From Candidatus Levybacteria bacterium RIFCSPHIGHO2_01_FULL_40_16 (GTDB lineage Bacteria > Patescibacteriota > Microgenomatia > Levybacterales > UBA12049), in contig MFNS01000001.1 in the NCBI GenBank assembly GCA_001783805.1, forward strand, positions 342,921 to 406,920: a DNA stretch of 64,000 nt, read 5' to 3'. The notes under the pieces were generated by a model. The model did no database searches. It saw only the letters and a list, made by a program, of their open reading frames with translations, and was not told the origin of the DNA. This document shows, one piece after another, positions 1-64,000 of the stretch; the first letter of the stretch is position 1; each line of letters starts with the position of its first letter. A program made the translations under genes and the position numbers.

Positions 1-649
1 TACAAAAATACTCGAATGCATGCTTTTAACTTCTTGACTAATTGGGCTTAATGTCTTTCCAAAAAACCTATTCTTTCCTTCCACATAAGGGGTTTCTTCA
101 ACAGTAAATCCCAATCTACCAAACAATCTAGCATGACTAATGGTATAAGTAATAAATGTAATGCAGTTTTGCTTAGGCAGCTTCTTTTCATTAATTTCTA
201 TATACTTGGCCACCTTTTTCATTCCCGAAACAAGAGTTTCAAAAGTAGTTCCTTTATCGGAGTGGTTAAATGGATACAGACGTATAAAGCGTTTTCCTTT
301 TTTTAAACTTAAGCCACCATCTTTCTTAGAAACAAAGTCGTTCTCTGCTTTAGCCTCTCTAAGTAGAAAGCAGCTAATAATTTTATCGGGATTATGCCTT
401 AATAGATCCTCGTATAATGTGTTCATATATTGAGCATGTGCTTCCTCGCTCAAAATGTGACTATTGTTTACTTGATCTTCTATCCAAAAAAGGCCATTCT
501 GTATCGCTCGGCTGATTCTTGATGAGCCCATACCCTCTCGTGTTGCTAAGTTATGATTTAATACTGCAAAACGCGCCATTAAAGAGGTTTTCGGGACCTC
601 TTTAATCTCTTTTTGCTGACCTATTCGTTCTGCATTCATTGCGGGGTAA
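1..649 (-). CDS. hypothetical protein; C-terminal region vaguely GNAT/FemAB-fold-like; 3' end lies beyond the window start
   Basis: Uninterrupted minus-strand frame from ATG at 649 to position 1 (MNAERIGQQKEIKEV...FITYTISHARLFGRLGFTVEE...). Absent from the ORF track because it runs off the edge. Lies directly downstream of the beta-lactamase-like gene. Confidence 0.4.
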
Positions 650-655
650 ATTATA

Positions 656-1492
656 TTAAATCTTGGAAAAATAGTCAAAGACTCTCTTGGAGATTTGAGC
701 AATTCTCTCTTCTGCTCCCGGAGGATAACTACTCTCTGACAAAACTACGATAATATAGTCACCGGTCGGAGCATAGACAATTCCGCCGTCATGCGATAAA
801 TAGTCTATCTCTCCTGTCTTATGCGCAACAACTGTTCCTTCCGGTAGATATCTTGGCAGTTTATCATTAAGGGTCTGGGCTTTTAATAAATCCAGCATTT
901 CTTTAGTATATTGGGGATTATTAAGTTCGCCTTTGTATAACTTTTCAAAAAAAGCCGCGATATCATCAGCTGTTGATGTCGGCGTATCGCCAACATGTGA
1001 ATTATTAAAACCGTCTTTCTTCAAAAACCCGGCGACATTTAATAGCTTTATTCTATTGGTCAAAAGAAGCGCCGCATAATTATGTGAAATGGCAATCATT
1101 TGCCTTAAAGCATCCCTTACCGTTAATGTAATCGTTCCTTCCGTTAGCTCCGCAAATTCCGGATCAATATTAAGACCCTTATTCAAAACGCTCACGTCTT
1201 CCGATAATATTTCGTCTTTTGAAAGAGTGCCATTTCGGATCTGATCAAAAGATTCTGCCATAACCCACAATTTATAAAGACTGCCGACATTGTAAACTTT
1301 ATCTCCATAAAGCGAATCCCTTTTTTCATTTTCTAAATCTTCAACAACCACGCTGTATTTCCCTTTTGCACCTGACAATGAATTTAATATGGTTTTATAC
1401 AGGTTGGTATTGGAATTTATTTGCTTAAAAGTATAAAAACCAATTGTGCTAATTACAATAACGAATAACAGTAGCCATGTTCTTTTCTTCAC
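656..1492 (-). CDS. class A beta-lactamase-like / PBP-like serine hydrolase, N-terminal membrane anchor
   Basis: SxxK (SLYK), SDN-like (SHN) and KTG (KTGEI) motifs in the correct order; N-terminal hydrophobic segment. Confidence 0.7.
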   Translation of the reverse strand: MKKRTWLLLFVIVISTIGFYTFKQINSNTNLYKTILNSLSGAKGKYSVVVEDLENEKRDSLYGDKVYNVGSLYKLWVMAESFDQIRNGTLSKDEILSEDVSVLNKGLNIDPEFAELTEGTITLTVRDALRQMIAISHNYAALLLTNRIKLLNVAGFLKKDGFNNSHVGDTPTSTADDIAAFFEKLYKGELNNPQYTKEMLDLLKAQTLNDKLPRYLPEGTVVAHKTGEIDYLSHDGGIVYAPTGDYIIVVLSESSYPPGAEERIAQISKRVFDYFSKI

Positions 1493-1577
1493 GAAAAGAT
1501 TATAGCAAAATCCAGAATCTTTGTAATTAATGTTGATTTAGGCTGAAAATTCCTTCACCCTGTAGTACAATAATGTC

Positions 1578-1970
1578 GTGGCATTTAACAAGCTCACCCC
1601 AAAAGAAGCAGAAGTAATTGTAGGCAAGGGTACGGAACCGCCTTTCTCGGGAGAATATGACAAGTTTTACGAAAACGGCACTTTTATTTGCCGCAGGTGC
1701 AATGTTCCCTTATTTTCAGCAAAAAGTAAATTTGCTGCCGGATGCGGATGGCCGTCCTTTGACGAAAATTTTCCCAATGCCGTAAAACGGTTGCCGGACC
1801 CGGATGGACAAAGAACGGAGATTCAATGCGCCAATTGCCAAGCGCATTTGGGACATGTGTTTGAGGGAGAACATTTAACCGATAAAAACACCAGGCATTG
1901 CGTCAATTCTTTATCAATCCGTTTTGTTCCCGAAGGAAGGGAGCTGCCGAAAGTTTTACATGAAAAATAA
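1578..1970 (+). CDS. msrB: peptide methionine-(R)-S-oxide reductase MsrB
   Basis: CGWPSF, RTEIQCANCQAHLGHVF and RHCVNS motifs. Confidence 0.9.
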   Translation: MAFNKLTPKEAEVIVGKGTEPPFSGEYDKFYENGTFICRRCNVPLFSAKSKFAAGCGWPSFDENFPNAVKRLPDPDGQRTEIQCANCQAHLGHVFEGEHLTDKNTRHCVNSLSIRFVPEGRELPKVLHEK

Positions 1971-2529
1971 ATTGGAAACAGCAACACTTGCAGGCGGATG
2001 TTTTTGGTGTACGGAGGCAATCTTCAGAAGATTGAAAGGCGTAATATCTGTTTTGCCCGGATATGCGGGAGGAAATCCGCCAGCTGGCGGAAAAAATCCT
2101 TCTTATGCACAAGTTTGCTCCGGGAGTACGAGACATGCGGAATCTATTCAAATTGAGTTTGATCCTTCACTTCTTTCTTTTGAAAAAATCCTGGATATCT
2201 TCTGGCATACCCACAATCCCACGACTCTTAATCAACAAGGTAACGACATCGGCACACAATATCGATCGGCAATTTTTTACCACAATCAAAAGCAAAAAGA
2301 AATTGCCGAAAAATCAAAAACGGAATTTGAAGAAGAAAAAGTCTACCTGGATCCCGTTGTGACGGAAATTACTCCTTTCACAAATTTCTATATTGCTGAG
2401 AATTATCACAAAAACTATTTTGAGAGGAACAAAAACAAATCTTATTGTAATTTCGTAATTAACCCTAAAATACAAAAACTTCTCAAAAATTATGGAAATA
2501 TCATCAAGGAAGAATACAGACAATTTTAA
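1960..2529 (+). CDS. msrA: peptide methionine-(S)-S-oxide reductase MsrA
   Basis: GCFWC active-site motif. Start moved to the internal M (MKNKLETATLAGGCFWC), overlapping the msrB stop. Carries an in-frame NPPAGGK insertion. Confidence 0.9.
   Translation: MKNKLETATLAGGCFWCTEAIFRRLKGVISVLPGYAGGNPPAGGKNPSYAQVCSGSTRHAESIQIEFDPSLLSFEKILDIFWHTHNPTTLNQQGNDIGTQYRSAIFYHNQKQKEIAEKSKTEFEEEKVYLDPVVTEITPFTNFYIAENYHKNYFERNKNKSYCNFVINPKIQKLLKNYGNIIKEEYRQF
2074..2091. repeat. GC-rich 18-nt palindromic element, family 2 (AATCCGCCAGCTGGCGGA), in frame in msrA
   Basis: Encodes NPPAGG inserted between the conserved GYAGG and NPSY of MsrA. Confidence 0.8.
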
Positions 2530-2571
2530 ATCTCGCCTTTGCAGCAGGTTTTTTTGCCCTATTATTTTTAA

Positions 2572-2994
2572 TTAAGATGCTGTGATGGGGCCGACAAAAT
2601 CTTCCGGGGAAACTTCCTGATCGTGATTCTCATCCAGATCCAAATAAATCAAAACTTCACTTAATGATTTTTTATTCTCCGTATAAATTGAAAGCATTTG
2701 TTCTCCCGCAATTTCGACATACGTACCCATGGATGCTTCAGGATTTGAAGATATGTCAACCTCCTCCCCCTCGTTATCTTCCGGAGCAGCATATCTTGTT
2801 GCTCCCAGTTTCCCATTTGGGTCCGTTATTATTATTGAACCCTTATCTTTATTCAAGCTACAAATAACGGCTATCCTTGATCCTTTTCCCAAAAATTTTA
2901 CAGGCATCCAATTGCCAGAAGCAACACTATGTGAACCTATACATTTCTCTCCCCTTCTTTCACTGGTAGAGAAATAATCTACCTCCACGCTCAT
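2572..2994 (-). CDS. hypothetical protein
   Basis: 140-aa ORF with coding-like composition; no recognisable motif. Confidence 0.45.
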   Translation of the reverse strand: MSVEVDYFSTSERRGEKCIGSHSVASGNWMPVKFLGKGSRIAVICSLNKDKGSIIITDPNGKLGATRYAAPEDNEGEEVDISSNPEASMGTYVEIAGEQMLSIYTENKKSLSEVLIYLDLDENHDQEVSPEDFVGPITAS

Positions 2995-3034
2995 ATAAAT
3001 TATGAAAAGATTATATCAAAATGAAAATGATTTG

Positions 3035-3066
3035 GAAATTCGGGAGGGCTTTGCAGCCGGTTTTTT
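3035..3066 (+). repeat. intergenic G-tract motif copy 1 (GGGAGGGCTTTGCAGCCGGTTTTTT), degenerate
   Basis: Matches the 3.0-8.2 kb motif family; lies between divergent genes. Confidence 0.6.
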
Positions 3067-3112
3067 GATTTATTCAAAATATCATGTTAAAATATGCAGA
3101 TAGCATTTTATT

Positions 3113-3427
3113 ATGAATGAAAAAGAAGGATCTGAATTTGTAGTCGATGTACCTCTGGAGGCAAAAATATTCGCAGACGGACGGACATCCGTAGATTCGC
3201 TAATCTATACAACCAGTCCTGAAGCTTTGGAGAAATATAACAAAGAATGTGAAGAAAAAGGCGGCAGTCTAGTATCTCAAAAAGAACTGAAATCAGAGGA
3301 AGAATTCAGACAGGTATTAGAAAGAGCTTCAAAAAGCTATGGTTTTGCAAGATGGAATTCTTCATGGAATCCGGAAGGACCAAAGAAAAATTGGGTAGTA
3401 GCTCCCAAAAACCCCTCAAACAATTAG
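3113..3427 (+). CDS. hypothetical protein (cassette-like unit 1)
   Basis: 104-aa ORF bounded by motif copies 1 and 2. Confidence 0.45.
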   Translation: MNEKEGSEFVVDVPLEAKIFADGRTSVDSLIYTTSPEALEKYNKECEEKGGSLVSQKELKSEEEFRQVLERASKSYGFARWNSSWNPEGPKKNWVVAPKNPSNN

Positions 3428-3437
3428 TTCCGCATTT

Positions 3438-3466
3438 GAATTTTTTTTGGGGGGGGTTGCAGCCGG
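3438..3466 (+). repeat. intergenic G-tract motif copy 2 (GAATTTTTTTTGGGGGGGGTTGCAGCCGG)
   Basis: Direct reading of the sequence; sits between convergent genes. Confidence 0.85.
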
Positions 3467-3471
3467 CGTGG

Positions 3472-4020
3472 CTATTTTAATTTTTTAATTATTTCCAAAA
3501 GATAGGGGAAAGTCGTAAATCCGGTATCCGTATTTAAATGTCCGCCATCTTTTATAATTTTAGGCGCAACTCCAAGTTGATCCGCAACCATCCGTAACTC
3601 TTTCTGCGGAACATATGGATCATTATCTCCAAAGATTACAAATGAATTCTCAACATGTTTTTTTACTCTAGAGAAATCAATATGTTTTTCACTCAAAAAA
3701 TAACTATTCATTTCAGCCCCATAATCTTCTGCAAATCCTGAAACTGAGATTAATCCTATAATTTTCCTGTCAATCCCCCCTAATAGATCAAGAGCTGTCG
3801 TTACCCCCAAAGAATGACCAACTATAATAAGCTCTTGAGGATCTATGCCTTTTACTTTAACTTTTATAATTTTAAGCCATTCTTTTCTATCCGGATGGTC
3901 GGAATTTGGAAGATTCGGCATCAAAACATTGAATCCGCTCTTTATTAATTCATCATGCAGCCACTTTTGCCAATGAATACCGGCGTGTCCGCCAATTCCA
4001 TGAATAATTAACACCGTCAT
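3472..4020 (-). CDS. alpha/beta hydrolase, YdeN/RBBP9-like serine hydrolase
   Basis: GHSLG nucleophile elbow; fold-typical size of ~180 aa. Confidence 0.7.
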   Translation of the reverse strand: MTVLIIHGIGGHAGIHWQKWLHDELIKSGFNVLMPNLPNSDHPDRKEWLKIIKVKVKGIDPQELIIVGHSLGVTTALDLLGGIDRKIIGLISVSGFAEDYGAEMNSYFLSEKHIDFSRVKKHVENSFVIFGDNDPYVPQKELRMVADQLGVAPKIIKDGGHLNTDTGFTTFPYLLEIIKKLK

Positions 4021-4083
4021 AAACCAATTATATCAAAAGTGGGTTTGGGGAACTTTAGTGTTTAATGTATAATTCTAGGCCAT

Positions 4084-4749
4084 ATGCATGAGTCAATGGA
4101 ACATCGTCCTTTCTCCGAAATGGTAAGCATGGAGAGAAATCGGGATTCGCGAGACTACGCTCTGATAAATGGCTTTTCACATGCAAAAGATTTCCTTGAT
4201 TCTTTGGAAAAACAATTAATAAGGGGAGACAGAATTTTGGATATGGGATGCGGAAAAGGAAAGGCAATATCTCAAATCGGCCGAGAATTATCCTTGCAAG
4301 GTATAAATTGTCTGGCTCTAGATCGCGAGCTTCCGGAAAGACAATATAAATTTTTGGAGTATATCGACGGAACTTTTAGTGAAACGGGTCTTGAGGATAA
4401 TTCAGTAGATTTAATTGTTTCTGTATGTGGCTTACTTTACTATGCAGAAGACGAACAAGATCTTCATGAACACGTAAAAGAAACAGAAAGAATATTAGCT
4501 TCAAATGGAGAGTTGTCGGCTGTCGTAGACCCGGTTATTTATGAGCACGATCGTATGAAAATATCTCTTGCGCAATTAGCTACGCAGGAAATACGTCTTC
4601 AATCCCCCACCATTAATAATAAATCCTTCAAAATTAATGTTTGCAATTTATTAAAAGACGAAGGTTTAAGAATTGATAGACGGATATTACCAAAAGGCGG
4701 AATGATGATTGACGACGAAATTACCTTAATTATTAAAAAGGGTAAATAA
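4084..4749 (+). CDS. class I SAM-dependent methyltransferase
   Basis: Motif I ILDMGCGKGKA and an acidic residue after beta-2; the start may be an internal Met. Confidence 0.7.
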   Translation: MHESMEHRPFSEMVSMERNRDSRDYALINGFSHAKDFLDSLEKQLIRGDRILDMGCGKGKAISQIGRELSLQGINCLALDRELPERQYKFLEYIDGTFSETGLEDNSVDLIVSVCGLLYYAEDEQDLHEHVKETERILASNGELSAVVDPVIYEHDRMKISLAQLATQEIRLQSPTINNKSFKINVCNLLKDEGLRIDRRILPKGGMMIDDEITLIIKKGK

Positions 4750-4788
4750 TTTTGGTTTTTTTGGGGAGGGAGTTGCAACCGAGTTTTA
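4750..4788 (+). repeat. intergenic G-tract motif copy 3 (TTTTTTTGGGGAGGGAGTTGCAACCGAGTTTT)
   Basis: Direct reading; sits between convergent genes. Confidence 0.75.
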
Positions 4789-5550
4789 ATTTGTCCTAGC
4801 TTCTCCAACATCATTTCCATATCCGGGAAGCAAAGACTTGGCATCTTTCATATCAATAAATATTTCAACCTGCATTAGTAACATTTTTCTCTCAAAAGTA
4901 TTTTTAAAACCCCCAAAATATAATTTATGCATATTTTCTTCTCCAAATTCCTCAATAAGCTCCTTATATAGATGACTAATTTTATCTTGCTTCTCCGTGG
5001 TAGGACATTCATAGTCTCTTTCCCGATTGATCTCCTCCTGATAATATACTGTTCCCATTTCAAAAAATAATTCCGGAAGTGACCAATCCTGAAACTGATG
5101 CACTGTCTCATGTACGATGTTTGCAATAAGATTTATATAAGTCAGTTCCGTTATTGCCTGTTCTTTACTGCCAAAATATTCAATAAATTTTTCCTTTTCT
5201 GTCTGAGAAATACCCGCCCATACTTCAAGCGTATCTAGGAGAACTGTTATACCGCCCTTTTTACAAACATATGCCGTTGGATTTCTTGACTCCTCTCTCC
5301 CAAGCCAATCCTTATGAAACTTTACGTAAGATTCTTTTGTTAAGAAAAGCAGTCTATTCTCAATCCCATCTGAAATCTGGTCTTTTGTGTTTGGCATAAA
5401 TTCACCATACTTAGTTACGAGGAAATCGGACACTTCCCTAACTAATGTTCCCAAGCTTTCCTGAAAACTGTCTCTAACAACTGAATAATCACGTCTAAGA
5501 TCCCTCATTGTTTCTTTGCTTGCGATGAAATCATTTCGTTCTACTCCCAT
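4786..5550 (-). CDS. hypothetical protein with HExxH motif (putative zinc metallopeptidase-like)
   Basis: VHETVHQF contains HExxH; no other recognisable domain. Confidence 0.5.
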   Translation of the reverse strand: MGVERNDFIASKETMRDLRRDYSVVRDSFQESLGTLVREVSDFLVTKYGEFMPNTKDQISDGIENRLLFLTKESYVKFHKDWLGREESRNPTAYVCKKGGITVLLDTLEVWAGISQTEKEKFIEYFGSKEQAITELTYINLIANIVHETVHQFQDWSLPELFFEMGTVYYQEEINRERDYECPTTEKQDKISHLYKELIEEFGEENMHKLYFGGFKNTFERKMLLMQVEIFIDMKDAKSLLPGYGNDVGEARTN

Positions 5551-5605
5551 AAGTCGAAGACAATATTATACTTATTTTTCTTTTTTTGCAAGAATTAGAA
5601 TGTGA

Positions 5606-5640
5606 GAATGGGGGGGGTTGCAGCCGATTTTCTTATTTGC
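5606..5640 (+). repeat. intergenic G-tract motif copy 4 (GAATGGGGGGGGTTGCAGCCGATTTTCTTATTTGC)
   Basis: Direct reading; sits between divergent genes. Confidence 0.85.
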
Positions 5641-5672
5641 TTTTTCCGACATCCATACGTATAATCCTCTTT

Positions 5673-6401
5673 ATGGCCAATATAGAAGCACCAAAAAATC
5701 CATTAATTACTGAAACGGGGCCAAAACCATTGACGCTTGAACAAGTTGAATCAAATTCAATTCGATTAAAAATGGGCAGGATTAAAAATTTCAAATTAGG
5801 ATCGGAATCAGTATCATTCAGCAATATAGGAGGTTTTAGCATCACAGATGAGTATGATGCTGATCAATTCGGATTTAATTCTGATCCTTATTGGTCACAA
5901 GACCTTCTCCGTTTTGATCCACTTACTCACATTCTGAAGACAAATAAATATGGGAACTTAGAAGTTTATGAAACTCAAGGAGGAAAACTTATCCCAAATG
6001 GACAAAGACCAAGGATTATCATTGGAGCAAGGGACCTTAGAGAGATTGATAGGGTATACTTTATGGAAGGCGAAGTTCGTCCGTCAGGATTTGTTTTCCC
6101 AAAGCATTTTCCACGTTATCCCCTAGGCGAAGGGCGTGAAATTACTCCTGAAGAGCTCGAGCAGATGCTATTAAAAGCACAACGAGATGATAAACCCCAA
6201 TCCGATTACAATCTTCATGGTGGATTTGCAAGGGTTGACTCAAGCCTAGTTGGAAAAAGCGTTCTCTTAATTCCTTTTGACGTTACCTATAGGGATTCTA
6301 AAAATGTTATGCAAACGGATGCCGTGATAGTTGATGTAGAGGAACTGAAATTAATTCCTCGGATCTTTTATACTCTTACCCCCGAAACAAAAACGCATTA
6401 A
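5673..6401 (+). CDS. hypothetical protein
   Basis: Start moved to the internal Met (MANIEAPK), so the G-tract motif lies upstream rather than inside the CDS. Confidence 0.5.
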   Translation: MANIEAPKNPLITETGPKPLTLEQVESNSIRLKMGRIKNFKLGSESVSFSNIGGFSITDEYDADQFGFNSDPYWSQDLLRFDPLTHILKTNKYGNLEVYETQGGKLIPNGQRPRIIIGARDLREIDRVYFMEGEVRPSGFVFPKHFPRYPLGEGREITPEELEQMLLKAQRDDKPQSDYNLHGGFARVDSSLVGKSVLLIPFDVTYRDSKNVMQTDAVIVDVEELKLIPRIFYTLTPETKTH

Positions 6402-6410
6402 ACAACTTAT

Positions 6411-6441
6411 GGAATTTTAGAGGGGGGGGTTGCAGCCTGTT
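6411..6441 (+). repeat. intergenic G-tract motif copy 5 (GGAATTTTAGAGGGGGGGGTTGCAGCCTGTT)
   Basis: Direct reading. Confidence 0.85.
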
Positions 6442-6518
6442 ATTAATTCCTGTCAAGGCTATTCTTCCGATTGACAAGATTGGCTTAATACGCTAGAATA
6501 ATATTTAATAATCATCTG

Positions 6519-6543
6519 AAAATCCCCGAAAGGGGATTTTTGG
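6519..6543. terminator. bidirectional intrinsic terminator hairpin (AAATCCCC-GAAA-GGGGATTT plus T run)
   Basis: Perfect 8-bp stem with GAAA loop, flanked by A/T runs on both strands, between convergent genes. Confidence 0.55.
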
Positions 6544-6546
6544 AAT

Positions 6547-7074
6547 CTAGATTCTCTCCACAAATTCTCTTAAAGTATTGAAATTAATATATTTATTCGC
6601 AGCTTTTAAAAGTTCGTAAGAGACATGCCCTTTCGATGAAATTACAACTACTTTTTTGTCTTTGTTTTGCAGATATCTGACCAGGGCATGAAAATCGCTG
6701 TCTCCGCTCATTAGAACAGCTGTCGAATAATACTTAAGATCCTTAATGGCATCTATGGTCAGCTCCACATCCAAATTCCCTTTCTTTAAGATAGTGCCGT
6801 CAGATTGTCTAATTAATTTAACTTCTTTGGTTCTGATTTTGTAACCCCACTGTCTTAATTTCCTAAAGAATCCTTGTTGTTTTTCGTCATCTTTTAAATA
6901 TCCAAAATAGAAATAGACGTTATCCAGCTGATAATTGACCTTGAAGTAATCCATCAATTTTTTAAAATCTATCTGCCATTTTAGAGTTCTTTGGGAATAA
7001 ATTACATTAGCTGCGTCAATAAATACCGCAGCCTTAGTTGATTGGCGATAAATGATTTTTCTTATGATTGGCAT
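6547..7074 (-). CDS. NYN-domain (LabA/YacP-like) putative ribonuclease
   Basis: VFIDAANV ... LMSGDSDF acidic motifs typical of the NYN/PIN-like fold. Start moved to the internal Met. Confidence 0.65.
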   Translation of the reverse strand: MPIIRKIIYRQSTKAAVFIDAANVIYSQRTLKWQIDFKKLMDYFKVNYQLDNVYFYFGYLKDDEKQQGFFRKLRQWGYKIRTKEVKLIRQSDGTILKKGNLDVELTIDAIKDLKYYSTAVLMSGDSDFHALVRYLQNKDKKVVVISSKGHVSYELLKAANKYINFNTLREFVERI

Positions 7075-7093
7075 CTTTAAATTAATTATAACA

Positions 7094-7124
7094 GGAATTT
7101 TTTGGGGGGGGTTGCAACCGGTTT
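7094..7124 (+). repeat. intergenic G-tract motif copy 6 (GGAATTTTTTGGGGGGGGTTGCAACCGGTTT)
   Basis: Direct reading. Confidence 0.85.
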
Positions 7125-7140
7125 CCAAGAATTATCAGAT

Positions 7141-8088
7141 TTATGTCGCTATGTTCTTAGGTTTTCCATTTAGGAAACTTTCCATATTGCTAATAAAAAT
7201 TTCTTGCTTGGCTATTCTTGCCTCATCAGAGATATAACCAATTGATGGATAGAATATGCAATTTTTATATTTAGATAATCTTTTCGCTTCTTCCGGGCTT
7301 AACTCATCCGGATGATCACGAATAATAGTTATATCTTCTTTTTTAAGCCTATCTTCTAATGCCGTTAAATCTGTTATCTCATTGGTAACTGTGCTTACAG
7401 CCAAACTTCCCTTCTTAATGCTATTGATTCTTTTTCTATTTAGAAAATGTTTTGTTTGCGGAGTTTCTGCCAAATTAAGAGAAATAATATCCGCTTGAGA
7501 AATTAAACTATCGGCATCTTGATATTTAATACCTTTTTTCTCCAAATCTTCTTTTCTATGCCTCGACCAATATCTGACATCCGCGCCAAAAGTCTTGGCA
7601 ATTTCTGCTATTCTACTCCCAATTCTTCCCAGACCAATTACTCCAAATATTTTATCTTTTATCTCTGTTGCTTTAAACCCTGCTTCGGAATAATTGCCCT
7701 TACCCGCCTGCTCTTTTGCCCTGGATAAATCTCTTATCTTTTCCAAGATTACTCCAAAAACGAATTCCGCAACTGATTCCGTAGAATAACCCGGGACATT
7801 GGTCACGATTATACCCTTTTTCTTTGCATAATCTGTGTCAATTTTTCCGTAAGCGGTAGCTAAAACGCTAATATATTTTAAATTTGGAGCTGCATCTATT
7901 TCTTCTCTGCCAACAGGTATTTGAAATCCCGTTAAGATACAGTCGACGTCGACCAATTCTTTTCTTATTTGAGGGCTGTCCTTTGGGAGACATAATTTTC
8001 TTTCAACCAATTTATCTAGCTTTCCCCAATATTTCCGGTCCAAGCTATCTTCGCTAATGCTTATTGTTAACGCTTTTTTGAATTTCAT
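7141..8088 (-). CDS. D-isomer-specific 2-hydroxyacid dehydrogenase family protein (glycerate/phosphoglycerate dehydrogenase-like)
   Basis: NAD-binding GxGxxG (GVIGLGRIGSRIAEIAKTFGADV); catalytic His/Glu/Arg region. Confidence 0.85.
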   Translation of the reverse strand: MKFKKALTISISEDSLDRKYWGKLDKLVERKLCLPKDSPQIRKELVDVDCILTGFQIPVGREEIDAAPNLKYISVLATAYGKIDTDYAKKKGIIVTNVPGYSTESVAEFVFGVILEKIRDLSRAKEQAGKGNYSEAGFKATEIKDKIFGVIGLGRIGSRIAEIAKTFGADVRYWSRHRKEDLEKKGIKYQDADSLISQADIISLNLAETPQTKHFLNRKRINSIKKGSLAVSTVTNEITDLTALEDRLKKEDITIIRDHPDELSPEEAKRLSKYKNCIFYPSIGYISDEARIAKQEIFISNMESFLNGKPKNIAT

Positions 8089-8118
8089 ACCCTAACACAG
8101 AAAGTATAGCAAAAATTT

Positions 8119-8172
8119 AGAATTTTTGGGGCGATTTTTTTTGAGGGGGTTGCAGCCGGTTTTTTTTATTTG
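8119..8172 (+). repeat. intergenic G-tract motif copy 7 (GAATTTTTGGGGCGATTTTTTTTGAGGGGGTTGCAGCCGGTTTTTTTTATTTGC)
   Basis: Direct reading; last copy of the array. Confidence 0.8.
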
Positions 8173-8264
8173 CTCGATTATCTTTCAAGTCGAAATATAC
8201 CGATAAGGATTACTCCACTAATTTCTTAATACCAACTAGGTTGCTATCTATATCACAAATGGAA

Positions 8265-8528
8265 CTATTTTACAAATGATCTATAAACCTTTATAAAGAT
8301 ATAGCCGACTACCCAAGCTGTTATCGTAGATGAGATTAAACCTACGATAAATGCCGACATAGTTAAATTCCCAACGTCTAGCCTACTAAACTCAACGCCA
8401 TGAAACCATGATTGAGCGATAGCAAAAAATTCATTAGGAAATAAGCCCACCAACAGCCGACACAATACATAAATAATAGCCGTTGTAACTGCTAAGGCAT
8501 TTTGTATTGCGTATGATTGATTTTTCAT
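8265..8528 (-). CDS. small membrane protein, hypothetical
   Basis: 87 aa with two predicted TM segments. Confidence 0.4.
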   Translation of the reverse strand: MKNQSYAIQNALAVTTAIIYVLCRLLVGLFPNEFFAIAQSWFHGVEFSRLDVGNLTMSAFIVGLISSTITAWVVGYIFIKVYRSFVK

Positions 8529-8544
8529 AAATTTTCACCTCCTT

Positions 8545-8580
8545 TTGACATACACCCCCCAGGGGTATATACTATAATAT
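8545..8580 (+). promoter_or_regulatory. csoR promoter (-35 TTGACA) with a CsoR-type operator-like pseudopalindrome ACACCCCCCAGGGGTAT
   Basis: TTGACA at 8545-8550, GC-tract inverted repeat at 8551-8568, TATAAT at 8573-8578, start of csoR at 8583. Confidence 0.5.
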
Positions 8581-8582
8581 AT

Positions 8583-8852
8583 ATGAATAAAAATAAGGAT
8601 GTCAAGGGGCAAGCTCAAAAGCGTATCAATATTATCAAAGGACAGCTTGACGGTTTGCTTAAAATGATCGAAGAAGATAAATATTGTATTGATTTGCTCG
8701 ATCAAAGTTTAGCTATACAAAATTCAATCAAAAGTCTTGATGCGCTTATATTCGAAAAACATTTAGGAACACATGTCGCAGATCAATTCCGAAATGAAAG
8801 AGAAAAAGCAATCGCAGAACTGTTAAGATTATTTAAGAGGATTCATCAATAG
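8583..8852 (+). CDS. csoR: CsoR/RcnR-family metal-sensing transcriptional repressor
   Basis: DUF156 family length and conserved Cys/His (YCIDLL...HL) pattern; immediately upstream of a copper ATPase. Confidence 0.8.
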   Translation: MNKNKDVKGQAQKRINIIKGQLDGLLKMIEEDKYCIDLLDQSLAIQNSIKSLDALIFEKHLGTHVADQFRNEREKAIAELLRLFKRIHQ

Positions 8853-8866
8853 ATAGATAAATCTTT

Positions 8867-10948
8867 ATGAATGAAAAAACGTATACCTGCCCAATGGATC
8901 CGGATGTAATACGAGATACTCCTGGTAATTGTCCAAAGTGCGGAATGAAGCTTGTGCCTATAAACGCAGAGCATGAGGGGCACGAAAATCATGCCTCGAT
9001 GGAGAAAGATTTTAGAAAACGTTTCTTTATTACCTTACCTTTTGTTTTACTTATCATGCTTCTTTCGCCAAATATCCAAAAATGGTTGCATTTTAATGTA
9101 AATTTTCCAGGTATCGGATTGTTGCTTTTTGTAATAGGTGCTTTTATTTTCCTCTTTGGCGGAATACCTTTCTTTAAAGCAGCAAAAGGAGAATTATCGC
9201 AAAAAAATCCCGGAATGATGACTCTGGTAGCGTTTGCCATAGCTGTAGGATTTACTTTTTCAGTTGCCGCAACTTTCTTTTTTCCGGAAGAATCTCTTTA
9301 TTGGGAAATATCCACCCTTATCTCTGTTTTTTTATTAGGCCATTGGCTTGAAATGAGAGCGGTCAGGGGAGCAACAGGCGCTTTGGCAGAATTGACCAAA
9401 CTTATTCCCCCATCCGCTCATCTTATTAAGAATGGTGACATCACGGATGTTAAAACTAATCAATTAGTGATAGGCAATAGAGTTTTAGTTAAGCCGGGAG
9501 AAAAAATTCCGATTGACGGTACGATAATAGATGGAGAAAGTTCGGTTAATGAATCAATGGTTACCGGAGAATCAAGACCTATTAATAAGAAAAAAAACGA
9601 TAAGGTAATTGGAGGCACTATTAATCAAGACGGGTCGTTGACAATTGAAGTTGCCAAAACAGGAGCGGATACAGCCATCTCTCAAATCATGAAATTAATA
9701 CGGGAGGCCCAAGCTTCAAAACCCAATGTGCAACACTTAGCTGATAGAGCAGCCGGTGTCTTATTCTATATAGCTATTGTTGCCGGAACTGTTTCATTTA
9801 TTACCTGGGTATTTATTTTACCTCACGGAGTTGTTTTCGCAGCGACTGTGGCTGTGGCGGCAATTGTTGTCGCTTGTCCTCATGCGCTTGGACTAGCCAT
9901 TCCTACAGTTACCACGATTACTTCTACTCTTGGCGCTAAAAACGGAATTTTGATCAAGGATATGAAGGGACTGGAAATAGCCAGAAAATTGAATTATGTG
10001 GTGTTTGATAAAACAGGAACTCTGACAAAAGGAGAGTTCGGAGTAACTGACATTATTTTAAGCCAAAAATCGAGTATTAAAGATCAAGATGAATTTCTGA
10101 AATTAGCGGCCGCCGTAGAGGTTCAATCACAACACTCCATCGCTCAAGGAATCGTTAATCATGCTAGGAATAGAAAGCTAGAAATCCCGGATGTAAAAGA
10201 ATTTAAATCTTTTCCGGGTAAAGGAGCTACCGGAAAAATTGGTAATAAAAAAATTGTGGTTGGCAATAAAGCTTTAATGGAAGAATTAAAAATAAGGATA
10301 AATGAGAATGGTTGGAGAAGGAAGAGTAAGGCGAGTACGCCAGTTTTTGTTGCCATAGATAGCAAACTAGCCGGAGTAATACTTCTTGCTGATATAATCA
10401 GGGAAGAATCAAAAGAGGCGATTAAAAGACTTCACGACATGGGAATAAAAACAGCTATGCTTACGGGAGATACCCTTGATGTAGCCAGCGAGGTTGGAAA
10501 ACAACTTAATCTGGATACTGTTTTTGCCCAAGTTTTACCTGAGGATAAGGTTAATAAGGTTAAGCAATTGCAAAACGAAGGGAATATTGTAGCTATGGTG
10601 GGAGATGGTGTTAATGATGCTCCGTCTCTTACTCAATCCCACGTTGGAATTGCCATAGGCGCGGGGACAGATGTCGCAGTTGAATCGGCAGACATCGTGC
10701 TCATGAAAAATGATCCAATGGATGTAGTCAAAGCAATATCTTTAAGCCGAAAAACTAATACCAAAATGGTTCAGAATCTAATCTGGGCAACCGGCTATAA
10801 CGTCTTTGCTATCCCAACAGCGGCAGGAGTGCTCTATCCGTCATTTGACATCTTGCTTCGGCCCGAATGGGCTGCTCTTTTGATGAGCGCATCATCAATT
10901 ATTGTGGTTTTTAACGCTCTTCTGTTAAGACGGGCAAAATTGAATTAA
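8867..10948 (+). CDS. copB: copper-translocating P1B-type ATPase (CPH motif, CopB-like) with N-terminal YHS/TRASH-like metal-binding domain
   Basis: DKTGTLT, CPH (ACPHALG) and GDGVNDAP motifs; 8 TM helices. Confidence 0.9.
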   Translation: MNEKTYTCPMDPDVIRDTPGNCPKCGMKLVPINAEHEGHENHASMEKDFRKRFFITLPFVLLIMLLSPNIQKWLHFNVNFPGIGLLLFVIGAFIFLFGGIPFFKAAKGELSQKNPGMMTLVAFAIAVGFTFSVAATFFFPEESLYWEISTLISVFLLGHWLEMRAVRGATGALAELTKLIPPSAHLIKNGDITDVKTNQLVIGNRVLVKPGEKIPIDGTIIDGESSVNESMVTGESRPINKKKNDKVIGGTINQDGSLTIEVAKTGADTAISQIMKLIREAQASKPNVQHLADRAAGVLFYIAIVAGTVSFITWVFILPHGVVFAATVAVAAIVVACPHALGLAIPTVTTITSTLGAKNGILIKDMKGLEIARKLNYVVFDKTGTLTKGEFGVTDIILSQKSSIKDQDEFLKLAAAVEVQSQHSIAQGIVNHARNRKLEIPDVKEFKSFPGKGATGKIGNKKIVVGNKALMEELKIRINENGWRRKSKASTPVFVAIDSKLAGVILLADIIREESKEAIKRLHDMGIKTAMLTGDTLDVASEVGKQLNLDTVFAQVLPEDKVNKVKQLQNEGNIVAMVGDGVNDAPSLTQSHVGIAIGAGTDVAVESADIVLMKNDPMDVVKAISLSRKTNTKMVQNLIWATGYNVFAIPTAAGVLYPSFDILLRPEWAALLMSASSIIVVFNALLLRRAKLN

Positions 10949-10954
10949 AGGGAG

Positions 10955-11158
10955 GTGATTATTATGTTTGGTTTTGGAAAAAACGATAAGGCTCAGGATC
11001 CTGTTTGCGGGATGAAGGTGGATAAAAAAACTGAGTTTTCTTCAGAAAATGATGGCGCAAAATATTATTTTTGCTCAGAAAACTGCAAAGATCAATTTAA
11101 CGCCAATCCAAAGGATTACATGAAAGAAAATGCAACAAAAACCAAATCTTGTTGCTAA
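10955..11158 (+). CDS. YHS-domain copper-binding protein
   Basis: DPVCGMKVD ... YYFCSENCKDQF YHS/TRASH signature. Confidence 0.7.
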   Translation: MIIMFGFGKNDKAQDPVCGMKVDKKTEFSSENDGAKYYFCSENCKDQFNANPKDYMKENATKTKSCC

Positions 11159-11169
11159 ATCCAAGGGCG

Positions 11170-11847
11170 TTAAAGCTTGTCAATTTCGGAAGCTAATTCC
11201 TGATTTCTGATTACCATGGAAGCATCATCTCTGATAAATTTAACAATTCCTTCTTTATTAATTATTACGTAACTATGTCCGGGAAATTGACCTTTGTGCA
11301 TTGACGAAGGAAGAGTTAGAACTCCGTATTTTCGGGAAACCTCCCTATTGCTATCAAAAACTACTGTTGCAAGAGCTAGTTCCGGCATTTTATCTGTCGC
11401 TTGTTTCCAATCATTTTTAGGATCAACCGTAATGTTTAATATTACAGCTTTATTTTGCAACCCCGTGTCCTTGCCAAAAGCCGCAATCTGATTCCAGCAG
11501 GCCGGATAACACATCAATCCTTCGTTAAAGAAAAGAATGACATTTTTACCTTTTAATCCACTTAGGGTAATTTTTTTTTCATCATAACTTTCCAACGTAA
11601 AATCAGGCGCAGGTTTATTAATTAAACTATTAAAAATAGTCGTATCAACAGGCGCTCCTCCTCCATGATGATCTGCCGCAGAGTCTGTTTGCGTGCTTTT
11701 GGATAACGCATTACCTGATACTTCCTTTTCAGTCGCCTGAACAGCTTGTCTGTTAGAATTGCTAAACCGACTAACGACCAGTATTAAAACTACGACTATT
11801 CCGGTACTTAAAATTGCAATAAGCCCTGTTTTATTCATGTAAGTCAC
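11170..11847 (-). CDS. membrane-anchored thioredoxin-fold thiol-disulfide oxidoreductase (TlpA/redoxin-like), paralog 1
   Basis: CYPAC (CxxC) active site in a redoxin fold; N-terminal TM segment. Confidence 0.75.
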   Translation of the reverse strand: MTYMNKTGLIAILSTGIVVVLILVVSRFSNSNRQAVQATEKEVSGNALSKSTQTDSAADHHGGGAPVDTTIFNSLINKPAPDFTLESYDEKKITLSGLKGKNVILFFNEGLMCYPACWNQIAAFGKDTGLQNKAVILNITVDPKNDWKQATDKMPELALATVVFDSNREVSRKYGVLTLPSSMHKGQFPGHSYVIINKEGIVKFIRDDASMVIRNQELASEIDKL

Positions 11848-12721
11848 CTCCCTTGGTCTTGTTTTTCTTCAACGATACAAATTGCTTAATGGCAATATAG
11901 GTAATAAATACTACAATAGCAATGACGATGATGGCCCAAGCTGTCTCGGGAATAAATTTAGTGAATTGGCCAATGAACTCAATAAATTTTGTCAGGTATA
12001 TATTCAAGGCAATCTGGTATGAAGAGTGCGTCGTAAGCTGGCTTGTTTTTGCAAGATAAATAATAATAATTCCCAATGCAGCAAATATCAGTCCGGAAAA
12101 AAGATTAGCTAAAGTTTGCTGGATTTTTTGGCCAAGAAAAGTATAGGAGATTTTTCTTCTGAAGGCGAAAAACTTTTTGGTAAAATCGGCTTTGTCCAGG
12201 GTAAAGGCAATAATAAAAAGAGGAAGAACCATTCCTAACACATAAGCCAGGGTATAAACTCCTCCTAAGAAAACTGAACCGGGAAGCGCTGATAAGGTCA
12301 GGACTCCGGCCAGTACAGGTGCGCAGCAAGTGGTGGCAATTGCAGAAAATATACCCAAAATATAAACCGACACAAAGTCTTGCTTTTTCAGCTCCGGGTG
12401 GACAGTAAAAGGCAAAGAAAATTGCTGTCCCAAAAGCAAAGTTATGCCTAAAAACAGTAAAAAGACTCCCCCGATAAGAAAAATCGTATCATGATATTGG
12501 CTGAAGATTTGAGCCAGGAATGAAACTCCCATACCAATGGGAAGAAAGATCGATGAGATGCCAAGGAAGTAAACAAAAGTCATTAAAAATACTGTAGTTT
12601 TTTGCTTAAAAATGGAAGCAAAATAAGTTGGCAAGAGCACGGTGATGCAGCAGGGTGCAAAAAGCGCGGCAATTCCTGCGAAAAACGCGGCTATAAAAGA
12701 TGCGCTGATTAAAAGTTCCAT
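11831..12721 (-). CDS. ccdA: cytochrome c biogenesis / thiol-disulfide transporter CcdA (DsbD transmembrane family)
   Basis: FAPCCITVLLP motif; 6-8 TM helices. Confidence 0.85.
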   Translation of the reverse strand: MELLISASFIAAFFAGIAALFAPCCITVLLPTYFASIFKQKTTVFLMTFVYFLGISSIFLPIGMGVSFLAQIFSQYHDTIFLIGGVFLLFLGITLLLGQQFSLPFTVHPELKKQDFVSVYILGIFSAIATTCCAPVLAGVLTLSALPGSVFLGGVYTLAYVLGMVLPLFIIAFTLDKADFTKKFFAFRRKISYTFLGQKIQQTLANLFSGLIFAALGIIIIYLAKTSQLTTHSSYQIALNIYLTKFIEFIGQFTKFIPETAWAIIVIAIVVFITYIAIKQFVSLKKNKTKGGDLHE

Positions 12722-12724
12722 AGG

Positions 12725-13333
12725 TTAAAGTTTGTTTATTTCTGCTATTAATTCCTGATTTCTGACTGCCATGGAAACGTCATCTTTGACATATCGGACA
12801 ATTCCCTCTTTATCAATAACCACGTAGGTGTGCCCGGGAAGCTGTCCTTTATGCATGGATGAAGGAAGAGAAAGCATGTCATAGGTTATGGAAATCCGCT
12901 TGTCGGTATCAAAAAGGACTACGGCTTTAGCCAATTCCGGCATTTTTTCAATTGCCATTTTCCAGTCGCTCTTGGGATCATTGAGAATCGTCAATGCAAT
13001 AGTATCCTTACTCGCAAATTCATTATCTTTCCCAAAAGCAGCGATTTGGTCCCAGCAGGCCGGATAACACATTAGGCCTTCACTAAAAAATAGGACAACA
13101 TTTTTACCCTTGAGCTTGCTTAAGGTAACTTTTTCACCGTTGTAATTTTCCAATGTAAAATCAGGCGCTGTTTTGCCGACTAAACTATCAAGCGATATAT
13201 TTACTGTCTGACTAGTAGAAGAGCTTTGCCCGCTATTGCCATTGAATAGAAAGATCGCCGCCACAAGCATAGCAGCTGTAATTATAGAGCCCAATATAAT
13301 AATTTGTTTTTCTTTCATGAAATTATTTAACAA
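12725..13333 (-). CDS. membrane-anchored thioredoxin-fold thiol-disulfide oxidoreductase, paralog 2
   Basis: CYPAC motif; about 65% identical to paralog 1 across the thioredoxin-fold domain. Confidence 0.75.
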   Translation of the reverse strand: MLNNFMKEKQIIILGSIITAAMLVAAIFLFNGNSGQSSSTSQTVNISLDSLVGKTAPDFTLENYNGEKVTLSKLKGKNVVLFFSEGLMCYPACWDQIAAFGKDNEFASKDTIALTILNDPKSDWKMAIEKMPELAKAVVLFDTDKRISITYDMLSLPSSMHKGQLPGHTYVVIDKEGIVRYVKDDVSMAVRNQELIAEINKL

Positions 13334-13336
13334 GTT

Positions 13337-13735
13337 TTAAAGATTCCATTTAAAACTTCTTTCCGGCACTCCGCCGACATTTTTTATTATTAATTCAATC
13401 GATTTGGGCCCGGGCAAAATGGGCTTGAATTTCAAAACGCCTTCGCGGTGATGCCCTCCGGGAGGTGTTCCTTCCCAAGATATGGGCTTGTATGACTTTC
13501 TCTGATCATCTACGATTTCTGAAACAACGATCAAATCGCTGTCCAATTCTTCAGAATGAGTGCCTAATGCAATGTCAAAACTTAAGGAGGATGGGTCACT
13601 TTCTAGATCACGGGGCGTAACAGTGATCACAACAGAACCCTCGCTGTTCTCTTTTGTCTCAAAGGGCACTCCCCTAAACTTAACCGCCAGAATTATAAAC
13701 AGAATTGCAATAAAAATAATGATAATTTTTTTCAT
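13337..13735 (-). CDS. hypothetical membrane-anchored exported protein
   Basis: N-terminal TM/signal segment; GGHH motif; no known domain recognised. Confidence 0.45.
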   Translation of the reverse strand: MKKIIIIFIAILFIILAVKFRGVPFETKENSEGSVVITVTPRDLESDPSSLSFDIALGTHSEELDSDLIVVSEIVDDQRKSYKPISWEGTPPGGHHREGVLKFKPILPGPKSIELIIKNVGGVPERSFKWNL

Positions 13736-14199
13736 TATTGTTTAGAAAATCTTAGCACCTTATTTCCCAAGTAAAGTATTCCCAAAAGGTTAAAAAATAA
13801 GCCAATCCAGAAAAATTGAACCTGGTATTGACCGATAAAAGTAATTATACCTGTTATCCCGAGAATTGGCAAAATATTGGTCAAGTAATGGGCGCAGCAG
13901 GAAATCATGGCCGTAGTGGAAGTTACGCCGGTTGCGGCTAAAACTCGTCCCGTCTTAGCCTTTTGTCTAATAATCTCCTTAAGGTAACTGTAAAGGCCAA
14001 ATTGCACCCCAAAGCCCAAAGCAAGAGCTATAATAAAGTACCAGAACCGGCTAAACTGCTCCCAGGCAAACTTCCACCCGGAAACTAGAGTCAAAATCAA
14101 AAAGTAAACGGCCAAAAGAATTAGAAATGCCGCGCTTCCTTTAATAATTGATTTTCTCATAATCTTAGAGCGGGGCTTTTTCAGGGGCTCGGTTTTCAT
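13735..14199 (-). CDS. hypothetical integral membrane protein with CC motif
   Basis: Four predicted TM segments; SCCAHY in a TM segment. Confidence 0.45.
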   Translation of the reverse strand: MKTEPLKKPRSKIMRKSIIKGSAAFLILLAVYFLILTLVSGWKFAWEQFSRFWYFIIALALGFGVQFGLYSYLKEIIRQKAKTGRVLAATGVTSTTAMISCCAHYLTNILPILGITGIITFIGQYQVQFFWIGLFFNLLGILYLGNKVLRFSKQ

Positions 14200-14740
14200 T
14201 CGTTTCCATAAAGGTTTTTATTTTAACCTCATCAATTGCCTGAAGTTTAAGTAATCTCCCCCACGAGGTTAGAGCTATTGAAACATCCATCGTAGCATGG
14301 GGAACCATAATTTTTTTGCTAATTGAAACCGAATTAAAAATTTGTTTTAAGCGTTCAATATCTTGCTTAGATAAGCCATTGTACCAAAGTATGACTGCTC
14401 CATGTTCCATGCTGTGTATCAGATTTCCGTCCGGCACGCTCTTGTCATAAATACCGGCCTTTGCAGAAAGGGCATAATGAGAGCCTCCGGTAGGCGGATT
14501 GGTAAGATAAGTTACTAAAGTGCCTTCCGGTACGTGATTTGCCCCCTGGTCGGCGATGGCATCTCCCACCAAAGGTTTACTCAATTTCGCCTCTTCTTTA
14601 GCACCATTACTCCCTAAAAGCCATACGCCTCCGCCAAGGATAACAACGGTAATTATGATAATTGATATTGTTACCTTCAAACTCCGCAGCCTCCTTTTTG
14701 CTGGGGCGGCGGCGCAACTATGCCATTTTCCGTTAGCCAT
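14165..14740 (-). CDS. DUF3105-like membrane-anchored protein
   Basis: HSMEHGAVILWY-type motif; the start may lie downstream of 14740 (overlap with the next gene). Confidence 0.5.
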   Translation of the reverse strand: MANGKWHSCAAAPAKRRLRSLKVTISIIIITVVILGGGVWLLGSNGAKEEAKLSKPLVGDAIADQGANHVPEGTLVTYLTNPPTGGSHYALSAKAGIYDKSVPDGNLIHSMEHGAVILWYNGLSKQDIERLKQIFNSVSISKKIMVPHATMDVSIALTSWGRLLKLQAIDEVKIKTFMETNENRAPEKAPL

Positions 14741-16104
14741 TTTTTTACCGCTTGCGCTCCGAAAGCCGACGAAATATCCTTACCAAGAATTAGTCTGGCA
14801 TCTACATCTTTGTAGTCCTTATTTTCTTTATTTTTAAAGTACAAAGCAATGTCATAATAATTGGCGGGAAACCAAAAGGCATTGATGTATTTTGCCGCAT
14901 TATACATTTCATTTTCAGTGCCGCCTTGTGCCGCCATTAGCTCAAGCACGCCTAAAAGCGCCATTCCATGATTGCAGTCGGGAAAAGCTGTTGAATTACC
15001 GCAACATGGCCTATAAATGTTCGAGGCGACTTTGTTGACCAGATCTTCCTGCGTAGGCGTTAATGGAACTAGAGCTCTTTTTGAGTAGTAGTCGATTGCA
15101 TCGCTTTTGGCAAGCGTCCATCCTCCGGTTGAAGCAAATTTGCCAACCTGCCCTTGGCCATATTTGACCATATCCCCTTCTGTCAATATTTTTGTTTTAT
15201 TTCCAAGACCAAAAGCCCAGAAAAAGTTCAACAGAAAATAGGAGTTGTTTTGGTCTATCTTAATTTTTTTATCAGAGCCTCGGGTTAAGATCTCTTCTTG
15301 TTCCGGCGTCAGCGCCTGTTGAGATTGTTGATAAATTTGCTTAAATTTCTCCAAATCAATTACGCCCATCTCAAGCATTTTGGGACCTATATCGCCATAT
15401 TTTACATTTATTTCGTATCCTTTTGCGGGATTTATTTGAGCAAAAACAGAAGCGGCATCGGCCTTAATCTTGGAAACATTAGCAGCTGCCGCCGCGACCG
15501 TATTACTTTGAGTTTTGGCCCGATATTTGATAGGAAGTCTGGGAATAGCATAAACACTAAAAACAAAAAGAAACAAAAGTAAAAAAGGCTGTAATTGACT
15601 AAAAGTTCTTTTGTAAACGTTGGCTGACGGCTGTTTGTTCCTGCAAAACCCCAGGATGTTTTTTGAGTACTGCCAAATCGCATACGAAAGTACAACAATT
15701 GAGAATAGTTTTATTTCCAGCCCCCCGAAAGGAAAAGCGGTTAAAGACGCTGCGACTCCCAGTGTCGGTAAGAGGAAAGCGCTGCAAACAGAACAGCCTG
15801 TCACGGCAGTGGAAAAGACTAAGGATCCAAGGGTATTGAAAAAAGTCGTTTCGGATCCTTTCTTTCTCTCCTCGATCACATATAAAAGAAAAGAGATGGC
15901 AATACCTATGAGAGCGGCATTGACAATGCTTAATATAACCTGAGACCAGCTATACCAAGGAAGATTAGACTGCCAGAATGCATCCCAGGTGGTATTTTGT
16001 ATAAGAATCAGATAGTGCAGAAACAGAACGTTGAAAGCGATAGCGGCAGTGATTACGAAGTAATGGGATTTACGAAATACTTTTAAAAACGCTTTTTGAA
16101 CCAT
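14677..16104 (-). CDS. hypothetical polytopic membrane protein with CxxC (CSVCSAF) and a C-terminal Cys-rich soluble domain
   Basis: N-terminal TM domain with CxxC, reminiscent of VKOR/DsbB-type oxidoreductases; C-terminal PCCGNSTAFPDCNHG. Confidence 0.5.
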   Translation of the reverse strand: MVQKAFLKVFRKSHYFVITAAIAFNVLFLHYLILIQNTTWDAFWQSNLPWYSWSQVILSIVNAALIGIAISFLLYVIEERKKGSETTFFNTLGSLVFSTAVTGCSVCSAFLLPTLGVAASLTAFPFGGLEIKLFSIVVLSYAIWQYSKNILGFCRNKQPSANVYKRTFSQLQPFLLLFLFVFSVYAIPRLPIKYRAKTQSNTVAAAAANVSKIKADAASVFAQINPAKGYEINVKYGDIGPKMLEMGVIDLEKFKQIYQQSQQALTPEQEEILTRGSDKKIKIDQNNSYFLLNFFWAFGLGNKTKILTEGDMVKYGQGQVGKFASTGGWTLAKSDAIDYYSKRALVPLTPTQEDLVNKVASNIYRPCCGNSTAFPDCNHGMALLGVLELMAAQGGTENEMYNAAKYINAFWFPANYYDIALYFKNKENKDYKDVDARLILGKDISSAFGAQAVKKWLTENGIVAPPPQQKGGCGV

Positions 16105-16235
16105 GCCTTAAATAATACATGCTTCCCTGGATAAAAACAACTGGGAGTTTTGTCATCAAATTACTTACGCGCGTCAAAGTTTTTCATGTCCAACAATCTA
16201 TTTTTATATGAGGAATTTTAAGGAACAAAGTAAAG

Positions 16236-16379
16236 TTATTTTTTATTCACCTGCCTCCACAACCAAACCCCTAAAAGAATCAAGTCAATTAGGATTACTG
16301 CCCAAAAAATAACCATAATAGTTCCCAACCCGGAATTCATCATGTAATACCCTGATCCCCAATTTCCGAAATTCATCAT
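16236..16379 (-). CDS. small membrane peptide (47 aa), hypothetical
   Basis: Strong RBS AAAGGGGGTGA 8-10 nt upstream of ATG; single TM helix; below the ORF-track length cutoff. Confidence 0.35.
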   Translation of the reverse strand: MMNFGNWGSGYYMMNSGLGTIMVIFWAVILIDLILLGVWLWRQVNKK

Positions 16380-16404
16380 GCCATATCACCCCCTTTAAAA
16401 TAAT

Positions 16405-17214
16405 TTAAGAAAGTAAGACTCCTCCGTCAACAATAATCTGAGTTCCTGTCATATACGAAGACATGTCTGAAGCCAGAAATAAAGCAACTTTTCCAATATC
16501 ATCAGGCTCCCCCATCCTACGCATTGGAATTTTTGCCAAAAACATCTCGAGAAGCTTTGCGGGATCAACACCTGCGGTGGCAGGATGTCCCGCTTGCATC
16601 CGTTTTACTCCTTCTGTCAAAATTCCGCCCGGCGCAATTGCATTAACCCAGATTTTATGCGGAGCAAGCTCTAGTGCAACATTCTTGGTAAATCCCCACA
16701 CCCCATGCTTTGATGCATCGTAATGAGCCAGACCAACAGATGAGGGATGAAGCGCGTCAACAGAGGTAATGTTGATAATTTTTCCACCATTCCCCTGTTT
16801 AATCATTTGTTCCGCCGCATATTTTGTACACAAAAATACTCCTTTAAGATTTACCGCCAGCACTTTGTCAAAATCCCCAAGTGTCATCTGCATAACCGGA
16901 ATTGTCGGATAGATTCCCGCATTATTCACCAGAATATCTACCGATCCAAAATCCGCAACAGAGGCTGCAACCATCCTTTTGACATCTTCTTCAATGGATA
17001 CGTCTGCCTGCACTGCTTTTACTTTCCAATTCTTTTCGGTTAATTTTTTGACCGACTCGTTGGCCTCATCAAGAGAACGGGTTGCAATCACAACACTGGC
17101 TCCGGCTTCTGCTAACCGGTAGGCAATCCCAAAGCCAATTCCTACCGCGCCTGTTACAATTGCGGTTTTCCCCGATAGATCCAATAATTTACCATTTGCC
17201 GTTATCTCCATCAT
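16405..17214 (-). CDS. SDR-family oxidoreductase (3-oxoacyl-ACP reductase-like)
   Basis: TGAVGIGFGIA Rossmann motif; catalytic YDASKHGV (YxxxK). Confidence 0.85.
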   Translation of the reverse strand: MMEITANGKLLDLSGKTAIVTGAVGIGFGIAYRLAEAGASVVIATRSLDEANESVKKLTEKNWKVKAVQADVSIEEDVKRMVAASVADFGSVDILVNNAGIYPTIPVMQMTLGDFDKVLAVNLKGVFLCTKYAAEQMIKQGNGGKIINITSVDALHPSSVGLAHYDASKHGVWGFTKNVALELAPHKIWVNAIAPGGILTEGVKRMQAGHPATAGVDPAKLLEMFLAKIPMRRMGEPDDIGKVALFLASDMSSYMTGTQIIVDGGVLLS

Positions 17215-17222
17215 TTCAAATG

Positions 17223-17795
17223 TTAAGATTCTTTCGATGCCGTATTGCCCAAAAAAATTTCTCTGTCTTTTTCCGATTTTGGAAGCAGACCTTCAATAAT
17301 ATGAAAATATTTAATCGGGTTATGTATTAAATACAAAGAGGTATACTTTTCTAAATACCAGTTGTAAAGGTGTATTGTCCCGAACCCAAAAATTCTTCCA
17401 AAAAATCCCTGCTCAACTTTTACAGATCTCATTTGCGAAAATGGGTGTTTTTCCTGATTTCTCCAAACAATACCGCTCCAGTACATCAGGACATGAGGCC
17501 AAATTTCGTAATATTCAGTTATCCATCGCATAACAATATAAATAGTCAAGGCAATTTTTAGAAAAACCAGGATCAAAAAAAATGGTAAGTTATACGATAG
17601 TATTGCACTATTGATGACTTCGGGCACAAATTTATTTGTAACCGAAGAAAAATATAATATCGCTATGAATGCTGCTGTCACATCCAGAAAGATAAGTTTA
17701 AGCAGCAAAAAAAATATACTCTGCCTTATATTTATGTGGGTAACGTAAATTTTTTCGCTTTTATCACTATTTTGCACCATATTTCCGGGACGCAA
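17223..17795 (-). CDS. membrane protein with bacterial PH-like (DUF304/YdbT-like) domain
   Basis: Two N-terminal TM helices followed by a ~100-aa soluble domain. Confidence 0.4.
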   Translation of the reverse strand: MRPGNMVQNSDKSEKIYVTHINIRQSIFFLLLKLIFLDVTAAFIAILYFSSVTNKFVPEVINSAILSYNLPFFLILVFLKIALTIYIVMRWITEYYEIWPHVLMYWSGIVWRNQEKHPFSQMRSVKVEQGFFGRIFGFGTIHLYNWYLEKYTSLYLIHNPIKYFHIIEGLLPKSEKDREIFLGNTASKES

Positions 17796-18276
17796 TCCAC
17801 GGTGACAAAAATCTATCCAAACCGATACCCCCCGCAGTTTTTCCTGCCAGCATTATGAAAATTTGAAGAATCAGCAATGTCGGGTTGGTGCTGACGGTTC
17901 CGGCGTAAAGATAATTCATATTCATGAATGCTCCGAAAAATGCGGCAATTCCCGTAAATGCGCCTAGAATTAAGCCAATCCCTACAAAAAGTTCCCCGTA
18001 GGAAACCAAATAGGAAAAAATGACGGAATTTGGCAGCGCTACTGTCTTTATGAAATCCGCATACCAACTTGCAACTTGTGGATGTGCACCTGTTGTCTTG
18101 GCCAGTGAACCGGCCAAAAAACCGCTTACTGCTACTCCGGCTTTTGCTCCAACCCAGACAGGATCGATTATTTTTTCCCATCCTGCAGTAAGCCATGCCC
18201 ACCCGACATAAATTCTTATTAAAAGCCACAACCAGGAAAGTTTGGGGTTTGAAAAGAAACTGGAATTTTTTTCCAT
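17767..18276 (-). CDS. DoxX-family membrane protein
   Basis: RIYVGWAWLTAGWEKI signature; four TM helices. Confidence 0.7.
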   Translation of the reverse strand: MEKNSSFFSNPKLSWLWLLIRIYVGWAWLTAGWEKIIDPVWVGAKAGVAVSGFLAGSLAKTTGAHPQVASWYADFIKTVALPNSVIFSYLVSYGELFVGIGLILGAFTGIAAFFGAFMNMNYLYAGTVSTNPTLLILQIFIMLAGKTAGGIGLDRFLSPWIASRKYGAK

Positions 18277-18416
18277 ATTTTGACAACCTCCTTTCTTTGA
18301 TATCTCTTCTCCACCTTTTCTACAAAAAGAGTGCTACTATAATTATCTTACGCCATTTTTCTTTTAAATTGCAACCTCCGCGAATCGGCTGATGATCCTG
18401 GTCTTTTTGATTAGCC

Positions 18417-19052
18417 TCATCGATATGCATCAAGAATTTTTATTACATCTTTATCTTTAACTTGCGCAAAGCTATCGTAATATGACCCGACTGCCCCGAG
18501 GAATTTATCATCAGATGGAATCTCAAGCGCAATTAGCTCGTCTGCCTCTTTCCTCAAAATTTTTGCAGTTGATCTGGGAACGACCGGAACAGCAACGATA
18601 AGCTTTGCAGGATTATAATGTTTAATTTCCATAATGCCAACCCGAAGCGTTAAGCCGGTTGCTACGCCATCATCAACAACAACAGCTATTTTCCCCTTAG
18701 CAGATGTCATTTTTTTTCCATGCAGATATTTCTTTCTTCTTCTTGCTACCTCCAGACGTCCTTTCTTCATTTCTCTTTCCAGCCAATCTTCACCAACCAG
18801 CGCTAATTCTCTTGGGGTACCGACAATATGCCCATTTTCTGCTGTTGCCGCAATGGCGTATTCGGGATTATCCGGATGGCTAATTTTTCTGGTGATTACC
18901 AAATCCAGAACAGCATGAAGATTTCTGGCTATTTCAACTGCGGTTAGAACACCACCCCTAGGGATAGCGTAAACCACCACATCTTTATCGGCATACCCCT
19001 TTAGTTTATCTGCCAGCAATTGTCCGGCCTGTATTCTATCTTTAAATCTCAT
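18417..19052 (-). CDS. phosphoribosyltransferase-family protein
   Basis: PRPP-binding VVDDGVATGLT motif; start moved to the internal Met. Confidence 0.75.
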   Translation of the reverse strand: MRFKDRIQAGQLLADKLKGYADKDVVVYAIPRGGVLTAVEIARNLHAVLDLVITRKISHPDNPEYAIAATAENGHIVGTPRELALVGEDWLEREMKKGRLEVARRRKKYLHGKKMTSAKGKIAVVVDDGVATGLTLRVGIMEIKHYNPAKLIVAVPVVPRSTAKILRKEADELIALEIPSDDKFLGAVGSYYDSFAQVKDKDVIKILDAYR

Positions 19053-19360
19053 ATTTCTCCTTTGCGATAAAAATACGCTAACCAATATTAGCATACTTTT
19101 TGTAATTTAGATTATAAATGTAAGCTTGCGAAGCCTACCTCAACCGGATTGTCTGATAAATGTCCAGATGCTGTCAAGCTATCTTTGCAATTGTCAGGTA
19201 AAATAGTTTTATATGAACGAAGAGGATAGGAAATATTTAAGATCGGTAAAAAAACTAAGACCAAGCCTTGAGGTTTTCAAAAGAATGGTGCAAATCCTGA
19301 AGGGCGTACAGCAAAAAACAGATCAGATGCTAAAAACGCTGGTCTGACAGTTGTTTTCAT

Positions 19361-20551
19361 TTACTCATAGCGCAAGGCTTGGATTGGATCAAGTTTTGAG
19401 GCGCGGACCGCCGGAGCAACACCAAAAACGATTCCGACTATCATCGAAAATCCAAAAGACAATAGAACTGACCACCAGGTGATCGTTGTCTGTAGGAAAT
19501 TATTAATCAAAAGCGAAAGTAATATTCCCAAAACTATTCCGATTATTCCTCCTATGCCGGACAGCGTCACTGCTTCGATCAAAAATTGATTTCTGATATC
19601 CTCGGTTTGGGCTCCCAAGGCTTTTCGCAGGCCGATTTCCCTGGTTCTTTCCGTCACCGAAACCAGCATTATGTTCATAATTCCGATTCCTCCGACAATC
19701 AAAGAAATTGCGGCAATTCCTCCAAGACCCAAAGTCAAAACATTTGTAACGGTTGATATTGTAGATAGGGCCTGCTCCTGAGTTAAGACGCTAAAATCAT
19801 CTTCGGTTAATCTTTTATTTAATATCGCTTTTGCTTTGGCTTGTATGTCTTTGACGTTTTCCGCTTTTAGCGCATTTATATAAATAGTATTGGGACTGGT
19901 AATTCCAAATTGTTTTTGGGCGCTGGTTAACGGAATTAAAACAGAATTATCCTGATCTATGCCAAAGATTGATCCTCTGGAACCTGCAATTCCGATAACC
20001 ACATAATTTATTCCTGCAATCTTTATGGTCTGATTCAGAGGGGACGCTGTCCCAAAAAGATTTTTTACGACCGTTGCTCCAATGACCACTACTCTTCTTC
20101 CGCTGGTAACGTCCGCTTCATTAATAAATCTTCCTTTCTCCGTTTTCAAGCTAATTATTTTTTCGTAATTCGCCTGGACTCCGAAAATGGCTGCTCCTTT
20201 ATCGTTGATATTTAATCTTTTCAAAGTGCCTGTTTTTTGCACAACAGCGCAAACTTGCGCATCCTGTCTTAATTTATTTTTAAGATTTATCGCATCTGCA
20301 AAAGTTAATCGGTTTGCCTGGACTCCGCCCGGAGATCTTGATCCGCCTATTCTTCCCGGAACCACAATAACCAAATTGGAACCAAGACCGGCGATCTGTT
20401 TGGTAATGGTTGTTTTAAGCCCCGAAACCAAAGAGGTTAAAAGAATTACCGACAAAACCCCGATCATAATTCCCAAGATCGTTAAGAACGCCCTCATTTT
20501 ATTGGCCAGAATCGCTGCCATTGCCACCCTGAATGTTTCCAAATGATTCAT
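19361..20551 (-). CDS. ABC transporter permease, MacB/FtsX family
   Basis: N-terminal TM segment, large periplasmic domain, C-terminal FtsX-like 3-TM bundle. Confidence 0.85.
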   Translation of the reverse strand: MNHLETFRVAMAAILANKMRAFLTILGIMIGVLSVILLTSLVSGLKTTITKQIAGLGSNLVIVVPGRIGGSRSPGGVQANRLTFADAINLKNKLRQDAQVCAVVQKTGTLKRLNINDKGAAIFGVQANYEKIISLKTEKGRFINEADVTSGRRVVVIGATVVKNLFGTASPLNQTIKIAGINYVVIGIAGSRGSIFGIDQDNSVLIPLTSAQKQFGITSPNTIYINALKAENVKDIQAKAKAILNKRLTEDDFSVLTQEQALSTISTVTNVLTLGLGGIAAISLIVGGIGIMNIMLVSVTERTREIGLRKALGAQTEDIRNQFLIEAVTLSGIGGIIGIVLGILLSLLINNFLQTTITWWSVLLSFGFSMIVGIVFGVAPAVRASKLDPIQALRYE

Positions 20552-21216
20552 TTTATTTCTCCGTCTCTGACGCGAATCGTCCTTTTTGCATACCTCGCAA
20601 TATCCACCTCATGCGTAATCAAAATTATCGTCTTTCCCTCGTTATTCAATTTGCGGAAGATTTCCATAATTTGCTGTCCGGTTTTAGTATCCAAATTTCC
20701 GGTTGGTTCATCAGCCAAAATAATTTGGGGATCTGTTACCAAAGCTCTGGCAATAGCCGCTCTTTGTTGCTGGCCTCCCGAGAGTTGATTTGGACGGTTT
20801 TCCAATTTGTCCGAGAGACCGACCTGATCTAAGGCTTTTTTTGCTTTGGTTATTCTCTCTTGATTATCAATTCCGCCATAGATCAAGGGAAGCGTAACAT
20901 TATCCAAAATTGAAGTTCTATTTAACAAATTGAATTGCTGAAAAACAAAACCTATTTTCTTATTTCTTATTTCAGCCATTACTTTTTCACTTAAATGAGC
21001 TACGTCTTCCCCTTCCAATTTATACGACCCGCTGGTGGGTTTGTCCAAAAGTCCCAAAATATTCATTAAGGTAGATTTTCCGGAACCTGATGGTCCCATA
21101 ATCGCCACAAACTCACCCGAGTCAATAGACAAGCTAATATTTTTCAGAGCTTGGAATTTAAGATCGTGACTTGTTTGGTAAATTTTATTGATGTTTGAAA
21201 GATGTACGAGTAGCAT
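20548..21216 (-). CDS. ABC transporter ATP-binding protein (MacB/LolD-like)
   Basis: Walker A GPSGSGKST, signature LSGGQQQRAAIARAL, Walker B ILADEPT. Confidence 0.9.
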   Translation of the reverse strand: MLLVHLSNINKIYQTSHDLKFQALKNISLSIDSGEFVAIMGPSGSGKSTLMNILGLLDKPTSGSYKLEGEDVAHLSEKVMAEIRNKKIGFVFQQFNLLNRTSILDNVTLPLIYGGIDNQERITKAKKALDQVGLSDKLENRPNQLSGGQQQRAAIARALVTDPQIILADEPTGNLDTKTGQQIMEIFRKLNNEGKTIILITHEVDIARYAKRTIRVRDGEIK

Positions 21217-22262
21217 TATTTTAGATTATTGGGAACATCGGCCGGATTGGCAACAACTAGATCTCCTTCCTTTAAGCCTTCGCTTATTTCTGCCTGCGTG
21301 TCCGATTCCAATCCTATTCCTACTTTTTGCTTCTTCAATCCCAATGCGGTTTTGACAAAAACAGTATCGCCATTCAATAGGGCATCCAAAGGAATAGCTA
21401 GAACATTCTTTCTTTCGGCTGTAACAATATTTACCTGACCGTTAAGTCCGGCAATATTTATAATCGGTTGATTATCCAAAAGTATTTTGACTATTACGAC
21501 TGTTGTGCCATTTAAAGTAGTTTCCGTTTGCTGCAGAATTTCCGAAACTTTACCTTGAAAAATGCGGTCTCCATAAGCATTAAGGGTAACTTCCGCCGGT
21601 TGTCCAACCGCTACTTTGGATATGTCCGCCTCATCAATTTCTCCTGAAAAGACAATTGCGGAAAAATCAACAACTTGAGTGACTATATCCGTCAGGGAAA
21701 CAGTCTCACCAGGTAAAAAATCCGCTTTTGTCACTACTCCCGCAAGTGGCGAGATAATCACAGCATCCTGAAATGCTCTTTGAGCAGCTAAAACGTTATC
21801 ATAAGCATTGTCCTGAGCAACTTCGGCTGTGGTTCGGGTTTGTCTTTGGGTAAAAGTTTCAGAAGTATTGTCTTTGGTGTCGTCTTTTATCTTATCGACA
21901 ATTGCCCGTTTGTCCCGCAGGGTATTTTGCGCTTGTCTAAGGGCAATTTCAAGATCTTGAGTGTCCAATCCGGCAATTACCTGTCCTTTAATAACCTTGT
22001 CTCCGGTTTTCACTTTTACATATCCCAGGCGGCCGCTAGCTTTAAAGTGCAAACCGGCGCTATTTGTTCCGGTCAAAGTACCTGAACCTGAAATTTCCTG
22101 CCGGAGATTTTGTTTTTTAACCTGAACAAATTGCAGGGGAGCTGCTTTTCTATTGCCAAAAAACATAAAATATCCCAAGGCAACAACTGCAATCAAACCA
22201 ATAATTTTGTACTTTTGGGGAAGCTTTCTAATTTTTCTAAATAACTCACTCAAAGTTTTCAC
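21216..22262 (-). CDS. efflux periplasmic adaptor (HlyD/MacA-family membrane fusion protein)
   Basis: N-terminal TM anchor, coiled-coil and beta-barrel regions; first gene of a three-gene efflux operon. Confidence 0.8.
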   Translation of the reverse strand: MKTLSELFRKIRKLPQKYKIIGLIAVVALGYFMFFGNRKAAPLQFVQVKKQNLRQEISGSGTLTGTNSAGLHFKASGRLGYVKVKTGDKVIKGQVIAGLDTQDLEIALRQAQNTLRDKRAIVDKIKDDTKDNTSETFTQRQTRTTAEVAQDNAYDNVLAAQRAFQDAVIISPLAGVVTKADFLPGETVSLTDIVTQVVDFSAIVFSGEIDEADISKVAVGQPAEVTLNAYGDRIFQGKVSEILQQTETTLNGTTVVIVKILLDNQPIINIAGLNGQVNIVTAERKNVLAIPLDALLNGDTVFVKTALGLKKQKVGIGLESDTQAEISEGLKEGDLVVANPADVPNNLK

Positions 22263-22409
22263 GGAGTCAATTTTACCTCATCACGCTACCCAAAGCAAAC
22301 TATTGTGCTATAATTACACATTCTTTTGCAAAAACAGGTATTAAGATATAACTTGTCAGGAAAAAGTCAAGAAAAGTCCATTTAGGCAAAGTAACATGAG
22401 TTTTTAAGT

Positions 22410-23531
22410 ATGGTAATAGAAAATATCGCCTTAGCAGGCGTCATTGTTGAAAGTAAAAAGCAAGCTGTGCAGAAATTTACGTCAGTGGAAATAAATATGC
22501 ACAAGCGACAAAGCACTGTTTGGAATAAAGTTAGGCCATTTTACGAACGGGACATACTGAATATAGAAATAGCAGAAATAACAGGACTTGATTACAAACA
22601 AGTTAGTAGCGCAATAGCGCAAAATAAACGTAGACCAGAATGGAATCAGGTAAAACTTAGCGATCATAGCAGTCGAAAAACAAGAACACGCATGTTAGGA
22701 AAAGAACATAGATGGCCCATATTGAAAAATAGGGAAATGGGGGCTCAATTTGCCAATTTGCTTTTTGAATCAGGGTTAATTCCGGAAGACCTTTCAACAC
22801 GGGAAGAATTACATCAGCTTTATGCTTTACGCAATAGGAAATTACCAGAAAGTAATTTTGACAAACTTGGATTAGAAGTATTTCTGTTAGCTCAAAAGGA
22901 ACTTATCAAAGGGAATAAAAAAACTTTAAATATGTTTCAGGCGCTGGCAAGGAGAATTACTGGCGACGCTTCGCTTATACGCACAGAACAAGCGTTTGTT
23001 AAGAAAACGTTCTTAGCAGAAACTCAGTTAACATCCTATCTTAAGCGCGGATTATCAGTCGAAGAGGCAGAAATTATAGCCATTCGTCAGCTTCCCAAGG
23101 TAAGAAGAATGTTTACTCAGAATGAGGTAAATAGCATTATTTTTATTCGAGAAGCATGGAAGTTGGGACTATTAAATAATGATACTTCAGAGTGGCAAAA
23201 GCTTCCAGAATTATATAAAAGAGGGGGGAGAGTTTTGCCAAAAAGCAATTTCGACAAACTTAGGCTTGAGGCATTTTTAAGAGCAACTGTAAAGCATGAA
23301 TACGAAGGAAAATTAGAACCATTAACTTTATATAATAAATCAGGTTATGCGGTAGGCTATGAATGGTTTAAAGCAAGCCTTTCAGACGATGAACATTTTA
23401 TTAAGAATCGCGTTAGAATTGCAGGTCTTAAACAGAATAGTAACGACGATCCTGGAAAAAGAGACAGGATAAGAGAGATGGTAAGAGCAGGAACGAATGG
23501 TGACGCATATAAAAAGGGGTACGATATCTAA
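22410..23531 (+). CDS. hypothetical protein with N-terminal HTH-like segment and internal tandem repeats
   Basis: ILNIEIAEITGLDYKQVSSAI resembles a sigma-70 region 4/HTH. LPESNFDKLGLEVFL and LPKSNFDKLRLEAFL are duplicated modules. Confidence 0.5.
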   Translation: MVIENIALAGVIVESKKQAVQKFTSVEINMHKRQSTVWNKVRPFYERDILNIEIAEITGLDYKQVSSAIAQNKRRPEWNQVKLSDHSSRKTRTRMLGKEHRWPILKNREMGAQFANLLFESGLIPEDLSTREELHQLYALRNRKLPESNFDKLGLEVFLLAQKELIKGNKKTLNMFQALARRITGDASLIRTEQAFVKKTFLAETQLTSYLKRGLSVEEAEIIAIRQLPKVRRMFTQNEVNSIIFIREAWKLGLLNNDTSEWQKLPELYKRGGRVLPKSNFDKLRLEAFLRATVKHEYEGKLEPLTLYNKSGYAVGYEWFKASLSDDEHFIKNRVRIAGLKQNSNDDPGKRDRIREMVRAGTNGDAYKKGYDI

Positions 23532-23564
23532 TACGACATTCTTCAAGTCCCGACAAGTAAGTTT

Positions 23565-23690
23565 CTATCTAACTATTGTGAAGTTTAGATAAGCGTAAGC
23601 TACCAGCATTGTAGTCGCAACAACAAATAATATTAAGGCGATAAATCCATTTTTTGTCAGGGTCACCGAATCTTTTTTTGACTTTGCCAT
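23565..23690 (-). CDS. small hydrophobic peptide (41 aa; MAKSKKDSVTLTKNGFIALILFVVATTMLVAYAYLNFTIVR)
   Basis: AGGAGGTG RBS 7 nt upstream of ATG; single TM helix with charged N-terminus; below the ORF-track cutoff. Confidence 0.35.
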   Translation of the reverse strand: MAKSKKDSVTLTKNGFIALILFVVATTMLVAYAYLNFTIVR

Positions 23691-23856
23691 TTATATTTCA
23701 CCTCCTAAATTTATATTACAGTTAAATATTTGTGGGTGTCAATCCCCCTTCGTTAAAACTTCGAAGGGATTGATGCCGCCGCAGCTATTTTTCATAATTT
23801 ATTCAACGCATAAAGTTTAAAAAATACTTAAGATTAAGCGAAGGGGCATCAATATC

Positions 23857-24765
23857 TTATAACAATTCTTTCTTGGATTTAAGGAAGAAATATCCTACTG
23901 TTCCGAAAGTAACAACCGGCGAGAACCAGACCGGGATATGGTAGCCAAAACTTTCCAAAATCATAATTGACCCTAGAAATAATATCGAATACATTGCACC
24001 GTTTTTCAAATAGATGTATTTTTTTATTCTTTCTATATTGCTTATTGTTAGTTTTCGTAAAACTAATGCCCCAAGCCCGTTACCTAAAAGAATCAGGGGA
24101 ATTGAAAATGTAAAGGCAAATGCTCCGATTACTCCGTCTATCGAAAACGTTGAGTCTAGAACCTCAAGATAAGCAATTTTGCTGATATCCGACATGTTTC
24201 CCGTAATCAATTTTTTCTCTTGTTCTTCCGCAAATTGTCTAAAACCATGAATGATGAAAAATGCCGTTGATCCGACAACTGCTGCAAATCCAAGCATCGG
24301 ATCTTTTTGAAGAGCAAACCAGACAATTATAGTCAGCAAAATTGAAACGACCGCAAAAAACCAAGCTCCTTGAGCCTGAAAAAATCTTTCTCCACGTAAT
24401 CCATAATTTTTGGGCTCAATAAATAACCAATTGAAAAAAAGGAAAACCAAAAATACTCCTCCAGCCAAAAGAAGTAAGGGGGATGTTGCTGCAATAGCCT
24501 GTGCAATTTTTGGATCTTGAGAGAATGCAGCAAAAAATACGCCAATTAAGTTATATTGAGGATTTGCAAGCCACACGATAAAAAGTGGCAGCAGGCCGCG
24601 GACAATGAAAACAGCAAAAAGAATACCCCACAGAAGAAACCAACGCCTGGCTCTTTGAGTCATACCTCTTAATACTTCCGCATTGATAATCGCATTATCA
24701 ATGCTGGTGATAATCTCAAAAAACGAAAGCCCGAGGATGGTTAAAATAATAAATCCAATGTTCAT
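23857..24765 (-). CDS. TerC/DUF475-family integral membrane protein
   Basis: Repeated SIDNAI... and SIDGVIGAFAFT motifs within a polytopic membrane protein. Confidence 0.55.
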   Translation of the reverse strand: MNIGFIILTILGLSFFEIITSIDNAIINAEVLRGMTQRARRWFLLWGILFAVFIVRGLLPLFIVWLANPQYNLIGVFFAAFSQDPKIAQAIAATSPLLLLAGGVFLVFLFFNWLFIEPKNYGLRGERFFQAQGAWFFAVVSILLTIIVWFALQKDPMLGFAAVVGSTAFFIIHGFRQFAEEQEKKLITGNMSDISKIAYLEVLDSTFSIDGVIGAFAFTFSIPLILLGNGLGALVLRKLTISNIERIKKYIYLKNGAMYSILFLGSIMILESFGYHIPVWFSPVVTFGTVGYFFLKSKKELL

Positions 24766-24796
24766 CAGTTGTATTGTACCAAAAAACTTTGGGGGG

Positions 24797-25483
24797 TTAA
24801 ATCTTCTGACCGAGGATTATGGTTACAGGAACCAAGGCATCTACAGGTAATTCTTCTTCCTTAACTGTAAAAGAATTTTCAAGAACGGTTTTTAACTTAT
24901 TTAGAAAATCTTTATCCACTGCTTTTTTGGCTTTTATAATAGTATCCGTATAATCGGAATTGTCCGCATTGCCAACCGAGGACACTGTAAATCCTTCTGC
25001 CTCCAAATTGGTTTTTTGCCTTCCGGCTTCTCCATCTACACCGCTTCCATTTAGTATTTCTATTTCATATTTAGTAAAATCTATTGTTTTTGTAGGCTCG
25101 GGCGTAATTGTCGGAGTTGGACTCGAAGTTGCCACATTGATTTTTTCTCCCTTAAATATCCCTTGTTTATAAATAAAAATCCCAACAAATAGAGCTATCG
25201 CTATAATAAAAATGAAAAATATTGGCCACATATAATTCTTTTTGGGGGTGTTGCCGGATCCCAGAGATTCTTCCTTAATCATCTTTTCCTTAAAGTCGCT
25301 TAGCGCGTCCGCGGATGAAGCCCGTGAGGCAGGAACGTCGTCGACTACCTCTATATTCTCTGTCGTTTTAGTTACCACGTCGGAAATAACTACTGGTTCC
25401 TTCGGCTCGCCGGAGCCTTTGGCGGAGGAGGCTGTTTTTATTTCTTCAGGCTTTGCCTCGTGTTTCTTATGGACAGAAGTCAT
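24797..25483 (-). CDS. LytR_C-domain membrane-anchored protein
   Basis: C-terminal EILNGSGVDGEAGRQKTNLEAEGFTV typical of the LytR C-terminal domain; central TM helix. Carries the family-1 in-frame element. Confidence 0.6.
   Translation of the reverse strand: MTSVHKKHEAKPEEIKTASSAKGSGEPKEPVVISDVVTKTTENIEVVDDVPASRASSADALSDFKEKMIKEESLGSGNTPKKNYMWPIFFIFIIAIALFVGIFIYKQGIFKGEKINVATSSPTPTITPEPTKTIDFTKYEIEILNGSGVDGEAGRQKTNLEAEGFTVSSVGNADNSDYTDTIIKAKKAVDKDFLNKLKTVLENSFTVKEEELPVDALVPVTIILGQKI
25398..25434. repeat. GC-rich element, family 1 copy (CCTTCGGCTCGCCGGAGCCTTTGGCGGAGGAGGCTG), in frame in the LytR_C gene
   Basis: Encodes ASSAKGSGEPKE. Confidence 0.8.
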
Positions 25484-25533
25484 ATTTATTAATATAGTGT
25501 CTTTAGCTCAATATGTCAAATCCCTTAACCCTC

Positions 25534-25968
25534 TCAAAATAGTTTTTCTTTGTATTTTTTAAGGAAAAATGGCAATTGAGAATGAAGAGGCGTTGGAAGA
25601 TTATTAATCTTAAACCATTTTATTTCCGAATGTTTTTGCGGAACGCCGTTTTTAACTTTTTCTCTGTTAACTAAAACTTTAAAATCCAAAGCAATCCAAT
25701 GAGTCCCATTTCCCTTTTCATCAACCCTATGTACATCTCTAAATCCCAAAATTTCCGAATTTATTACATCTGTGCAATATTCTTCTCTTACTTCCCTGCT
25801 AACCGTATCCGTTACCGTTTCCCCAACCTCGACACTTCCTCCGCCCGGATCCCAGGTATCCCACTCATCTCTGCATTTTTTGGATCTTTTGCTCAATAAA
25901 ACATTTCCCTCTCCGTCATGGCAGAAAAATACAACCCCGACTCCAATACAATCAATTCCTTTTTCCAT
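25534..25968 (-). CDS. NUDIX hydrolase
   Basis: Nudix box GGGSVEVGETVTDTVSREVREEYC. Confidence 0.8.
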   Translation of the reverse strand: MEKGIDCIGVGVVFFCHDGEGNVLLSKRSKKCRDEWDTWDPGGGSVEVGETVTDTVSREVREEYCTDVINSEILGFRDVHRVDEKGNGTHWIALDFKVLVNREKVKNGVPQKHSEIKWFKINNLPTPLHSQLPFFLKKYKEKLF

Positions 25969-25991
25969 AGCCTGATTATAACAATAATTTA

Positions 25992-27035
25992 TTATTTTAA
26001 ATATTTGTCGAAAAAGTCAACGGAGCGCTGGATGGCAGTGTTAAAATTATTGGCAAGATTATGGTCATCCCCCCGGTAAATAAAGAGTTCCGATATCTTC
26101 CCCATTGCTTTTAATTCTTTATCAAGTTTTTCCGAAAATGCTATTGGAACAGATGCGTCCGCTGTCCCGTGATGCAGTTGAATTGGTCCGGACACATCTT
26201 TAAGGTAGGCGTTTGCAGAAATTGAATTCCAAAAGTTTGGATTTTCCGCTGGTGTTCCAAATTGCGCAACCAAAAGATCTCTCCACCTTCGTGCGCCGGC
26301 TGACAAAGGCGGCGGAGTAAAGGTTGATCTTCTCCAGTTATAAATCAAGTCAGGATAAGAAGCGACTACTCCACCCCAAATTACCCCTGCTTTTATATCT
26401 TTGGAAATTACCATTGAGCGAAGCGTGATAAATCCGCCCATCGAATGCCCCCACATGCCGATGCGATTCACATCAGCATCTTCAAACTTTTTAATTGAGG
26501 CAACCGCATTAAGAACATCTATCGTATATGCCGGTGAGCCATATCCGCCTATGGCTTCCCCTTCCGAATTTCCGTGCCCGCGATAATCGGATTTTAAAAC
26601 TATATAACCGTTCCTGGAAAAAGCATCCGCATACGCGATATATTTTCCCGTAGTTGAATACTCTTTTGGCGAAATGTAGCCATGGTTAAAAATGATAACC
26701 GGCCAACTTCCGCCGGCTGGCGGATTTCCAAAAGGCACAGTTAATAAAGCATAAATTTTCAACCCGTCTGATTTATATGAGGCAATATATTTATTATAAT
26801 TCGATCCACTCTGGAGAGTTTGCTCGATAGTAATTTCACTGCCCGGATATTCCTGGGAACGCATATACTCAATTGAAAGAGGATAAGGAGAGTCTACAAC
26901 TTCGCCTCTATCCTCAAGATTATTTAAGCTATCCGCAGAGTTAGTGGATTGATTTTTTTGTGATTTATTCTTAAAAACTATCAACGCGGAAATTAATATT
27001 ATTGCGATTCCTATTGCAATAATTAATCTTTTCAT
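25992..27035 (-). CDS. exported alpha/beta hydrolase (S9 peptidase / dienelactone-hydrolase-like)
   Basis: GxSxG elbow GMWGHSMGG; N-terminal signal/TM segment. Carries an in-frame NPPAGGS palindromic element. Confidence 0.75.
   Translation of the reverse strand: MKRLIIAIGIAIILISALIVFKNKSQKNQSTNSADSLNNLEDRGEVVDSPYPLSIEYMRSQEYPGSEITIEQTLQSGSNYNKYIASYKSDGLKIYALLTVPFGNPPAGGSWPVIIFNHGYISPKEYSTTGKYIAYADAFSRNGYIVLKSDYRGHGNSEGEAIGGYGSPAYTIDVLNAVASIKKFEDADVNRIGMWGHSMGGFITLRSMVISKDIKAGVIWGGVVASYPDLIYNWRRSTFTPPPLSAGARRWRDLLVAQFGTPAENPNFWNSISANAYLKDVSGPIQLHHGTADASVPIAFSEKLDKELKAMGKISELFIYRGDDHNLANNFNTAIQRSVDFFDKYLK
26709..26726. repeat. family 2 palindromic element (TCCGCCGGCTGGCGGATT), in frame in the alpha/beta hydrolase
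   Basis: Encodes NPPAGG on the minus strand. Confidence 0.75.
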
Positions 27036-27081
27036 AGAATAATGTTAAAACAAGATTTAATAATATATAATTAACTATAGT

Positions 27082-28227
27082 ATGTCAAACAATAAACGGC
27101 TGTTGTTTATTGCCCTTGGAGTTTTATTAATTTTGAGCATTGTTTATGCTAATTTTACGCAAAAAAGCAGACCGCAAATTAGTACAAATACTACATTACT
27201 AGATAGTGCTGGAGTTAATGAAACGCAAGCTAACGATCCACGATTGACAACTTTAGCGGTAAATTTAGAAATTCCGTGGGCGCTTGTTTTTCTGCCTGAT
27301 AAAAATATTTTATTTACAGAGCGTCCCGGGCGCGTGAGAATTATTGATAGTCAAGGTGTTTTAAATCCTAATCCTGTAGCTACTATTGAGGATGTTAAAC
27401 ATTTTGGTGAGGGCGGGCTTTTGGGAATTACAATTCACCCGAATTTCTCCAATAATCATTTCGTTTATTTCTATTACACTTATAGTTCCACCGGCAATGA
27501 TACCCTGAATCGAGTCGTGAGATTTAAATTTGAAAACAGTGCGTTTTCGGAAAAAACCATAATCGTTGACAAAATTCCGGGCGCGCTTTTTCACAATGGG
27601 GGACGCATAAAATTTGGTCCCGATGGTTTTTTATATATTACAACCGGCGATTCCCAAAACCCCTCTCTTGCGCAGAATAAAAATTCTCTTGCCGGGAAAA
27701 TTTTAAGAGTAACTTCTGATGGTAATCCCGCTCCGGATAATCCTTTTGGAAATTTAGTTTTCAGTTTCGGACACAGAAACCCCCAGGGAATTACCTGGGA
27801 AGGCAACACCTTGTGGGAAACCGAACACGGAGCAAGTACGTTGGATGAATTAAATGTAATTGAAAAAGGTAAAAATTATGGATGGCCGGTAATTTCGGGA
27901 AATCAAACGCGAAATGGCATGGAAACGCCGGTTATGAACAGCGGTTTTGACACATGGGCGCCAAGCGGCACAGTTTTTCTTAACGGCTCTATATTTTTTG
28001 CGGGACTGCGGGGACAAGCGCTGTTTGAATATAATATCGAAAGTAAAATTCTCACATCTCATCTCAAAGGAGAAATCGGCAGAATTAGAGAGGTGGTTGT
28101 CGGACCCGCTTCGCAGCGAGGCGAGCCGGATAATTTACTTTATATCACCACTAGTAACCGTGATGGCCGCGGAGCTCCTGATGCAACAGATGATAAAATA
28201 ATCCGCGTAAATCCAAATAAGCTTTGA
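27082..28227 (+). CDS. PQQ-dependent sugar dehydrogenase (soluble glucose/sorbosone dehydrogenase family)
   Basis: Beta-propeller signature ERPGRVRII ... GGLLGITIHP ... HNGGRIKFGPDGFLYITTGD; signal anchor. Confidence 0.8.
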   Translation: MSNNKRLLFIALGVLLILSIVYANFTQKSRPQISTNTTLLDSAGVNETQANDPRLTTLAVNLEIPWALVFLPDKNILFTERPGRVRIIDSQGVLNPNPVATIEDVKHFGEGGLLGITIHPNFSNNHFVYFYYTYSSTGNDTLNRVVRFKFENSAFSEKTIIVDKIPGALFHNGGRIKFGPDGFLYITTGDSQNPSLAQNKNSLAGKILRVTSDGNPAPDNPFGNLVFSFGHRNPQGITWEGNTLWETEHGASTLDELNVIEKGKNYGWPVISGNQTRNGMETPVMNSGFDTWAPSGTVFLNGSIFFAGLRGQALFEYNIESKILTSHLKGEIGRIREVVVGPASQRGEPDNLLYITTSNRDGRGAPDATDDKIIRVNPNKL

Positions 28228-28342
28228 CCATCCAATTTTCTTAAATCACCTCGAAGTTAATAAGAAACCAATAATTGCAATTGAAATTCCGATTCCGACA
28301 ATCGTAAACCCATATACTAATGCCTTTAAAAAACTTAAATTA

Positions 28343-29767
28343 TCAGATTTTTTCAATTTGCACTCCTTTTGGAGTATCTTTTATATTGTAACCGAGTTTT
28401 CTGATTTTGTTGCGGATATGGTCTGCTTGAGTAAAGCTCCTCTGTTTCCTCAACGCGTTCCGTTCTTCAATCAATCTTTGCACTTCCGCGGGTACGACAA
28501 TTTTTATTGATTTACTTTTTTCTTTTGCTTTATCAAAACCCAAGCCTAAAACCTGATCCATCTTCAGCAAACTTTCTGCTTTAGCACTATCCGGATAATT
28601 GGATTTAATCAGCTCCCAAACAATCGACAAAGCTTTGGACATATTTAAATCATCATTTATCGCCTCCAGAAATTTTTCTTCATATTCCGCGCAGCCGACT
28701 TTTGGATTTTTTAATTTAGAAACTTCCTCAATCAAACGCTTGTAGGCAATTTGCGCTGCTTCCAGAGCATCCCAGGTAAAATTCATTTCCTGGCGGTAAT
28801 GAGTTTGTAAATAAAGATAACGCAAAGCCAACGGATCAAAACCTTTTTTAACCACACCCTCAACAGTCCAAATATTTCCGGTACTTTTGCTCATTTTATT
28901 TCCGTCAACATGCAGAAAATTATGGTGCACCCAATATTTTACGAATTCTTTTCCGGTTGCGGCTTCGGATTGGGCAATTTCATTGGTGTGATGAATTGAG
29001 ATATGATCAATCCCGCCCGTATGAATATCCAAAGTTTCCGTATCCAAACCTTTAATCGCCATTGTCGAACACTCCATATGCCACCCAGGAAATCCTAATC
29101 CCCAAGGGCTTGCCCACTCCATCTGTCGTTTACCCTCCGATGACACCCTCGGGGTGTTTTTTGATTGCACCTTAGAATAGCTAAACTTCCACAAGGCAAA
29201 ATCTGTTAGATGCTTTTTTCCCGCGACCATTTCAATTCTTGCGCCTGCTTTTAGTTCACTTATATTCTGACCGGAAAGTTTGGTGTAATTTGGAAATTTT
29301 GAAGTATCAAAATAAATTCCGTCTGCAATTTTGTAAGTAAAGCCCTTTTGTTCCAAAGTCTGAATAAAGACGATCTGTTCTCTAATGTAGTCTGTCGCGC
29401 GCATCACAATACTTGGTGGCTGAATATTTAAAGCATTTATGGAATTGAAAAATTGTTTTTCGAATTTCTTGGCAATTTCCCAAGTGCTCATGCCAAATTT
29501 ACGCGCTCCTTTTTCCATCTTGTCTTCTCCAGTATCCGAATCAGATACCAAATGCCCAACATCCGTAATATTCATGACCTGCTTTACTTTAAATCCGTTA
29601 AATTCCAAAACCCTTATCAAAATATCATCTCCGACATACCTGCGCATGTGTCCGATATGCTGATAATCATAAACTGTCGGTCCGCAGGCATACATATTTA
29701 CAACCGGCGGATTTATCGGTATAAATTCTTCTATCTTCCGCGTTAAGGTATTATATATCTTTAACAT
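28343..29767 (-). CDS. cysS: cysteine--tRNA ligase
   Basis: HIGH (HIGHMRRY) and KMSKS (KMSKSTGN) motifs; zinc-binding Cys. Confidence 0.95.
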   Translation of the reverse strand: MLKIYNTLTRKIEEFIPINPPVVNMYACGPTVYDYQHIGHMRRYVGDDILIRVLEFNGFKVKQVMNITDVGHLVSDSDTGEDKMEKGARKFGMSTWEIAKKFEKQFFNSINALNIQPPSIVMRATDYIREQIVFIQTLEQKGFTYKIADGIYFDTSKFPNYTKLSGQNISELKAGARIEMVAGKKHLTDFALWKFSYSKVQSKNTPRVSSEGKRQMEWASPWGLGFPGWHMECSTMAIKGLDTETLDIHTGGIDHISIHHTNEIAQSEAATGKEFVKYWVHHNFLHVDGNKMSKSTGNIWTVEGVVKKGFDPLALRYLYLQTHYRQEMNFTWDALEAAQIAYKRLIEEVSKLKNPKVGCAEYEEKFLEAINDDLNMSKALSIVWELIKSNYPDSAKAESLLKMDQVLGLGFDKAKEKSKSIKIVVPAEVQRLIEERNALRKQRSFTQADHIRNKIRKLGYNIKDTPKGVQIEKI

Positions 29768-29774
29768 ATTCTTA

Positions 29775-29804
29775 AATTTCTAATTTCTAATTTTTAATTT
29801 CTAG
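29775..29804 (+). repeat. heptanucleotide tandem repeat (TAATTTC-like x4) directly upstream of the cysS start
   Basis: AATTTCTAATTTCTAATTTTTAATTTCTAG read directly. Confidence 0.7.
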
Positions 29805-29877
29805 CCAATGTCAAATTTTTAAAAATTTAATAAATAAAAATTCAATAAAAATTGAAAATTTAAAATTAAAAATTCCG

Positions 29878-30483
29878 CTATCCTGCTGCGCCTCGGAACA
29901 TTTCTGTTTTGTTTTGCTCTCTCACAATCGCCAACGGAGGCGGTTTTTTCGCTTCTTTTTGCTGCAAGTCCTGCATTTCTTTGTTTTTCTCCTGCTCTAC
30001 TTTTTCTGCGGGCCTTTCTTCTCCGCCGGCCGGCGGATTTTTTGGATTAAATGTCGGATCATAATAAACGTCTTTGTGCAATTGATTTCGCAACTCTATC
30101 AGCCTTTTTTGCTCTTCAAGAGTTTTGTCGGCAATCTGCTCTTGAAATTCGCTCGGTTTTTTACCCTCCACCGTTGCCTGCTTATTGGTTTTCAAACTTC
30201 CATCCTGCGACATGTCCGACTTGCCATAAAGATCCTTTAAAAATTTAATCCGTTCTTCATCCGATTGCCACTGCTTTTGCTTTGGCTCACTCGCCTCGCT
30301 GGAGCTTTGACGAAGCGGGCCGAAGTCCTCAGCGGAAGCGGCAGGCTTGGCTATCCCAACTTGTCCGGCTAAATCTTGTGCAATTTCTTCAGGTATTTTT
30401 ATAGCCTGTTTTGCGGTCTGTTTCGCAGTTTGTCCGAGCTGATTAAGCGCCCCTCCCAAAATTGTCGTATCATCCATATTCAA
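29878..30483 (-). CDS. hypothetical charged low-complexity protein
   Basis: 201-aa ORF rich in K/E/Q; carries an in-frame NPPAGGEE palindromic element. Confidence 0.4.
   Translation of the reverse strand: MNMDDTTILGGALNQLGQTAKQTAKQAIKIPEEIAQDLAGQVGIAKPAASAEDFGPLRQSSSEASEPKQKQWQSDEERIKFLKDLYGKSDMSQDGSLKTNKQATVEGKKPSEFQEQIADKTLEEQKRLIELRNQLHKDVYYDPTFNPKNPPAGGEERPAEKVEQEKNKEMQDLQQKEAKKPPPLAIVREQNKTEMFRGAAG
30022..30039. repeat. family 2 palindromic element (TCCGCCGGCCGGCGGATT), in frame in the hypothetical gene
   Basis: Encodes NPPAGGE on the minus strand. Confidence 0.75.
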
Positions 30484-31301
30484 ATTTTAATTGTTTGACA
30501 GGCCAAAAGCAATATGATATAAAGCAAGATTATATGGTAACTTCCAAAGAGTCTTTTGAATCCAAATTATTAGCCCATGATATTATTCTCCTCGCAAGAT
30601 TATTAGGGAAAAAACCGGAAAGATCTGTTTCATTGTCTTTTGCAACCGTTGAAGGATTTATTAAAGATGATGCGAAAGTTGAGCTTCCTCCACCCTTAAT
30701 TGATCAATTAAACCTAGAATCTTTATCTTGGGTAATTTGTAGGGAAAGGCCGATGGTAAAAACTTCTTTACCAGTTTTGTACATGGGTAAGCGCCCTCAA
30801 GAATCCAACAAATTAACTACGGACATTGCCGATGCGACTGTTACCATCATGATTGACAATACGTATCTACGGGCAGCATGGGTTGATCGTAATCAAAAAA
30901 AAATTATTGCCGCTGTCTATAAACTTATGGGAGATAAAACTCTTGCTGAGCTAAACGTGTCAATGAGGTATTTTGAATGGAAGAAATATGCAGAAGGATT
31001 GTCTAAAGATGATATTGATAGCTCAACAGTATCTATACCTACAGACATCGAAAAACCATACGAAACAGCGGGCCTCATAACAAAGATCATGTATGATCTG
31101 ACAAATGAATCGGTCTTCCAGCTTCCCAATATTGAAACTCCCCGTAGCTCTAGGGCATTAATCTTTAAGTTTAATAACAATCCTACCCTTAAAGCTCGCG
31201 GTTATCATGAAGAAAGAAAAGGTAAAATCGCAACTGTTGGTTTAACGGACAACGAAGGCTCACCCAGCTGGAGAATCGATATCCCTGGAAAACTTCAATA
31301 G
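30462..31301 (+). CDS. hypothetical protein
   Basis: 279-aa ORF with no recognisable motif; the start may be the internal Met near 30534. Confidence 0.45.
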   Translation: MSYHPYSNFNCLTGQKQYDIKQDYMVTSKESFESKLLAHDIILLARLLGKKPERSVSLSFATVEGFIKDDAKVELPPPLIDQLNLESLSWVICRERPMVKTSLPVLYMGKRPQESNKLTTDIADATVTIMIDNTYLRAAWVDRNQKKIIAAVYKLMGDKTLAELNVSMRYFEWKKYAEGLSKDDIDSSTVSIPTDIEKPYETAGLITKIMYDLTNESVFQLPNIETPRSSRALIFKFNNNPTLKARGYHEERKGKIATVGLTDNEGSPSWRIDIPGKLQ

Positions 31302-31312
31302 AAATTCGCATC

Positions 31313-31945
31313 TCAATAATCCTGCCTACCTTCCATGGCGCGTTGAAGAGTTAGTTCGTCGGCGTATTCGATGTCCGCTCCCGTCGGCAATCCCCGCCCA
31401 ATGCGGGTAATTTTTAATTTTGCTTGTCCTTCCGAAGCTTTAGCGGAGGAGGAAGTTTTGATTTGTTTACTAATATACATTGCTGTTGCCTCTCCCTCCA
31501 TGGTCGGATTCGTTGCCAAAATGATTTCACTGATTGCAGACTGATTTCCGCGGATTCGTTCAAGCAATTGATTAATGCGGATCTCATCCGGACCGATGTT
31601 GCTCAACGGATCTATTCTTCCATGAAGCACGTGATAAATCCCCTTATATTTTCCGTTTTTCTCAAGCGCCAAAACATCCAGCGGCTCCTCGACCACGCAA
31701 ATAATTGACTTATTCCGCTCCCGATTCGCACAAATACTGCAGGGGTCGCTCTCGTCTACCGAAAAGCAAATAGAACAAATAATTGTTCCTTTTTTGAGAT
31801 TTTGGATTGAATTTGAAAAGCTATCTAATTCACCTTGCGGGACATGTAAAAGGTAAAAGGTCAAACGCTGGGCGGTTTTGCTACCAATACCGGGTAACTT
31901 CTCAAAAGATTCAATTAAATTCTGTATTGCCTTGGGAATCTTCAT
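31313..31945 (-). CDS. recR: recombination protein RecR
   Basis: N-terminal HhH (LPGIGSKTAQRL), C4 zinc finger, Toprim domain. Confidence 0.95.
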   Translation of the reverse strand: MKIPKAIQNLIESFEKLPGIGSKTAQRLTFYLLHVPQGELDSFSNSIQNLKKGTIICSICFSVDESDPCSICANRERNKSIICVVEEPLDVLALEKNGKYKGIYHVLHGRIDPLSNIGPDEIRINQLLERIRGNQSAISEIILATNPTMEGEATAMYISKQIKTSSSAKASEGQAKLKITRIGRGLPTGADIEYADELTLQRAMEGRQDY

Positions 31946-31960
31946 GTTGCACTCTTATTT

Positions 31961-32851
31961 TTACATTTTTAATTGCTCAGCTATCATTTGCGACACTGAC
32001 AGAATTTGAAGTTTGGGGAATCTTTTTTCTTTAGGTATATTAATCGTGTCCGTGACAAAAACTTTTTTCAAAGAAGAATTGCTTAAAATACTTGGCGCTT
32101 GATCTGAAAAAACAGCATGAGTCGCAAAGACGAAGATTTCTTTTACTCCTTTTTTCTTTAACAAATCAGATGCGCCAACAATAGTTCCTCCTGTTGAAAT
32201 CATATCATCAATTATAACTGCATTTTCTTTGACTTTTCCCTCAATTCCATCCATCGCAACTTTTCCGGTTGCCAAGTTTCTATCTTTTTTTATGACCGCG
32301 AAAGGCATATTGCCTAACATTCTTGACAAAAGTTTTATTCTCCTTATTCCTCCGGAATCCGGAGAAATTAGCACAGTAGCTTTGCCCATTTTTTTAATCT
32401 CTTGAGCAAATATCGGAAGCGCAGACAAATGATTGAGTTTTATTTTAAAAATCTCCGGAATTTTTATAGAATGAAGGTCAAACGAGATGACCTCATCTAC
32501 CCCTCCCCATTTCAAAAGCGTTGCAATCACTTCCAAAGAAACTGCTTCTCCCTCCCTAAAAACATGATCTTGTCTTTGATATCCAAGGTATGGAATGACT
32601 GCTTTTATTTTACTGGCTCCGGATCTTCTCAAGGCATCAACGATGAAAAAAAGCTCCATATAGCTTTTATCGGGCTCGGGAGATGTTGGCTGAACCACAA
32701 CGCAATCTTCGTCAGTAACCCTTTCTAACACTCTTATTCTTTTCTCCCCGTCCGGAAAGACGTAGATTTCAAGAGGCGATAAATCTTGTCCTAATTTTTC
32801 TGCAATTTTTTGAGCCAGGGGTCTATTGGAAGTTCCGCTAAAAATCTTCAT
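31961..32851 (-). CDS. prs: ribose-phosphate pyrophosphokinase
   Basis: PRPP-binding IIDDMISTGGTI; typical Prs N-terminus. Confidence 0.9.
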   Translation of the reverse strand: MKIFSGTSNRPLAQKIAEKLGQDLSPLEIYVFPDGEKRIRVLERVTDEDCVVVQPTSPEPDKSYMELFFIVDALRRSGASKIKAVIPYLGYQRQDHVFREGEAVSLEVIATLLKWGGVDEVISFDLHSIKIPEIFKIKLNHLSALPIFAQEIKKMGKATVLISPDSGGIRRIKLLSRMLGNMPFAVIKKDRNLATGKVAMDGIEGKVKENAVIIDDMISTGGTIVGASDLLKKKGVKEIFVFATHAVFSDQAPSILSNSSLKKVFVTDTINIPKEKRFPKLQILSVSQMIAEQLKM

Positions 32852-32897
32852 AGAGTTATTCTACTATCGTAAAACCTCTTAATCAACAAGAAAAACT

Positions 32898-33188
32898 TTA
32901 CTGGCCGCCCATTCCTCCCAAAAGACCGCTTAATCCTCCCTGCATTTGCGAGAGTTTTTTGGCCGCAACTTCTTGAGACTTTTTGATTGCTTCATTAACC
33001 GCGTCTTTGATGTCATTGTCCGATTGTCCATTGGACAAAAGTTCTTTTATTTTCTGGTCTCCTGAAATAACAATGCGTACGCCATTCTTGTCAACAGTTA
33101 CCTCTTCGGCCTGGAGTTCTCTTTGAATTTGCATCGCCTGATCGCGCATTTTTTTAATTTCCCCGATTTGTTTAAATGGATTTAGCAT
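32898..33188 (-). CDS. ybaB: nucleoid-associated protein YbaB/EbfC
   Basis: Typical ~95-aa YbaB sequence; sits between dnaX and recR as in most bacteria. Confidence 0.9.
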   Translation of the reverse strand: MLNPFKQIGEIKKMRDQAMQIQRELQAEEVTVDKNGVRIVISGDQKIKELLSNGQSDNDIKDAVNEAIKKSQEVAAKKLSQMQGGLSGLLGGMGGQ

Positions 33189-33208
33189 TAATTTTTCACC
33201 CCCTTATA

Positions 33209-33246
33209 GAAACTGTTTCCAAATCTTAATTTGGAATTACAGTTTC
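33209..33246. promoter_or_regulatory. long near-perfect palindrome (GAAACTGT..TTCCAAAT-TAAG-ATTTGGAA..ACAGTTTC) in the dnaX-ybaB intergenic region
   Basis: 16-17 bp stem with one 2-nt bulge, immediately upstream of the ybaB RBS. Confidence 0.45.
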
Positions 33247-33322
33247 TTGAATCCGCCAATATTCGCTCTTTGAGCCGCGCTACGAATAGTAGCATAAGGC
33301 GAAAAGTAAGAATAGGCGGACT

Positions 33323-34807
33323 TTACCTATTTTTTAATTCTATTTCTATTTTAACATTTTTTTTCGTAATTCCTCTTAGGGCATTTTCCAATACTTCTTC
33401 AGTTTTAACTTCGCTAAGTTTGTCTTTATGAAATTTAAAATTTGTCTGCAATAATAATTTTTTACCATCGTAGCTTTTTATACTGCATCCGCGCAAAACT
33501 CCGGCTATAGAATGATTGTAGGTTTTTACTTTATCTACTAAAGCAGTCCACAAAGCATCATGCTCGCTATAATTTGAAATCCCCTGCTGGACGATATTAA
33601 TCGTTTCTTTTTTTATATCTAGTCGAGGGGTGGCGCGACTGGAGGGCGTCCCGTCGAGTGACCGCAGGGGGCTTGCGACCGAGGACGTCGGACGGGACGA
33701 AGGAGCGACAGGACCCCGAACTGATGAAGTATGGTCCGCCCCAACAGCGACTGAACACCATTCGACAATCACTAATTCCAATGGCAATTGGGGAAGCACT
33801 GCATATTTCAGCTCACTTTTTGCTTTTGCTAATAATTCAATCAGTCTTTTTATTTCTCCTATTTCTAATTTTGAATTATCCATTACGAGCACCGAATTAT
33901 CTTCTGAAAATTCCACTCCCGCTTTAAAAAGCAAACTATTATGTAAAGTTTCTATGAGCCCCTGCATGAAATACCCCATCTCAACCCCCTCGCTTGCGAG
34001 CTTTGCGACTATTCCCAATCCCCCCTTCGTATCTTTTTCTTCCAAAGATTTTATCATTTGGGCTATTTGATATTGTGTGCTGGCAATTGAATAATTTTTC
34101 TCGACCAATTCTTTGGTGATTTTTTTATTCTTGGCTAGCGTTACTATTTCTTCCAGAATTTTCGCTCCATCCCTAAAGCTTCCATCCGAAAGATTAGCAA
34201 TTAAGCGTAGGGCATCTTCCTCTGCTTCCAAATTTTCTTTTTTAATTATTTTCCCAAATGAACGGACCAGCTCTTCCTCGGTTGCTCTTTTAAATTGTAT
34301 GCGTAAACAGCGCGATATTATTGTGCCGGGAACTTTGTGGGGTTCGGTTGTACAAAGGATAAAAACCACGTGGCTTGGCGGCTCTTCCAAAGTTTTAAGA
34401 AGCGCATTGAAAGCCTCCGTAGTTAGCATGTGAACTTCATCAATAATGTAAACTTTTCTGGTCGCGCTCATTGGAGACAATTTTACTTTCTCACGAAGAT
34501 CGCGGATTTCATCTATTCCTCTATTTGATGCGCCGTCTATTTCCAGAATATCCATATTCGTTCCATTGGTTATGGATACGCATTGCTCGCATTTGTTGCA
34601 CGGCTCGATACCCTTTGTTTTCTTTTCGCAATTCAGGACTTTTGCGACAATTCTGGCTGTTGACGTTTTTCCCAAACCCTTAGAACCCGTAAAGAGAAAC
34701 GCATGCGGAACCGATGAGCTTTCCAGAACATTGTAAAGTTTTTCGCGAACTTCTTTGCTGTCAAGCTCTTCTATTTTTTGCGGACGATATTTCCGATAAA
34801 AAACCAT
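33323..34807 (-). CDS. dnaX: DNA polymerase III subunit gamma/tau
   Basis: Walker A GSKGLGKTST, zinc module CNKCEQC, clamp-loader domains. Contains a GC-rich in-frame linker insertion. Confidence 0.9.
   Translation of the reverse strand: MVFYRKYRPQKIEELDSKEVREKLYNVLESSSVPHAFLFTGSKGLGKTSTARIVAKVLNCEKKTKGIEPCNKCEQCVSITNGTNMDILEIDGASNRGIDEIRDLREKVKLSPMSATRKVYIIDEVHMLTTEAFNALLKTLEEPPSHVVFILCTTEPHKVPGTIISRCLRIQFKRATEEELVRSFGKIIKKENLEAEEDALRLIANLSDGSFRDGAKILEEIVTLAKNKKITKELVEKNYSIASTQYQIAQMIKSLEEKDTKGGLGIVAKLASEGVEMGYFMQGLIETLHNSLLFKAGVEFSEDNSVLVMDNSKLEIGEIKRLIELLAKAKSELKYAVLPQLPLELVIVEWCSVAVGADHTSSVRGPVAPSSRPTSSVASPLRSLDGTPSSRATPRLDIKKETINIVQQGISNYSEHDALWTALVDKVKTYNHSIAGVLRGCSIKSYDGKKLLLQTNFKFHKDKLSEVKTEEVLENALRGITKKNVKIEIELKNR
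33621..33765. repeat. ~145-nt GC-rich imperfectly palindromic element inserted in frame inside dnaX
   Basis: GC content far above the flanks; inverted segments CGTCCCGTCG ... CGACGGGACG; encodes a Pro/Ser/Arg-rich linker (GADHTSSVRGPVAPSSRPTSSVASPLRSLDGTPSSRATPRLD). Confidence 0.6.
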
Positions 34808-34810
34808 AGG

Positions 34811-35197
34811 TTATTCGTGGCCAATCCCTAACAGGTGCAGCATTCCGTGCTCGGTTAATTCGTCAACCTTGTCGTCCACAAGCATTTCTTCCTTAGACGC
34901 GTCTCTTATAACCTGCGGATAGGACATAACGATATCCCCAAGTCTTAATACGGCATTACCCAAGTGTGTCGATTCACCTTCGGATAAAGAAAAAGACAAA
35001 ATATTTCTGGTTTTATCCTCACCCTTGTACTTCTTGCTTAAAGCGCGCATTTTCCTATCTCCTACAATTGCAACAGAGACCTCAACTGGTCCTTTAATTT
35101 CATGCTCTGCTAACACTTTGAGGATGGTTTTTTTGATACGCTTCCTATCAACCCGATATCTGCTTTCCACAAAAATGGGGATTGTTACTTTTTCCAT
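34811..35197 (-). CDS. ybeY: rRNA maturation RNase YbeY
   Basis: HGMLHLLGIGHE (H3xH5xH) motif; start moved to the internal Met. Confidence 0.9.
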   Translation of the reverse strand: MEKVTIPIFVESRYRVDRKRIKKTILKVLAEHEIKGPVEVSVAIVGDRKMRALSKKYKGEDKTRNILSFSLSEGESTHLGNAVLRLGDIVMSYPQVIRDASKEEMLVDDKVDELTEHGMLHLLGIGHE

Positions 35198-35198
35198 A

Positions 35199-35381
35199 TT
35201 AAGCCCACATCTTCTTTGCACGCCTCGCGTCTTCCTTTTTCTGCTTTCGGGCAAGTGATGGTTTCAGGTAAAAAGCGCGTCTTTTTGCCTCAGGAATAAT
35301 TCCTTCATTTAAGACTTTTCTTTGAAATTTGCGAATTAATGTGTCATCGCTGTCTCCCGGCATTCTTCTAACCACTACCAT
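35199..35381 (-). CDS. rpsU: 30S ribosomal protein S21
   Basis: 60 aa, basic, S21-like (..LIRKFQRKV..RRAFYLKPS..RK). Confidence 0.8.
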   Translation of the reverse strand: MVVVRRMPGDSDDTLIRKFQRKVLNEGIIPEAKRRAFYLKPSLARKQKKEDARRAKKMWA

Positions 35382-35469
35382 AATTCAACACCTCGATTCT
35401 AAAAATCAGTTGTACCCTATTTTACTCCAAACCCAAAACAGAGTAAATACCCAAACCGATACACAAGAC

Positions 35470-35847
35470 TTAGGCGGACATCTCTGCAGCTTTACCCAGA
35501 GGTCCCATGAGATGGAGGTGTAAATGATCTATAATTTGCGCTCCCCCTCCATTGATGACAACACGATAGCCTTTATTTTCAAGCTTCTGCTCCTTAATCA
35601 TTTTCTGGATTACTTTTGTAAGCTTAATCATTAATCCCTGCCCGCCATTGGCTTCGCTTTCAGGCGATGGCGGGCGGGCTTTATCATTCATCATTAATAA
35701 ATCTCCAAGGTGTTTTTTGGGAATAATTAATAAATGAACAGGTTTTAACGGATGAATGTCGGGAAAAACCATAATATTAGCATCTTCGTATGTAAATTCC
35801 TTCGGAATAATTCTGTCTCTGATTTTGCAAAATATGCAAGACTTCAT
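35470..35847 (-). CDS. HIT-family protein
   Basis: Histidine triad DHLHLHLMG. Confidence 0.85.
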   Translation of the reverse strand: MKSCIFCKIRDRIIPKEFTYEDANIMVFPDIHPLKPVHLLIIPKKHLGDLLMMNDKARPPSPESEANGGQGLMIKLTKVIQKMIKEQKLENKGYRVVINGGGAQIIDHLHLHLMGPLGKAAEMSA

Positions 35848-35848
35848 T

Positions 35849-36790
35849 TTAAATTTTCTCCAACACTTTTATTATTTCTTTAATCCCCAGCTTGCTTGGA
35901 CGCATTTTTGGATTTTTGACTGATCCATTGAGAAGCATTTTTTTTCCAACATGCAGAAACCAGGTGGCATCCGGATCCAGTTTTTTCAGCTTTTCATAAA
36001 CAGGGGTCAAGTCTATATTTATTTTGCCGATGACAGGCACGGCTTTGATGCGGATGTACCCCTTTCTCGGATCTTTTCTTAAAACGATTACATAGCCCAT
36101 CTTTTGAGATAATTTGATAACCGTATCGTTTAAAGTTTCAAAGCCAATTCCTTTTCCAAATTGAGTGGTAAACTTTTGGCCATTTTCTCTGATTTCTTTT
36201 TCCGCCCAGATTCTATTTTCAAATTCGTGCAAAACCGCGTCTAATCCCTTGCTCACAAATTCAACATAATAATCATCCTGATTGGGAAATTGAAATTTAA
36301 GTCCATCCAAAATGCTTGTCAGATTAAACTCATGATAGTCTGCAACTGCATCTTTCCAAAATACTTCCTTAAAATGATCAATATCTACAATTACTCCAAT
36401 CATTCTGGAGATCGCTTCTGTTTTGCTCTTTATTTTGTCATTCTGAATTCTGAATTCTGAATTCTGAATTCTGACGTAATCCCAGGTTAGACTCGCACCG
36501 CAGACTTTGTCCGATACGGTCTGGTGATGATCCAAAGGTCCCAAACCCGTATCAACATGAATTACCTCGTCATCCTCAATGACTTCAATTGGAGACGCTT
36601 CATTTCCATTTTTCCATTTTCCGCTGTCAATCCGTTCCCCTGCCGGTACAAATCTTACAGTTGCAGTTTCCCATCCCGGTAAAAACTTTTTAATTAGCCA
36701 AACTGAAGTAATTGCATCCATATCCGGAGACGTATGCGTCACAACAATTTTCATGCTTTCAAGTATACAGCAGTATCCTCTACTTGACAA
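35849..36790 (-). CDS. DHH-family phosphoesterase
   Basis: Motif I/II VVTHTSPDMDAITS and motif III LDHHQT. Contains an in-frame heptamer repeat tract. Confidence 0.6.
   Translation of the reverse strand: MSSRGYCCILESMKIVVTHTSPDMDAITSVWLIKKFLPGWETATVRFVPAGERIDSGKWKNGNEASPIEVIEDDEVIHVDTGLGPLDHHQTVSDKVCGASLTWDYVRIQNSEFRIQNDKIKSKTEAISRMIGVIVDIDHFKEVFWKDAVADYHEFNLTSILDGLKFQFPNQDDYYVEFVSKGLDAVLHEFENRIWAEKEIRENGQKFTTQFGKGIGFETLNDTVIKLSQKMGYVIVLRKDPRKGYIRIKAVPVIGKINIDLTPVYEKLKKLDPDATWFLHVGKKMLLNGSVKNPKMRPSKLGIKEIIKVLEKI
36441..36474. repeat. (TGAATTC)n heptanucleotide tandem repeat, 4.5 copies, inside the DHH esterase CDS
   Basis: TTCTGAATTCTGAATTCTGAATTCTGAATTCTGA; encodes RIQNSEFRIQN. Confidence 0.8.
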
Positions 36791-36822
36791 ATTATTGAAA
36801 ATAAAAGACTATATTAATATCT

Positions 36823-37269
36823 ATGGATCCGCAAAAACTGTCTCAATTAGATCCCAAATTAAGAGAAGCTTATCAGCGCGTCATGGGGACCACGATTCCA
36901 ACGCCCCCGGCCGCCCCCATTCAAACGCAAGCTCCTCCGCCGTCAATTCCTTCTGACCCGACCCAAATTCCGCAGCCTCAACCGATAATAAATCCGCAGT
37001 CTCAAGCTGTTCCAATGCCAGAGTCGGTCCCTACACAACCGGCCACTAATTTCGTTCAGATGAATTCCGAAGTGCCGGCTCCTGCTCAAAATTTTACAAC
37101 TCCACCCCCAATGCCTCTAGCACAAACTATGGCTGTAAAAAAGAAAAGCGGAATAATAATGCCAATCTTGTTCGGATTTGCGGCTTTGGTTTTTATTGCA
37201 ATTTACACTCTTTTCTGGACAAAAATCTTCAATTTCAATCTTCCCTTCAAGCTCCCCTTTTTACCCTAA
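36823..37269 (+). CDS. proline-rich protein with C-terminal TM anchor, hypothetical
   Basis: PxxP-rich low-complexity N-terminus; hydrophobic C-terminus. Confidence 0.4.
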   Translation: MDPQKLSQLDPKLREAYQRVMGTTIPTPPAAPIQTQAPPPSIPSDPTQIPQPQPIINPQSQAVPMPESVPTQPATNFVQMNSEVPAPAQNFTTPPPMPLAQTMAVKKKSGIIMPILFGFAALVFIAIYTLFWTKIFNFNLPFKLPFLP

Positions 37270-38504
37270 GCCTTAAACTTCTTAATAATTTCTTCCAGCC
37301 CCAATAATTCTGATTTGGCGGATTTTCTTTCTTTAAATTCAATCTTACCTTCATTTCTTTTACTGACTACCAAACGGATTGGAATTCCGATTAAGTCGGC
37401 GTCTGCGAACTTGGCTCCCGGCGCCGCATCTTCCCTATCATCATACAAAACATCGAGTCCTGCCTTTTTCAAACTATCATAAGCCTCATCCGTTCTTTCC
37501 TTGATTCTTGATTCATTATTCGTAATTCCGATCAAATAGACATCATGCGGAGCAACTTCTTTTGGCCAGATAATTCCTTTTGCATCATTGTGTACTTCCG
37601 CAATCGCCCCCATTACTCTGGAAATGCCGATTCCGTAACAACCCATGATCACGGGGATATCCTTTCCTTCTTTATTTTTGTATGTTAATCCAAAAGCATC
37701 GGAAAATTTCGTACCCAGCGGAAAAATATTGCCAACTTCAATTGCCTTGGATTTTTTCAAAGGCCCGTGCCCCAACCTACACGCTTCTCCTTCTTTGACG
37801 GGACTTACTTCCGCATTTGCGCTAAAATCTCCCTTGGGACAATAAATAATTTCATCTTCTCCCGCATCCGTAATTACCTGGTACTCATGAGAAAACTGGC
37901 TGAACGTTCCTCCTCCCGCCAGAGTTTCTAGCGCATCAAGCCCTAATCTTTCAAAAACTTTTTTGTAGGTTTTTTTCATAATCTCATAAAACTTATTGAA
38001 ATCTTTCTCTTGAGCATGAAAAGAGTACAAGTCTTTCATCAAAAATTCCCGGCCGCGAAGTAACCCGCTTTTGGCCCGTTTTTCATCTCTAAATTTTGTC
38101 TGAATCTGATAAAGATATAGAGGTAAATCTTTGTAGGAGCTGACAAACTGTTTTACCAAGGGAACTATTACTTCTTCGTGCGTTGGCCCTAACGGATATT
38201 CTGTCTCAAGCTGAGTTTTAGCTTTCATCAATGCCCGGAATGTTTTCCACCTGCCGGTTTTTTGCCAGGATTCTTTATTTTGTAAAGCGGTTAATGACAA
38301 TTCCTGACCTCCGATAGCATTCATTTCCTCCCGAACAATATCGGCGATTTTCTTAAGAACTTTTAGTCCTAGCGGTAGAAAATTGTAAACTCCGGAAACT
38401 TCCCTGCGGATAAATCCGCTGCGAGTTAAGAGCTTGGAATTTTTACTTACCTCATCTTTCGGCGCGTCTTTGATTGTCTTTCCGAATAAAGCTGAGTACC
38501 GCAT
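37266..38504 (-). CDS. proS: proline--tRNA ligase (short form)
   Basis: Class II aaRS motifs and ProRS-specific regions; C-terminal anticodon-binding domain. Confidence 0.9.
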   Translation of the reverse strand: MRYSALFGKTIKDAPKDEVSKNSKLLTRSGFIRREVSGVYNFLPLGLKVLKKIADIVREEMNAIGGQELSLTALQNKESWQKTGRWKTFRALMKAKTQLETEYPLGPTHEEVIVPLVKQFVSSYKDLPLYLYQIQTKFRDEKRAKSGLLRGREFLMKDLYSFHAQEKDFNKFYEIMKKTYKKVFERLGLDALETLAGGGTFSQFSHEYQVITDAGEDEIIYCPKGDFSANAEVSPVKEGEACRLGHGPLKKSKAIEVGNIFPLGTKFSDAFGLTYKNKEGKDIPVIMGCYGIGISRVMGAIAEVHNDAKGIIWPKEVAPHDVYLIGITNNESRIKERTDEAYDSLKKAGLDVLYDDREDAAPGAKFADADLIGIPIRLVVSKRNEGKIEFKERKSAKSELLGLEEIIKKFKA

Positions 38505-38550
38505 AAATTTAGTATAACACGTATTCTTCCTTTTTTTCCAGATGATTACG

Positions 38551-39462
38551 TTATTTTTTCTTGACTTCTTTACTTTGAGCTAGGCGAATGGGGTGGCCGC
38601 CGAAGGCATTTCGCAGAGCCGCTATTAACTTTGCTGTGAAGGATTTTTGAATCTTTGGATTTGTTTGAGATCTTCTCCGATACTCAAGCGAACGCTCAAT
38701 AATTTCAACATCAACACCTTCTTCTTTGGCCTGTTCAATTGTCCATCCGGCTTCTCCCGATTCCGCAATAATCCCGACAATATCTGCTAACTTAGGGTCA
38801 TTTTCCAAAGCCTCTTTGGCCCGATCCAGCATGAATCCGGAAACTAAAGTTCCTTTTTGCCATAATTTAGCCACCTTAACTAAGTCGAAATTGTATTCTG
38901 CTTTTTGCAGAACTTCGAATCCCTCACCCAAAGATTGCATTATTCCATACTCAATTCCGTTGTGAACCATTTTGACAAAATGTCCTGCCCCTCCTGTTCC
39001 AAAATATTCGTGCCCGCCCTGGGGCTTTGCCAATGAATCTAAAATTGGTTTTATAAATTCATACGCGCTTTTGTCTCCGCCGACCATCAGCGGGTACCCG
39101 TTTTCAAAAGCAATAACGCCACCTGAAACTCCAATTCCCAGATATCTTATCCCTTTATTCTTAAAATCTTTAAATCTTTTTTCCGTATCTTTGAAATTAG
39201 AATTTCCCCCATCAATTACAATGTCTCCTTTGCTTACAAACTTTGATACCTCATCCAAAACATTTTGCGTCGCTTCCCCCGCCGGCACCATCGACCAAAT
39301 GATCCGCGGAGATTTTAAACTTTTTACCAATTTCTCAATGGTTGCTGCTGTTTTCAATTCGTGTTCCGACCGATTCCACACCACGACTTCGTGTCCTTCT
39401 TTTTGAAGCTTAATCACCATGCGTAATCCCATTTTCCCAAGACCTATAAAACCTAATGTCAT
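38551..39462 (-). CDS. gnd: 6-phosphogluconate dehydrogenase (short YqeC-like form)
   Basis: N-terminal GLGKMGLRM Rossmann motif; 6PGD C-terminal helical domain. Confidence 0.85.
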   Translation of the reverse strand: MTLGFIGLGKMGLRMVIKLQKEGHEVVVWNRSEHELKTAATIEKLVKSLKSPRIIWSMVPAGEATQNVLDEVSKFVSKGDIVIDGGNSNFKDTEKRFKDFKNKGIRYLGIGVSGGVIAFENGYPLMVGGDKSAYEFIKPILDSLAKPQGGHEYFGTGGAGHFVKMVHNGIEYGIMQSLGEGFEVLQKAEYNFDLVKVAKLWQKGTLVSGFMLDRAKEALENDPKLADIVGIIAESGEAGWTIEQAKEEGVDVEIIERSLEYRRRSQTNPKIQKSFTAKLIAALRNAFGGHPIRLAQSKEVKKK

Positions 39463-39701
39463 AGTCTTATTTTATTCTACTTAAATTTCCATGTAAAATA
39501 AATGCCTGCATTATTCTAATCTCTTGAGCCCACCGCTCTTTTCCAAAATGGGGAATGTTATTCATATATCTTTAATAAAACTCATGCTCCCGCAAATCAT
39601 TATTTTCATAACTTTATTCTTTCTTATTAGCAACTTTTAATTATTAATTATTCGGTAAATTACTAAATATTAATTAATATTAATTAGCTGTACAAAAGTT
39701 G

Positions 39702-39721
39702 GCTGCTATGTAGCAGCGAAC
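39702..39721. repeat. copy 1 of palindromic repeat GCTGCTATGTAGCAGCGAAC, 3' flank of the trpR-like gene
   Basis: Identical to the core of the copy at 40287-40310. Confidence 0.8.
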
Positions 39722-39732
39722 TTTATACCAGC

Positions 39733-40266
39733 TTAGCGACCGAGAAATTTTCCAATCCTTTTATGCAGTTCACTTTTTTCTTCCAGTCGATCTAAAACAT
39801 TTTTTATTTTGTCTTTTTGCCTTTGACTTGCGCTTTTTATTACCTGCTCAAGCAATAATTCCGGCCAAAAGTATAACGAATAACGCCTCTTGAAATTATC
39901 CCAGTCCGAAATTTCTTCCCAAGAATTCTGGGTTACTTGTTTGGGCAAATTGCTGATAATTTTCCTGAAACCCCCTCCTCTTTCCGAAAGCCATACGGCG
40001 ATTTTAGCTATTGTAGTATGCCCCACATGAAGATCTTGTTCGATTTCCCTGTAATCCATTCCCTTTATAAGTAGCTTTGCAATGCGTAGTCGCTTCGCAA
40101 GCATCTTGATTTCCGATTTCGTCAGCAAATCCTGAAGAAAGAGAGCCGCATCCCCGATACTTTTTGTGGAAACTATGGCATTGACCAAGTCCATAACTAA
40201 ATCTTCGTGATCCTTCTTAGTCAATTTATCCAAGCGTTTATGTTTTTCTAAATAAAGTTTCTTCAT
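39733..40266 (-). CDS. TrpR-like YerC/YecD-family DNA-binding protein
   Basis: C-terminal HTH (MDYREIEQDLHVGHTTIAKI); similar to the trp-repressor-like YerC family. Confidence 0.6.
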   Translation of the reverse strand: MKKLYLEKHKRLDKLTKKDHEDLVMDLVNAIVSTKSIGDAALFLQDLLTKSEIKMLAKRLRIAKLLIKGMDYREIEQDLHVGHTTIAKIAVWLSERGGGFRKIISNLPKQVTQNSWEEISDWDNFKRRYSLYFWPELLLEQVIKSASQRQKDKIKNVLDRLEEKSELHKRIGKFLGR

Positions 40267-40275
40267 AGCTATATT

Positions 40276-41154
40276 TTACTGCAATAGTTCGCTGCTATGT
40301 AGCAGCGAACTTACTACATAACTTTTATATTGCATATGTTTCAGGAAGAATTCAGCTGTTGCTTTGTCTGCCTGTTCTGCGTGTTTTGAATTATCGTGAA
40401 ATCCGTGTTCCCCGCCTTCAATAGTAATTAATTTCGCATTCTTAAAAAGCTTAGAATACTTAACAGAATCAGAATATGGAATATAAGAATCTTTGTCCCC
40501 GTGAATAAAGAGAATTGGATTATTAATACCTACAAGTCCTTTCCATGGCTCAAGAATTTTGATTTCATCCATAAGGTTTTTCCCAACGTTAAACCCCTTA
40601 CTTCCTATTTCTGTGAATCCAAACTTTTCTGCCCTGTCAAACGCCGGTTTCCCAAAGTATTTCTTTCCCCAAGGAGTAACGGGCGTAATCTTTGAACTAT
40701 AATCAATTCCTGCATTCCATAGGACAAGCGCTTTTACCAATTCTGAATGTTTTGAAGTGAATAAGGAAACTGCTCCGCCTCCAAAACTTGCCCCCAGAAT
40801 CCCAAACTCCCTATATTCTTTTTCCTGAAGAAATTTAATTGCTGATTCCAAATCTTCCATCTCTTTTGTAATCGTCATATCAATGCTTTTACCTTCGCTT
40901 TCACCTTGTCCACGGAAATCAAAACGGAAAACGGCAAATCCCACATCTGTTAATTTTTTAGCGAGCTGGGTAAAAACTCCATCCTCTTCTTTGTCAACAT
41001 TTCCTATTCCGTGACAAAGAATGATGCACTTATCGGTTTTTTGTTTGGGAGTTGACAAGATTCCGCAGAGTTTTAATCCGTCAGAAGTGTCAAAAAAAAC
41101 TTTTTCTTCCATGATTTTTAGATTTGGCAGAAGGCAGGATATGGTTCCAGCCAT
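40276..41154 (-). CDS. alpha/beta hydrolase (S9/dienelactone-hydrolase-like)
   Basis: GxSxG GASFGGG; the last 11 codons are encoded by the palindromic repeat copy 2. Confidence 0.75.
   Translation of the reverse strand: MAGTISCLLPNLKIMEEKVFFDTSDGLKLCGILSTPKQKTDKCIILCHGIGNVDKEEDGVFTQLAKKLTDVGFAVFRFDFRGQGESEGKSIDMTITKEMEDLESAIKFLQEKEYREFGILGASFGGGAVSLFTSKHSELVKALVLWNAGIDYSSKITPVTPWGKKYFGKPAFDRAEKFGFTEIGSKGFNVGKNLMDEIKILEPWKGLVGINNPILFIHGDKDSYIPYSDSVKYSKLFKNAKLITIEGGEHGFHDNSKHAEQADKATAEFFLKHMQYKSYVVSSLLHSSELLQ
40287..40310. repeat. copy 2 of the perfect 24-bp palindrome GTTCGCTGCTATGTAGCAGCGAAC, 5' flank of the trpR-like gene
   Basis: Perfect palindrome overlapping the 3' end of the hydrolase CDS. 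Confidence 0.8.
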
Positions 41155-42578
41155 TTCCGGCCGTCTTTCTCGATTAAAGCAAACGCTTCTTTTGGTCCCC
41201 AGCTTCCCGCCTTGTAAAATCTCGTAGGCGTTCTGTTTTTCGACAAAGAGTCAATAAATCTCCATTGCGCTTCCACTTCTTTGGAAATATTGAAAAAAGT
41301 ATGTCTTCCTGCAAAAACATCCTGCACTAATTTCTCGTAAGCATCGAATGCCTCTCCCGGAAAATAATGCTTGTAACAAAACTGCATGTAAGTTGGTTCA
41401 ACTTTTATTTCAAGGCCCGGTTTTTTGGTGAAAAGTTTTACCGCAATCCCCTCGTTGGGCTGAACCCTGATTGTCAAAACATTTCGATATGGATCTTTCC
41501 CTTTGAAGACATAAGAGATTTCCGTAAGCCACATCGCCATCTGTTTACCTGCTCGGATATAAACAGGCACATTTTTAAATCTTTCATTATTAACATTAAC
41601 CTTCATCGCAAAGAAAGTATCCGTCTGCGAATCTTTGGGAACCGAAGCTTCCTGCCGATAGGCAATCGCATCTTTTCCATGTACAACTCCTGCCGCATAT
41701 TGCCCATAAACAATATCTTTAGGATTTGCCGTAAGACTTTTTACTAATTTTATTCTCTCCCCAATCATGGCTTCATCACTATCATCTTTCGGTTGTTCCA
41801 TAGTTGCAATCGCCAGCATTTGCAGAATATGATTTTGCCCAACATCTTTTAATGCTCCTGTTGCATTATAAAATTTTCCTCTCTTGGCAATACTGAAATC
41901 TTCAGATGAAGTGATTTGAATATGATCAAGATTATTGCCGTTTAGCATCGGCTCAAAAATATTATTCTTGAATCTGAATACCAAAACATTTTCCAAAGTC
42001 TCTTTCCCCAAATAGTGATCCAGCCTAAATATTTGATCCTCCGTAAACGTTGAGGTGATAATCTTATCTAGTTTTTTTGCAGACGCCTCATCTTCTCCAA
42101 TTGGTTTTTCGATAACAACCCTCGCCCACCCGCAAGGACTTTTATTTAATCTACTTTTCTTGATATTGGCAAAAACTGTTTGATATAAAGATTGAGGAAC
42201 GCCGGCGTAAAAAAGCCTGTTCCCGCATGGCAAACCTTCCTTAACCAGCTTATCCAGATATTTTGAAAGACCAGTATAAAAATTGGGGTCAGTATTGTCA
42301 CCTTGATAAAAGTACATGTGTTTTTCCAGACTCTTAAATATGGCATTTTCTACCGAGTGCTTGTGGTGTCGGTTATCTGAAGTAAGGGAATGTTCAAAAA
42401 AGTTATAAAATTCCTCTTGCGTATATTTTCGCCCCGTTGCAATAATTGCGTAATCTTCCGGAAGATGACCTTTTTCGGCAATATCATACAAAGCGGGGTA
42501 AATTTTTTGATACGAAAGATCTCCGGATCCACCAAAGATAATTAACGCAAATGGTCCGCTTTCTTTTGAATAGATCAT
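41118..42578 (-). CDS. zwf: glucose-6-phosphate 1-dehydrogenase
   Basis: N-terminal GxxGDLS NADP motif; RIDHYLGKE active-site motif. Confidence 0.9.
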   Translation of the reverse strand: MIYSKESGPFALIIFGGSGDLSYQKIYPALYDIAEKGHLPEDYAIIATGRKYTQEEFYNFFEHSLTSDNRHHKHSVENAIFKSLEKHMYFYQGDNTDPNFYTGLSKYLDKLVKEGLPCGNRLFYAGVPQSLYQTVFANIKKSRLNKSPCGWARVVIEKPIGEDEASAKKLDKIITSTFTEDQIFRLDHYLGKETLENVLVFRFKNNIFEPMLNGNNLDHIQITSSEDFSIAKRGKFYNATGALKDVGQNHILQMLAIATMEQPKDDSDEAMIGERIKLVKSLTANPKDIVYGQYAAGVVHGKDAIAYRQEASVPKDSQTDTFFAMKVNVNNERFKNVPVYIRAGKQMAMWLTEISYVFKGKDPYRNVLTIRVQPNEGIAVKLFTKKPGLEIKVEPTYMQFCYKHYFPGEAFDAYEKLVQDVFAGRHTFFNISKEVEAQWRFIDSLSKNRTPTRFYKAGSWGPKEAFALIEKDGRKWLEPYPAFCQI

Positions 42579-42595
42579 AAATTTATTATAACAAA

Positions 42596-43774
42596 TTAAT
42601 GCCCCGCAAAAAGCTTAACTACGTCTTTAAAAGTAATTAGAACCATTAGCATCAGTAAGGCAATCATTCCTATTGTATGGGTAATCGATTCTACCCGCGG
42701 ATTGACTTTTTTGCCAGTGAATACTTCTATCAGAATAAAAAATAATCTTCCTCCATCAAGCGCCGGAATCGGCAAAACATTGAAAAAAGCTAAGGAGATT
42801 GACAAAATACCTGCCAGATTAAGAAGCCCAAGTATTTTTTCTTTTAGATTTTGTATTTCCAATATGCCTCCCGTTATGGACGCAATACCAACAGGTCCGG
42901 ATATACCTTCACTTAAAGGCTTTGTTGTTTTTTTCTCCCAAGAAACTTTAACAAGATTTCCTATAACATTTAAATTGTAGCCCATCAAATTGATCGGGTG
43001 GACAATCCCTGAGAAAATTCTTTGAACGGGAGTTTCATAATTAAGAACTGCTGTTGATATTGAAAAAAGTCCCACTCCCAGTGCTCCTTCCCGAGGGGGA
43101 GGAGAAATTCGGGGCGTTACTTTGGTTTTGTGGATTTCATTGGTCTGCAGAGTACTCCAAGTAATTTCAATTTCTTTCCCCTTATTCAAACCAACAATAT
43201 CTATAAATCCTTTTGAATCTTTTATTTTTTGCCCATTAACAGCGATGACTTTTGTTGGAACTTTTAGCCCCTGTTTTTCTGCTGGAGAATTTTTGGCAAT
43301 AGAAGAAATTATTACCTCTTGAACATTCGTCTGATTTACTCCAAAAAATTTATAATCCGAAAGAAGAGGCAAATCTGTTTTAAATCCCGACATTCCCAGA
43401 AAGATGTAGAAAATAATTGCGGCCAAAACCGCATTCATCACTACCCCTGCCACAATTACAATTGCTCTTTGCCAAGTTTTTTTTGCAAAAAACGCTCTAT
43501 TTTTATCCTTAATCCTTAATCCTTCATCCTTAATCTTTATTCTTCCTGCTCCTGCTTCGTCCTCTCCGTACAATTTCACAAATCCCCCAATTGGCAGCCA
43601 GTTGATTGAATAAATAGTTTCGCCTTTTTTGAAACTAAACATCCGCGGAGGAAAACCAAAACCAAATTCTTCCACCAGAATTCCGAATTTTTTAGCCACA
43701 AAAAAATGACCGGCCTCATGAATGAGAACTAGAACTGAAAGTAAAAGTAGGAAAACTAAAATTGTTATTATCAT
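42596..43774 (-). CDS. rseP: RIP metalloprotease RseP (site-2 protease, M50)
   Basis: HEAGHF zinc motif in TM1; PDZ domain; LDG motif in the last TM. Contains an in-frame heptad-repeat element. Confidence 0.9.
   Translation of the reverse strand: MIITILVFLLLLSVLVLIHEAGHFFVAKKFGILVEEFGFGFPPRMFSFKKGETIYSINWLPIGGFVKLYGEDEAGAGRIKIKDEGLRIKDKNRAFFAKKTWQRAIVIVAGVVMNAVLAAIIFYIFLGMSGFKTDLPLLSDYKFFGVNQTNVQEVIISSIAKNSPAEKQGLKVPTKVIAVNGQKIKDSKGFIDIVGLNKGKEIEITWSTLQTNEIHKTKVTPRISPPPREGALGVGLFSISTAVLNYETPVQRIFSGIVHPINLMGYNLNVIGNLVKVSWEKKTTKPLSEGISGPVGIASITGGILEIQNLKEKILGLLNLAGILSISLAFFNVLPIPALDGGRLFFILIEVFTGKKVNPRVESITHTIGMIALLMLMVLITFKDVVKLFAGH
43505..43546. repeat. heptad tandem-repeat element (ATCCTTA)x4 plus ATCTTTATTCTTCC, in frame inside rseP
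   Basis: Direct reading; encodes GRIKIKDEGLRIKDK. Related to the element in folC at 60474-60509. Confidence 0.75.
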
Positions 43775-43811
43775 AAGCGGAAGGGATTACTTCTGACAGG
43801 ACCCCGCAAAA

Positions 43812-44372
43812 CTAAATCTGCATTAACTCTGCTTCTTTTTTTCTCCCCATTTCGTCAACCGGAAGCATAATCTGATCGGTTATTTTTTGAATTTCCTGAT
43901 CTATTCCGTACATTTGTTCTTCAGAAATTTCCTTATTATTGTGTTGTTTTCGGACAATATTTCTCGCATCTTGCCTAATCTGGCGGATTGCAATTCTGCC
44001 ATTTTCTAACTTTTGCTTCATGAGTTTTATCAATTCTCCTCTTCTTTCTTGAGATAATGGCGGAATTGAAATTCTGATCACATTTCCGTCGGACGACGGA
44101 GTTAAGCCGATATTAGCCTCCATGATTCCTTTTTGGATTTCGCCGGTAATTGAGCCGTCAAATGGCTGAAGGACCAAAGTCTGGGGGTCGGATGCGGAAA
44201 TCGTCGCCAGCTCTTTGATTCTCAATCTTTGTGCGCCGGCATAAACGCTAACTACAACATTTTCAACCAAAGATGGCATGGCCCGGCCGGTTCTGACAGT
44301 TGAGAGGTCTTCCTGTAAAGCCATTAATGCTTTCTGCATTCTGGCCCTCATTTGTGAAACCGTATCATCCAT
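43812..44372 (-). CDS. frr: ribosome recycling factor
   Basis: Full-length RRF sequence. Confidence 0.95.
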   Translation of the reverse strand: MDDTVSQMRARMQKALMALQEDLSTVRTGRAMPSLVENVVVSVYAGAQRLRIKELATISASDPQTLVLQPFDGSITGEIQKGIMEANIGLTPSSDGNVIRISIPPLSQERRGELIKLMKQKLENGRIAIRQIRQDARNIVRKQHNNKEISEEQMYGIDQEIQKITDQIMLPVDEMGRKKEAELMQI

Positions 44373-44378
44373 AAAAAG

Positions 44379-44834
44379 TTATTCTCCAATTTCAAATCTT
44401 TGGAGTCGTTTGACCACAATGTTTTCGCCTAATTTTGCAATTGCTTCTTTTACCAAATTTCCTATGGTTCTGGAACCGTCGCGGATATACTCTTGCGCTA
44501 ATAAGGCTTTTACATCCTTCGGATTCATAGCAGCCACCTGCATACATATTTCGTGTACAAGATCTTTAAATATGTCTGTACGGGCGACAAAATCAGTCTC
44601 GCATAAAACCTCTACCAGTACTCCAACCCGGCCATTTTGATGGATATACGATTCAATCAACCCCTGAGAGGTTACCCGGTCGGATTTTTTCGCGGCCTTT
44701 TCCAAACCATTTTTCTTGAGCCAATCCAAGGCTTTCTTATAATCATTCTTTGTTTCTTCCAAAGCTTTCCTACAATCCGCAAGGGAGACCGAAGTCTCAT
44801 TCCGAAGTTTTTTGAGAAGTTTTATGTCTATCAT
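44379..44834 (-). CDS. tsf: elongation factor Ts (short form)
   Basis: N-terminal UBA-like TGAGMMDCKKAL-type region; follows rpsB. Confidence 0.85.
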   Translation of the reverse strand: MIDIKLLKKLRNETSVSLADCRKALEETKNDYKKALDWLKKNGLEKAAKKSDRVTSQGLIESYIHQNGRVGVLVEVLCETDFVARTDIFKDLVHEICMQVAAMNPKDVKALLAQEYIRDGSRTIGNLVKEAIAKLGENIVVKRLQRFEIGE

Positions 44835-44854
44835 ACGAAATTAATAATTAATAA

Positions 44855-45739
44855 TTAAGACTTTTTACTTTTTGTTTTTGTTTTTGCTTCTTTTTCAGCT
44901 TTCTTCTTTGGCTCGCCGGAGCCTTTGGCGGAGGCGGCTGCAGCCCTGGCCGCTTCTTTTTCTGCCTTAATCTTGGCTTTCTCCGCTTCTACCGCTGTCT
45001 TTTTTACTTCTTCTTCTCTAATCCTGATTCCTTCTTTTCTTCCTTCAATCCAAGCGTCAATAATGTAAGAGACTATTAATTTAATCGAACCAACCGCGTC
45101 GTCGTTGGCCGGAATCGGATAATCGATAATTGACGGGTCCGCATTGGTATCAACCAGAGCGACTGTCGGAACATGGGTTACCAAAGCCTCCCTAACTGCC
45201 AAATTTTCCAAGTGAGAATCAATTATGAAGAGGCAATCTGGCTTTTTGGTAATTTTCGCAACTCCGCCATAAAGATTCTCCAATTTGTTTTTTTCTTTTT
45301 CCCATCCGCCGACTTCTTTTTTTGTGTACCTTGATTTTACTTCGTCATCTTGTAAATCGGTGACGAAATCCGCGTATTTCTTAAAATTCTTGGAGACTTC
45401 CTGAAAATTCGTCAAAAGTCCGCCCACCCAACGGTTGGTAATGTAGAAAAGGTTCTCGCCTGAATTCTCACCTGCAGAAGCCCTTTTTACTTCCTCCTCA
45501 ACTATTGTTCTGGCTTGTCTTTTCGTACCAACAATAACCAGTACGCCGTTTTTGGCGGCTAAATCTCGGATAAAGGCAGCGGCCTCTTCCAAGCCTGCCT
45601 TTGTTTTGGCAAGATCAATAATGTGAATGTTATCACGGGCTTCAAAAATAAAATCCCGGGCTTTGGGGTTACTGCGGGTGACTTGGTGGCCAAAATGGCA
45701 ACCGGCTTCCAATAATTCTTCCAGCGTAATTTCTCTCAT
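44855..45739 (-). CDS. rpsB: 30S ribosomal protein S2 with Lys/Ala-rich C-terminal extension
   Basis: Conserved S2 core; the C-terminal tail includes the family-1 in-frame element. Confidence 0.95.
   Translation of the reverse strand: MREITLEELLEAGCHFGHQVTRSNPKARDFIFEARDNIHIIDLAKTKAGLEEAAAFIRDLAAKNGVLVIVGTKRQARTIVEEEVKRASAGENSGENLFYITNRWVGGLLTNFQEVSKNFKKYADFVTDLQDDEVKSRYTKKEVGGWEKEKNKLENLYGGVAKITKKPDCLFIIDSHLENLAVREALVTHVPTVALVDTNADPSIIDYPIPANDDAVGSIKLIVSYIIDAWIEGRKEGIRIREEEVKKTAVEAEKAKIKAEKEAARAAAASAKGSGEPKKKAEKEAKTKTKSKKS
44905..44940. repeat. GC-rich element, family 1 (TCTTTGGCTCGCCGGAGCCTTTGGCGGAGGCGGCTG), in frame in the rpsB tail
   Basis: Near-identical copies at 25398-25434 and 52246-52281; encodes AAASAKGSGEPK. 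Confidence 0.8.
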
Positions 45740-45984
45740 ATTAAAGTCTTTACCCGACTTAAATCGCTCTGTGAGGCGTGAACGAATAGTTCCTAAAGCC
45801 GAACAGCAAGATTAGGCGGGCTTCCTCCATTCAGCAATTTTAACAAGACTTAGCGCTGAATGTGTGCTGTGTCCCGTATGCACGCTCTTGTGAGGCGAGG
45901 ATGTAAACCTCGCGAACTAGTAAGTGTCATTCGGGATGATTTGGAAATTATAGCAAAGGTTGAGATTAAAAACAAGAGCAGAAT
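45740..45984 (-). promoter_or_regulatory. GC-enriched structured 5' leader and promoter of the rpsB-tsf operon
   Basis: TTGCTATAAT -10 on the minus strand (plus 45947-45956); ~190-nt leader with direct repeats GCCTCACA(A)GAGCG x2 and several hairpins; RBS before the rpsB ATG. Confidence 0.4.
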
Positions 45985-46308
45985 TTACTTAGCCTTAACC
46001 TCAGATGGGTACTTCCTTAAGAGTGATTTTATGGGTCCCCCAACCCAGTCTTCTGCTGTTATATGCAAAGGAGCATAACGTAATCTACCATTTTCAGCTC
46101 TTGAAACTTTATTATATAAAACTTTTTCGCCCACAATCTTAAACACTTCTACTGTTGGGGGAAATTCGGCATCAGCTTTTTTAATCTGGCCTGATCTGGC
46201 ATTCTTCACTATTTTCCTAACGCTTTTAAGAGTCAACGGTCTTTTATACTCGACGCCCCCTATATCTACGGTTTTTGCTACAACAACTTTTTCTTCCTCC
46301 TTAGCCAT
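45985..46308 (-). CDS. hypothetical protein (weak resemblance to ribosomal protein L19)
   Basis: 107-aa basic protein; no secure motif. Confidence 0.4.
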   Translation of the reverse strand: MAKEEEKVVVAKTVDIGGVEYKRPLTLKSVRKIVKNARSGQIKKADAEFPPTVEVFKIVGEKVLYNKVSRAENGRLRYAPLHITAEDWVGGPIKSLLRKYPSEVKAK

Positions 46309-46449
46309 AATCTGAATAAATAACTAGCTGTTTATATTATTTCTCCCTTCATTTGTCAAGCGCTCGATAATTTCCTTATCAAACAACTTAAAAATATTTA
46401 TATTGCAAAAAATATTTTCGTATGATATTCTTGTGCAATTAAATGCCAT

Positions 46450-48012
46450 ATGAATCGTATCGAACACGATCAACCGGTTATAACGCTCACCAATCCTGTT
46501 CCTACCGAAGGCGGTAAGTTTAATGGAAAAGTAACCAATGATGCCTATACGGAAACCCGGGTTCCCTCGTCAAGTCTCGCTGCGATAGACGGTGTTCTGA
46601 AGGGAGCCGGCTTCACAAAAGTATCTACCGAAGACAGCCGATTTTATCCAAAATATGGCAATTCTACCCCCGATGATATAAAAAGAATTTTTCAAAGTGA
46701 CATCGTCGGAATTAGCGGAACAAATAGAAACGCAGATTCTTCCCTTGACTTTACTCATGAGTATAAGAAGCAAAAGCCGGATGGCGTAATAATAGCAGGA
46801 GGTTTTGGTCCATCTATGGAAACTGAGAAATGGTTATTGGGAGGAGTTGATATTGTCGTACGGGGAGAAGGAGATATTACAGCGTCTTTAGTTGTAAATG
46901 CAATCAAAAATGGCGATTCTCTGGAAAACATAAAGGGAATCAGCTACCTGCGCGATGGCAAAATAATCAACAACGAAGATAATCCGCTTTTAACCGAGAA
47001 AGAGTTATCCGAAGTGCCGCTCCCCTTTTATCCTGACTATATTAAGAGAAAAAGAAGACTACATACCGTAAACGAGTCGCGGGGATGTTATGGAAAATGC
47101 AAATTTTGTTGTGTTACGGTGGCATACGGAGGCACATACAGAATGAAAACTCCGGAAAGAGTAGCCACGGAGATTGCAGATAGTAGGAACGGTGAACCCG
47201 TATTCTTTACAGGAGACAATCTTGCTCCCAGATCCAGAAGAGCGGATTCTCGGCGGCTTGCGGATACATTAATAAATAGGAAATTAGTAAGACCATATCT
47301 TGCTCAGATAGACGCTAGCTTTGCGGAAGATCTTGATTTTGTCAGGCTTTGGAAAAAAGCAGGGTTATTTTGGGTTTTTAAAGGACAGGAGTCCACCAAT
47401 ACCCTATCATTAAACAATGTTGGCAAGGCTTTCACTGCAGAACAGGGCATAAATGCAACTAATATTTTAAGGAAAGAGGGTTTTGGCGTACACGATATGT
47501 TTATTTTGGGAATCGATGGAGATACGCCGGAAACTATTAAAATGCTTAAAGACTACTTTAGAAAACGAAACAAGGCAAATACAGGTCAGCTTTTCCTATT
47601 AACGCCTTTGATTGGCACGCAAGTCGGAAGAGAAAAGCCAATTTTTGATTTTGCCAAAAACGAGAGTAATTTATTTGACGGTCAGCACCTCGTAACATAT
47701 CCTCCGCCGGAATTCACCTGTGTCGGATTACAAGATACGGCAGTCGGCCTTTATTTGGATCTTTTTAACAGCAAACATCTTTTAAACACAATTTTGACCG
47801 ATTCAAAACAATTTCTCCTTGACCGGGAAAGAGGAAAAAAACTTTTGGCATTTGATATTGCATCGCATATCTATGCCAGAAAAACAGTTGCATCAATGAA
47901 AAAAGATCCGTATTATCAAGATTTTAGGGAAAATTTAAGAAGGGAAGATGAAGCTAAAACTGCCGGGAAAGTTATTTTTGACGCAAAGACCCACAATAAA
48001 ATAGAATTATAA
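46450..48012 (+). CDS. B12-binding-domain radical SAM protein
   Basis: CxxxCxxC cluster (RGCYGKCKFCCV) preceded by a Rossmann-like B12-binding region (VIIAGGFGPS...VVRGEGD). Confidence 0.7.
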   Translation: MNRIEHDQPVITLTNPVPTEGGKFNGKVTNDAYTETRVPSSSLAAIDGVLKGAGFTKVSTEDSRFYPKYGNSTPDDIKRIFQSDIVGISGTNRNADSSLDFTHEYKKQKPDGVIIAGGFGPSMETEKWLLGGVDIVVRGEGDITASLVVNAIKNGDSLENIKGISYLRDGKIINNEDNPLLTEKELSEVPLPFYPDYIKRKRRLHTVNESRGCYGKCKFCCVTVAYGGTYRMKTPERVATEIADSRNGEPVFFTGDNLAPRSRRADSRRLADTLINRKLVRPYLAQIDASFAEDLDFVRLWKKAGLFWVFKGQESTNTLSLNNVGKAFTAEQGINATNILRKEGFGVHDMFILGIDGDTPETIKMLKDYFRKRNKANTGQLFLLTPLIGTQVGREKPIFDFAKNESNLFDGQHLVTYPPPEFTCVGLQDTAVGLYLDLFNSKHLLNTILTDSKQFLLDRERGKKLLAFDIASHIYARKTVASMKKDPYYQDFRENLRREDEAKTAGKVIFDAKTHNKIEL

Positions 48013-48468
48013 TTCCAAATGTTCCCCGGCTAACTTCTGCGCTTGAGATGTCAAGCTCCAATATTCATCTTGTTGCCCTTCTGGAATTTTTCGAATGCAA
48101 ATCCCCTGCGCTTGAAACTCTTGCAATTTCACTCTCAAAACTTTTGCGCTCATTGAATTTTCTTTGCTTTTTTCCTTTAATGCGTTTACAAGAGACTCTG
48201 TTGTACTGATTCTCAACAAAGCAAGTTGACTAACAATAATCCACTTACCGGGTTTTAATAAATGGGAAAGCGTAAGTTTTACCTCCGGTTTCGGAGTCTC
48301 TCGGCTTGCTGATATTTTTAATGTATCAATTCGTTTGATCCGTGCCGAATGCCCCGGTTGACCATATACGTCATCCGCAAACCCCTTAAATTTACCTCCC
48401 CTAAATCTTTCCCTATTATTTGTCATTATTTCATCCTTTCGAAAATTATCCAATTGGGCAATTTGCAT
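48007..48468 (-). CDS. hypothetical protein
   Basis: 153-aa ORF; no motif. Confidence 0.4.
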   Translation of the reverse strand: MQIAQLDNFRKDEIMTNNRERFRGGKFKGFADDVYGQPGHSARIKRIDTLKISASRETPKPEVKLTLSHLLKPGKWIIVSQLALLRISTTESLVNALKEKSKENSMSAKVLRVKLQEFQAQGICIRKIPEGQQDEYWSLTSQAQKLAGEHLEL

Positions 48469-48540
48469 AACTTACCAAGAAAAGCGTAAATTGTCAAGGA
48501 AAATATTGGAATAGGGGGAATTCTGAACAGAGAGTTTTTC

Positions 48541-48595
48541 CTTGCTCGCCGACTTGTCCGCCAAAGCTTCAGCGGTGGAAGCTTTAGCGAAGGTG
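48541..48595. repeat. GC-rich intergenic segment resembling a rearranged family-1 element (GCTCGCCGA...CCGCCAAAGC...GGTGGAAGC)
   Basis: Shares GCTCGCCG and the reverse complement of CTTTGGCGG with family 1; internal palindrome AAAGCTTC..GAAGCTTT. Confidence 0.35.
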
Positions 48596-48606
48596 GGACT
48601 TCTTCG

Positions 48607-49926
48607 TCAAGACAGAGGAAACTTTAAACAAAGCTTCTTGACTTCTTCGGAAATCTTAAGGAGTTTTTTATTTGCAACAATTTCTTGTTTAAATTTTTTC
48701 CAAAATTCTTTTCTTTGCTCCCTGTCTTTTGGAAAATTTTCATTTGAAATTTCATTGATAACTTCATTCATCCATTGGGCAATTTTTATCATTTCTCTTT
48801 CTTTCATTCCCCTGGTGGTGATGGCCGGAGTTCCAAGACGGATTCCCGATGGGTAAAAAGGCGGCAGTAAATCTTCGGGAACTGCATTTTTATTCACAAT
48901 AATTCCTGCAATTTCAAGGGCTAAAGCTGCCACCGCTCCATTTACTTTTTTATTGGTCAGGTCAATTAACAAAAGATGATTATCCGTTCCCCCGCTAATT
49001 AAATTAAGTCCATATTTTGTTAATTCTTCTGCCAAAACTTTCGCGTTTTTAACAATTTGCTGACCATAAGTTTTAAAAGAAGCAATACTTGCCTCTTTCA
49101 AAGCTACGGCAATTGCCGCAGTTTGGTTGTCATGCGGTCCGCCTTGCAAGCCGGGAAATACCGCTTTATCAATTTTTATTCCTAATTCGGGATCTTTTTT
49201 CAAGCCTTTTTCCGTTACCATAATCATCGCCCCCCTTGGTCCACGCAAAGTCTTGTGAGTAGTGGTCATAATAATATCTGCGTAAGATACGGGTGAGGGA
49301 TGAACTTCGGCGACTATCAAACCTGCAATGTGGGAAATATCTGCCAATAAATATGCTCCGACTTTGTCAGCAATTTCTCCAAATCTTTTGAAATCAATAA
49401 TCCTTGGATACGCGGTGGCGCCGCAAATAATAATTTTGGGTTTTTCCACAATCGCTAATCTTTCGACTTCGTCATAATCAATAATTCCCCTAACATCCAA
49501 TTTATAAGGGATAATCGTGAAATATTTTCCCGAAAAAGAAACCGGCGAACCATGGGTTAAATGCCCACCAAATGCTAAAGAAAGTCCCATGATTTTGTCT
49601 TTGGGCTCTAAAAGGGCAAAATAAATTGCCGAATTGGCCGGACTGCCTGAATATGGCTGGACATTTACATATGGGACGCCAAATAATTTTTTCGCTCTTT
49701 CTTGTGCCAGAATTTCCACATCATCGGCAAATTTTTGCCCCTGATAATAACGTTTTTTGGGATAGCCTTCGGAATATTTGTAATTGTAGATACTGCCCAA
49801 GGCCTCCAAAACAGCTTTGCTTTGAAAATTATTTGACGGAATCATTTCCAAAGTATCCGAAACACGCTTTTCTTCTTCTTTGATGAGATTGTAAACCTGC
49901 GGATCAGTTTTCTTAAGATTGCTCAT
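48607..49926 (-). CDS. glyA: serine hydroxymethyltransferase
   Basis: PLP-lysine region TTTHKTLRGPRG; full-length SHMT. Confidence 0.95.
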   Translation of the reverse strand: MSNLKKTDPQVYNLIKEEEKRVSDTLEMIPSNNFQSKAVLEALGSIYNYKYSEGYPKKRYYQGQKFADDVEILAQERAKKLFGVPYVNVQPYSGSPANSAIYFALLEPKDKIMGLSLAFGGHLTHGSPVSFSGKYFTIIPYKLDVRGIIDYDEVERLAIVEKPKIIICGATAYPRIIDFKRFGEIADKVGAYLLADISHIAGLIVAEVHPSPVSYADIIMTTTHKTLRGPRGAMIMVTEKGLKKDPELGIKIDKAVFPGLQGGPHDNQTAAIAVALKEASIASFKTYGQQIVKNAKVLAEELTKYGLNLISGGTDNHLLLIDLTNKKVNGAVAALALEIAGIIVNKNAVPEDLLPPFYPSGIRLGTPAITTRGMKEREMIKIAQWMNEVINEISNENFPKDREQRKEFWKKFKQEIVANKKLLKISEEVKKLCLKFPLS

Positions 49927-50054
49927 TGAATTAAAGCAAGTATATAAGTGTTTCCTATCTTTTTCAATAGATAAAATAAAAGCGTATTATTTAGACCGCT
50001 ATTAAAGTCTTTTCTTATATGCGTTGTTTATGCTAAAATACATTTTTATATCCT

Positions 50055-52025
50055 ATGCTAGAACAATTGAAAATTTTACCAAACCTAGACCAGCAAACAG
50101 CAGTTCCAGGAATTGCTATATTACCAGTTGACATTTTCAGCGAAAGCCCAATAAGTAGATCTGCCTGCAATAACAATGAAGCTTTATATTTGGAACAGAA
50201 AGAAATTCTCAGTCTTATCGGAAAGACAGCCAGATTGCTTAAGCCAAAATTGGTCAATTCCGACATTAAGGGTCGCGCATGGGATAAAGTAGAAAAAAGA
50301 CGATACACTATCTCCGAACAAAAAACTAATCTAATGGAGAGGATTCTAAATGACAATGAGGATAGCCCCAATGCAAATGGCATGCTTTATATGTTAAGGA
50401 CTGCCGCTGATATTCTGACGCTGCAAACCTTACGGCAGCAATCAGATTTGGTAAAAGGATCCGAATTTGCTCATGATTTCTCTTCCTTAGTGCAATTAGT
50501 TAGATTTAATTATCTAGGCAGCTTGTTCATGAAAATCGAGGACCTTTCACTTATAGACATTATTAACAATAACAATGTTGATCTTTCAAAATATTACAAA
50601 ACAACCAATAAGGCAGGGGTTGCTTTAAATAAGAATTCTTTCGAAGCAATCCAAGAGGAAAATAAACATGATTCTTTAATAGAAGAATATCCGCAGACAT
50701 CGGGACGTTTAATTCAGGATGCGTGTAAGCAAATAGCGGCCCTATCAACCGGAGATTTAGCTATTTTTGATTATGTTAAAATACCAACTAAAACTCAAAT
50801 CGAACAAGAGATTATCCTGAAAGCAAAAGAACTCTTGGAGATAACAACCGGAATTAGAATAAAACTTTGCAATGAATTATTTAATTCCCAATCATTTAGG
50901 CAGCTCGTATCGGCCTACGTAATAGGAAGCCATAAAGAAAAAGCATCCGCTTTGGGAAAACTGGGGCTTGGTATAACGCGGCTTGAGATAGGCACATACA
51001 GAGCTGCTAAAAAAATGATCAGAGAGAATGATGAGGATGCATCATTTTTTGCTAATCTTGTGGCCAATATTAAAGATTGTGCGGAAAATCAGACTCCGCT
51101 GGAAGCTGCTTATGCGCCTAAAGAAATCGGACTTTTTTTAACAGACGCGGAAATCCCAGAAAAACCCATTCCGACTTTCGAAGATTTAAAAAACATAATG
51201 AAACTTTTGCCAAAGACAGGATTAAAGCCGGAATACGTAATTACCCCCTGCGATGTTGACTACACAGTCTTTAAAGCTCCAAAGGAAGTAGTTTTTGCTC
51301 CCATTGGAAATGGACATAGCGAAGCAATAATCGGAGTAACGTTTAATGATGAGAAAAAACGGGGTTCCGGTTTTGGTTTTTACATCGATACTGAAAATAA
51401 ACATCTGGAATGGGTATTTTTGGACCGCTTCGATGATCCGGATATGTCAAGACTAGCAAAAGCCTCTATGCTGCTTACTCATTCCGTGCTTTCTTTCATA
51501 CAGAAAAAGTTGGTAAGTGAACATCCTTTGGAAAAACCAATTGTTCCTCAATCCAACAATCATACTTTGGAAAAAAAATGGCCGGTATGGACTCCGAAAA
51601 TAAAAGAGAAAAGAGAAAAACCGCAACAACCGCTATCCCCAATTCAAGAATTAATGCAGAAGAAAACAGAAAATGAAACAGGTAAAAATGGATTCAGAAA
51701 ATATATAAAAATGCCGACGGATGAAGAATTACAAAAATTGGAGAGACGTTTATCAAGAGAGATTCAGGAAGAAGTCAACGGAGCTATCGATGAATTCAAT
51801 GAAACCGGAGCAGGAAAATTCAAAATGCTTAATAGCGGAGCCAAATATAAAGGGAAAATGATTTATGAATTAATTGTTCGCGACATAAGAATTTTAATGA
51901 CATTGACTGGTGAGCAAGAGAACAAGAGTAATTCAAGAGAAAAAATAATTGAATTTAAACCTTTCGAGATCAAGCAAAAACAAAGCATTAAAAGAAAGCA
52001 GAAGAATGGATTTCACAGACGCTAA
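50055..52025 (+). CDS. large orphan protein (656 aa), hypothetical
   Basis: Long uninterrupted ORF with coding composition; no recognisable motif; K/E-rich C-terminus. Confidence 0.55.
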   Translation: MLEQLKILPNLDQQTAVPGIAILPVDIFSESPISRSACNNNEALYLEQKEILSLIGKTARLLKPKLVNSDIKGRAWDKVEKRRYTISEQKTNLMERILNDNEDSPNANGMLYMLRTAADILTLQTLRQQSDLVKGSEFAHDFSSLVQLVRFNYLGSLFMKIEDLSLIDIINNNNVDLSKYYKTTNKAGVALNKNSFEAIQEENKHDSLIEEYPQTSGRLIQDACKQIAALSTGDLAIFDYVKIPTKTQIEQEIILKAKELLEITTGIRIKLCNELFNSQSFRQLVSAYVIGSHKEKASALGKLGLGITRLEIGTYRAAKKMIRENDEDASFFANLVANIKDCAENQTPLEAAYAPKEIGLFLTDAEIPEKPIPTFEDLKNIMKLLPKTGLKPEYVITPCDVDYTVFKAPKEVVFAPIGNGHSEAIIGVTFNDEKKRGSGFGFYIDTENKHLEWVFLDRFDDPDMSRLAKASMLLTHSVLSFIQKKLVSEHPLEKPIVPQSNNHTLEKKWPVWTPKIKEKREKPQQPLSPIQELMQKKTENETGKNGFRKYIKMPTDEELQKLERRLSREIQEEVNGAIDEFNETGAGKFKMLNSGAKYKGKMIYELIVRDIRILMTLTGEQENKSNSREKIIEFKPFEIKQKQSIKRKQKNGFHRR

Positions 52026-52030
52026 TCGGT

Positions 52031-52543
52031 TTATTTTTCCAAGTCCAGAAACTTATATTTATACCCTTCGGATTCCCCCGCTTTTTCAGATATGACTGCT
52101 TTAAACTCCGAATAATCCGGAAAAAAAGTATCCGCTTCGGAGTCTCCACCAGCTGGCGGATCAATTATCGTTAAATAAAGTTTGTCCACTAATCCTTTTT
52201 TAATCGCCTGGTCATAAATCTGTCCACCTCCAATAATAAATATTTCCTTTGGCTCGCCGAAGCCTTCGGCGGAGGCGGCTGCTTTTTTAATCGATTCTTC
52301 AATTGAATTGCAAACGACAGCGCCTTCCGCCTTAAATTTAGCGTCTCGCGTTATAACAATGTTATAACGTTTTGGTAAAGGTTTTGTCGGCAGAGATTCC
52401 CAAGTTTTGCGACCCATGATAACCGGATGCCCCTTTGTGATATTTCTAAATCTTTGCAAATCTTCTTTGATGTGCCACAGCAACTTATTGTCTTTTCCCA
52501 ATTCCCGATTTTTCCCAATCGCCGCAATCGCACTTACTTTCAT
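52031..52543 (-). CDS. folA: dihydrofolate reductase
   Basis: N-terminal IAAIGKNRELG; GRKTWESLP and GGGQIY motifs. Carries two in-frame GC-rich insertions (family 1 and family 2). Confidence 0.9.
   Translation of the reverse strand: MKVSAIAAIGKNRELGKDNKLLWHIKEDLQRFRNITKGHPVIMGRKTWESLPTKPLPKRYNIVITRDAKFKAEGAVVCNSIEESIKKAAASAEGFGEPKEIFIIGGGQIYDQAIKKGLVDKLYLTIIDPPAGGDSEADTFFPDYSEFKAVISEKAGESEGYKYKFLDLEK
52145..52162. repeat. family 2 palindromic element (TCCACCAGCTGGCGGATC), in frame in folA
   Basis: Encodes DPPAGGD inserted between IID and EADTFFP of DHFR. Confidence 0.75.
52246..52281. repeat. GC-rich element, family 1 copy (CCTTTGGCTCGCCGAAGCCTTCGGCGGAGGCGGCTG), in frame in folA
   Basis: Encodes AAASAEGFGEPK, inserted before EIFIIGGG. 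Confidence 0.8.
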
Positions 52544-52609
52544 AATCTCTTCTTAATTGTCATGCTGAACTTGTTTCAGCATCTCAAAAGCATTATATAA
52601 TAAAGCAGC

Positions 52610-52903
52610 ATGCGAAGAAAGTTAATTTATTATATTTACATCTTAACAAATAAATACAATACAACTTCCTATATTGGTGTTACCAACAGTATTTTCAAAA
52701 GACTTTTTGAACATAAATTTGGCTTGATGGAAGGTTTTACAAAAAAATATAAAACCAAAAAACTTGTGTATCTCGAGGAGTACAGCGACATTAAAGAGGC
52801 TATTGCCCGAGAAAAACAATTAAAAAATTGGCATAGAGACTGGAAGATAAATTTGATTAAAAAAGCAAATCCTAAATTTGAAGATATGTCTGTTTTCGAT
52901 TAA
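52610..52903 (+). CDS. GIY-YIG nuclease-family protein (stand-alone, ~97 aa)
   Basis: YIYILTN ... YIGVTN ... R..EH GIY-YIG catalytic motifs. Confidence 0.75.
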   Translation: MRRKLIYYIYILTNKYNTTSYIGVTNSIFKRLFEHKFGLMEGFTKKYKTKKLVYLEEYSDIKEAIAREKQLKNWHRDWKINLIKKANPKFEDMSVFD

Positions 52904-52943
52904 AGTAGATCCCGAAATAAATTCGGGATGACACGGAGCAACA

Positions 52944-53936
52944 TTAAAATCCTCCCACAACCGTTACGTCTGCTTTAATCGGAGGATAAGGATTATAACC
53001 AATCAACTCAAAGTCTTCGATTTTGAAATCGTCAATATTCTTCACTTTGGGATTTAATTTCATTTTCGGAAACGGTCGGGGTTTTCTTTTCAACTGTTCT
53101 TTTACCTGATCCATGTGATTCCCATAGATATGCACATCGCCAAAAGTATGGACAAATTCTCCGGGTTTGAATCCACCGACATGCGCAAACATCATTGTTA
53201 AAAGCGCGTAGCTGGCGATATTAAATGGAACTCCTAAAAAGACATCCGAACTTCGTTGATAAAGTTGTAAGGATAATTCATTCTTGTCATTAACATTAAT
53301 TTGAAAAAAAGAATGGCAAGGAGGAAGCACAACAGACTTCTCGCGACTCGCGGCCATTTCGTAAACAAATTCGGGATTCCAAGCGGCAATCATAATATGT
53401 TTCCTGGTCGGAGTTTTTTTAAGTTTCGCAATCGCCCAAGCGATCTGGTCAATTGTCCGTCCGTCCGAAGTTTCCCATTTCCGCCATTGCCTGCCATAAA
53501 TCGGCCCCAATTCTCCCCACCTATAAGCGAATTTTTTATTCTCTTTTATTTTCTGAATAAACTCCTCTTGCGTCTTTATTTTTCGGTCGTCTTTCGTCAG
53601 CTTTGAGCTTTGAGTTTTGAACTTTGAACTTAACGCTTCCGTGAAGCGTTTATACGCCCATTCATCCCAAATATGTACATTGCGGTCAACCAGATATTTG
53701 ATATTGGAATTGCCCTGCAAAAACCACAAAAGTTCTTCGATAATTCCCCGCAGGAAAACTTTTTTCGTAGTCAAAAGTGGAAACCCTTTTGACAAATCAT
53801 AACGGGTTTGTCTGCCAAAAACACTTTTAAGTGTTATTCCTGAATTAAATTCTTTTTTTTCATGTCCATTTTCCAAAATATCCCGCAGCAAATCCAAATA
53901 CTGATACTCTCCCTCCCGATAATCATTAATTTTCAT
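52944..53936 (-). CDS. thyA: thymidylate synthase ThyA (long form)
   Basis: Catalytic Cys region (LPPCH), C-terminal FGDxHIY..H motif. The variable insert region contains a heptad-repeat tract. Confidence 0.95.
   Translation of the reverse strand: MKINDYREGEYQYLDLLRDILENGHEKKEFNSGITLKSVFGRQTRYDLSKGFPLLTTKKVFLRGIIEELLWFLQGNSNIKYLVDRNVHIWDEWAYKRFTEALSSKFKTQSSKLTKDDRKIKTQEEFIQKIKENKKFAYRWGELGPIYGRQWRKWETSDGRTIDQIAWAIAKLKKTPTRKHIMIAAWNPEFVYEMAASREKSVVLPPCHSFFQINVNDKNELSLQLYQRSSDVFLGVPFNIASYALLTMMFAHVGGFKPGEFVHTFGDVHIYGNHMDQVKEQLKRKPRPFPKMKLNPKVKNIDDFKIEDFELIGYNPYPPIKADVTVVGGF
53600..53630. repeat. heptanucleotide tandem repeat (GCTTTGA-like x4) in frame inside thyA
   Basis: GCTTTGAGCTTTGAGTTTTGAACTTTGAACT; encodes SSKFKTQSSKL within the ThyA variable insert. 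Confidence 0.7.
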
Positions 53937-54011
53937 ACTGAAAATAATAATCCAATACTACCAATAAACAAATCAACAAATCAATAGGACAAATTATTCC
54001 TTATTGGGATT

Positions 54012-55112
54012 TTATTTAGGGGCCGCTTTAGGAAAGTAATCATCTAGTTTTTCTATAATAATTTCCCTAACTTTCACGCTCTTTTTTTCATTCGCGCCAA
54101 GATGACCTTTGTTGTGTAAAGCAGTTATTCCGTGGTCCATTTCTTCTCCGGGCAAAGTCGGCCTTCCTCTCCTGACAAAAGACCGAACGATACTCAATAT
54201 TACAGGATCATTATAATTTTTTATAATAGTCGTCATTGCTCTATCTACAGATTCAGGATCATCCGACCGTCTGAATTCTTCAAAAGCAGTCCAGACTAGA
54301 AGCTCTACCACATCCGTTGCTTTTTGATCTTTTGCGATTCTTTCCTTGATTTTTTGCTCTGCTACATTAAACTCTGTTTCGCTAAGCCTCACGGTCTCAA
54401 CGTCAATGCCCTGTTCTTTAGCTACTGTCTTTTCCATTTGCGAAATGGCAGATTTTTCAAGCTGCTTTATTCGTTTTGTGGATGGAGTAAGAATTGCGTC
54501 GGGAATATTCAGAACAGGATCCATTACTGCATTTCCCTCTCTTTCCTGAAACATTACATCGTCAATGAAATCTCCTGCTGCTCCATATTTATCATGAATA
54601 GAACGGATATATTTAGCTTCTTCTGCCAAGGCCTGAAATCGGTCTATACCATCAAGATCCGGTGATTTAATTTGATCTGCTCTAAAAATATCTTTGATGG
54701 CAATCCATTTCTTCGTAAATACTTCCGGTTTTTTAATCTCAATTCCTTGCGGATGTATACCATAATACTCGGACAAGCCTAATCTTTGGATATTTGCGGC
54801 TATTTCTTCTTTCGTTCCGCGATGCCGCATCGGATCGCTTTTAAAAACAACATCCCAGAATTCTCGTGAATGCGTTGTAAGCATTTTCCAAGGCTCTTTT
54901 ATTACGTGATCGTCCCATCTGCGGAGAATCTTTTCCCCTTTACCGTCTATCCAGTTATTCCACCCCTTATTTATCTCATAAACCATTTTCCCATCAGGCT
55001 CTGTGACAATTTTCCCCCCATAAACACCAACCGTGCTCTTATATCTCTCCGACGGAAATCTATTTTTAACAAACTTATTTGCTATTTCTACAATTCCCCC
55101 AATTTCTCCCAT
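54012..55112 (-). CDS. hypothetical protein
   Basis: 366-aa ORF; no motif recognised. Confidence 0.5.
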   Translation of the reverse strand: MGEIGGIVEIANKFVKNRFPSERYKSTVGVYGGKIVTEPDGKMVYEINKGWNNWIDGKGEKILRRWDDHVIKEPWKMLTTHSREFWDVVFKSDPMRHRGTKEEIAANIQRLGLSEYYGIHPQGIEIKKPEVFTKKWIAIKDIFRADQIKSPDLDGIDRFQALAEEAKYIRSIHDKYGAAGDFIDDVMFQEREGNAVMDPVLNIPDAILTPSTKRIKQLEKSAISQMEKTVAKEQGIDVETVRLSETEFNVAEQKIKERIAKDQKATDVVELLVWTAFEEFRRSDDPESVDRAMTTIIKNYNDPVILSIVRSFVRRGRPTLPGEEMDHGITALHNKGHLGANEKKSVKVREIIIEKLDDYFPKAAPK

Positions 55113-55115
55113 AAT

Positions 55116-55604
55116 TTATTCCTTGCGCTGGTCAACCGGTCCACCGGAGTAATTTGTCTTATAAATCTGCTTACCGCCCTTACTTATTGTTTCTTCTCCT
55201 ATAAATTTCCCAATATCTCCCTGCCAATCATTTTCATACTTAAACTCACCATCCTCAAAAATCTTAGGGCCTCTTGCGGGAAAATCATCAGGCATTTGAG
55301 AAAGCGCTTTTCTCAAAGTTGGTATAGCCAAGTTAGCTTCAGTCAAATCAACTCCATAATAAACCATCATCCAATAAGGTTTTCCTTTATAAAAAACGAT
55401 TTCCCGCCCACCAAAAGGCTCTCCGCCAAACCAATTATCATGAAATTTGAAATCTCCAGACTCATATCTCGTAGAATAAGAGCCATCAGCCTCTTTTGTC
55501 GTAGTAGTTTCTCCTGAAGCATATCCTTCTCTTTTTGCTTTGATTAAAAAGCTCTTTAGCTCCTCCTTATTCATAATATCTATTTCTTTATCCATATTAC
55601 TCAT
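55116..55604 (-). CDS. hypothetical protein
   Basis: 162-aa ORF, possibly co-transcribed with the previous gene. Confidence 0.45.
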   Translation of the reverse strand: MSNMDKEIDIMNKEELKSFLIKAKREGYASGETTTTKEADGSYSTRYESGDFKFHDNWFGGEPFGGREIVFYKGKPYWMMVYYGVDLTEANLAIPTLRKALSQMPDDFPARGPKIFEDGEFKYENDWQGDIGKFIGEETISKGGKQIYKTNYSGGPVDQRKE

Positions 55605-55710
55605 CCTATTGTACTATTTTCGTCTCTTTAGGTAAACACAAAAACCTCATACGTAATACTGTAATTTCGTCTCTACAATAGCAAACTTTCTCTGTTGATG
55701 TAATGCGATA

Positions 55711-56199
55711 TTAGTCTAGTAATGCATCTTTTTCGCTAAATAATAGCTTATTTAATATTCCCAATGCGATTGAAACATATATTATTCCGTAAAGAAAAAA
55801 AATTGAGCCAAAACTAGAAACAAAAACCTTCAATAGGTTACTAAGAAAAATAGGTGATATTCTATAATCTCCCAGATTATCGCTAAAAAATTTTAAGATT
55901 CCTCCATATGCGAAAAGCAGGCTGGCATGGACAAATCTTCCGCCAGCTCTAGCAAATACATCCTTTTTTTGCTTAACTTTAACAGAAGTGGCTGCTTGAA
56001 AACATATAGCGGAAAATGCAGCAGCTAGTCCAATTGAACTAACAATAAATGTATATTTATTAGCTGAAAAAATTTGTCCAGTTAATTCAGAAGAGAAATA
56101 ATGAACGCCAACAAAATATAAAATAAGACTAGGAATAAGGAAAAAGGAAATCCTTAATAATCTCCAAATTCTTAGAATAAGCCTCTTGATAATATTCAT
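55711..56199 (-). CDS. hypothetical integral membrane protein
   Basis: Four predicted TM segments. Confidence 0.45.
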   Translation of the reverse strand: MNIIKRLILRIWRLLRISFFLIPSLILYFVGVHYFSSELTGQIFSANKYTFIVSSIGLAAAFSAICFQAATSVKVKQKKDVFARAGGRFVHASLLFAYGGILKFFSDNLGDYRISPIFLSNLLKVFVSSFGSIFFLYGIIYVSIALGILNKLLFSEKDALLD

Positions 56200-56739
56200 T
56201 TAAACTTGTTTTTCTTTTTTGTGAGCGGTGACGCGGCCGCCTTGCCATTGGCCGCGATAAAGATTTCCGCCGCCTTGAACTTCTGAAAACTGGATATGCA
56301 CAAAGCGCGCGCCCATTTCGATTTCAACCGTAATTGGGCCTTCATTTTTCAGGCCAAAAATCAATCCCCCGCAATATCCCGGCGGCACATTTCCGGTGCG
56401 GAGAAACAAGCCGGAACGGTAAGTTGTGGAGCGCGGAGTAATTGACGCGGTTAAATTTTGCGGCATGTTTACTGATTCGATTGTCTTAACCAGGTAAAAT
56501 TCTCCAGGCTTTATTTTCAGACTATTGGTCTTTTTTTGATCATATTTCTTGATCAACTCTATTTCCGCTGTTTTTCGGTGAACTTCTCCCAGAAACGCAT
56601 CCCCCCTGATGCGGTAAACTTCACCCAAACGCAAATCAAAACCCGCTCCTTCGGGATTGGTCAGTTCGCGTTCGGATAAGCCCTCGACAAGTTTCTTTGC
56701 CTTGACTAATTGTAGTAATTTTTTCGGTCCTAAAATCAT
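56200..56739 (-). CDS. dCTP deaminase/dUTPase-superfamily protein (divergent paralog)
   Basis: ITPRSTTYRSGL and GYCGGL resemble the Dcd/Dut beta-hairpin and uracil-pocket motifs. Confidence 0.65.
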   Translation of the reverse strand: MILGPKKLLQLVKAKKLVEGLSERELTNPEGAGFDLRLGEVYRIRGDAFLGEVHRKTAEIELIKKYDQKKTNSLKIKPGEFYLVKTIESVNMPQNLTASITPRSTTYRSGLFLRTGNVPPGYCGGLIFGLKNEGPITVEIEMGARFVHIQFSEVQGGGNLYRGQWQGGRVTAHKKEKQV

Positions 56740-57413
56740 ATTTTTATTTTCTCAATCATCCTCTTCGTTACTTCGTCAATGCTTCCTTCCCCATTAATTG
56801 TAATTATTTCTTGGGCAAATTTTTCGCTTAGCCAATCATAGCCCTCAATTGCCTTTTTAAGCTTTCCTTGATCTTCATAAATCTCTAGAGCATCTGCCTT
56901 ATTGGAAATCCTTTTCAAAACTGTTGGCAACGAAGCTTTGAGATAAAAAGTGTAATCCGGAACAATAAACTGATGGTACATTGAAAGCAAAGAGTGAGCG
57001 ATTAGTAGAAATTCAGCGTCTTCGTAATCATACTTTCCTTTTGTCCTGTCCAAAATTCCGTAAACAATTGCCGACCAAAAACAGCGGTCAGAAGCAATCA
57101 CATCTCCCCTTTTCAACGCCGGAATAATTACTTCTTCATGATGCGACATGCGGTCGGTAGAAAATAAATATTGGAGCGCAACGGAGGACATTTTTAATTT
57201 TCCGGTCAAGACCCTTTGAACAATGTCGCCGATTAAGCCTGTTTTTCTCGGTTCTCTGGTCTGAACTACGCTTTTTCCTTGTTTTCTGAAATATTCGGCA
57301 AGTTTCTCAACCTGCGTGGTTTTCCCGCTTCCGTCAACTCCCTCCAAAGCAATATATGTTCCTGAATACGGATTTTTCTTCAACTCAATGTCCAACTCAA
57401 CATGATACTTCAT
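56736..57413 (-). CDS. tmk: thymidylate kinase
   Basis: P-loop IALEGVDGSGKTTQ; DRxxxS LID region. Confidence 0.9.
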   Translation of the reverse strand: MKYHVELDIELKKNPYSGTYIALEGVDGSGKTTQVEKLAEYFRKQGKSVVQTREPRKTGLIGDIVQRVLTGKLKMSSVALQYLFSTDRMSHHEEVIIPALKRGDVIASDRCFWSAIVYGILDRTKGKYDYEDAEFLLIAHSLLSMYHQFIVPDYTFYLKASLPTVLKRISNKADALEIYEDQGKLKKAIEGYDWLSEKFAQEIITINGEGSIDEVTKRMIEKIKI

Positions 57414-57497
57414 ATTATTCTGCTTTGCAGAACATCATAGCACATGAAAAATAAATTTGAAATATGATAAGATAGTATTTTATAATCCTGTATTCAT

Positions 57498-58412
57498 ATG
57501 GCACGCGAGTTTGAAAGAAGACAACCGCAACCACCACTAACTCTACCTACTTTAGGCAAGGTTCTTGGGAATTTTGTAGAACAAGATGAAGATTCTAAAG
57601 CTCAAGAAATTCTTCCTACGCCGGAAAAACTAACCACAAAACAAAGATTAAAAGAAAAACTTAAAAGAAAATTCTTCCATCGAAAACAAATAATCGTAGA
57701 AAAAATCGTTGAAGGGCTAGGAATTTTTGGCGCACCGGATATTCGAGTCGGCGGTAAGGAAAATCTTGAAAAGGCATTGGAGCTTACTAAAGGTAAAAAT
57801 CTGGCATTTGTAATGAACCACACCAGTAATTTCGATACGCCTGCCCTTGAACGGAGTTTGAAAAAGATAGGATTTGGGGAAATTGTCCCAAAGCTTATCT
57901 ATCTTCAGGGAATAAAACTGGATAAAAACCCGGTTGCCAAAATTTTTCTTGGAGGATTTAATCGGATCAGGGTCTGGCCGCCGAATCTTCCGGCTGAAAA
58001 TGAAACAGAAAAAATAGAACGTAAAAAAATGACTAGGGAGAGTTTGGAGTCTGCAAAAAGAGCGCTTGGAGAAGGTTATTTTCTGGGAATATATTGTGAA
58101 GGGGGACGTAGCTATAATGGGAAATTAAAGGAGGTAGAGCCGGCAGCAATACACTACCTTACAATGCAACCGGATACCATAGTTATACCTGTAGCAATCC
58201 GCGAAACAGATAAAGTCCTGCCTCGGGGCAGTTTTATTATTTTTCCGGCCGCGCCCGTTAATGTCAATTTTGGAGAACCTATAATTATATCTTTTCTTCT
58301 GCAAGAGTACCAGAATTTGCCGAATGATGAAAAACACAAAAAAATTGGAGATTTCATTATGGGGAAAATAGCCAAACAGCTTCCGGAAGAATATCGTGGG
58401 GTTTACGTTTAA
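57498..58412 (+). CDS. lysophospholipid acyltransferase (PlsC family)
   Basis: HX4D (NHTSNFD) and EGGRS motifs. Confidence 0.7.
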   Translation: MAREFERRQPQPPLTLPTLGKVLGNFVEQDEDSKAQEILPTPEKLTTKQRLKEKLKRKFFHRKQIIVEKIVEGLGIFGAPDIRVGGKENLEKALELTKGKNLAFVMNHTSNFDTPALERSLKKIGFGEIVPKLIYLQGIKLDKNPVAKIFLGGFNRIRVWPPNLPAENETEKIERKKMTRESLESAKRALGEGYFLGIYCEGGRSYNGKLKEVEPAAIHYLTMQPDTIVIPVAIRETDKVLPRGSFIIFPAAPVNVNFGEPIIISFLLQEYQNLPNDEKHKKIGDFIMGKIAKQLPEEYRGVYV

Positions 58413-58414
58413 AC

Positions 58415-58987
58415 CTATCTTTTTTCCTGGTGAATTCTGGACTCGTCAGGGCCTTTTTGAAAAACGTATTTTGCCTGTTTCTTTTTTACATAAGGAACAT
58501 CCGCAACGCTGGAGAGTTCCTCAAAAGTCATCGCGCAAATTCGCATGCCGCAGGTTAGTGAAATTGCCATCCGGCCCAAATTCCCTAATTCCAGAACCGG
58601 CTTCCCGTCCCATCCCGGATCAAAAATCGAAGCAGTTGAATGCACAACCAACCCGAGTCTTCCCAAAGATGAACGACCCTCAAGCCTGCCCATCAAATCC
58701 GGTGCAATTTTTACATTCTCAAGTGTCACAGCTAAAACGAAATCCCCTGGCTGCATAATAAATTTCTCGCCGTTTTTAATTTTTACCTCTCTGGTGATTT
58801 CGTTACTGTAGTCTTTTTTTGAAGGATCAATGTAGGGGTTGCGGCTGTATTCAAAAATCCGGAAAATATTTCCCAACCGCAGATCAATAGAGCACGAACC
58901 GAGCTGCTCTTTAAAATTGGGCTTTGGAGAAATTTGTATTCTGCCTTGCAGAAAAGCCTTCTTAATGTCTCTATCCGCTAAAACCAT
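58415..58987 (-). CDS. dcd: dCTP deaminase
   Basis: GRSSLGRLGL and DPGWDG motifs. Confidence 0.85.
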   Translation of the reverse strand: MVLADRDIKKAFLQGRIQISPKPNFKEQLGSCSIDLRLGNIFRIFEYSRNPYIDPSKKDYSNEITREVKIKNGEKFIMQPGDFVLAVTLENVKIAPDLMGRLEGRSSLGRLGLVVHSTASIFDPGWDGKPVLELGNLGRMAISLTCGMRICAMTFEELSSVADVPYVKKKQAKYVFQKGPDESRIHQEKR

Positions 58988-59030
58988 ATGACGAGTTTAT
59001 CACAAAAAATTTTTTTTAAAAGTACCAATA

Positions 59031-59651
59031 TTACTTCAGCTTGCTTATTGCTTCTTTATAATAAGGTACAACCATATAAAGACCTTGTCTTAACGAAGGC
59101 TGACTATCTAAAAACGAAAAGACAACCAAGGGCAATGTTTTTTCATTTCCCTTGTTAAAAAACCCAAGAAAGGAAGGATCTTTTTTCACTTCTTTATAAA
59201 TAACCTCTGTTTCCTCTTGGGGTGACGGATTAGGAATTTTAGAATCATCACCGGATTCTTTTGCCTTGATGGTAGGTAATGGGGTGCCTATAATTCTGCT
59301 ATTATAATTATCAACAAACACTTTGTCCTCCCACCCGTTAATAATACCGCTTTCCAGAGAATTTATTATACTGGCTAACAATATTCCTCCAATTCCAAGT
59401 AAGAATTTGGCTGTATTTTCATGACTTAAGCCTTTAAGAACAAAATTAATATCGGGTGCAACATTTCCCCGACTTACGCCATCCAGCGTCTCCCTAACCA
59501 AATCCTTCCCAATAGATCCCATTTCTTGCGCAACTGCAACTTTTTGAGAAATCGGACGCCTCCTATCCAGGGCTACCTGCCAGAGGATTCCCGAATTCCG
59601 AACAATTTCATCAGGATCAAATCTATTTCGTTCTGATTCCAGTTCGCTCAT
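59031..59651 (-). CDS. hypothetical protein
   Basis: 206-aa ORF; no motif. Confidence 0.45.
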   Translation of the reverse strand: MSELESERNRFDPDEIVRNSGILWQVALDRRRPISQKVAVAQEMGSIGKDLVRETLDGVSRGNVAPDINFVLKGLSHENTAKFLLGIGGILLASIINSLESGIINGWEDKVFVDNYNSRIIGTPLPTIKAKESGDDSKIPNPSPQEETEVIYKEVKKDPSFLGFFNKGNEKTLPLVVFSFLDSQPSLRQGLYMVVPYYKEAISKLK

Positions 59652-59666
59652 ATTTCTTCAACTTCT

Positions 59667-61103
59667 CTAAATTTGATTTCTAATTTCACCCACCAAATAA
59701 AGAGAGCCTGTGACGACTAAAATTGACGGACTGCCAGATTGTTGAATTGTTTTAAGACCGATTTTCAAGGCTTTTTTTGAATCTTTCTCAACCACAACTT
59801 TTTTGAGTTTTGCCTGCCCGCTAGAGCCTGTGTGAAGGCGGGAGATTTGATTCTTGATTTTCGTTGCTTCCGCAGATGCATGTAAATTCAGGTCTGTTTT
59901 TGCCTGAAATTGCGTAACAATAATTTCCTCCGCCACCCTTGCAATTTCTTTGAGCATTTTTTTGATATCTTTATCAAATTTAAATCCGACGATAAATACT
60001 TTTCTCTCTTTTGGGAAAATTTTCTGAAGACTTTTGAGAAAATCCTTCATTTTTGTTGGATTGTGCGCCCCATCGAGTACAATTTTCATTTTTTTTACTT
60101 CGAATCGTCCCGGGAAAAATGCAGTTTTTAAAGCTTTGCGGATTTGTCCGTCCGGGATTTTAAATCCAAATTTTCTAAGCTCAAGAATTGTTTTTATAGC
60201 CAGGGAGGCATTTTCAGCTTGGTATTGTCCTAAAAGAGACAATTTCAAATCACTCAAAGTTTCCTCATGTGAGATAAAATCAAAATCTATTCCCGATGCA
60301 TTTTCCTTCTTTATTCTATAGCCAAAATTCCTCCATAATAAATTGAGTTTTGCCCCAACTTTTTCGCACCTGTCTTCAACAATTTTAACCACCGACGGCT
60401 GCTTCACTCCGGAGACCACAACGGGAGATTTACGATTTATGATTAATGATTTATAATCCGTAGTTGATTCGTTAATCTTAAATCTTAAATCCTCAATCTT
60501 TATTATTCCCGCTTTAGTTCTGGCGATTTTTTCAACAGTTTTTCCCAGAATATTTATATGATCCAAAGAAACGTTTGTCAAGGCAGTGATTAAAGGATTT
60601 AGCGTATTGGTCGCGTCAAATTCCCCTCCCATTCCTACTTCTGCAACCGCGATATCGACTTTTTGATCTGCAAAATATTTAAATGCCATCCCAACCAAAA
60701 TTTCAAAATACGACGGGGCGCCAACAGGCATTTTTCTCATCGTCTCAATGATTCGAATCATCGAAGTAGTAAGTTTCGCAAACGTCTCATCCGAAATTTC
60801 TTTTCCGTTTATTTGCAGTCTTTCATTAACTTTTTGCAGATGCGGAGATAAAGTCAGTCCTGTTTTGTATCCGGATACCTTAAGGATATGAGACAAAAGA
60901 TAAGCAGTTGAACCTTTTCCAGATGTTCCGCCGACCAAAATGGATTTGAATTTATTCTGGGGATTATCCAAAAGAGAAAGAAATGTCCGCATCCTTTTCA
61001 GGGGATCTTTTGAGGCTTTGACATTGAAAACAATCTTCCCGATAAAACTTTCTAAATATTTAACTGCCTTTCCGTAGGTCATGATAGTTCTTCTGCTATC
61101 CAC
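59667..61103 (-). CDS. folC: bifunctional folylpolyglutamate synthase/dihydrofolate synthase (Mur ligase family)
   Basis: P-loop GGTSGKGST; Mur ligase middle and C-terminal domains. Contains an in-frame heptad-repeat element. Confidence 0.85.
   Translation of the reverse strand: MDSRRTIMTYGKAVKYLESFIGKIVFNVKASKDPLKRMRTFLSLLDNPQNKFKSILVGGTSGKGSTAYLLSHILKVSGYKTGLTLSPHLQKVNERLQINGKEISDETFAKLTTSMIRIIETMRKMPVGAPSYFEILVGMAFKYFADQKVDIAVAEVGMGGEFDATNTLNPLITALTNVSLDHINILGKTVEKIARTKAGIIKIEDLRFKINESTTDYKSLIINRKSPVVVSGVKQPSVVKIVEDRCEKVGAKLNLLWRNFGYRIKKENASGIDFDFISHEETLSDLKLSLLGQYQAENASLAIKTILELRKFGFKIPDGQIRKALKTAFFPGRFEVKKMKIVLDGAHNPTKMKDFLKSLQKIFPKERKVFIVGFKFDKDIKKMLKEIARVAEEIIVTQFQAKTDLNLHASAEATKIKNQISRLHTGSSGQAKLKKVVVEKDSKKALKIGLKTIQQSGSPSILVVTGSLYLVGEIRNQI
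60474..60509. repeat. heptad tandem-repeat element (AATCTTA)x3 plus AATCTTTATTATTCC, in frame inside folC
   Basis: Encodes GIIKIEDLRFKIN; related to the rseP element. Confidence 0.75.
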
Positions 61104-61567
61104 CTTGAGCTTGCCGAACGGGTGACAAAAACCGGAATAATCTGCATGTTATTTTGGATTAATGTACCTATAGTTTTTGCTGTTTTTAGAACATCTTTTT
61201 TGTGCTGTATGTCTTCCACCAGATTGCCCGCGCATTCCTGATGTCCATGAACAATAATGCCCTTGGAATGGTGTTTTTCAAGAGAAATTAAGATCTTTTT
61301 CCTAATGGAATCAAGAAGAGCTCGATCTATGTTTTTTTTCGCAAGTAAGCCTACCAATCCTGCTTCAGTAATAGTATCCGCGTACTTGGCACCGAATTTT
61401 TGCTGACCGAAGGCTAAGACAGGCTCCTGTACCCGCCCATCCATACAGCCAACTGCTGTAAAAAAAGCCTGCCCGCCATCCCGATTCGATCGGGAAGGCA
61501 TTTGCAGGCGGGTTTCCCCGGCTTTCGACATAGAACTGATATTATAACAAAAACAACCCATTTGCAA
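61079..61567 (-). CDS. beta-carbonic-anhydrase-like protein
   Basis: CxDxR (GCMDGRV) and HxxC (HGHQECAG) zinc-ligand motifs in beta-CA order; the start is probably an internal Met. Confidence 0.5.
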   Translation of the reverse strand: MQMGCFCYNISSMSKAGETRLQMPSRSNRDGGQAFFTAVGCMDGRVQEPVLAFGQQKFGAKYADTITEAGLVGLLAKKNIDRALLDSIRKKILISLEKHHSKGIIVHGHQECAGNLVEDIQHKKDVLKTAKTIGTLIQNNMQIIPVFVTRSASSRWIAEELS

Positions 61568-61613
61568 TTAAAACTTGCAAAAAAGTGCGAACCTGCTACA
61601 ATTATAGGCCTAT

Positions 61614-62771
61614 ATGGCAACCGAAGGACAACATCCGGAAATTGTAAAATTTATAGAAAATATCTCAATAGCGCCACATGATCTTCTCGAAGATAATCAC
61701 AGCCAAGAGGCGGACGAGCTTAGGGGAAAATGGAAAGAAAACAAAAGAGCAGGCAAATTATATGCGCTGAGCGCATGTGGAGATGCAAGGGTAAGATTTC
61801 CGAAACCGGAAAAATACGTAACCTTAAAATCAATTGCAGCCGGTGGGAATGTGGATAGTAATATCGTTACTAACGCAGGTGTAGAATTTGCTGTTTTTGC
61901 GGGACACTATGACGGAGAAGCTTTTAAACCGGGTGAGATGCCGACCGGATGCGGAGGTCTTGGCGCAAAATATGAAGCCCTAGAACATAACAAACCTGTT
62001 CCTGTCAAAGGAATCGGATATTACATAGCAAGAAATATTGATCATCCTGATCCTTTAGTAAATGCGTTGTTAAAAGCGAATAAAATTGCAAAGATATCGA
62101 ATAAACCGCAATTAACTATTGCGCAAAATCATAGAATCGGAGAGATATTTCCGTTTGGGGTATTCATGCCTGGTCAAAGTCCACGATTTGCTATTAATAT
62201 CCTTGATTTATACGAAAAATATGATCCGAAAGAAATCTACGCAAAAGGAATTCCCGAGCTTGAAAGAAGAGTAATTCCGGAAATATTTAATGAGTTTCTG
62301 GAAGCCTGCGAAGCTCAAGTAAAAGAATCGCTGTTAACCTACCCAAACTATAAAGAGATGATGAGAGTGCAAAATCCAAGAATGGTAGTTTTGTCAACAG
62401 AAATCATGTCTGCAAAAATCCGCTATCCGAAGATCGCTAGTTTTCCGGGCATCTTGTTTAAGATTCATCTCCCAAGAATAAAAAACGGGAGTGATGTTTC
62501 GATAGACCCGGAAAAATTGCAAGATGTTATAAATCAGATTGAATACCCTATTCCACATGCTGTTGAAAATTTCGGAAAGCCAAACGAAAGTTTCTCCAAC
62601 ACGGACAGATTTTTAATCGAAACTGACGATATAGATCTGTCTAGGAAAGTCGCGCTAAGGCTTGCAGAAGAAGAATGGATGCAGAAATGGATGAATCTTG
62701 AAGGACATCAAATGCTAATCGTGCAAACACAAGAAGGAATTTCACAACTCATCGAGGAATTTAAACAGTAA
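61614..62771 (+). CDS. beta-carbonic-anhydrase-like N-terminal domain fused to a ~200-aa domain of unknown function
   Basis: CGDARV and GH...GCGG motifs with an insertion between the His and Cys ligands; divergently transcribed from the previous gene. Confidence 0.5.
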   Translation: MATEGQHPEIVKFIENISIAPHDLLEDNHSQEADELRGKWKENKRAGKLYALSACGDARVRFPKPEKYVTLKSIAAGGNVDSNIVTNAGVEFAVFAGHYDGEAFKPGEMPTGCGGLGAKYEALEHNKPVPVKGIGYYIARNIDHPDPLVNALLKANKIAKISNKPQLTIAQNHRIGEIFPFGVFMPGQSPRFAINILDLYEKYDPKEIYAKGIPELERRVIPEIFNEFLEACEAQVKESLLTYPNYKEMMRVQNPRMVVLSTEIMSAKIRYPKIASFPGILFKIHLPRIKNGSDVSIDPEKLQDVINQIEYPIPHAVENFGKPNESFSNTDRFLIETDDIDLSRKVALRLAEEEWMQKWMNLEGHQMLIVQTQEGISQLIEEFKQ

Positions 62772-62812
62772 TTGCGCAACTTGTGAATCGGAACGAGCTA
62801 GGCTAATAAACT

Positions 62813-64000
62813 TTATTTTACATCTCTTATTTGAAAACGGGAACTAAGAGCTTTAATGTGTTTAACATATCCTGACTGGTATTCCATTTCGTCTGTTGGT
62901 AATGTTCCAGGCTGTCTAAACCCTTGCGAATCTCGGAATTCTTTTGCCTTACGTGCCGCATCATCTCTAAATTTATCCCAAGGTGTTCCCCGGGCAAATT
63001 GATCCGAAACTGCACCAATTTTCCCGCTATGAATGTTAACACTCATACTTAGAATTGACATGATTGGTCCTGAAAAATATGAAGTAGGTCCATTAATTGG
63101 CATAGGAAAAATATTTAAGTTATGACTTCCTCTGCAATCTCCTGCAACCACAGGCGTTAAAGACATAGGAGAAGTTATTTCACCCGGCGCCGGCCAATCT
63201 CCCTGTGCTAATGAAACCATTACCGGGTCATCTTTACCTCCATAGCTAAACTTTCCATCTTTACTTGGGATATTATGAAGTCTTTCCGCTGAAACCACTA
63301 CTCCCAATTGTCCGGGTTTACCATTATCCTCTTTGGTAAAAATTTTCGAAACCACATAGCGGGAGCCATCCATTGTGAGACGACAAATATTATAGTAATC
63401 TTCAGGGGCACTAAGCTGAATTGTTCGCTCTGTTTTTCCCAAGCGATTCATGGTCTCATCAAGAACTTTCTGATCGCCATGCGGTATGCCCTCTTCATAA
63501 GCTCGCGCTTTCGTATTAAGATCGGTAATCTCAAAAATGTAGCCTCTGTTCATTTTTGAATCTGCGATTAATAACCCTGTATTGAAATTTGGATCAAGAT
63601 AGGATCTTGTTGTGATGTGATTGTATACTCCAGGCTCTGTTTTATCTGCATATGCAACCACAACTACCTGAGAAGGCTTGTCTTTCTCCCCTCTTGCTGG
63701 TAGAGGCAATATTGCTATTGCGGGACCCATCCCATGGGTATTGCCAGTAAAAGCATCTACCTTTAAATCTTGTCCCGGCCCATATAATCCCTGTTCCAAT
63801 GCAACTTTTTCTCCCTTTTTGAAAGCATCCCACATTAATTCGGCAACAACTTCCTGATGTTCCATCACACTTTCGTCAATGATGCCCGTTATTGCCACAT
63901 CATCACCTGTATGGGTTGCCATAAGGCTTGTAAATATTGGATTATTGTTTTTCCAGCGATTATAACGTAGAACATGATCTAGAATAGTTGCTTTCAGTCT
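62813..64000 (-). CDS. fructose-1,6-bisphosphate aldolase/phosphatase (archaeal-type class V FBPase), 5' end beyond the window
   Basis: LYGPGQDL..DAFTGNTHGMGPA and YADKTEPG...DPNFNTGLLI closely resemble the Sulfolobus/Thermoproteus bifunctional FBPA/P. The reading frame stays open to position 64000. Confidence 0.8.
   Translation of the reverse strand, partial: RLKATILDHVLRYNRWKNNNPIFTSLMATHTGDDVAITGIIDESVMEHQEVVAELMWDAFKKGEKVALEQGLYGPGQDLKVDAFTGNTHGMGPAIAILPLPARGEKDKPSQVVVVAYADKTEPGVYNHITTRSYLDPNFNTGLLIADSKMNRGYIFEITDLNTKARAYEEGIPHGDQKVLDETMNRLGKTERTIQLSAPEDYYNICRLTMDGSRYVVSKIFTKEDNGKPGQLGVVVSAERLHNIPSKDGKFSYGGKDDPVMVSLAQGDWPAPGEITSPMSLTPVVAGDCRGSHNLNIFPMPINGPTSYFSGPIMSILSMSVNIHSGKIGAVSDQFARGTPWDKFRDDAARKAKEFRDSQGFRQPGTLPTDEMEYQSGYVKHIKALSSRFQIRDVK

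Follow-up and report, generated by a model that had tools for sequence, protein, structure and literature searches.

A dispersed GC-rich palindromic repeat lies in frame in the dnaX gene of a Candidatus Levybacteria genome

Introduction

The dnaX gene of Candidatus Levybacteria bacterium RIFCSPHIGHO2_01_FULL_40_16 contains a short and very GC-rich segment in an otherwise AT-rich sequence, and the question that it raises is whether the segment belongs to the gene or is a repeat that has settled in it. Bacteria of the candidate phyla radiation (CPR) have tiny genomes that are thought to be poor in mobile DNA, and many of their proteins carry unexplained insertions. The original prediction, made on a 64,000-nucleotide stretch of this genome (the window, to which all coordinates refer), was that approximately 145 nt at 33621-33765 form a palindromic element inserted in frame in dnaX, resembling in behaviour the Rickettsia palindromic elements (RPEs).

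Results

The window has a mean G+C content of 39% (SD=6.8%), and a scan for 80-nt segments of at least 58% GC delimits a GC island at 33600-33769 whose peak, 73.8%, is the highest in the 64 kb; the island that had been predicted is real and extreme, and it lies in frame in a minus-strand open reading frame. This host gene is dnaX (33323-34807, minus strand), encoding the gamma/tau subunit of DNA polymerase III, as judged from the 494-residue ORF, Pfam matches to DNA_pol3_delta2 (5e-45), DNA_pol3_gamma3 and the ATPase lid domain, and an AlphaFold model. Ordered clamp-loader domains extend to about residue 352 and are followed by a disordered linker (residues 355-413) and a C-terminal alpha/beta domain (residues 415-491), the linker being modeled with pLDDT below 50 and without secondary structure. 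The site of the element is thus predicted to be a permissive one, a disordered linker that joins domain III of the clamp loader to the C-terminal domain, in agreement with the tolerant location first proposed.

The repeat unit itself is 95 nt long and approximately 73% GC (33625-33719, minus strand; TCGGGGTCCTG...CTCGACGGGACG...CGCCACCCCTC), as delimited by covariance model R1 and by homologous copies elsewhere, and alignment of the copies gives its termini as GGGTCCTG and CCACCC. Model R1 matches positions 33620-33724 (90.5 bits, E 3e-21) and nothing else in the window, where no second copy emerged from blastn-short, from a search by 13-mers or from the covariance model run without filters. 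Read in the dnaX frame, the element corresponds to VRGPVAPSSRPTSSVASPLRSLDGTPSSRATPR (residues 363-395). Its predicted tryptic peptides in DnaX are GPVAPSSRPTSSVASPLR and SLDGTPSSR. There is accordingly a GC-rich element within the 145 nt of the original prediction, but the remaining 46 nt or so (33720-33765, minus strand; CSVAVGADHTSSV) lie beyond the covariance-model match and are flanking linker. This linker may contain what is left of an older element's 5' end; in a comparison by eye, CTGTTGGGGCGGACCAT within it is similar to CTGTTGGTGCGGGTACTG, with which the type C element of ortholog L005 starts.

Copies of the element were found well beyond dnaX. A search of species-representative genomes with a 22-mer core recovered it in five non-dnaX contexts, three of them in a single metagenome-assembled genome (MAG MFD09206.bin.2.20: L010, L013 and L014, in polA, carB and folD), and a second pattern search recovered 40 metagenome loci comprising 39 distinct copies. 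The copies reside on AT-rich contigs named Candidatus Levybacteria or Patescibacteria in the source records, and two copies lie within 5-14 kb of each other in each of L020, L022, L031 and L055. At least 20 unrelated host genes carry an in-frame copy with a continuous frame through the element, in both orientations. By Pfam these encode LeuRS (leuS), the PolA 5'-3' exonuclease (polA), FolD (folD), an amidohydrolase, IF-2 (infB), a pseudouridine synthase, a DNA alkylation repair enzyme, CysRS (cysS), Fpg (fpg) and peptide deformylase (def); CarB (carB), Tgt (tgt), a P-type ATPase and a DHH protein were read from translations, and a FemAB-like gene also carries the element. Conserved domains of these hosts are interrupted by the element while the host frame stays open. 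The search of relatives, proposed as a check of the original prediction, therefore turned up in-frame copies in many unrelated genes of related genomes. Two candidate readings of individual loci were set aside. The non-dnaX loci are not assembly chimeras of dnaX fragments, as the ORFs on either side are complete genes from other families, and two inverted copies approximately 1.1 kb apart in L023 do not form a composite transposon, as that contig folds back on itself over its entire length, an artefact of assembly or amplification (counted once).

Across the 39 distinct copies the consensus is a rod-like hairpin of 29 pairs kept by compensatory changes. Pairing is possible in 89.5% of cells (39-46% in controls with the partners displaced by 1-3 columns), covariation scores 0.288 (0.04-0.08 in the displaced controls, maximum 0.081), and both sides have changed at 14 of the pairs. 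None of 500 shuffles matched the observed pairing and covariation, a significance that is overstated since related copies are not independent. The outer helix (helix 1 of the alignment) pairs a 5' arm TCGGGGT (33713-33719, minus strand) with a 3' arm ACCCCTC (33625-33631, minus strand); among copies its GGGT/ACCC pairs are invariant and its three outer pairs covary (columns 8/114: CG 17, GC 17, UA 2). The patterns used to collect copies fix three conserved blocks and so inflate the number of invariant columns, but none of the covarying columns falls within these blocks. In the window copy, outer pairing is limited to GGGGT/ACCCC and the second helix is degenerate. The central helix is a perfect 9-nt inverted repeat, with its 5' arm CGTCCCGTC at 33691-33699 (half of the inverted repeat noted in the original prediction) and its 3' arm GACGGGACG at 33647-33655, both on the minus strand, and it covaries at columns 27/93 (CG 21, GC 13, UA 2) and 28/92 (CG 23, UA 14). 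The apical stem-loop (33660-33680, minus strand; GGTCGCA/TGCGGTC with a 7-nt loop), placed by folding and by the variable columns 44-77 of alignment A2, differs in length and sequence more than any other part of the repeat family.

Folding of the single sequence, also suggested at the outset, did not bear the palindrome out: the window copy is no more stable than dinucleotide shuffles (z=-0.75, -0.52 and +0.21 over the predicted interval and the exact element, as RNA and DNA). Such folding is uninformative because any sequence so GC-rich folds well. What stands of the palindrome claim is the presence of inverted repeats with a perfect 9-nt core pair and the covariation among copies; as a single sequence the palindrome is within chance, and it is comparison between copies that argues for the structure. 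G-U pairs outnumber A-C pairs (33 vs 19) independently of orientation, counts that leave the choice between an RNA and a DNA hairpin undecided.

Copies at different sites are more alike than orthologous copies. The window dnaX copy is 98.9% identical to a leuS copy in another genome and 96.8% identical to a distant dnaX copy (L030), vs 64.9% to the orthologous copy in the close relative L005; likewise the carB and folD copies of one MAG are 93.6% identical, vs 76.8% for the carB ortholog in another genome. Element subtypes are scattered across the DnaX tree, and the covariance model also matches type B sequences, both as linkers of other dnaX orthologs and at sites beyond dnaX. Most close DnaX orthologs have a GC-rich element of the same superfamily at this site, and one has a decayed copy; the element is missing from outgroup DnaX proteins. 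Orthologs with the same segment at normal GC did not appear in this comparison. The dnaX copy is not a one-off recent insertion; the site is occupied across a whole Levybacteria clade, with turnover of subfamilies.

The position of the hairpin in this gene could suggest its co-option as a signal for recoding or pausing on dnaX mRNA, yielding a truncated gamma-like subunit beside full-length tau in parallel with the frameshifting of E. coli dnaX or the transcriptional slippage of Thermus. In E. coli, gamma ends at the boundary of domain III and the linker, which is where the element sits, and 12 nt downstream is AUA AAA AAA GAA, whose A_AAA_AAA heptamer has the phase that a -1 shift requires, the -1 frame reaching a UAA three codons further. 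The A7 run and the -1-frame UAA are also present in orthologs L003 and L009. This reading is nevertheless very unlikely. The structure is 5' of the A run while stimulators of -1 frameshifting lie 3', and the roughly 12 nt between the end of the element and the run are too far for terminator-like stimulation of slippage, by a limit said to stem from work of Penno and colleagues in 2015. Six of the nine orthologs examined lack the run (absent from L001 and L004-L007, with just A5 in L002), and AAAAAA for two lysines with nearby out-of-frame stops is a chance expectation in a 39% GC genome. A slippery run with suitably placed structure, conserved and specific to dnaX, as in a frameshift or slippage cassette, was not found here, and the element occurs in other genes and in both orientations.

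In coding copies the core ranges from 86 to 99 nt, yet the frame is continuous through every one of them. This continuity, needed only if the element is translated, speaks against an intervening sequence that is excised from RNA or bypassed in translation, like the 'byp' elements of Magnusiomyces mitochondria, with its peptide never reaching the protein. CPR bacteria do have excised insertions in their rRNA genes, and a GC-rich palindrome with a stable hairpin within essential genes of an AT-rich genome would suit such a process. Excision or bypass is extremely unlikely, however, as the strong bias to one benign frame implies translation and neither a take-off/landing codon pair nor any recognised motif of a ribozyme or intron came to light; the element had no match in Rfam at the gathering threshold or at E up to 1, and a tRNA scan found none. 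All copies in the same orientation use the same reading frame in 12-13 independent host genes, despite three open frames. The single forward frame hints at selection on the peptide or at a phase-specific mechanism; a purely neutral-passenger model does not explain it.

Conservation is at the level of the DNA and not of the peptide. Third-position GC is 0.67 in the element vs 0.35 elsewhere in dnaX (binomial p 2e-4), and different hosts use different frames: type A and type C dnaX copies have DNA in common and read its 3' half in different frames, and opposite-orientation copies encode an unrelated peptide. Frame usage and third-position GC together point to conservation of the DNA. That the segment is only a fast-evolving Pro/Ser/Arg-rich DnaX linker, its GC content raised by the amino acids that it encodes and no repeat involved, has a next to negligible probability: the DnaX linker is indeed disordered and variable in sequence and length among orthologs, codons for Pro, Ala, Gly and Arg are GC-rich, and the homologous linker of ortholog L009 is 42% GC, but the raised third-position GC, the recurrence of the same 95 nt at 93-99% identity in leuS, a distant dnaX and the FemAB-like gene (and reversed in others), and the different frames used by orthologs for common DNA all contradict it.

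Traces of the insertion process were sought at the copies and in mobile replicons. No consistent direct repeat was found in the flanks of the 39 copies, and comparison of the filled DHH gene (L041) with its empty ortholog in the window (35849-36790) gave no target-site duplication, the two sites being too diverged. No empty-site allele was found for LeuRS, whose nearest relative is just 68-74% identical, and cluster members of eight host proteins included no empty sites, the shorter members being truncations. Searches of plasmids and phages by blastn, and of IMG/VR viral contigs by pattern, returned no match, and there was no sign of a phage or plasmid vector.

Discussion

The dnaX segment is very probably one copy of a dispersed, non-autonomous and selfish GC-rich palindromic repeat that would be tolerated by the gene and translated as extra linker. 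Copies would spread or homogenise between sites, possibly by transposition via the hairpin or terminal inverted repeats or by ectopic gene conversion between copies, a mobility suggested by the distribution and similarity of the copies. Copies within genes would survive only in a surface loop or linker, with a stop-free host frame and a harmless peptide; stop-free read-through is possible because five of the six frames of the element are open. In DnaX the copy would lie in the flexible tether that joins the clamp-loader core (domains I-III) to the C-terminal domain and would be read through as 32-33 extra disordered residues rich in Pro, Ser, Thr and Arg, probably giving the enzyme a longer tether and nothing else.

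Among known systems the closest are the Rickettsia palindromic elements RPE-1 to RPE-10 (Ogata et al. 2000; reviewed in PMC10969869). Both are short palindromic repeats of non-coding appearance, in several subfamilies and dispersed through a small genome, with a large share in frame in unrelated housekeeping genes, at permissive sites where the host protein gains a peptide. Multicopy dispersal, a long hairpin and in-frame insertion with the host ORF intact were all found for the element, and the dispersal, the hairpin covariation and the disordered-linker location support the RPE-like character originally proposed. The likeness is one of behaviour: compared by behaviour and host, the element is best regarded as an analogue of RPEs and not as a member. 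Its host belongs to the Patescibacteria (Levybacteria) and not to Rickettsia or the Rickettsiales, its length is approximately 95 nt vs approximately 100-150 nt, it uses both orientations with one frame exclusively when forward, and its subfamilies turn over at orthologous sites. RPEs match the composition of their AT-rich host, whereas the element is strongly GC-rich in an AT-rich genome.

Repetitive extragenic palindromes (REPs), including intragenic GTAG- and CGTC-tagged ones, lie mostly outside genes; they span 20-40 nt, in which a stem of 8-13 bp closes a 2-5 nt loop, and bear a terminal tag (Di Nocera et al. 2013, PMC3733652). They too can be intragenic palindromes, notably in replication and repair genes, with stem covariation; CGTC-type REPs are without an associated transposase, and none was identified for the element. 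The element is not such a tagged single stem-loop; it is a 95-nt, three-helix rod without terminal tag, in which CGTC is confined to internal positions of subtype A. Miniature inverted-repeat elements (MITEs) with in-frame fusions include Correia/NEMIS, ERIC and QMITE1 of Coxiella (PMC10969869). The element resembles these in its length of approximately 100 nt, its whole-length hairpin potential, its occasional in-frame residence in ORFs and its terminal inverted complementarity (NNNGGGT...ACCCNNN), which is covarying and short (4-7 bp). Neither a target-site duplication nor a cognate IS was identified for it, and intragenic copies make up a far larger share than in typical MITEs. Yeast mitochondrial GC clusters and 'byp' are also mobile GC-rich palindromes in an AT-rich genome, sometimes within protein-coding genes. 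These are organellar, eukaryotic and 27-55 nt long, with byp skipped by the ribosome, whereas the preserved frame of the element argues for read-through.

A literature search found no relevant published account of a palindromic repeat or MITE in CPR bacteria, Patescibacteria or Microgenomates. More tentatively, and with somewhat less than even confidence, the copies may represent an undescribed superfamily of at least three subfamilies (A, B and C), widespread in Levybacteria and other Patescibacteria, that colonises essential genes in one forward frame of three open ones, is homogenised within each genome by continuing transposition or gene conversion, and repeatedly switches subfamily at orthologous sites such as the dnaX linker and carB.

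If hairpin repeats routinely settle in frame in core replication, translation and repair genes, part of the insertion load of CPR proteins would be explained, and annotators and users of structure prediction would be warned that 30-residue Pro/Ser/Arg segments can be repeat-derived. The element would be a second independent natural system, beside Rickettsia, for studying how selfish DNA survives in essential proteins and possibly seeds new protein features. The greater similarity of paralogous than orthologous copies would serve as a marker for recombination or transposition activity in unculturable organisms. Should the superfamily prove real, these copies would be not dead insertions but a 'coding' repeat system that maintains itself and remodels the proteomes encoded by reduced genomes.

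Results

The window has a mean GC content of 39% and reaches its maximum at 33600-33769 (73.8% GC per 80 nt, ~5 SD over the mean), within a 494-codon minus-strand ORF (33323-34807) encoding the DNA polymerase III gamma/tau subunit, DnaX (Pfam: DNA_pol3_delta2 5e-45, DNA_pol3_gamma3, ATPase lid). An identical DnaX protein is deposited under Candidatus Levybacteria bacterium RIFCSPLOWO2, and synteny around dnaX (ybeY, S21, HIT, ybaB, prs, recR) is kept in relatives. The GC scan, ORF and Pfam matches confirm the in-frame GC-rich segment of the original prediction, and the inverted repeat quoted there is present as a perfect 9-nt pair (33647-33655 with 33691-33699); the GC-rich palindromic element is real but spans 95 nt (33625-33719, minus strand) rather than the ~145 nt first proposed. 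GC3 is 0.67 within the element vs 0.35 in the rest of dnaX (p 2e-4), and no second copy was found in the 64-kb window.

DnaX proteins with 64-80% identity have linkers of similar length that belong to sequence types A (the window copy), B, B' and C. DNA of nine dnaX orthologs was fetched, and the comparison upheld the predicted element: a homologous GC-rich block, starting with CGGGGTCCTG and ending with GCCACCCC, occupies the same place in seven of the nine, where the whole linker has 49-58% GC vs 34-41% for the remaining gene. The linker of ortholog L009 is a decayed copy (42% GC), that of L008 is ordinary and unrelated, and the block is absent from the more distant DnaX proteins compared. 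Types A and C have 22 nt of identical DNA in common but differ in the frame used across their 3' halves (SPLRSLDGTPSSRATP vs PLPAGARQGSPALVTR); together with the raised GC3, these frame differences argue that the nucleotide sequence, not the peptide, is conserved.

Just upstream of the element, the linker at 33720-33765 holds CTGTTGGGGCGGACCAT, which resembles the type C 5' end in the close ortholog L005 (CTGTTGGTGCGGGTACTG) and may be a relic of an older element displaced by the present type A copy. Six Levybacteria DnaX orthologs (P0049, P0051, P0066, P0079, P0084, P0090) have a separate low-complexity insertion of 20-45 residues in the zinc-module region after 'NCE' (columns 63-119 of alignment A1), missing from the window DnaX, and a linker motif common to P0055, P0079 and P0084 (QKTQNQVRLGQ...SDSPSFPSVP) hints at further repeat-derived segments.

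A scan with a 22-mer core against one genome per prokaryotic species returned six loci. Five are further copies of the ~95-nt element on AT-rich contigs, none of them in dnaX: one in LeuRS of another Levybacteria genome, three in one MAG (PolA 5'-3' exonuclease domain, CarB, FolD) and one in an amidohydrolase gene. The sixth was rejected as a chance match in a genome of 68% GC. Searching JGI metagenome contigs with a structured pattern gave 40 further loci, for a combined 39 distinct copies. Most lie within long ORFs, in both orientations, with the host frame continuous through the element; about ten, in short open stretches, are probably intergenic. Hosts identified by Pfam, with domain matches split by the insertion, are LeuRS, PolA exonuclease, FolD, IF-2, pseudouridine synthase, a DNA alkylation repair enzyme, CysRS, Fpg and peptide deformylase; CarB (two genomes, identical site), Tgt, a P-type ATPase, a helicase, a FemAB-like protein and a DHH phosphoesterase were read from translations. 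The window's own DHH ortholog (35849-36790) is without the element, and in aligned LeuRS relatives the element's 30 residues form a clean extra segment. One locus, L015 (CAZPZA010000001.1), is labelled 'uncultured Gammaproteobacteria bacterium', probably through a binning error; it has 36% GC, and its copy matches that of metagenome contig L046 in host gene and position. Another, L023 (Ga0137414_1237965), looked like a composite transposon and was rejected: the whole contig is a near-perfect fold-back palindrome (centre ~2914, arms 90-100% complementary), which most likely arose as a chimera during amplification or assembly, and its two copies are therefore counted as a single locus.

The predicted palindrome fared differently by method: the window segment alone folds no better than dinucleotide-matched shuffles (z = -0.75, -0.52, +0.21), but hairpin pairs covary across the 39 copies. 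RNAalifold gave a long interrupted hairpin, extended to 29 pairs in three helices, with standard pairs in 89.5% of cells vs 39-46% when 3' partners were slid 1-3 columns, and a covariation score of 0.288 vs 0.04-0.08 in these controls. Fourteen pairs change on both sides, for example columns 8/114 (CG 17, GC 17, UA 2), 20/105 (CG 17, GC 13, AU 3) and 28/92 (CG 23, UA 14). None of 500 shuffles reached the observed pairing or covariation, a generous control since the copies share kinship; three alignment blocks are fixed by the search pattern and cannot vary, and the slid controls and double changes are located outside them. Counts of G-U vs A-C (33 vs 19) are independent of orientation and do not separate an RNA from a single-stranded DNA hairpin. 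With a covariance model derived from the aligned copies, the window copy reaches 90.5 bits (E 3e-21, 33620-33724; sole match in the window) and dnaX linkers of types B and B' reach 30-46 bits; the model also finds type B copies in three non-dnaX contexts (L020, L022, L031), at least two within long ORFs. Because the model recognises these types, the linker types are subfamilies of one superfamily.

The window copy is 98.9% identical to the leuS copy of another genome, 96.8% to that in a distantly related dnaX (L030) and 92.6% to that in the FemAB-like gene, vs 65-66% to the orthologous copies of its close DnaX relatives L005 and L004. Likewise, carB and folD copies within one MAG are 93.6% identical and the orthologous carB copy from another genome 76.8%. 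Subtypes A, B and C intermingle on a DnaX neighbour-joining tree with the linker masked; strict peptide patterns among the best 120 DnaX homologs matched type A 3 times, type C 6 and type B 11. This pattern argues either for recurrent replacement or conversion of the element at occupied sites by other copies, or for recurrent hits on the dnaX linker; on both readings the family is active or was so recently.

Of the six frames of the window copy, five are open, yet all forward-orientation copies in long ORFs use one (xGG GGT CCT; RGPV...RPTSSVAS...), across 12-13 independent host genes (~2e-6 chance under random phase). Reverse-orientation copies use one frame in 6/9 host genes, with all three represented. 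The favoured forward frame yields a Pro/Ser/Thr/Arg/Gly/Ala peptide without cysteine or long hydrophobic runs, and selection against harmful peptides would be the simplest explanation of the bias. An AlphaFold model of DnaX (ortholog alignment input; mean pLDDT 79) is ordered up to and including helix 341-352, taken to close clamp-loader domain III, has pLDDT <50 and no predicted secondary structure at residues 355-413, and resumes as a confident alpha/beta C-terminal domain (415-491). The element encodes residues 363-395, within the disordered stretch, and so is predicted to lengthen an already flexible tether.

Discussion

From sequence comparison, we interpret the dnaX segment as one member of a palindromic, non-autonomous repeat family residing largely inside genes. 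A recoding signal for a gamma-like DnaX product is conceivable but unsupported: the element sits at the gamma/tau boundary, and an A7 run (33608-33614, minus strand; AUA AAA AAA GAA) 12 nt 3' of it forms an A_AAA_AAA heptamer phased for -1 frameshifting with a -1-frame UAA three codons on, an arrangement also in orthologs L003 and L009; however, the hairpin lies 5' of the run, not 3' as a -1 stimulator would, six other orthologs (most) lack the arrangement, and the element is not dnaX-specific. Excision or ribosomal bypass is unlikely, as host frames always continue through copies that differ in length. Nor can the segment be simply a diverged linker, given its copies in other genes.

Those copies, in either orientation, support the proposed likeness of this repeat family to Rickettsia palindromic elements, for which such in-gene behaviour was first described (PMC10969869); intragenic REPs behave likewise, more sporadically (PMC3733652). 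The element is a member of neither: its hosts are Patescibacteria, it is GC-rich within an AT-rich genome, it has 95 nt and three helices, and, unlike REPs, it is without GTAG or CGTC end tags. No consistent flanking duplication was found around copies, no empty-site allele among LeuRS relatives or host-protein cluster members, no partner transposase at the loci fetched, and no match in plasmids, phages, viral contigs or Rfam.

A second, shorter GC-rich palindromic repeat of 36 nt (CTTTGGCTCGCCGGAGCCTTTGGCGGAGGCGGCTGC; 25400-25435, 44906-44941, 52247-52282; copies 92-94% identical) occurs in frame in three separate minus-strand ORFs, one resembling dihydrofolate reductase, and is each time read as AAASAKGSGEPK; similar 'FAKASAGEGR' tails end DnaX orthologs P0011, P0012, P0015 and P0079. 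The HIT-family protein (35470-35847) has 125 aa, vs 84-118 aa in syntenic orthologs (loci L002-L009), with an extra GC-richer segment (…ARPPSPESEANGGQG…), and RecR (31313-31945, 'SSSAKASEGQAK') and ORF 30270-30370 contain similar Ala/Ser/Glu/Gly-rich GC islands; GC-rich insertions that keep the frame seem to be common in this genome. Elsewhere, GGGGGGGGTTGCAGCCGG followed by a T-run occurs at least six times in 2532-8177 at ~0.7-1.7 kb spacing, apparently in the intergenic spaces of an array; a 36-nt sequence enclosing a perfect palindrome (GCTGCTATGTAGCAGC), at 39693-39728 and 40282-40317 (589 nt apart), could be an operator-like site; and adjacent stretches at 11169-11633 and 12724-13191 (72-75% identical, 1555-nt spacing) suggest tandem paralogous genes.

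Full-text searches of the literature on CPR, Patescibacteria and Microgenomates turned up no such element, within incomplete coverage that gives absence of evidence only. Described here is a family of in-frame palindromic repeats, similar to those of Rickettsia, in another phylum, with two notable features: its exclusive forward reading frame and subfamily turnover at orthologous sites.
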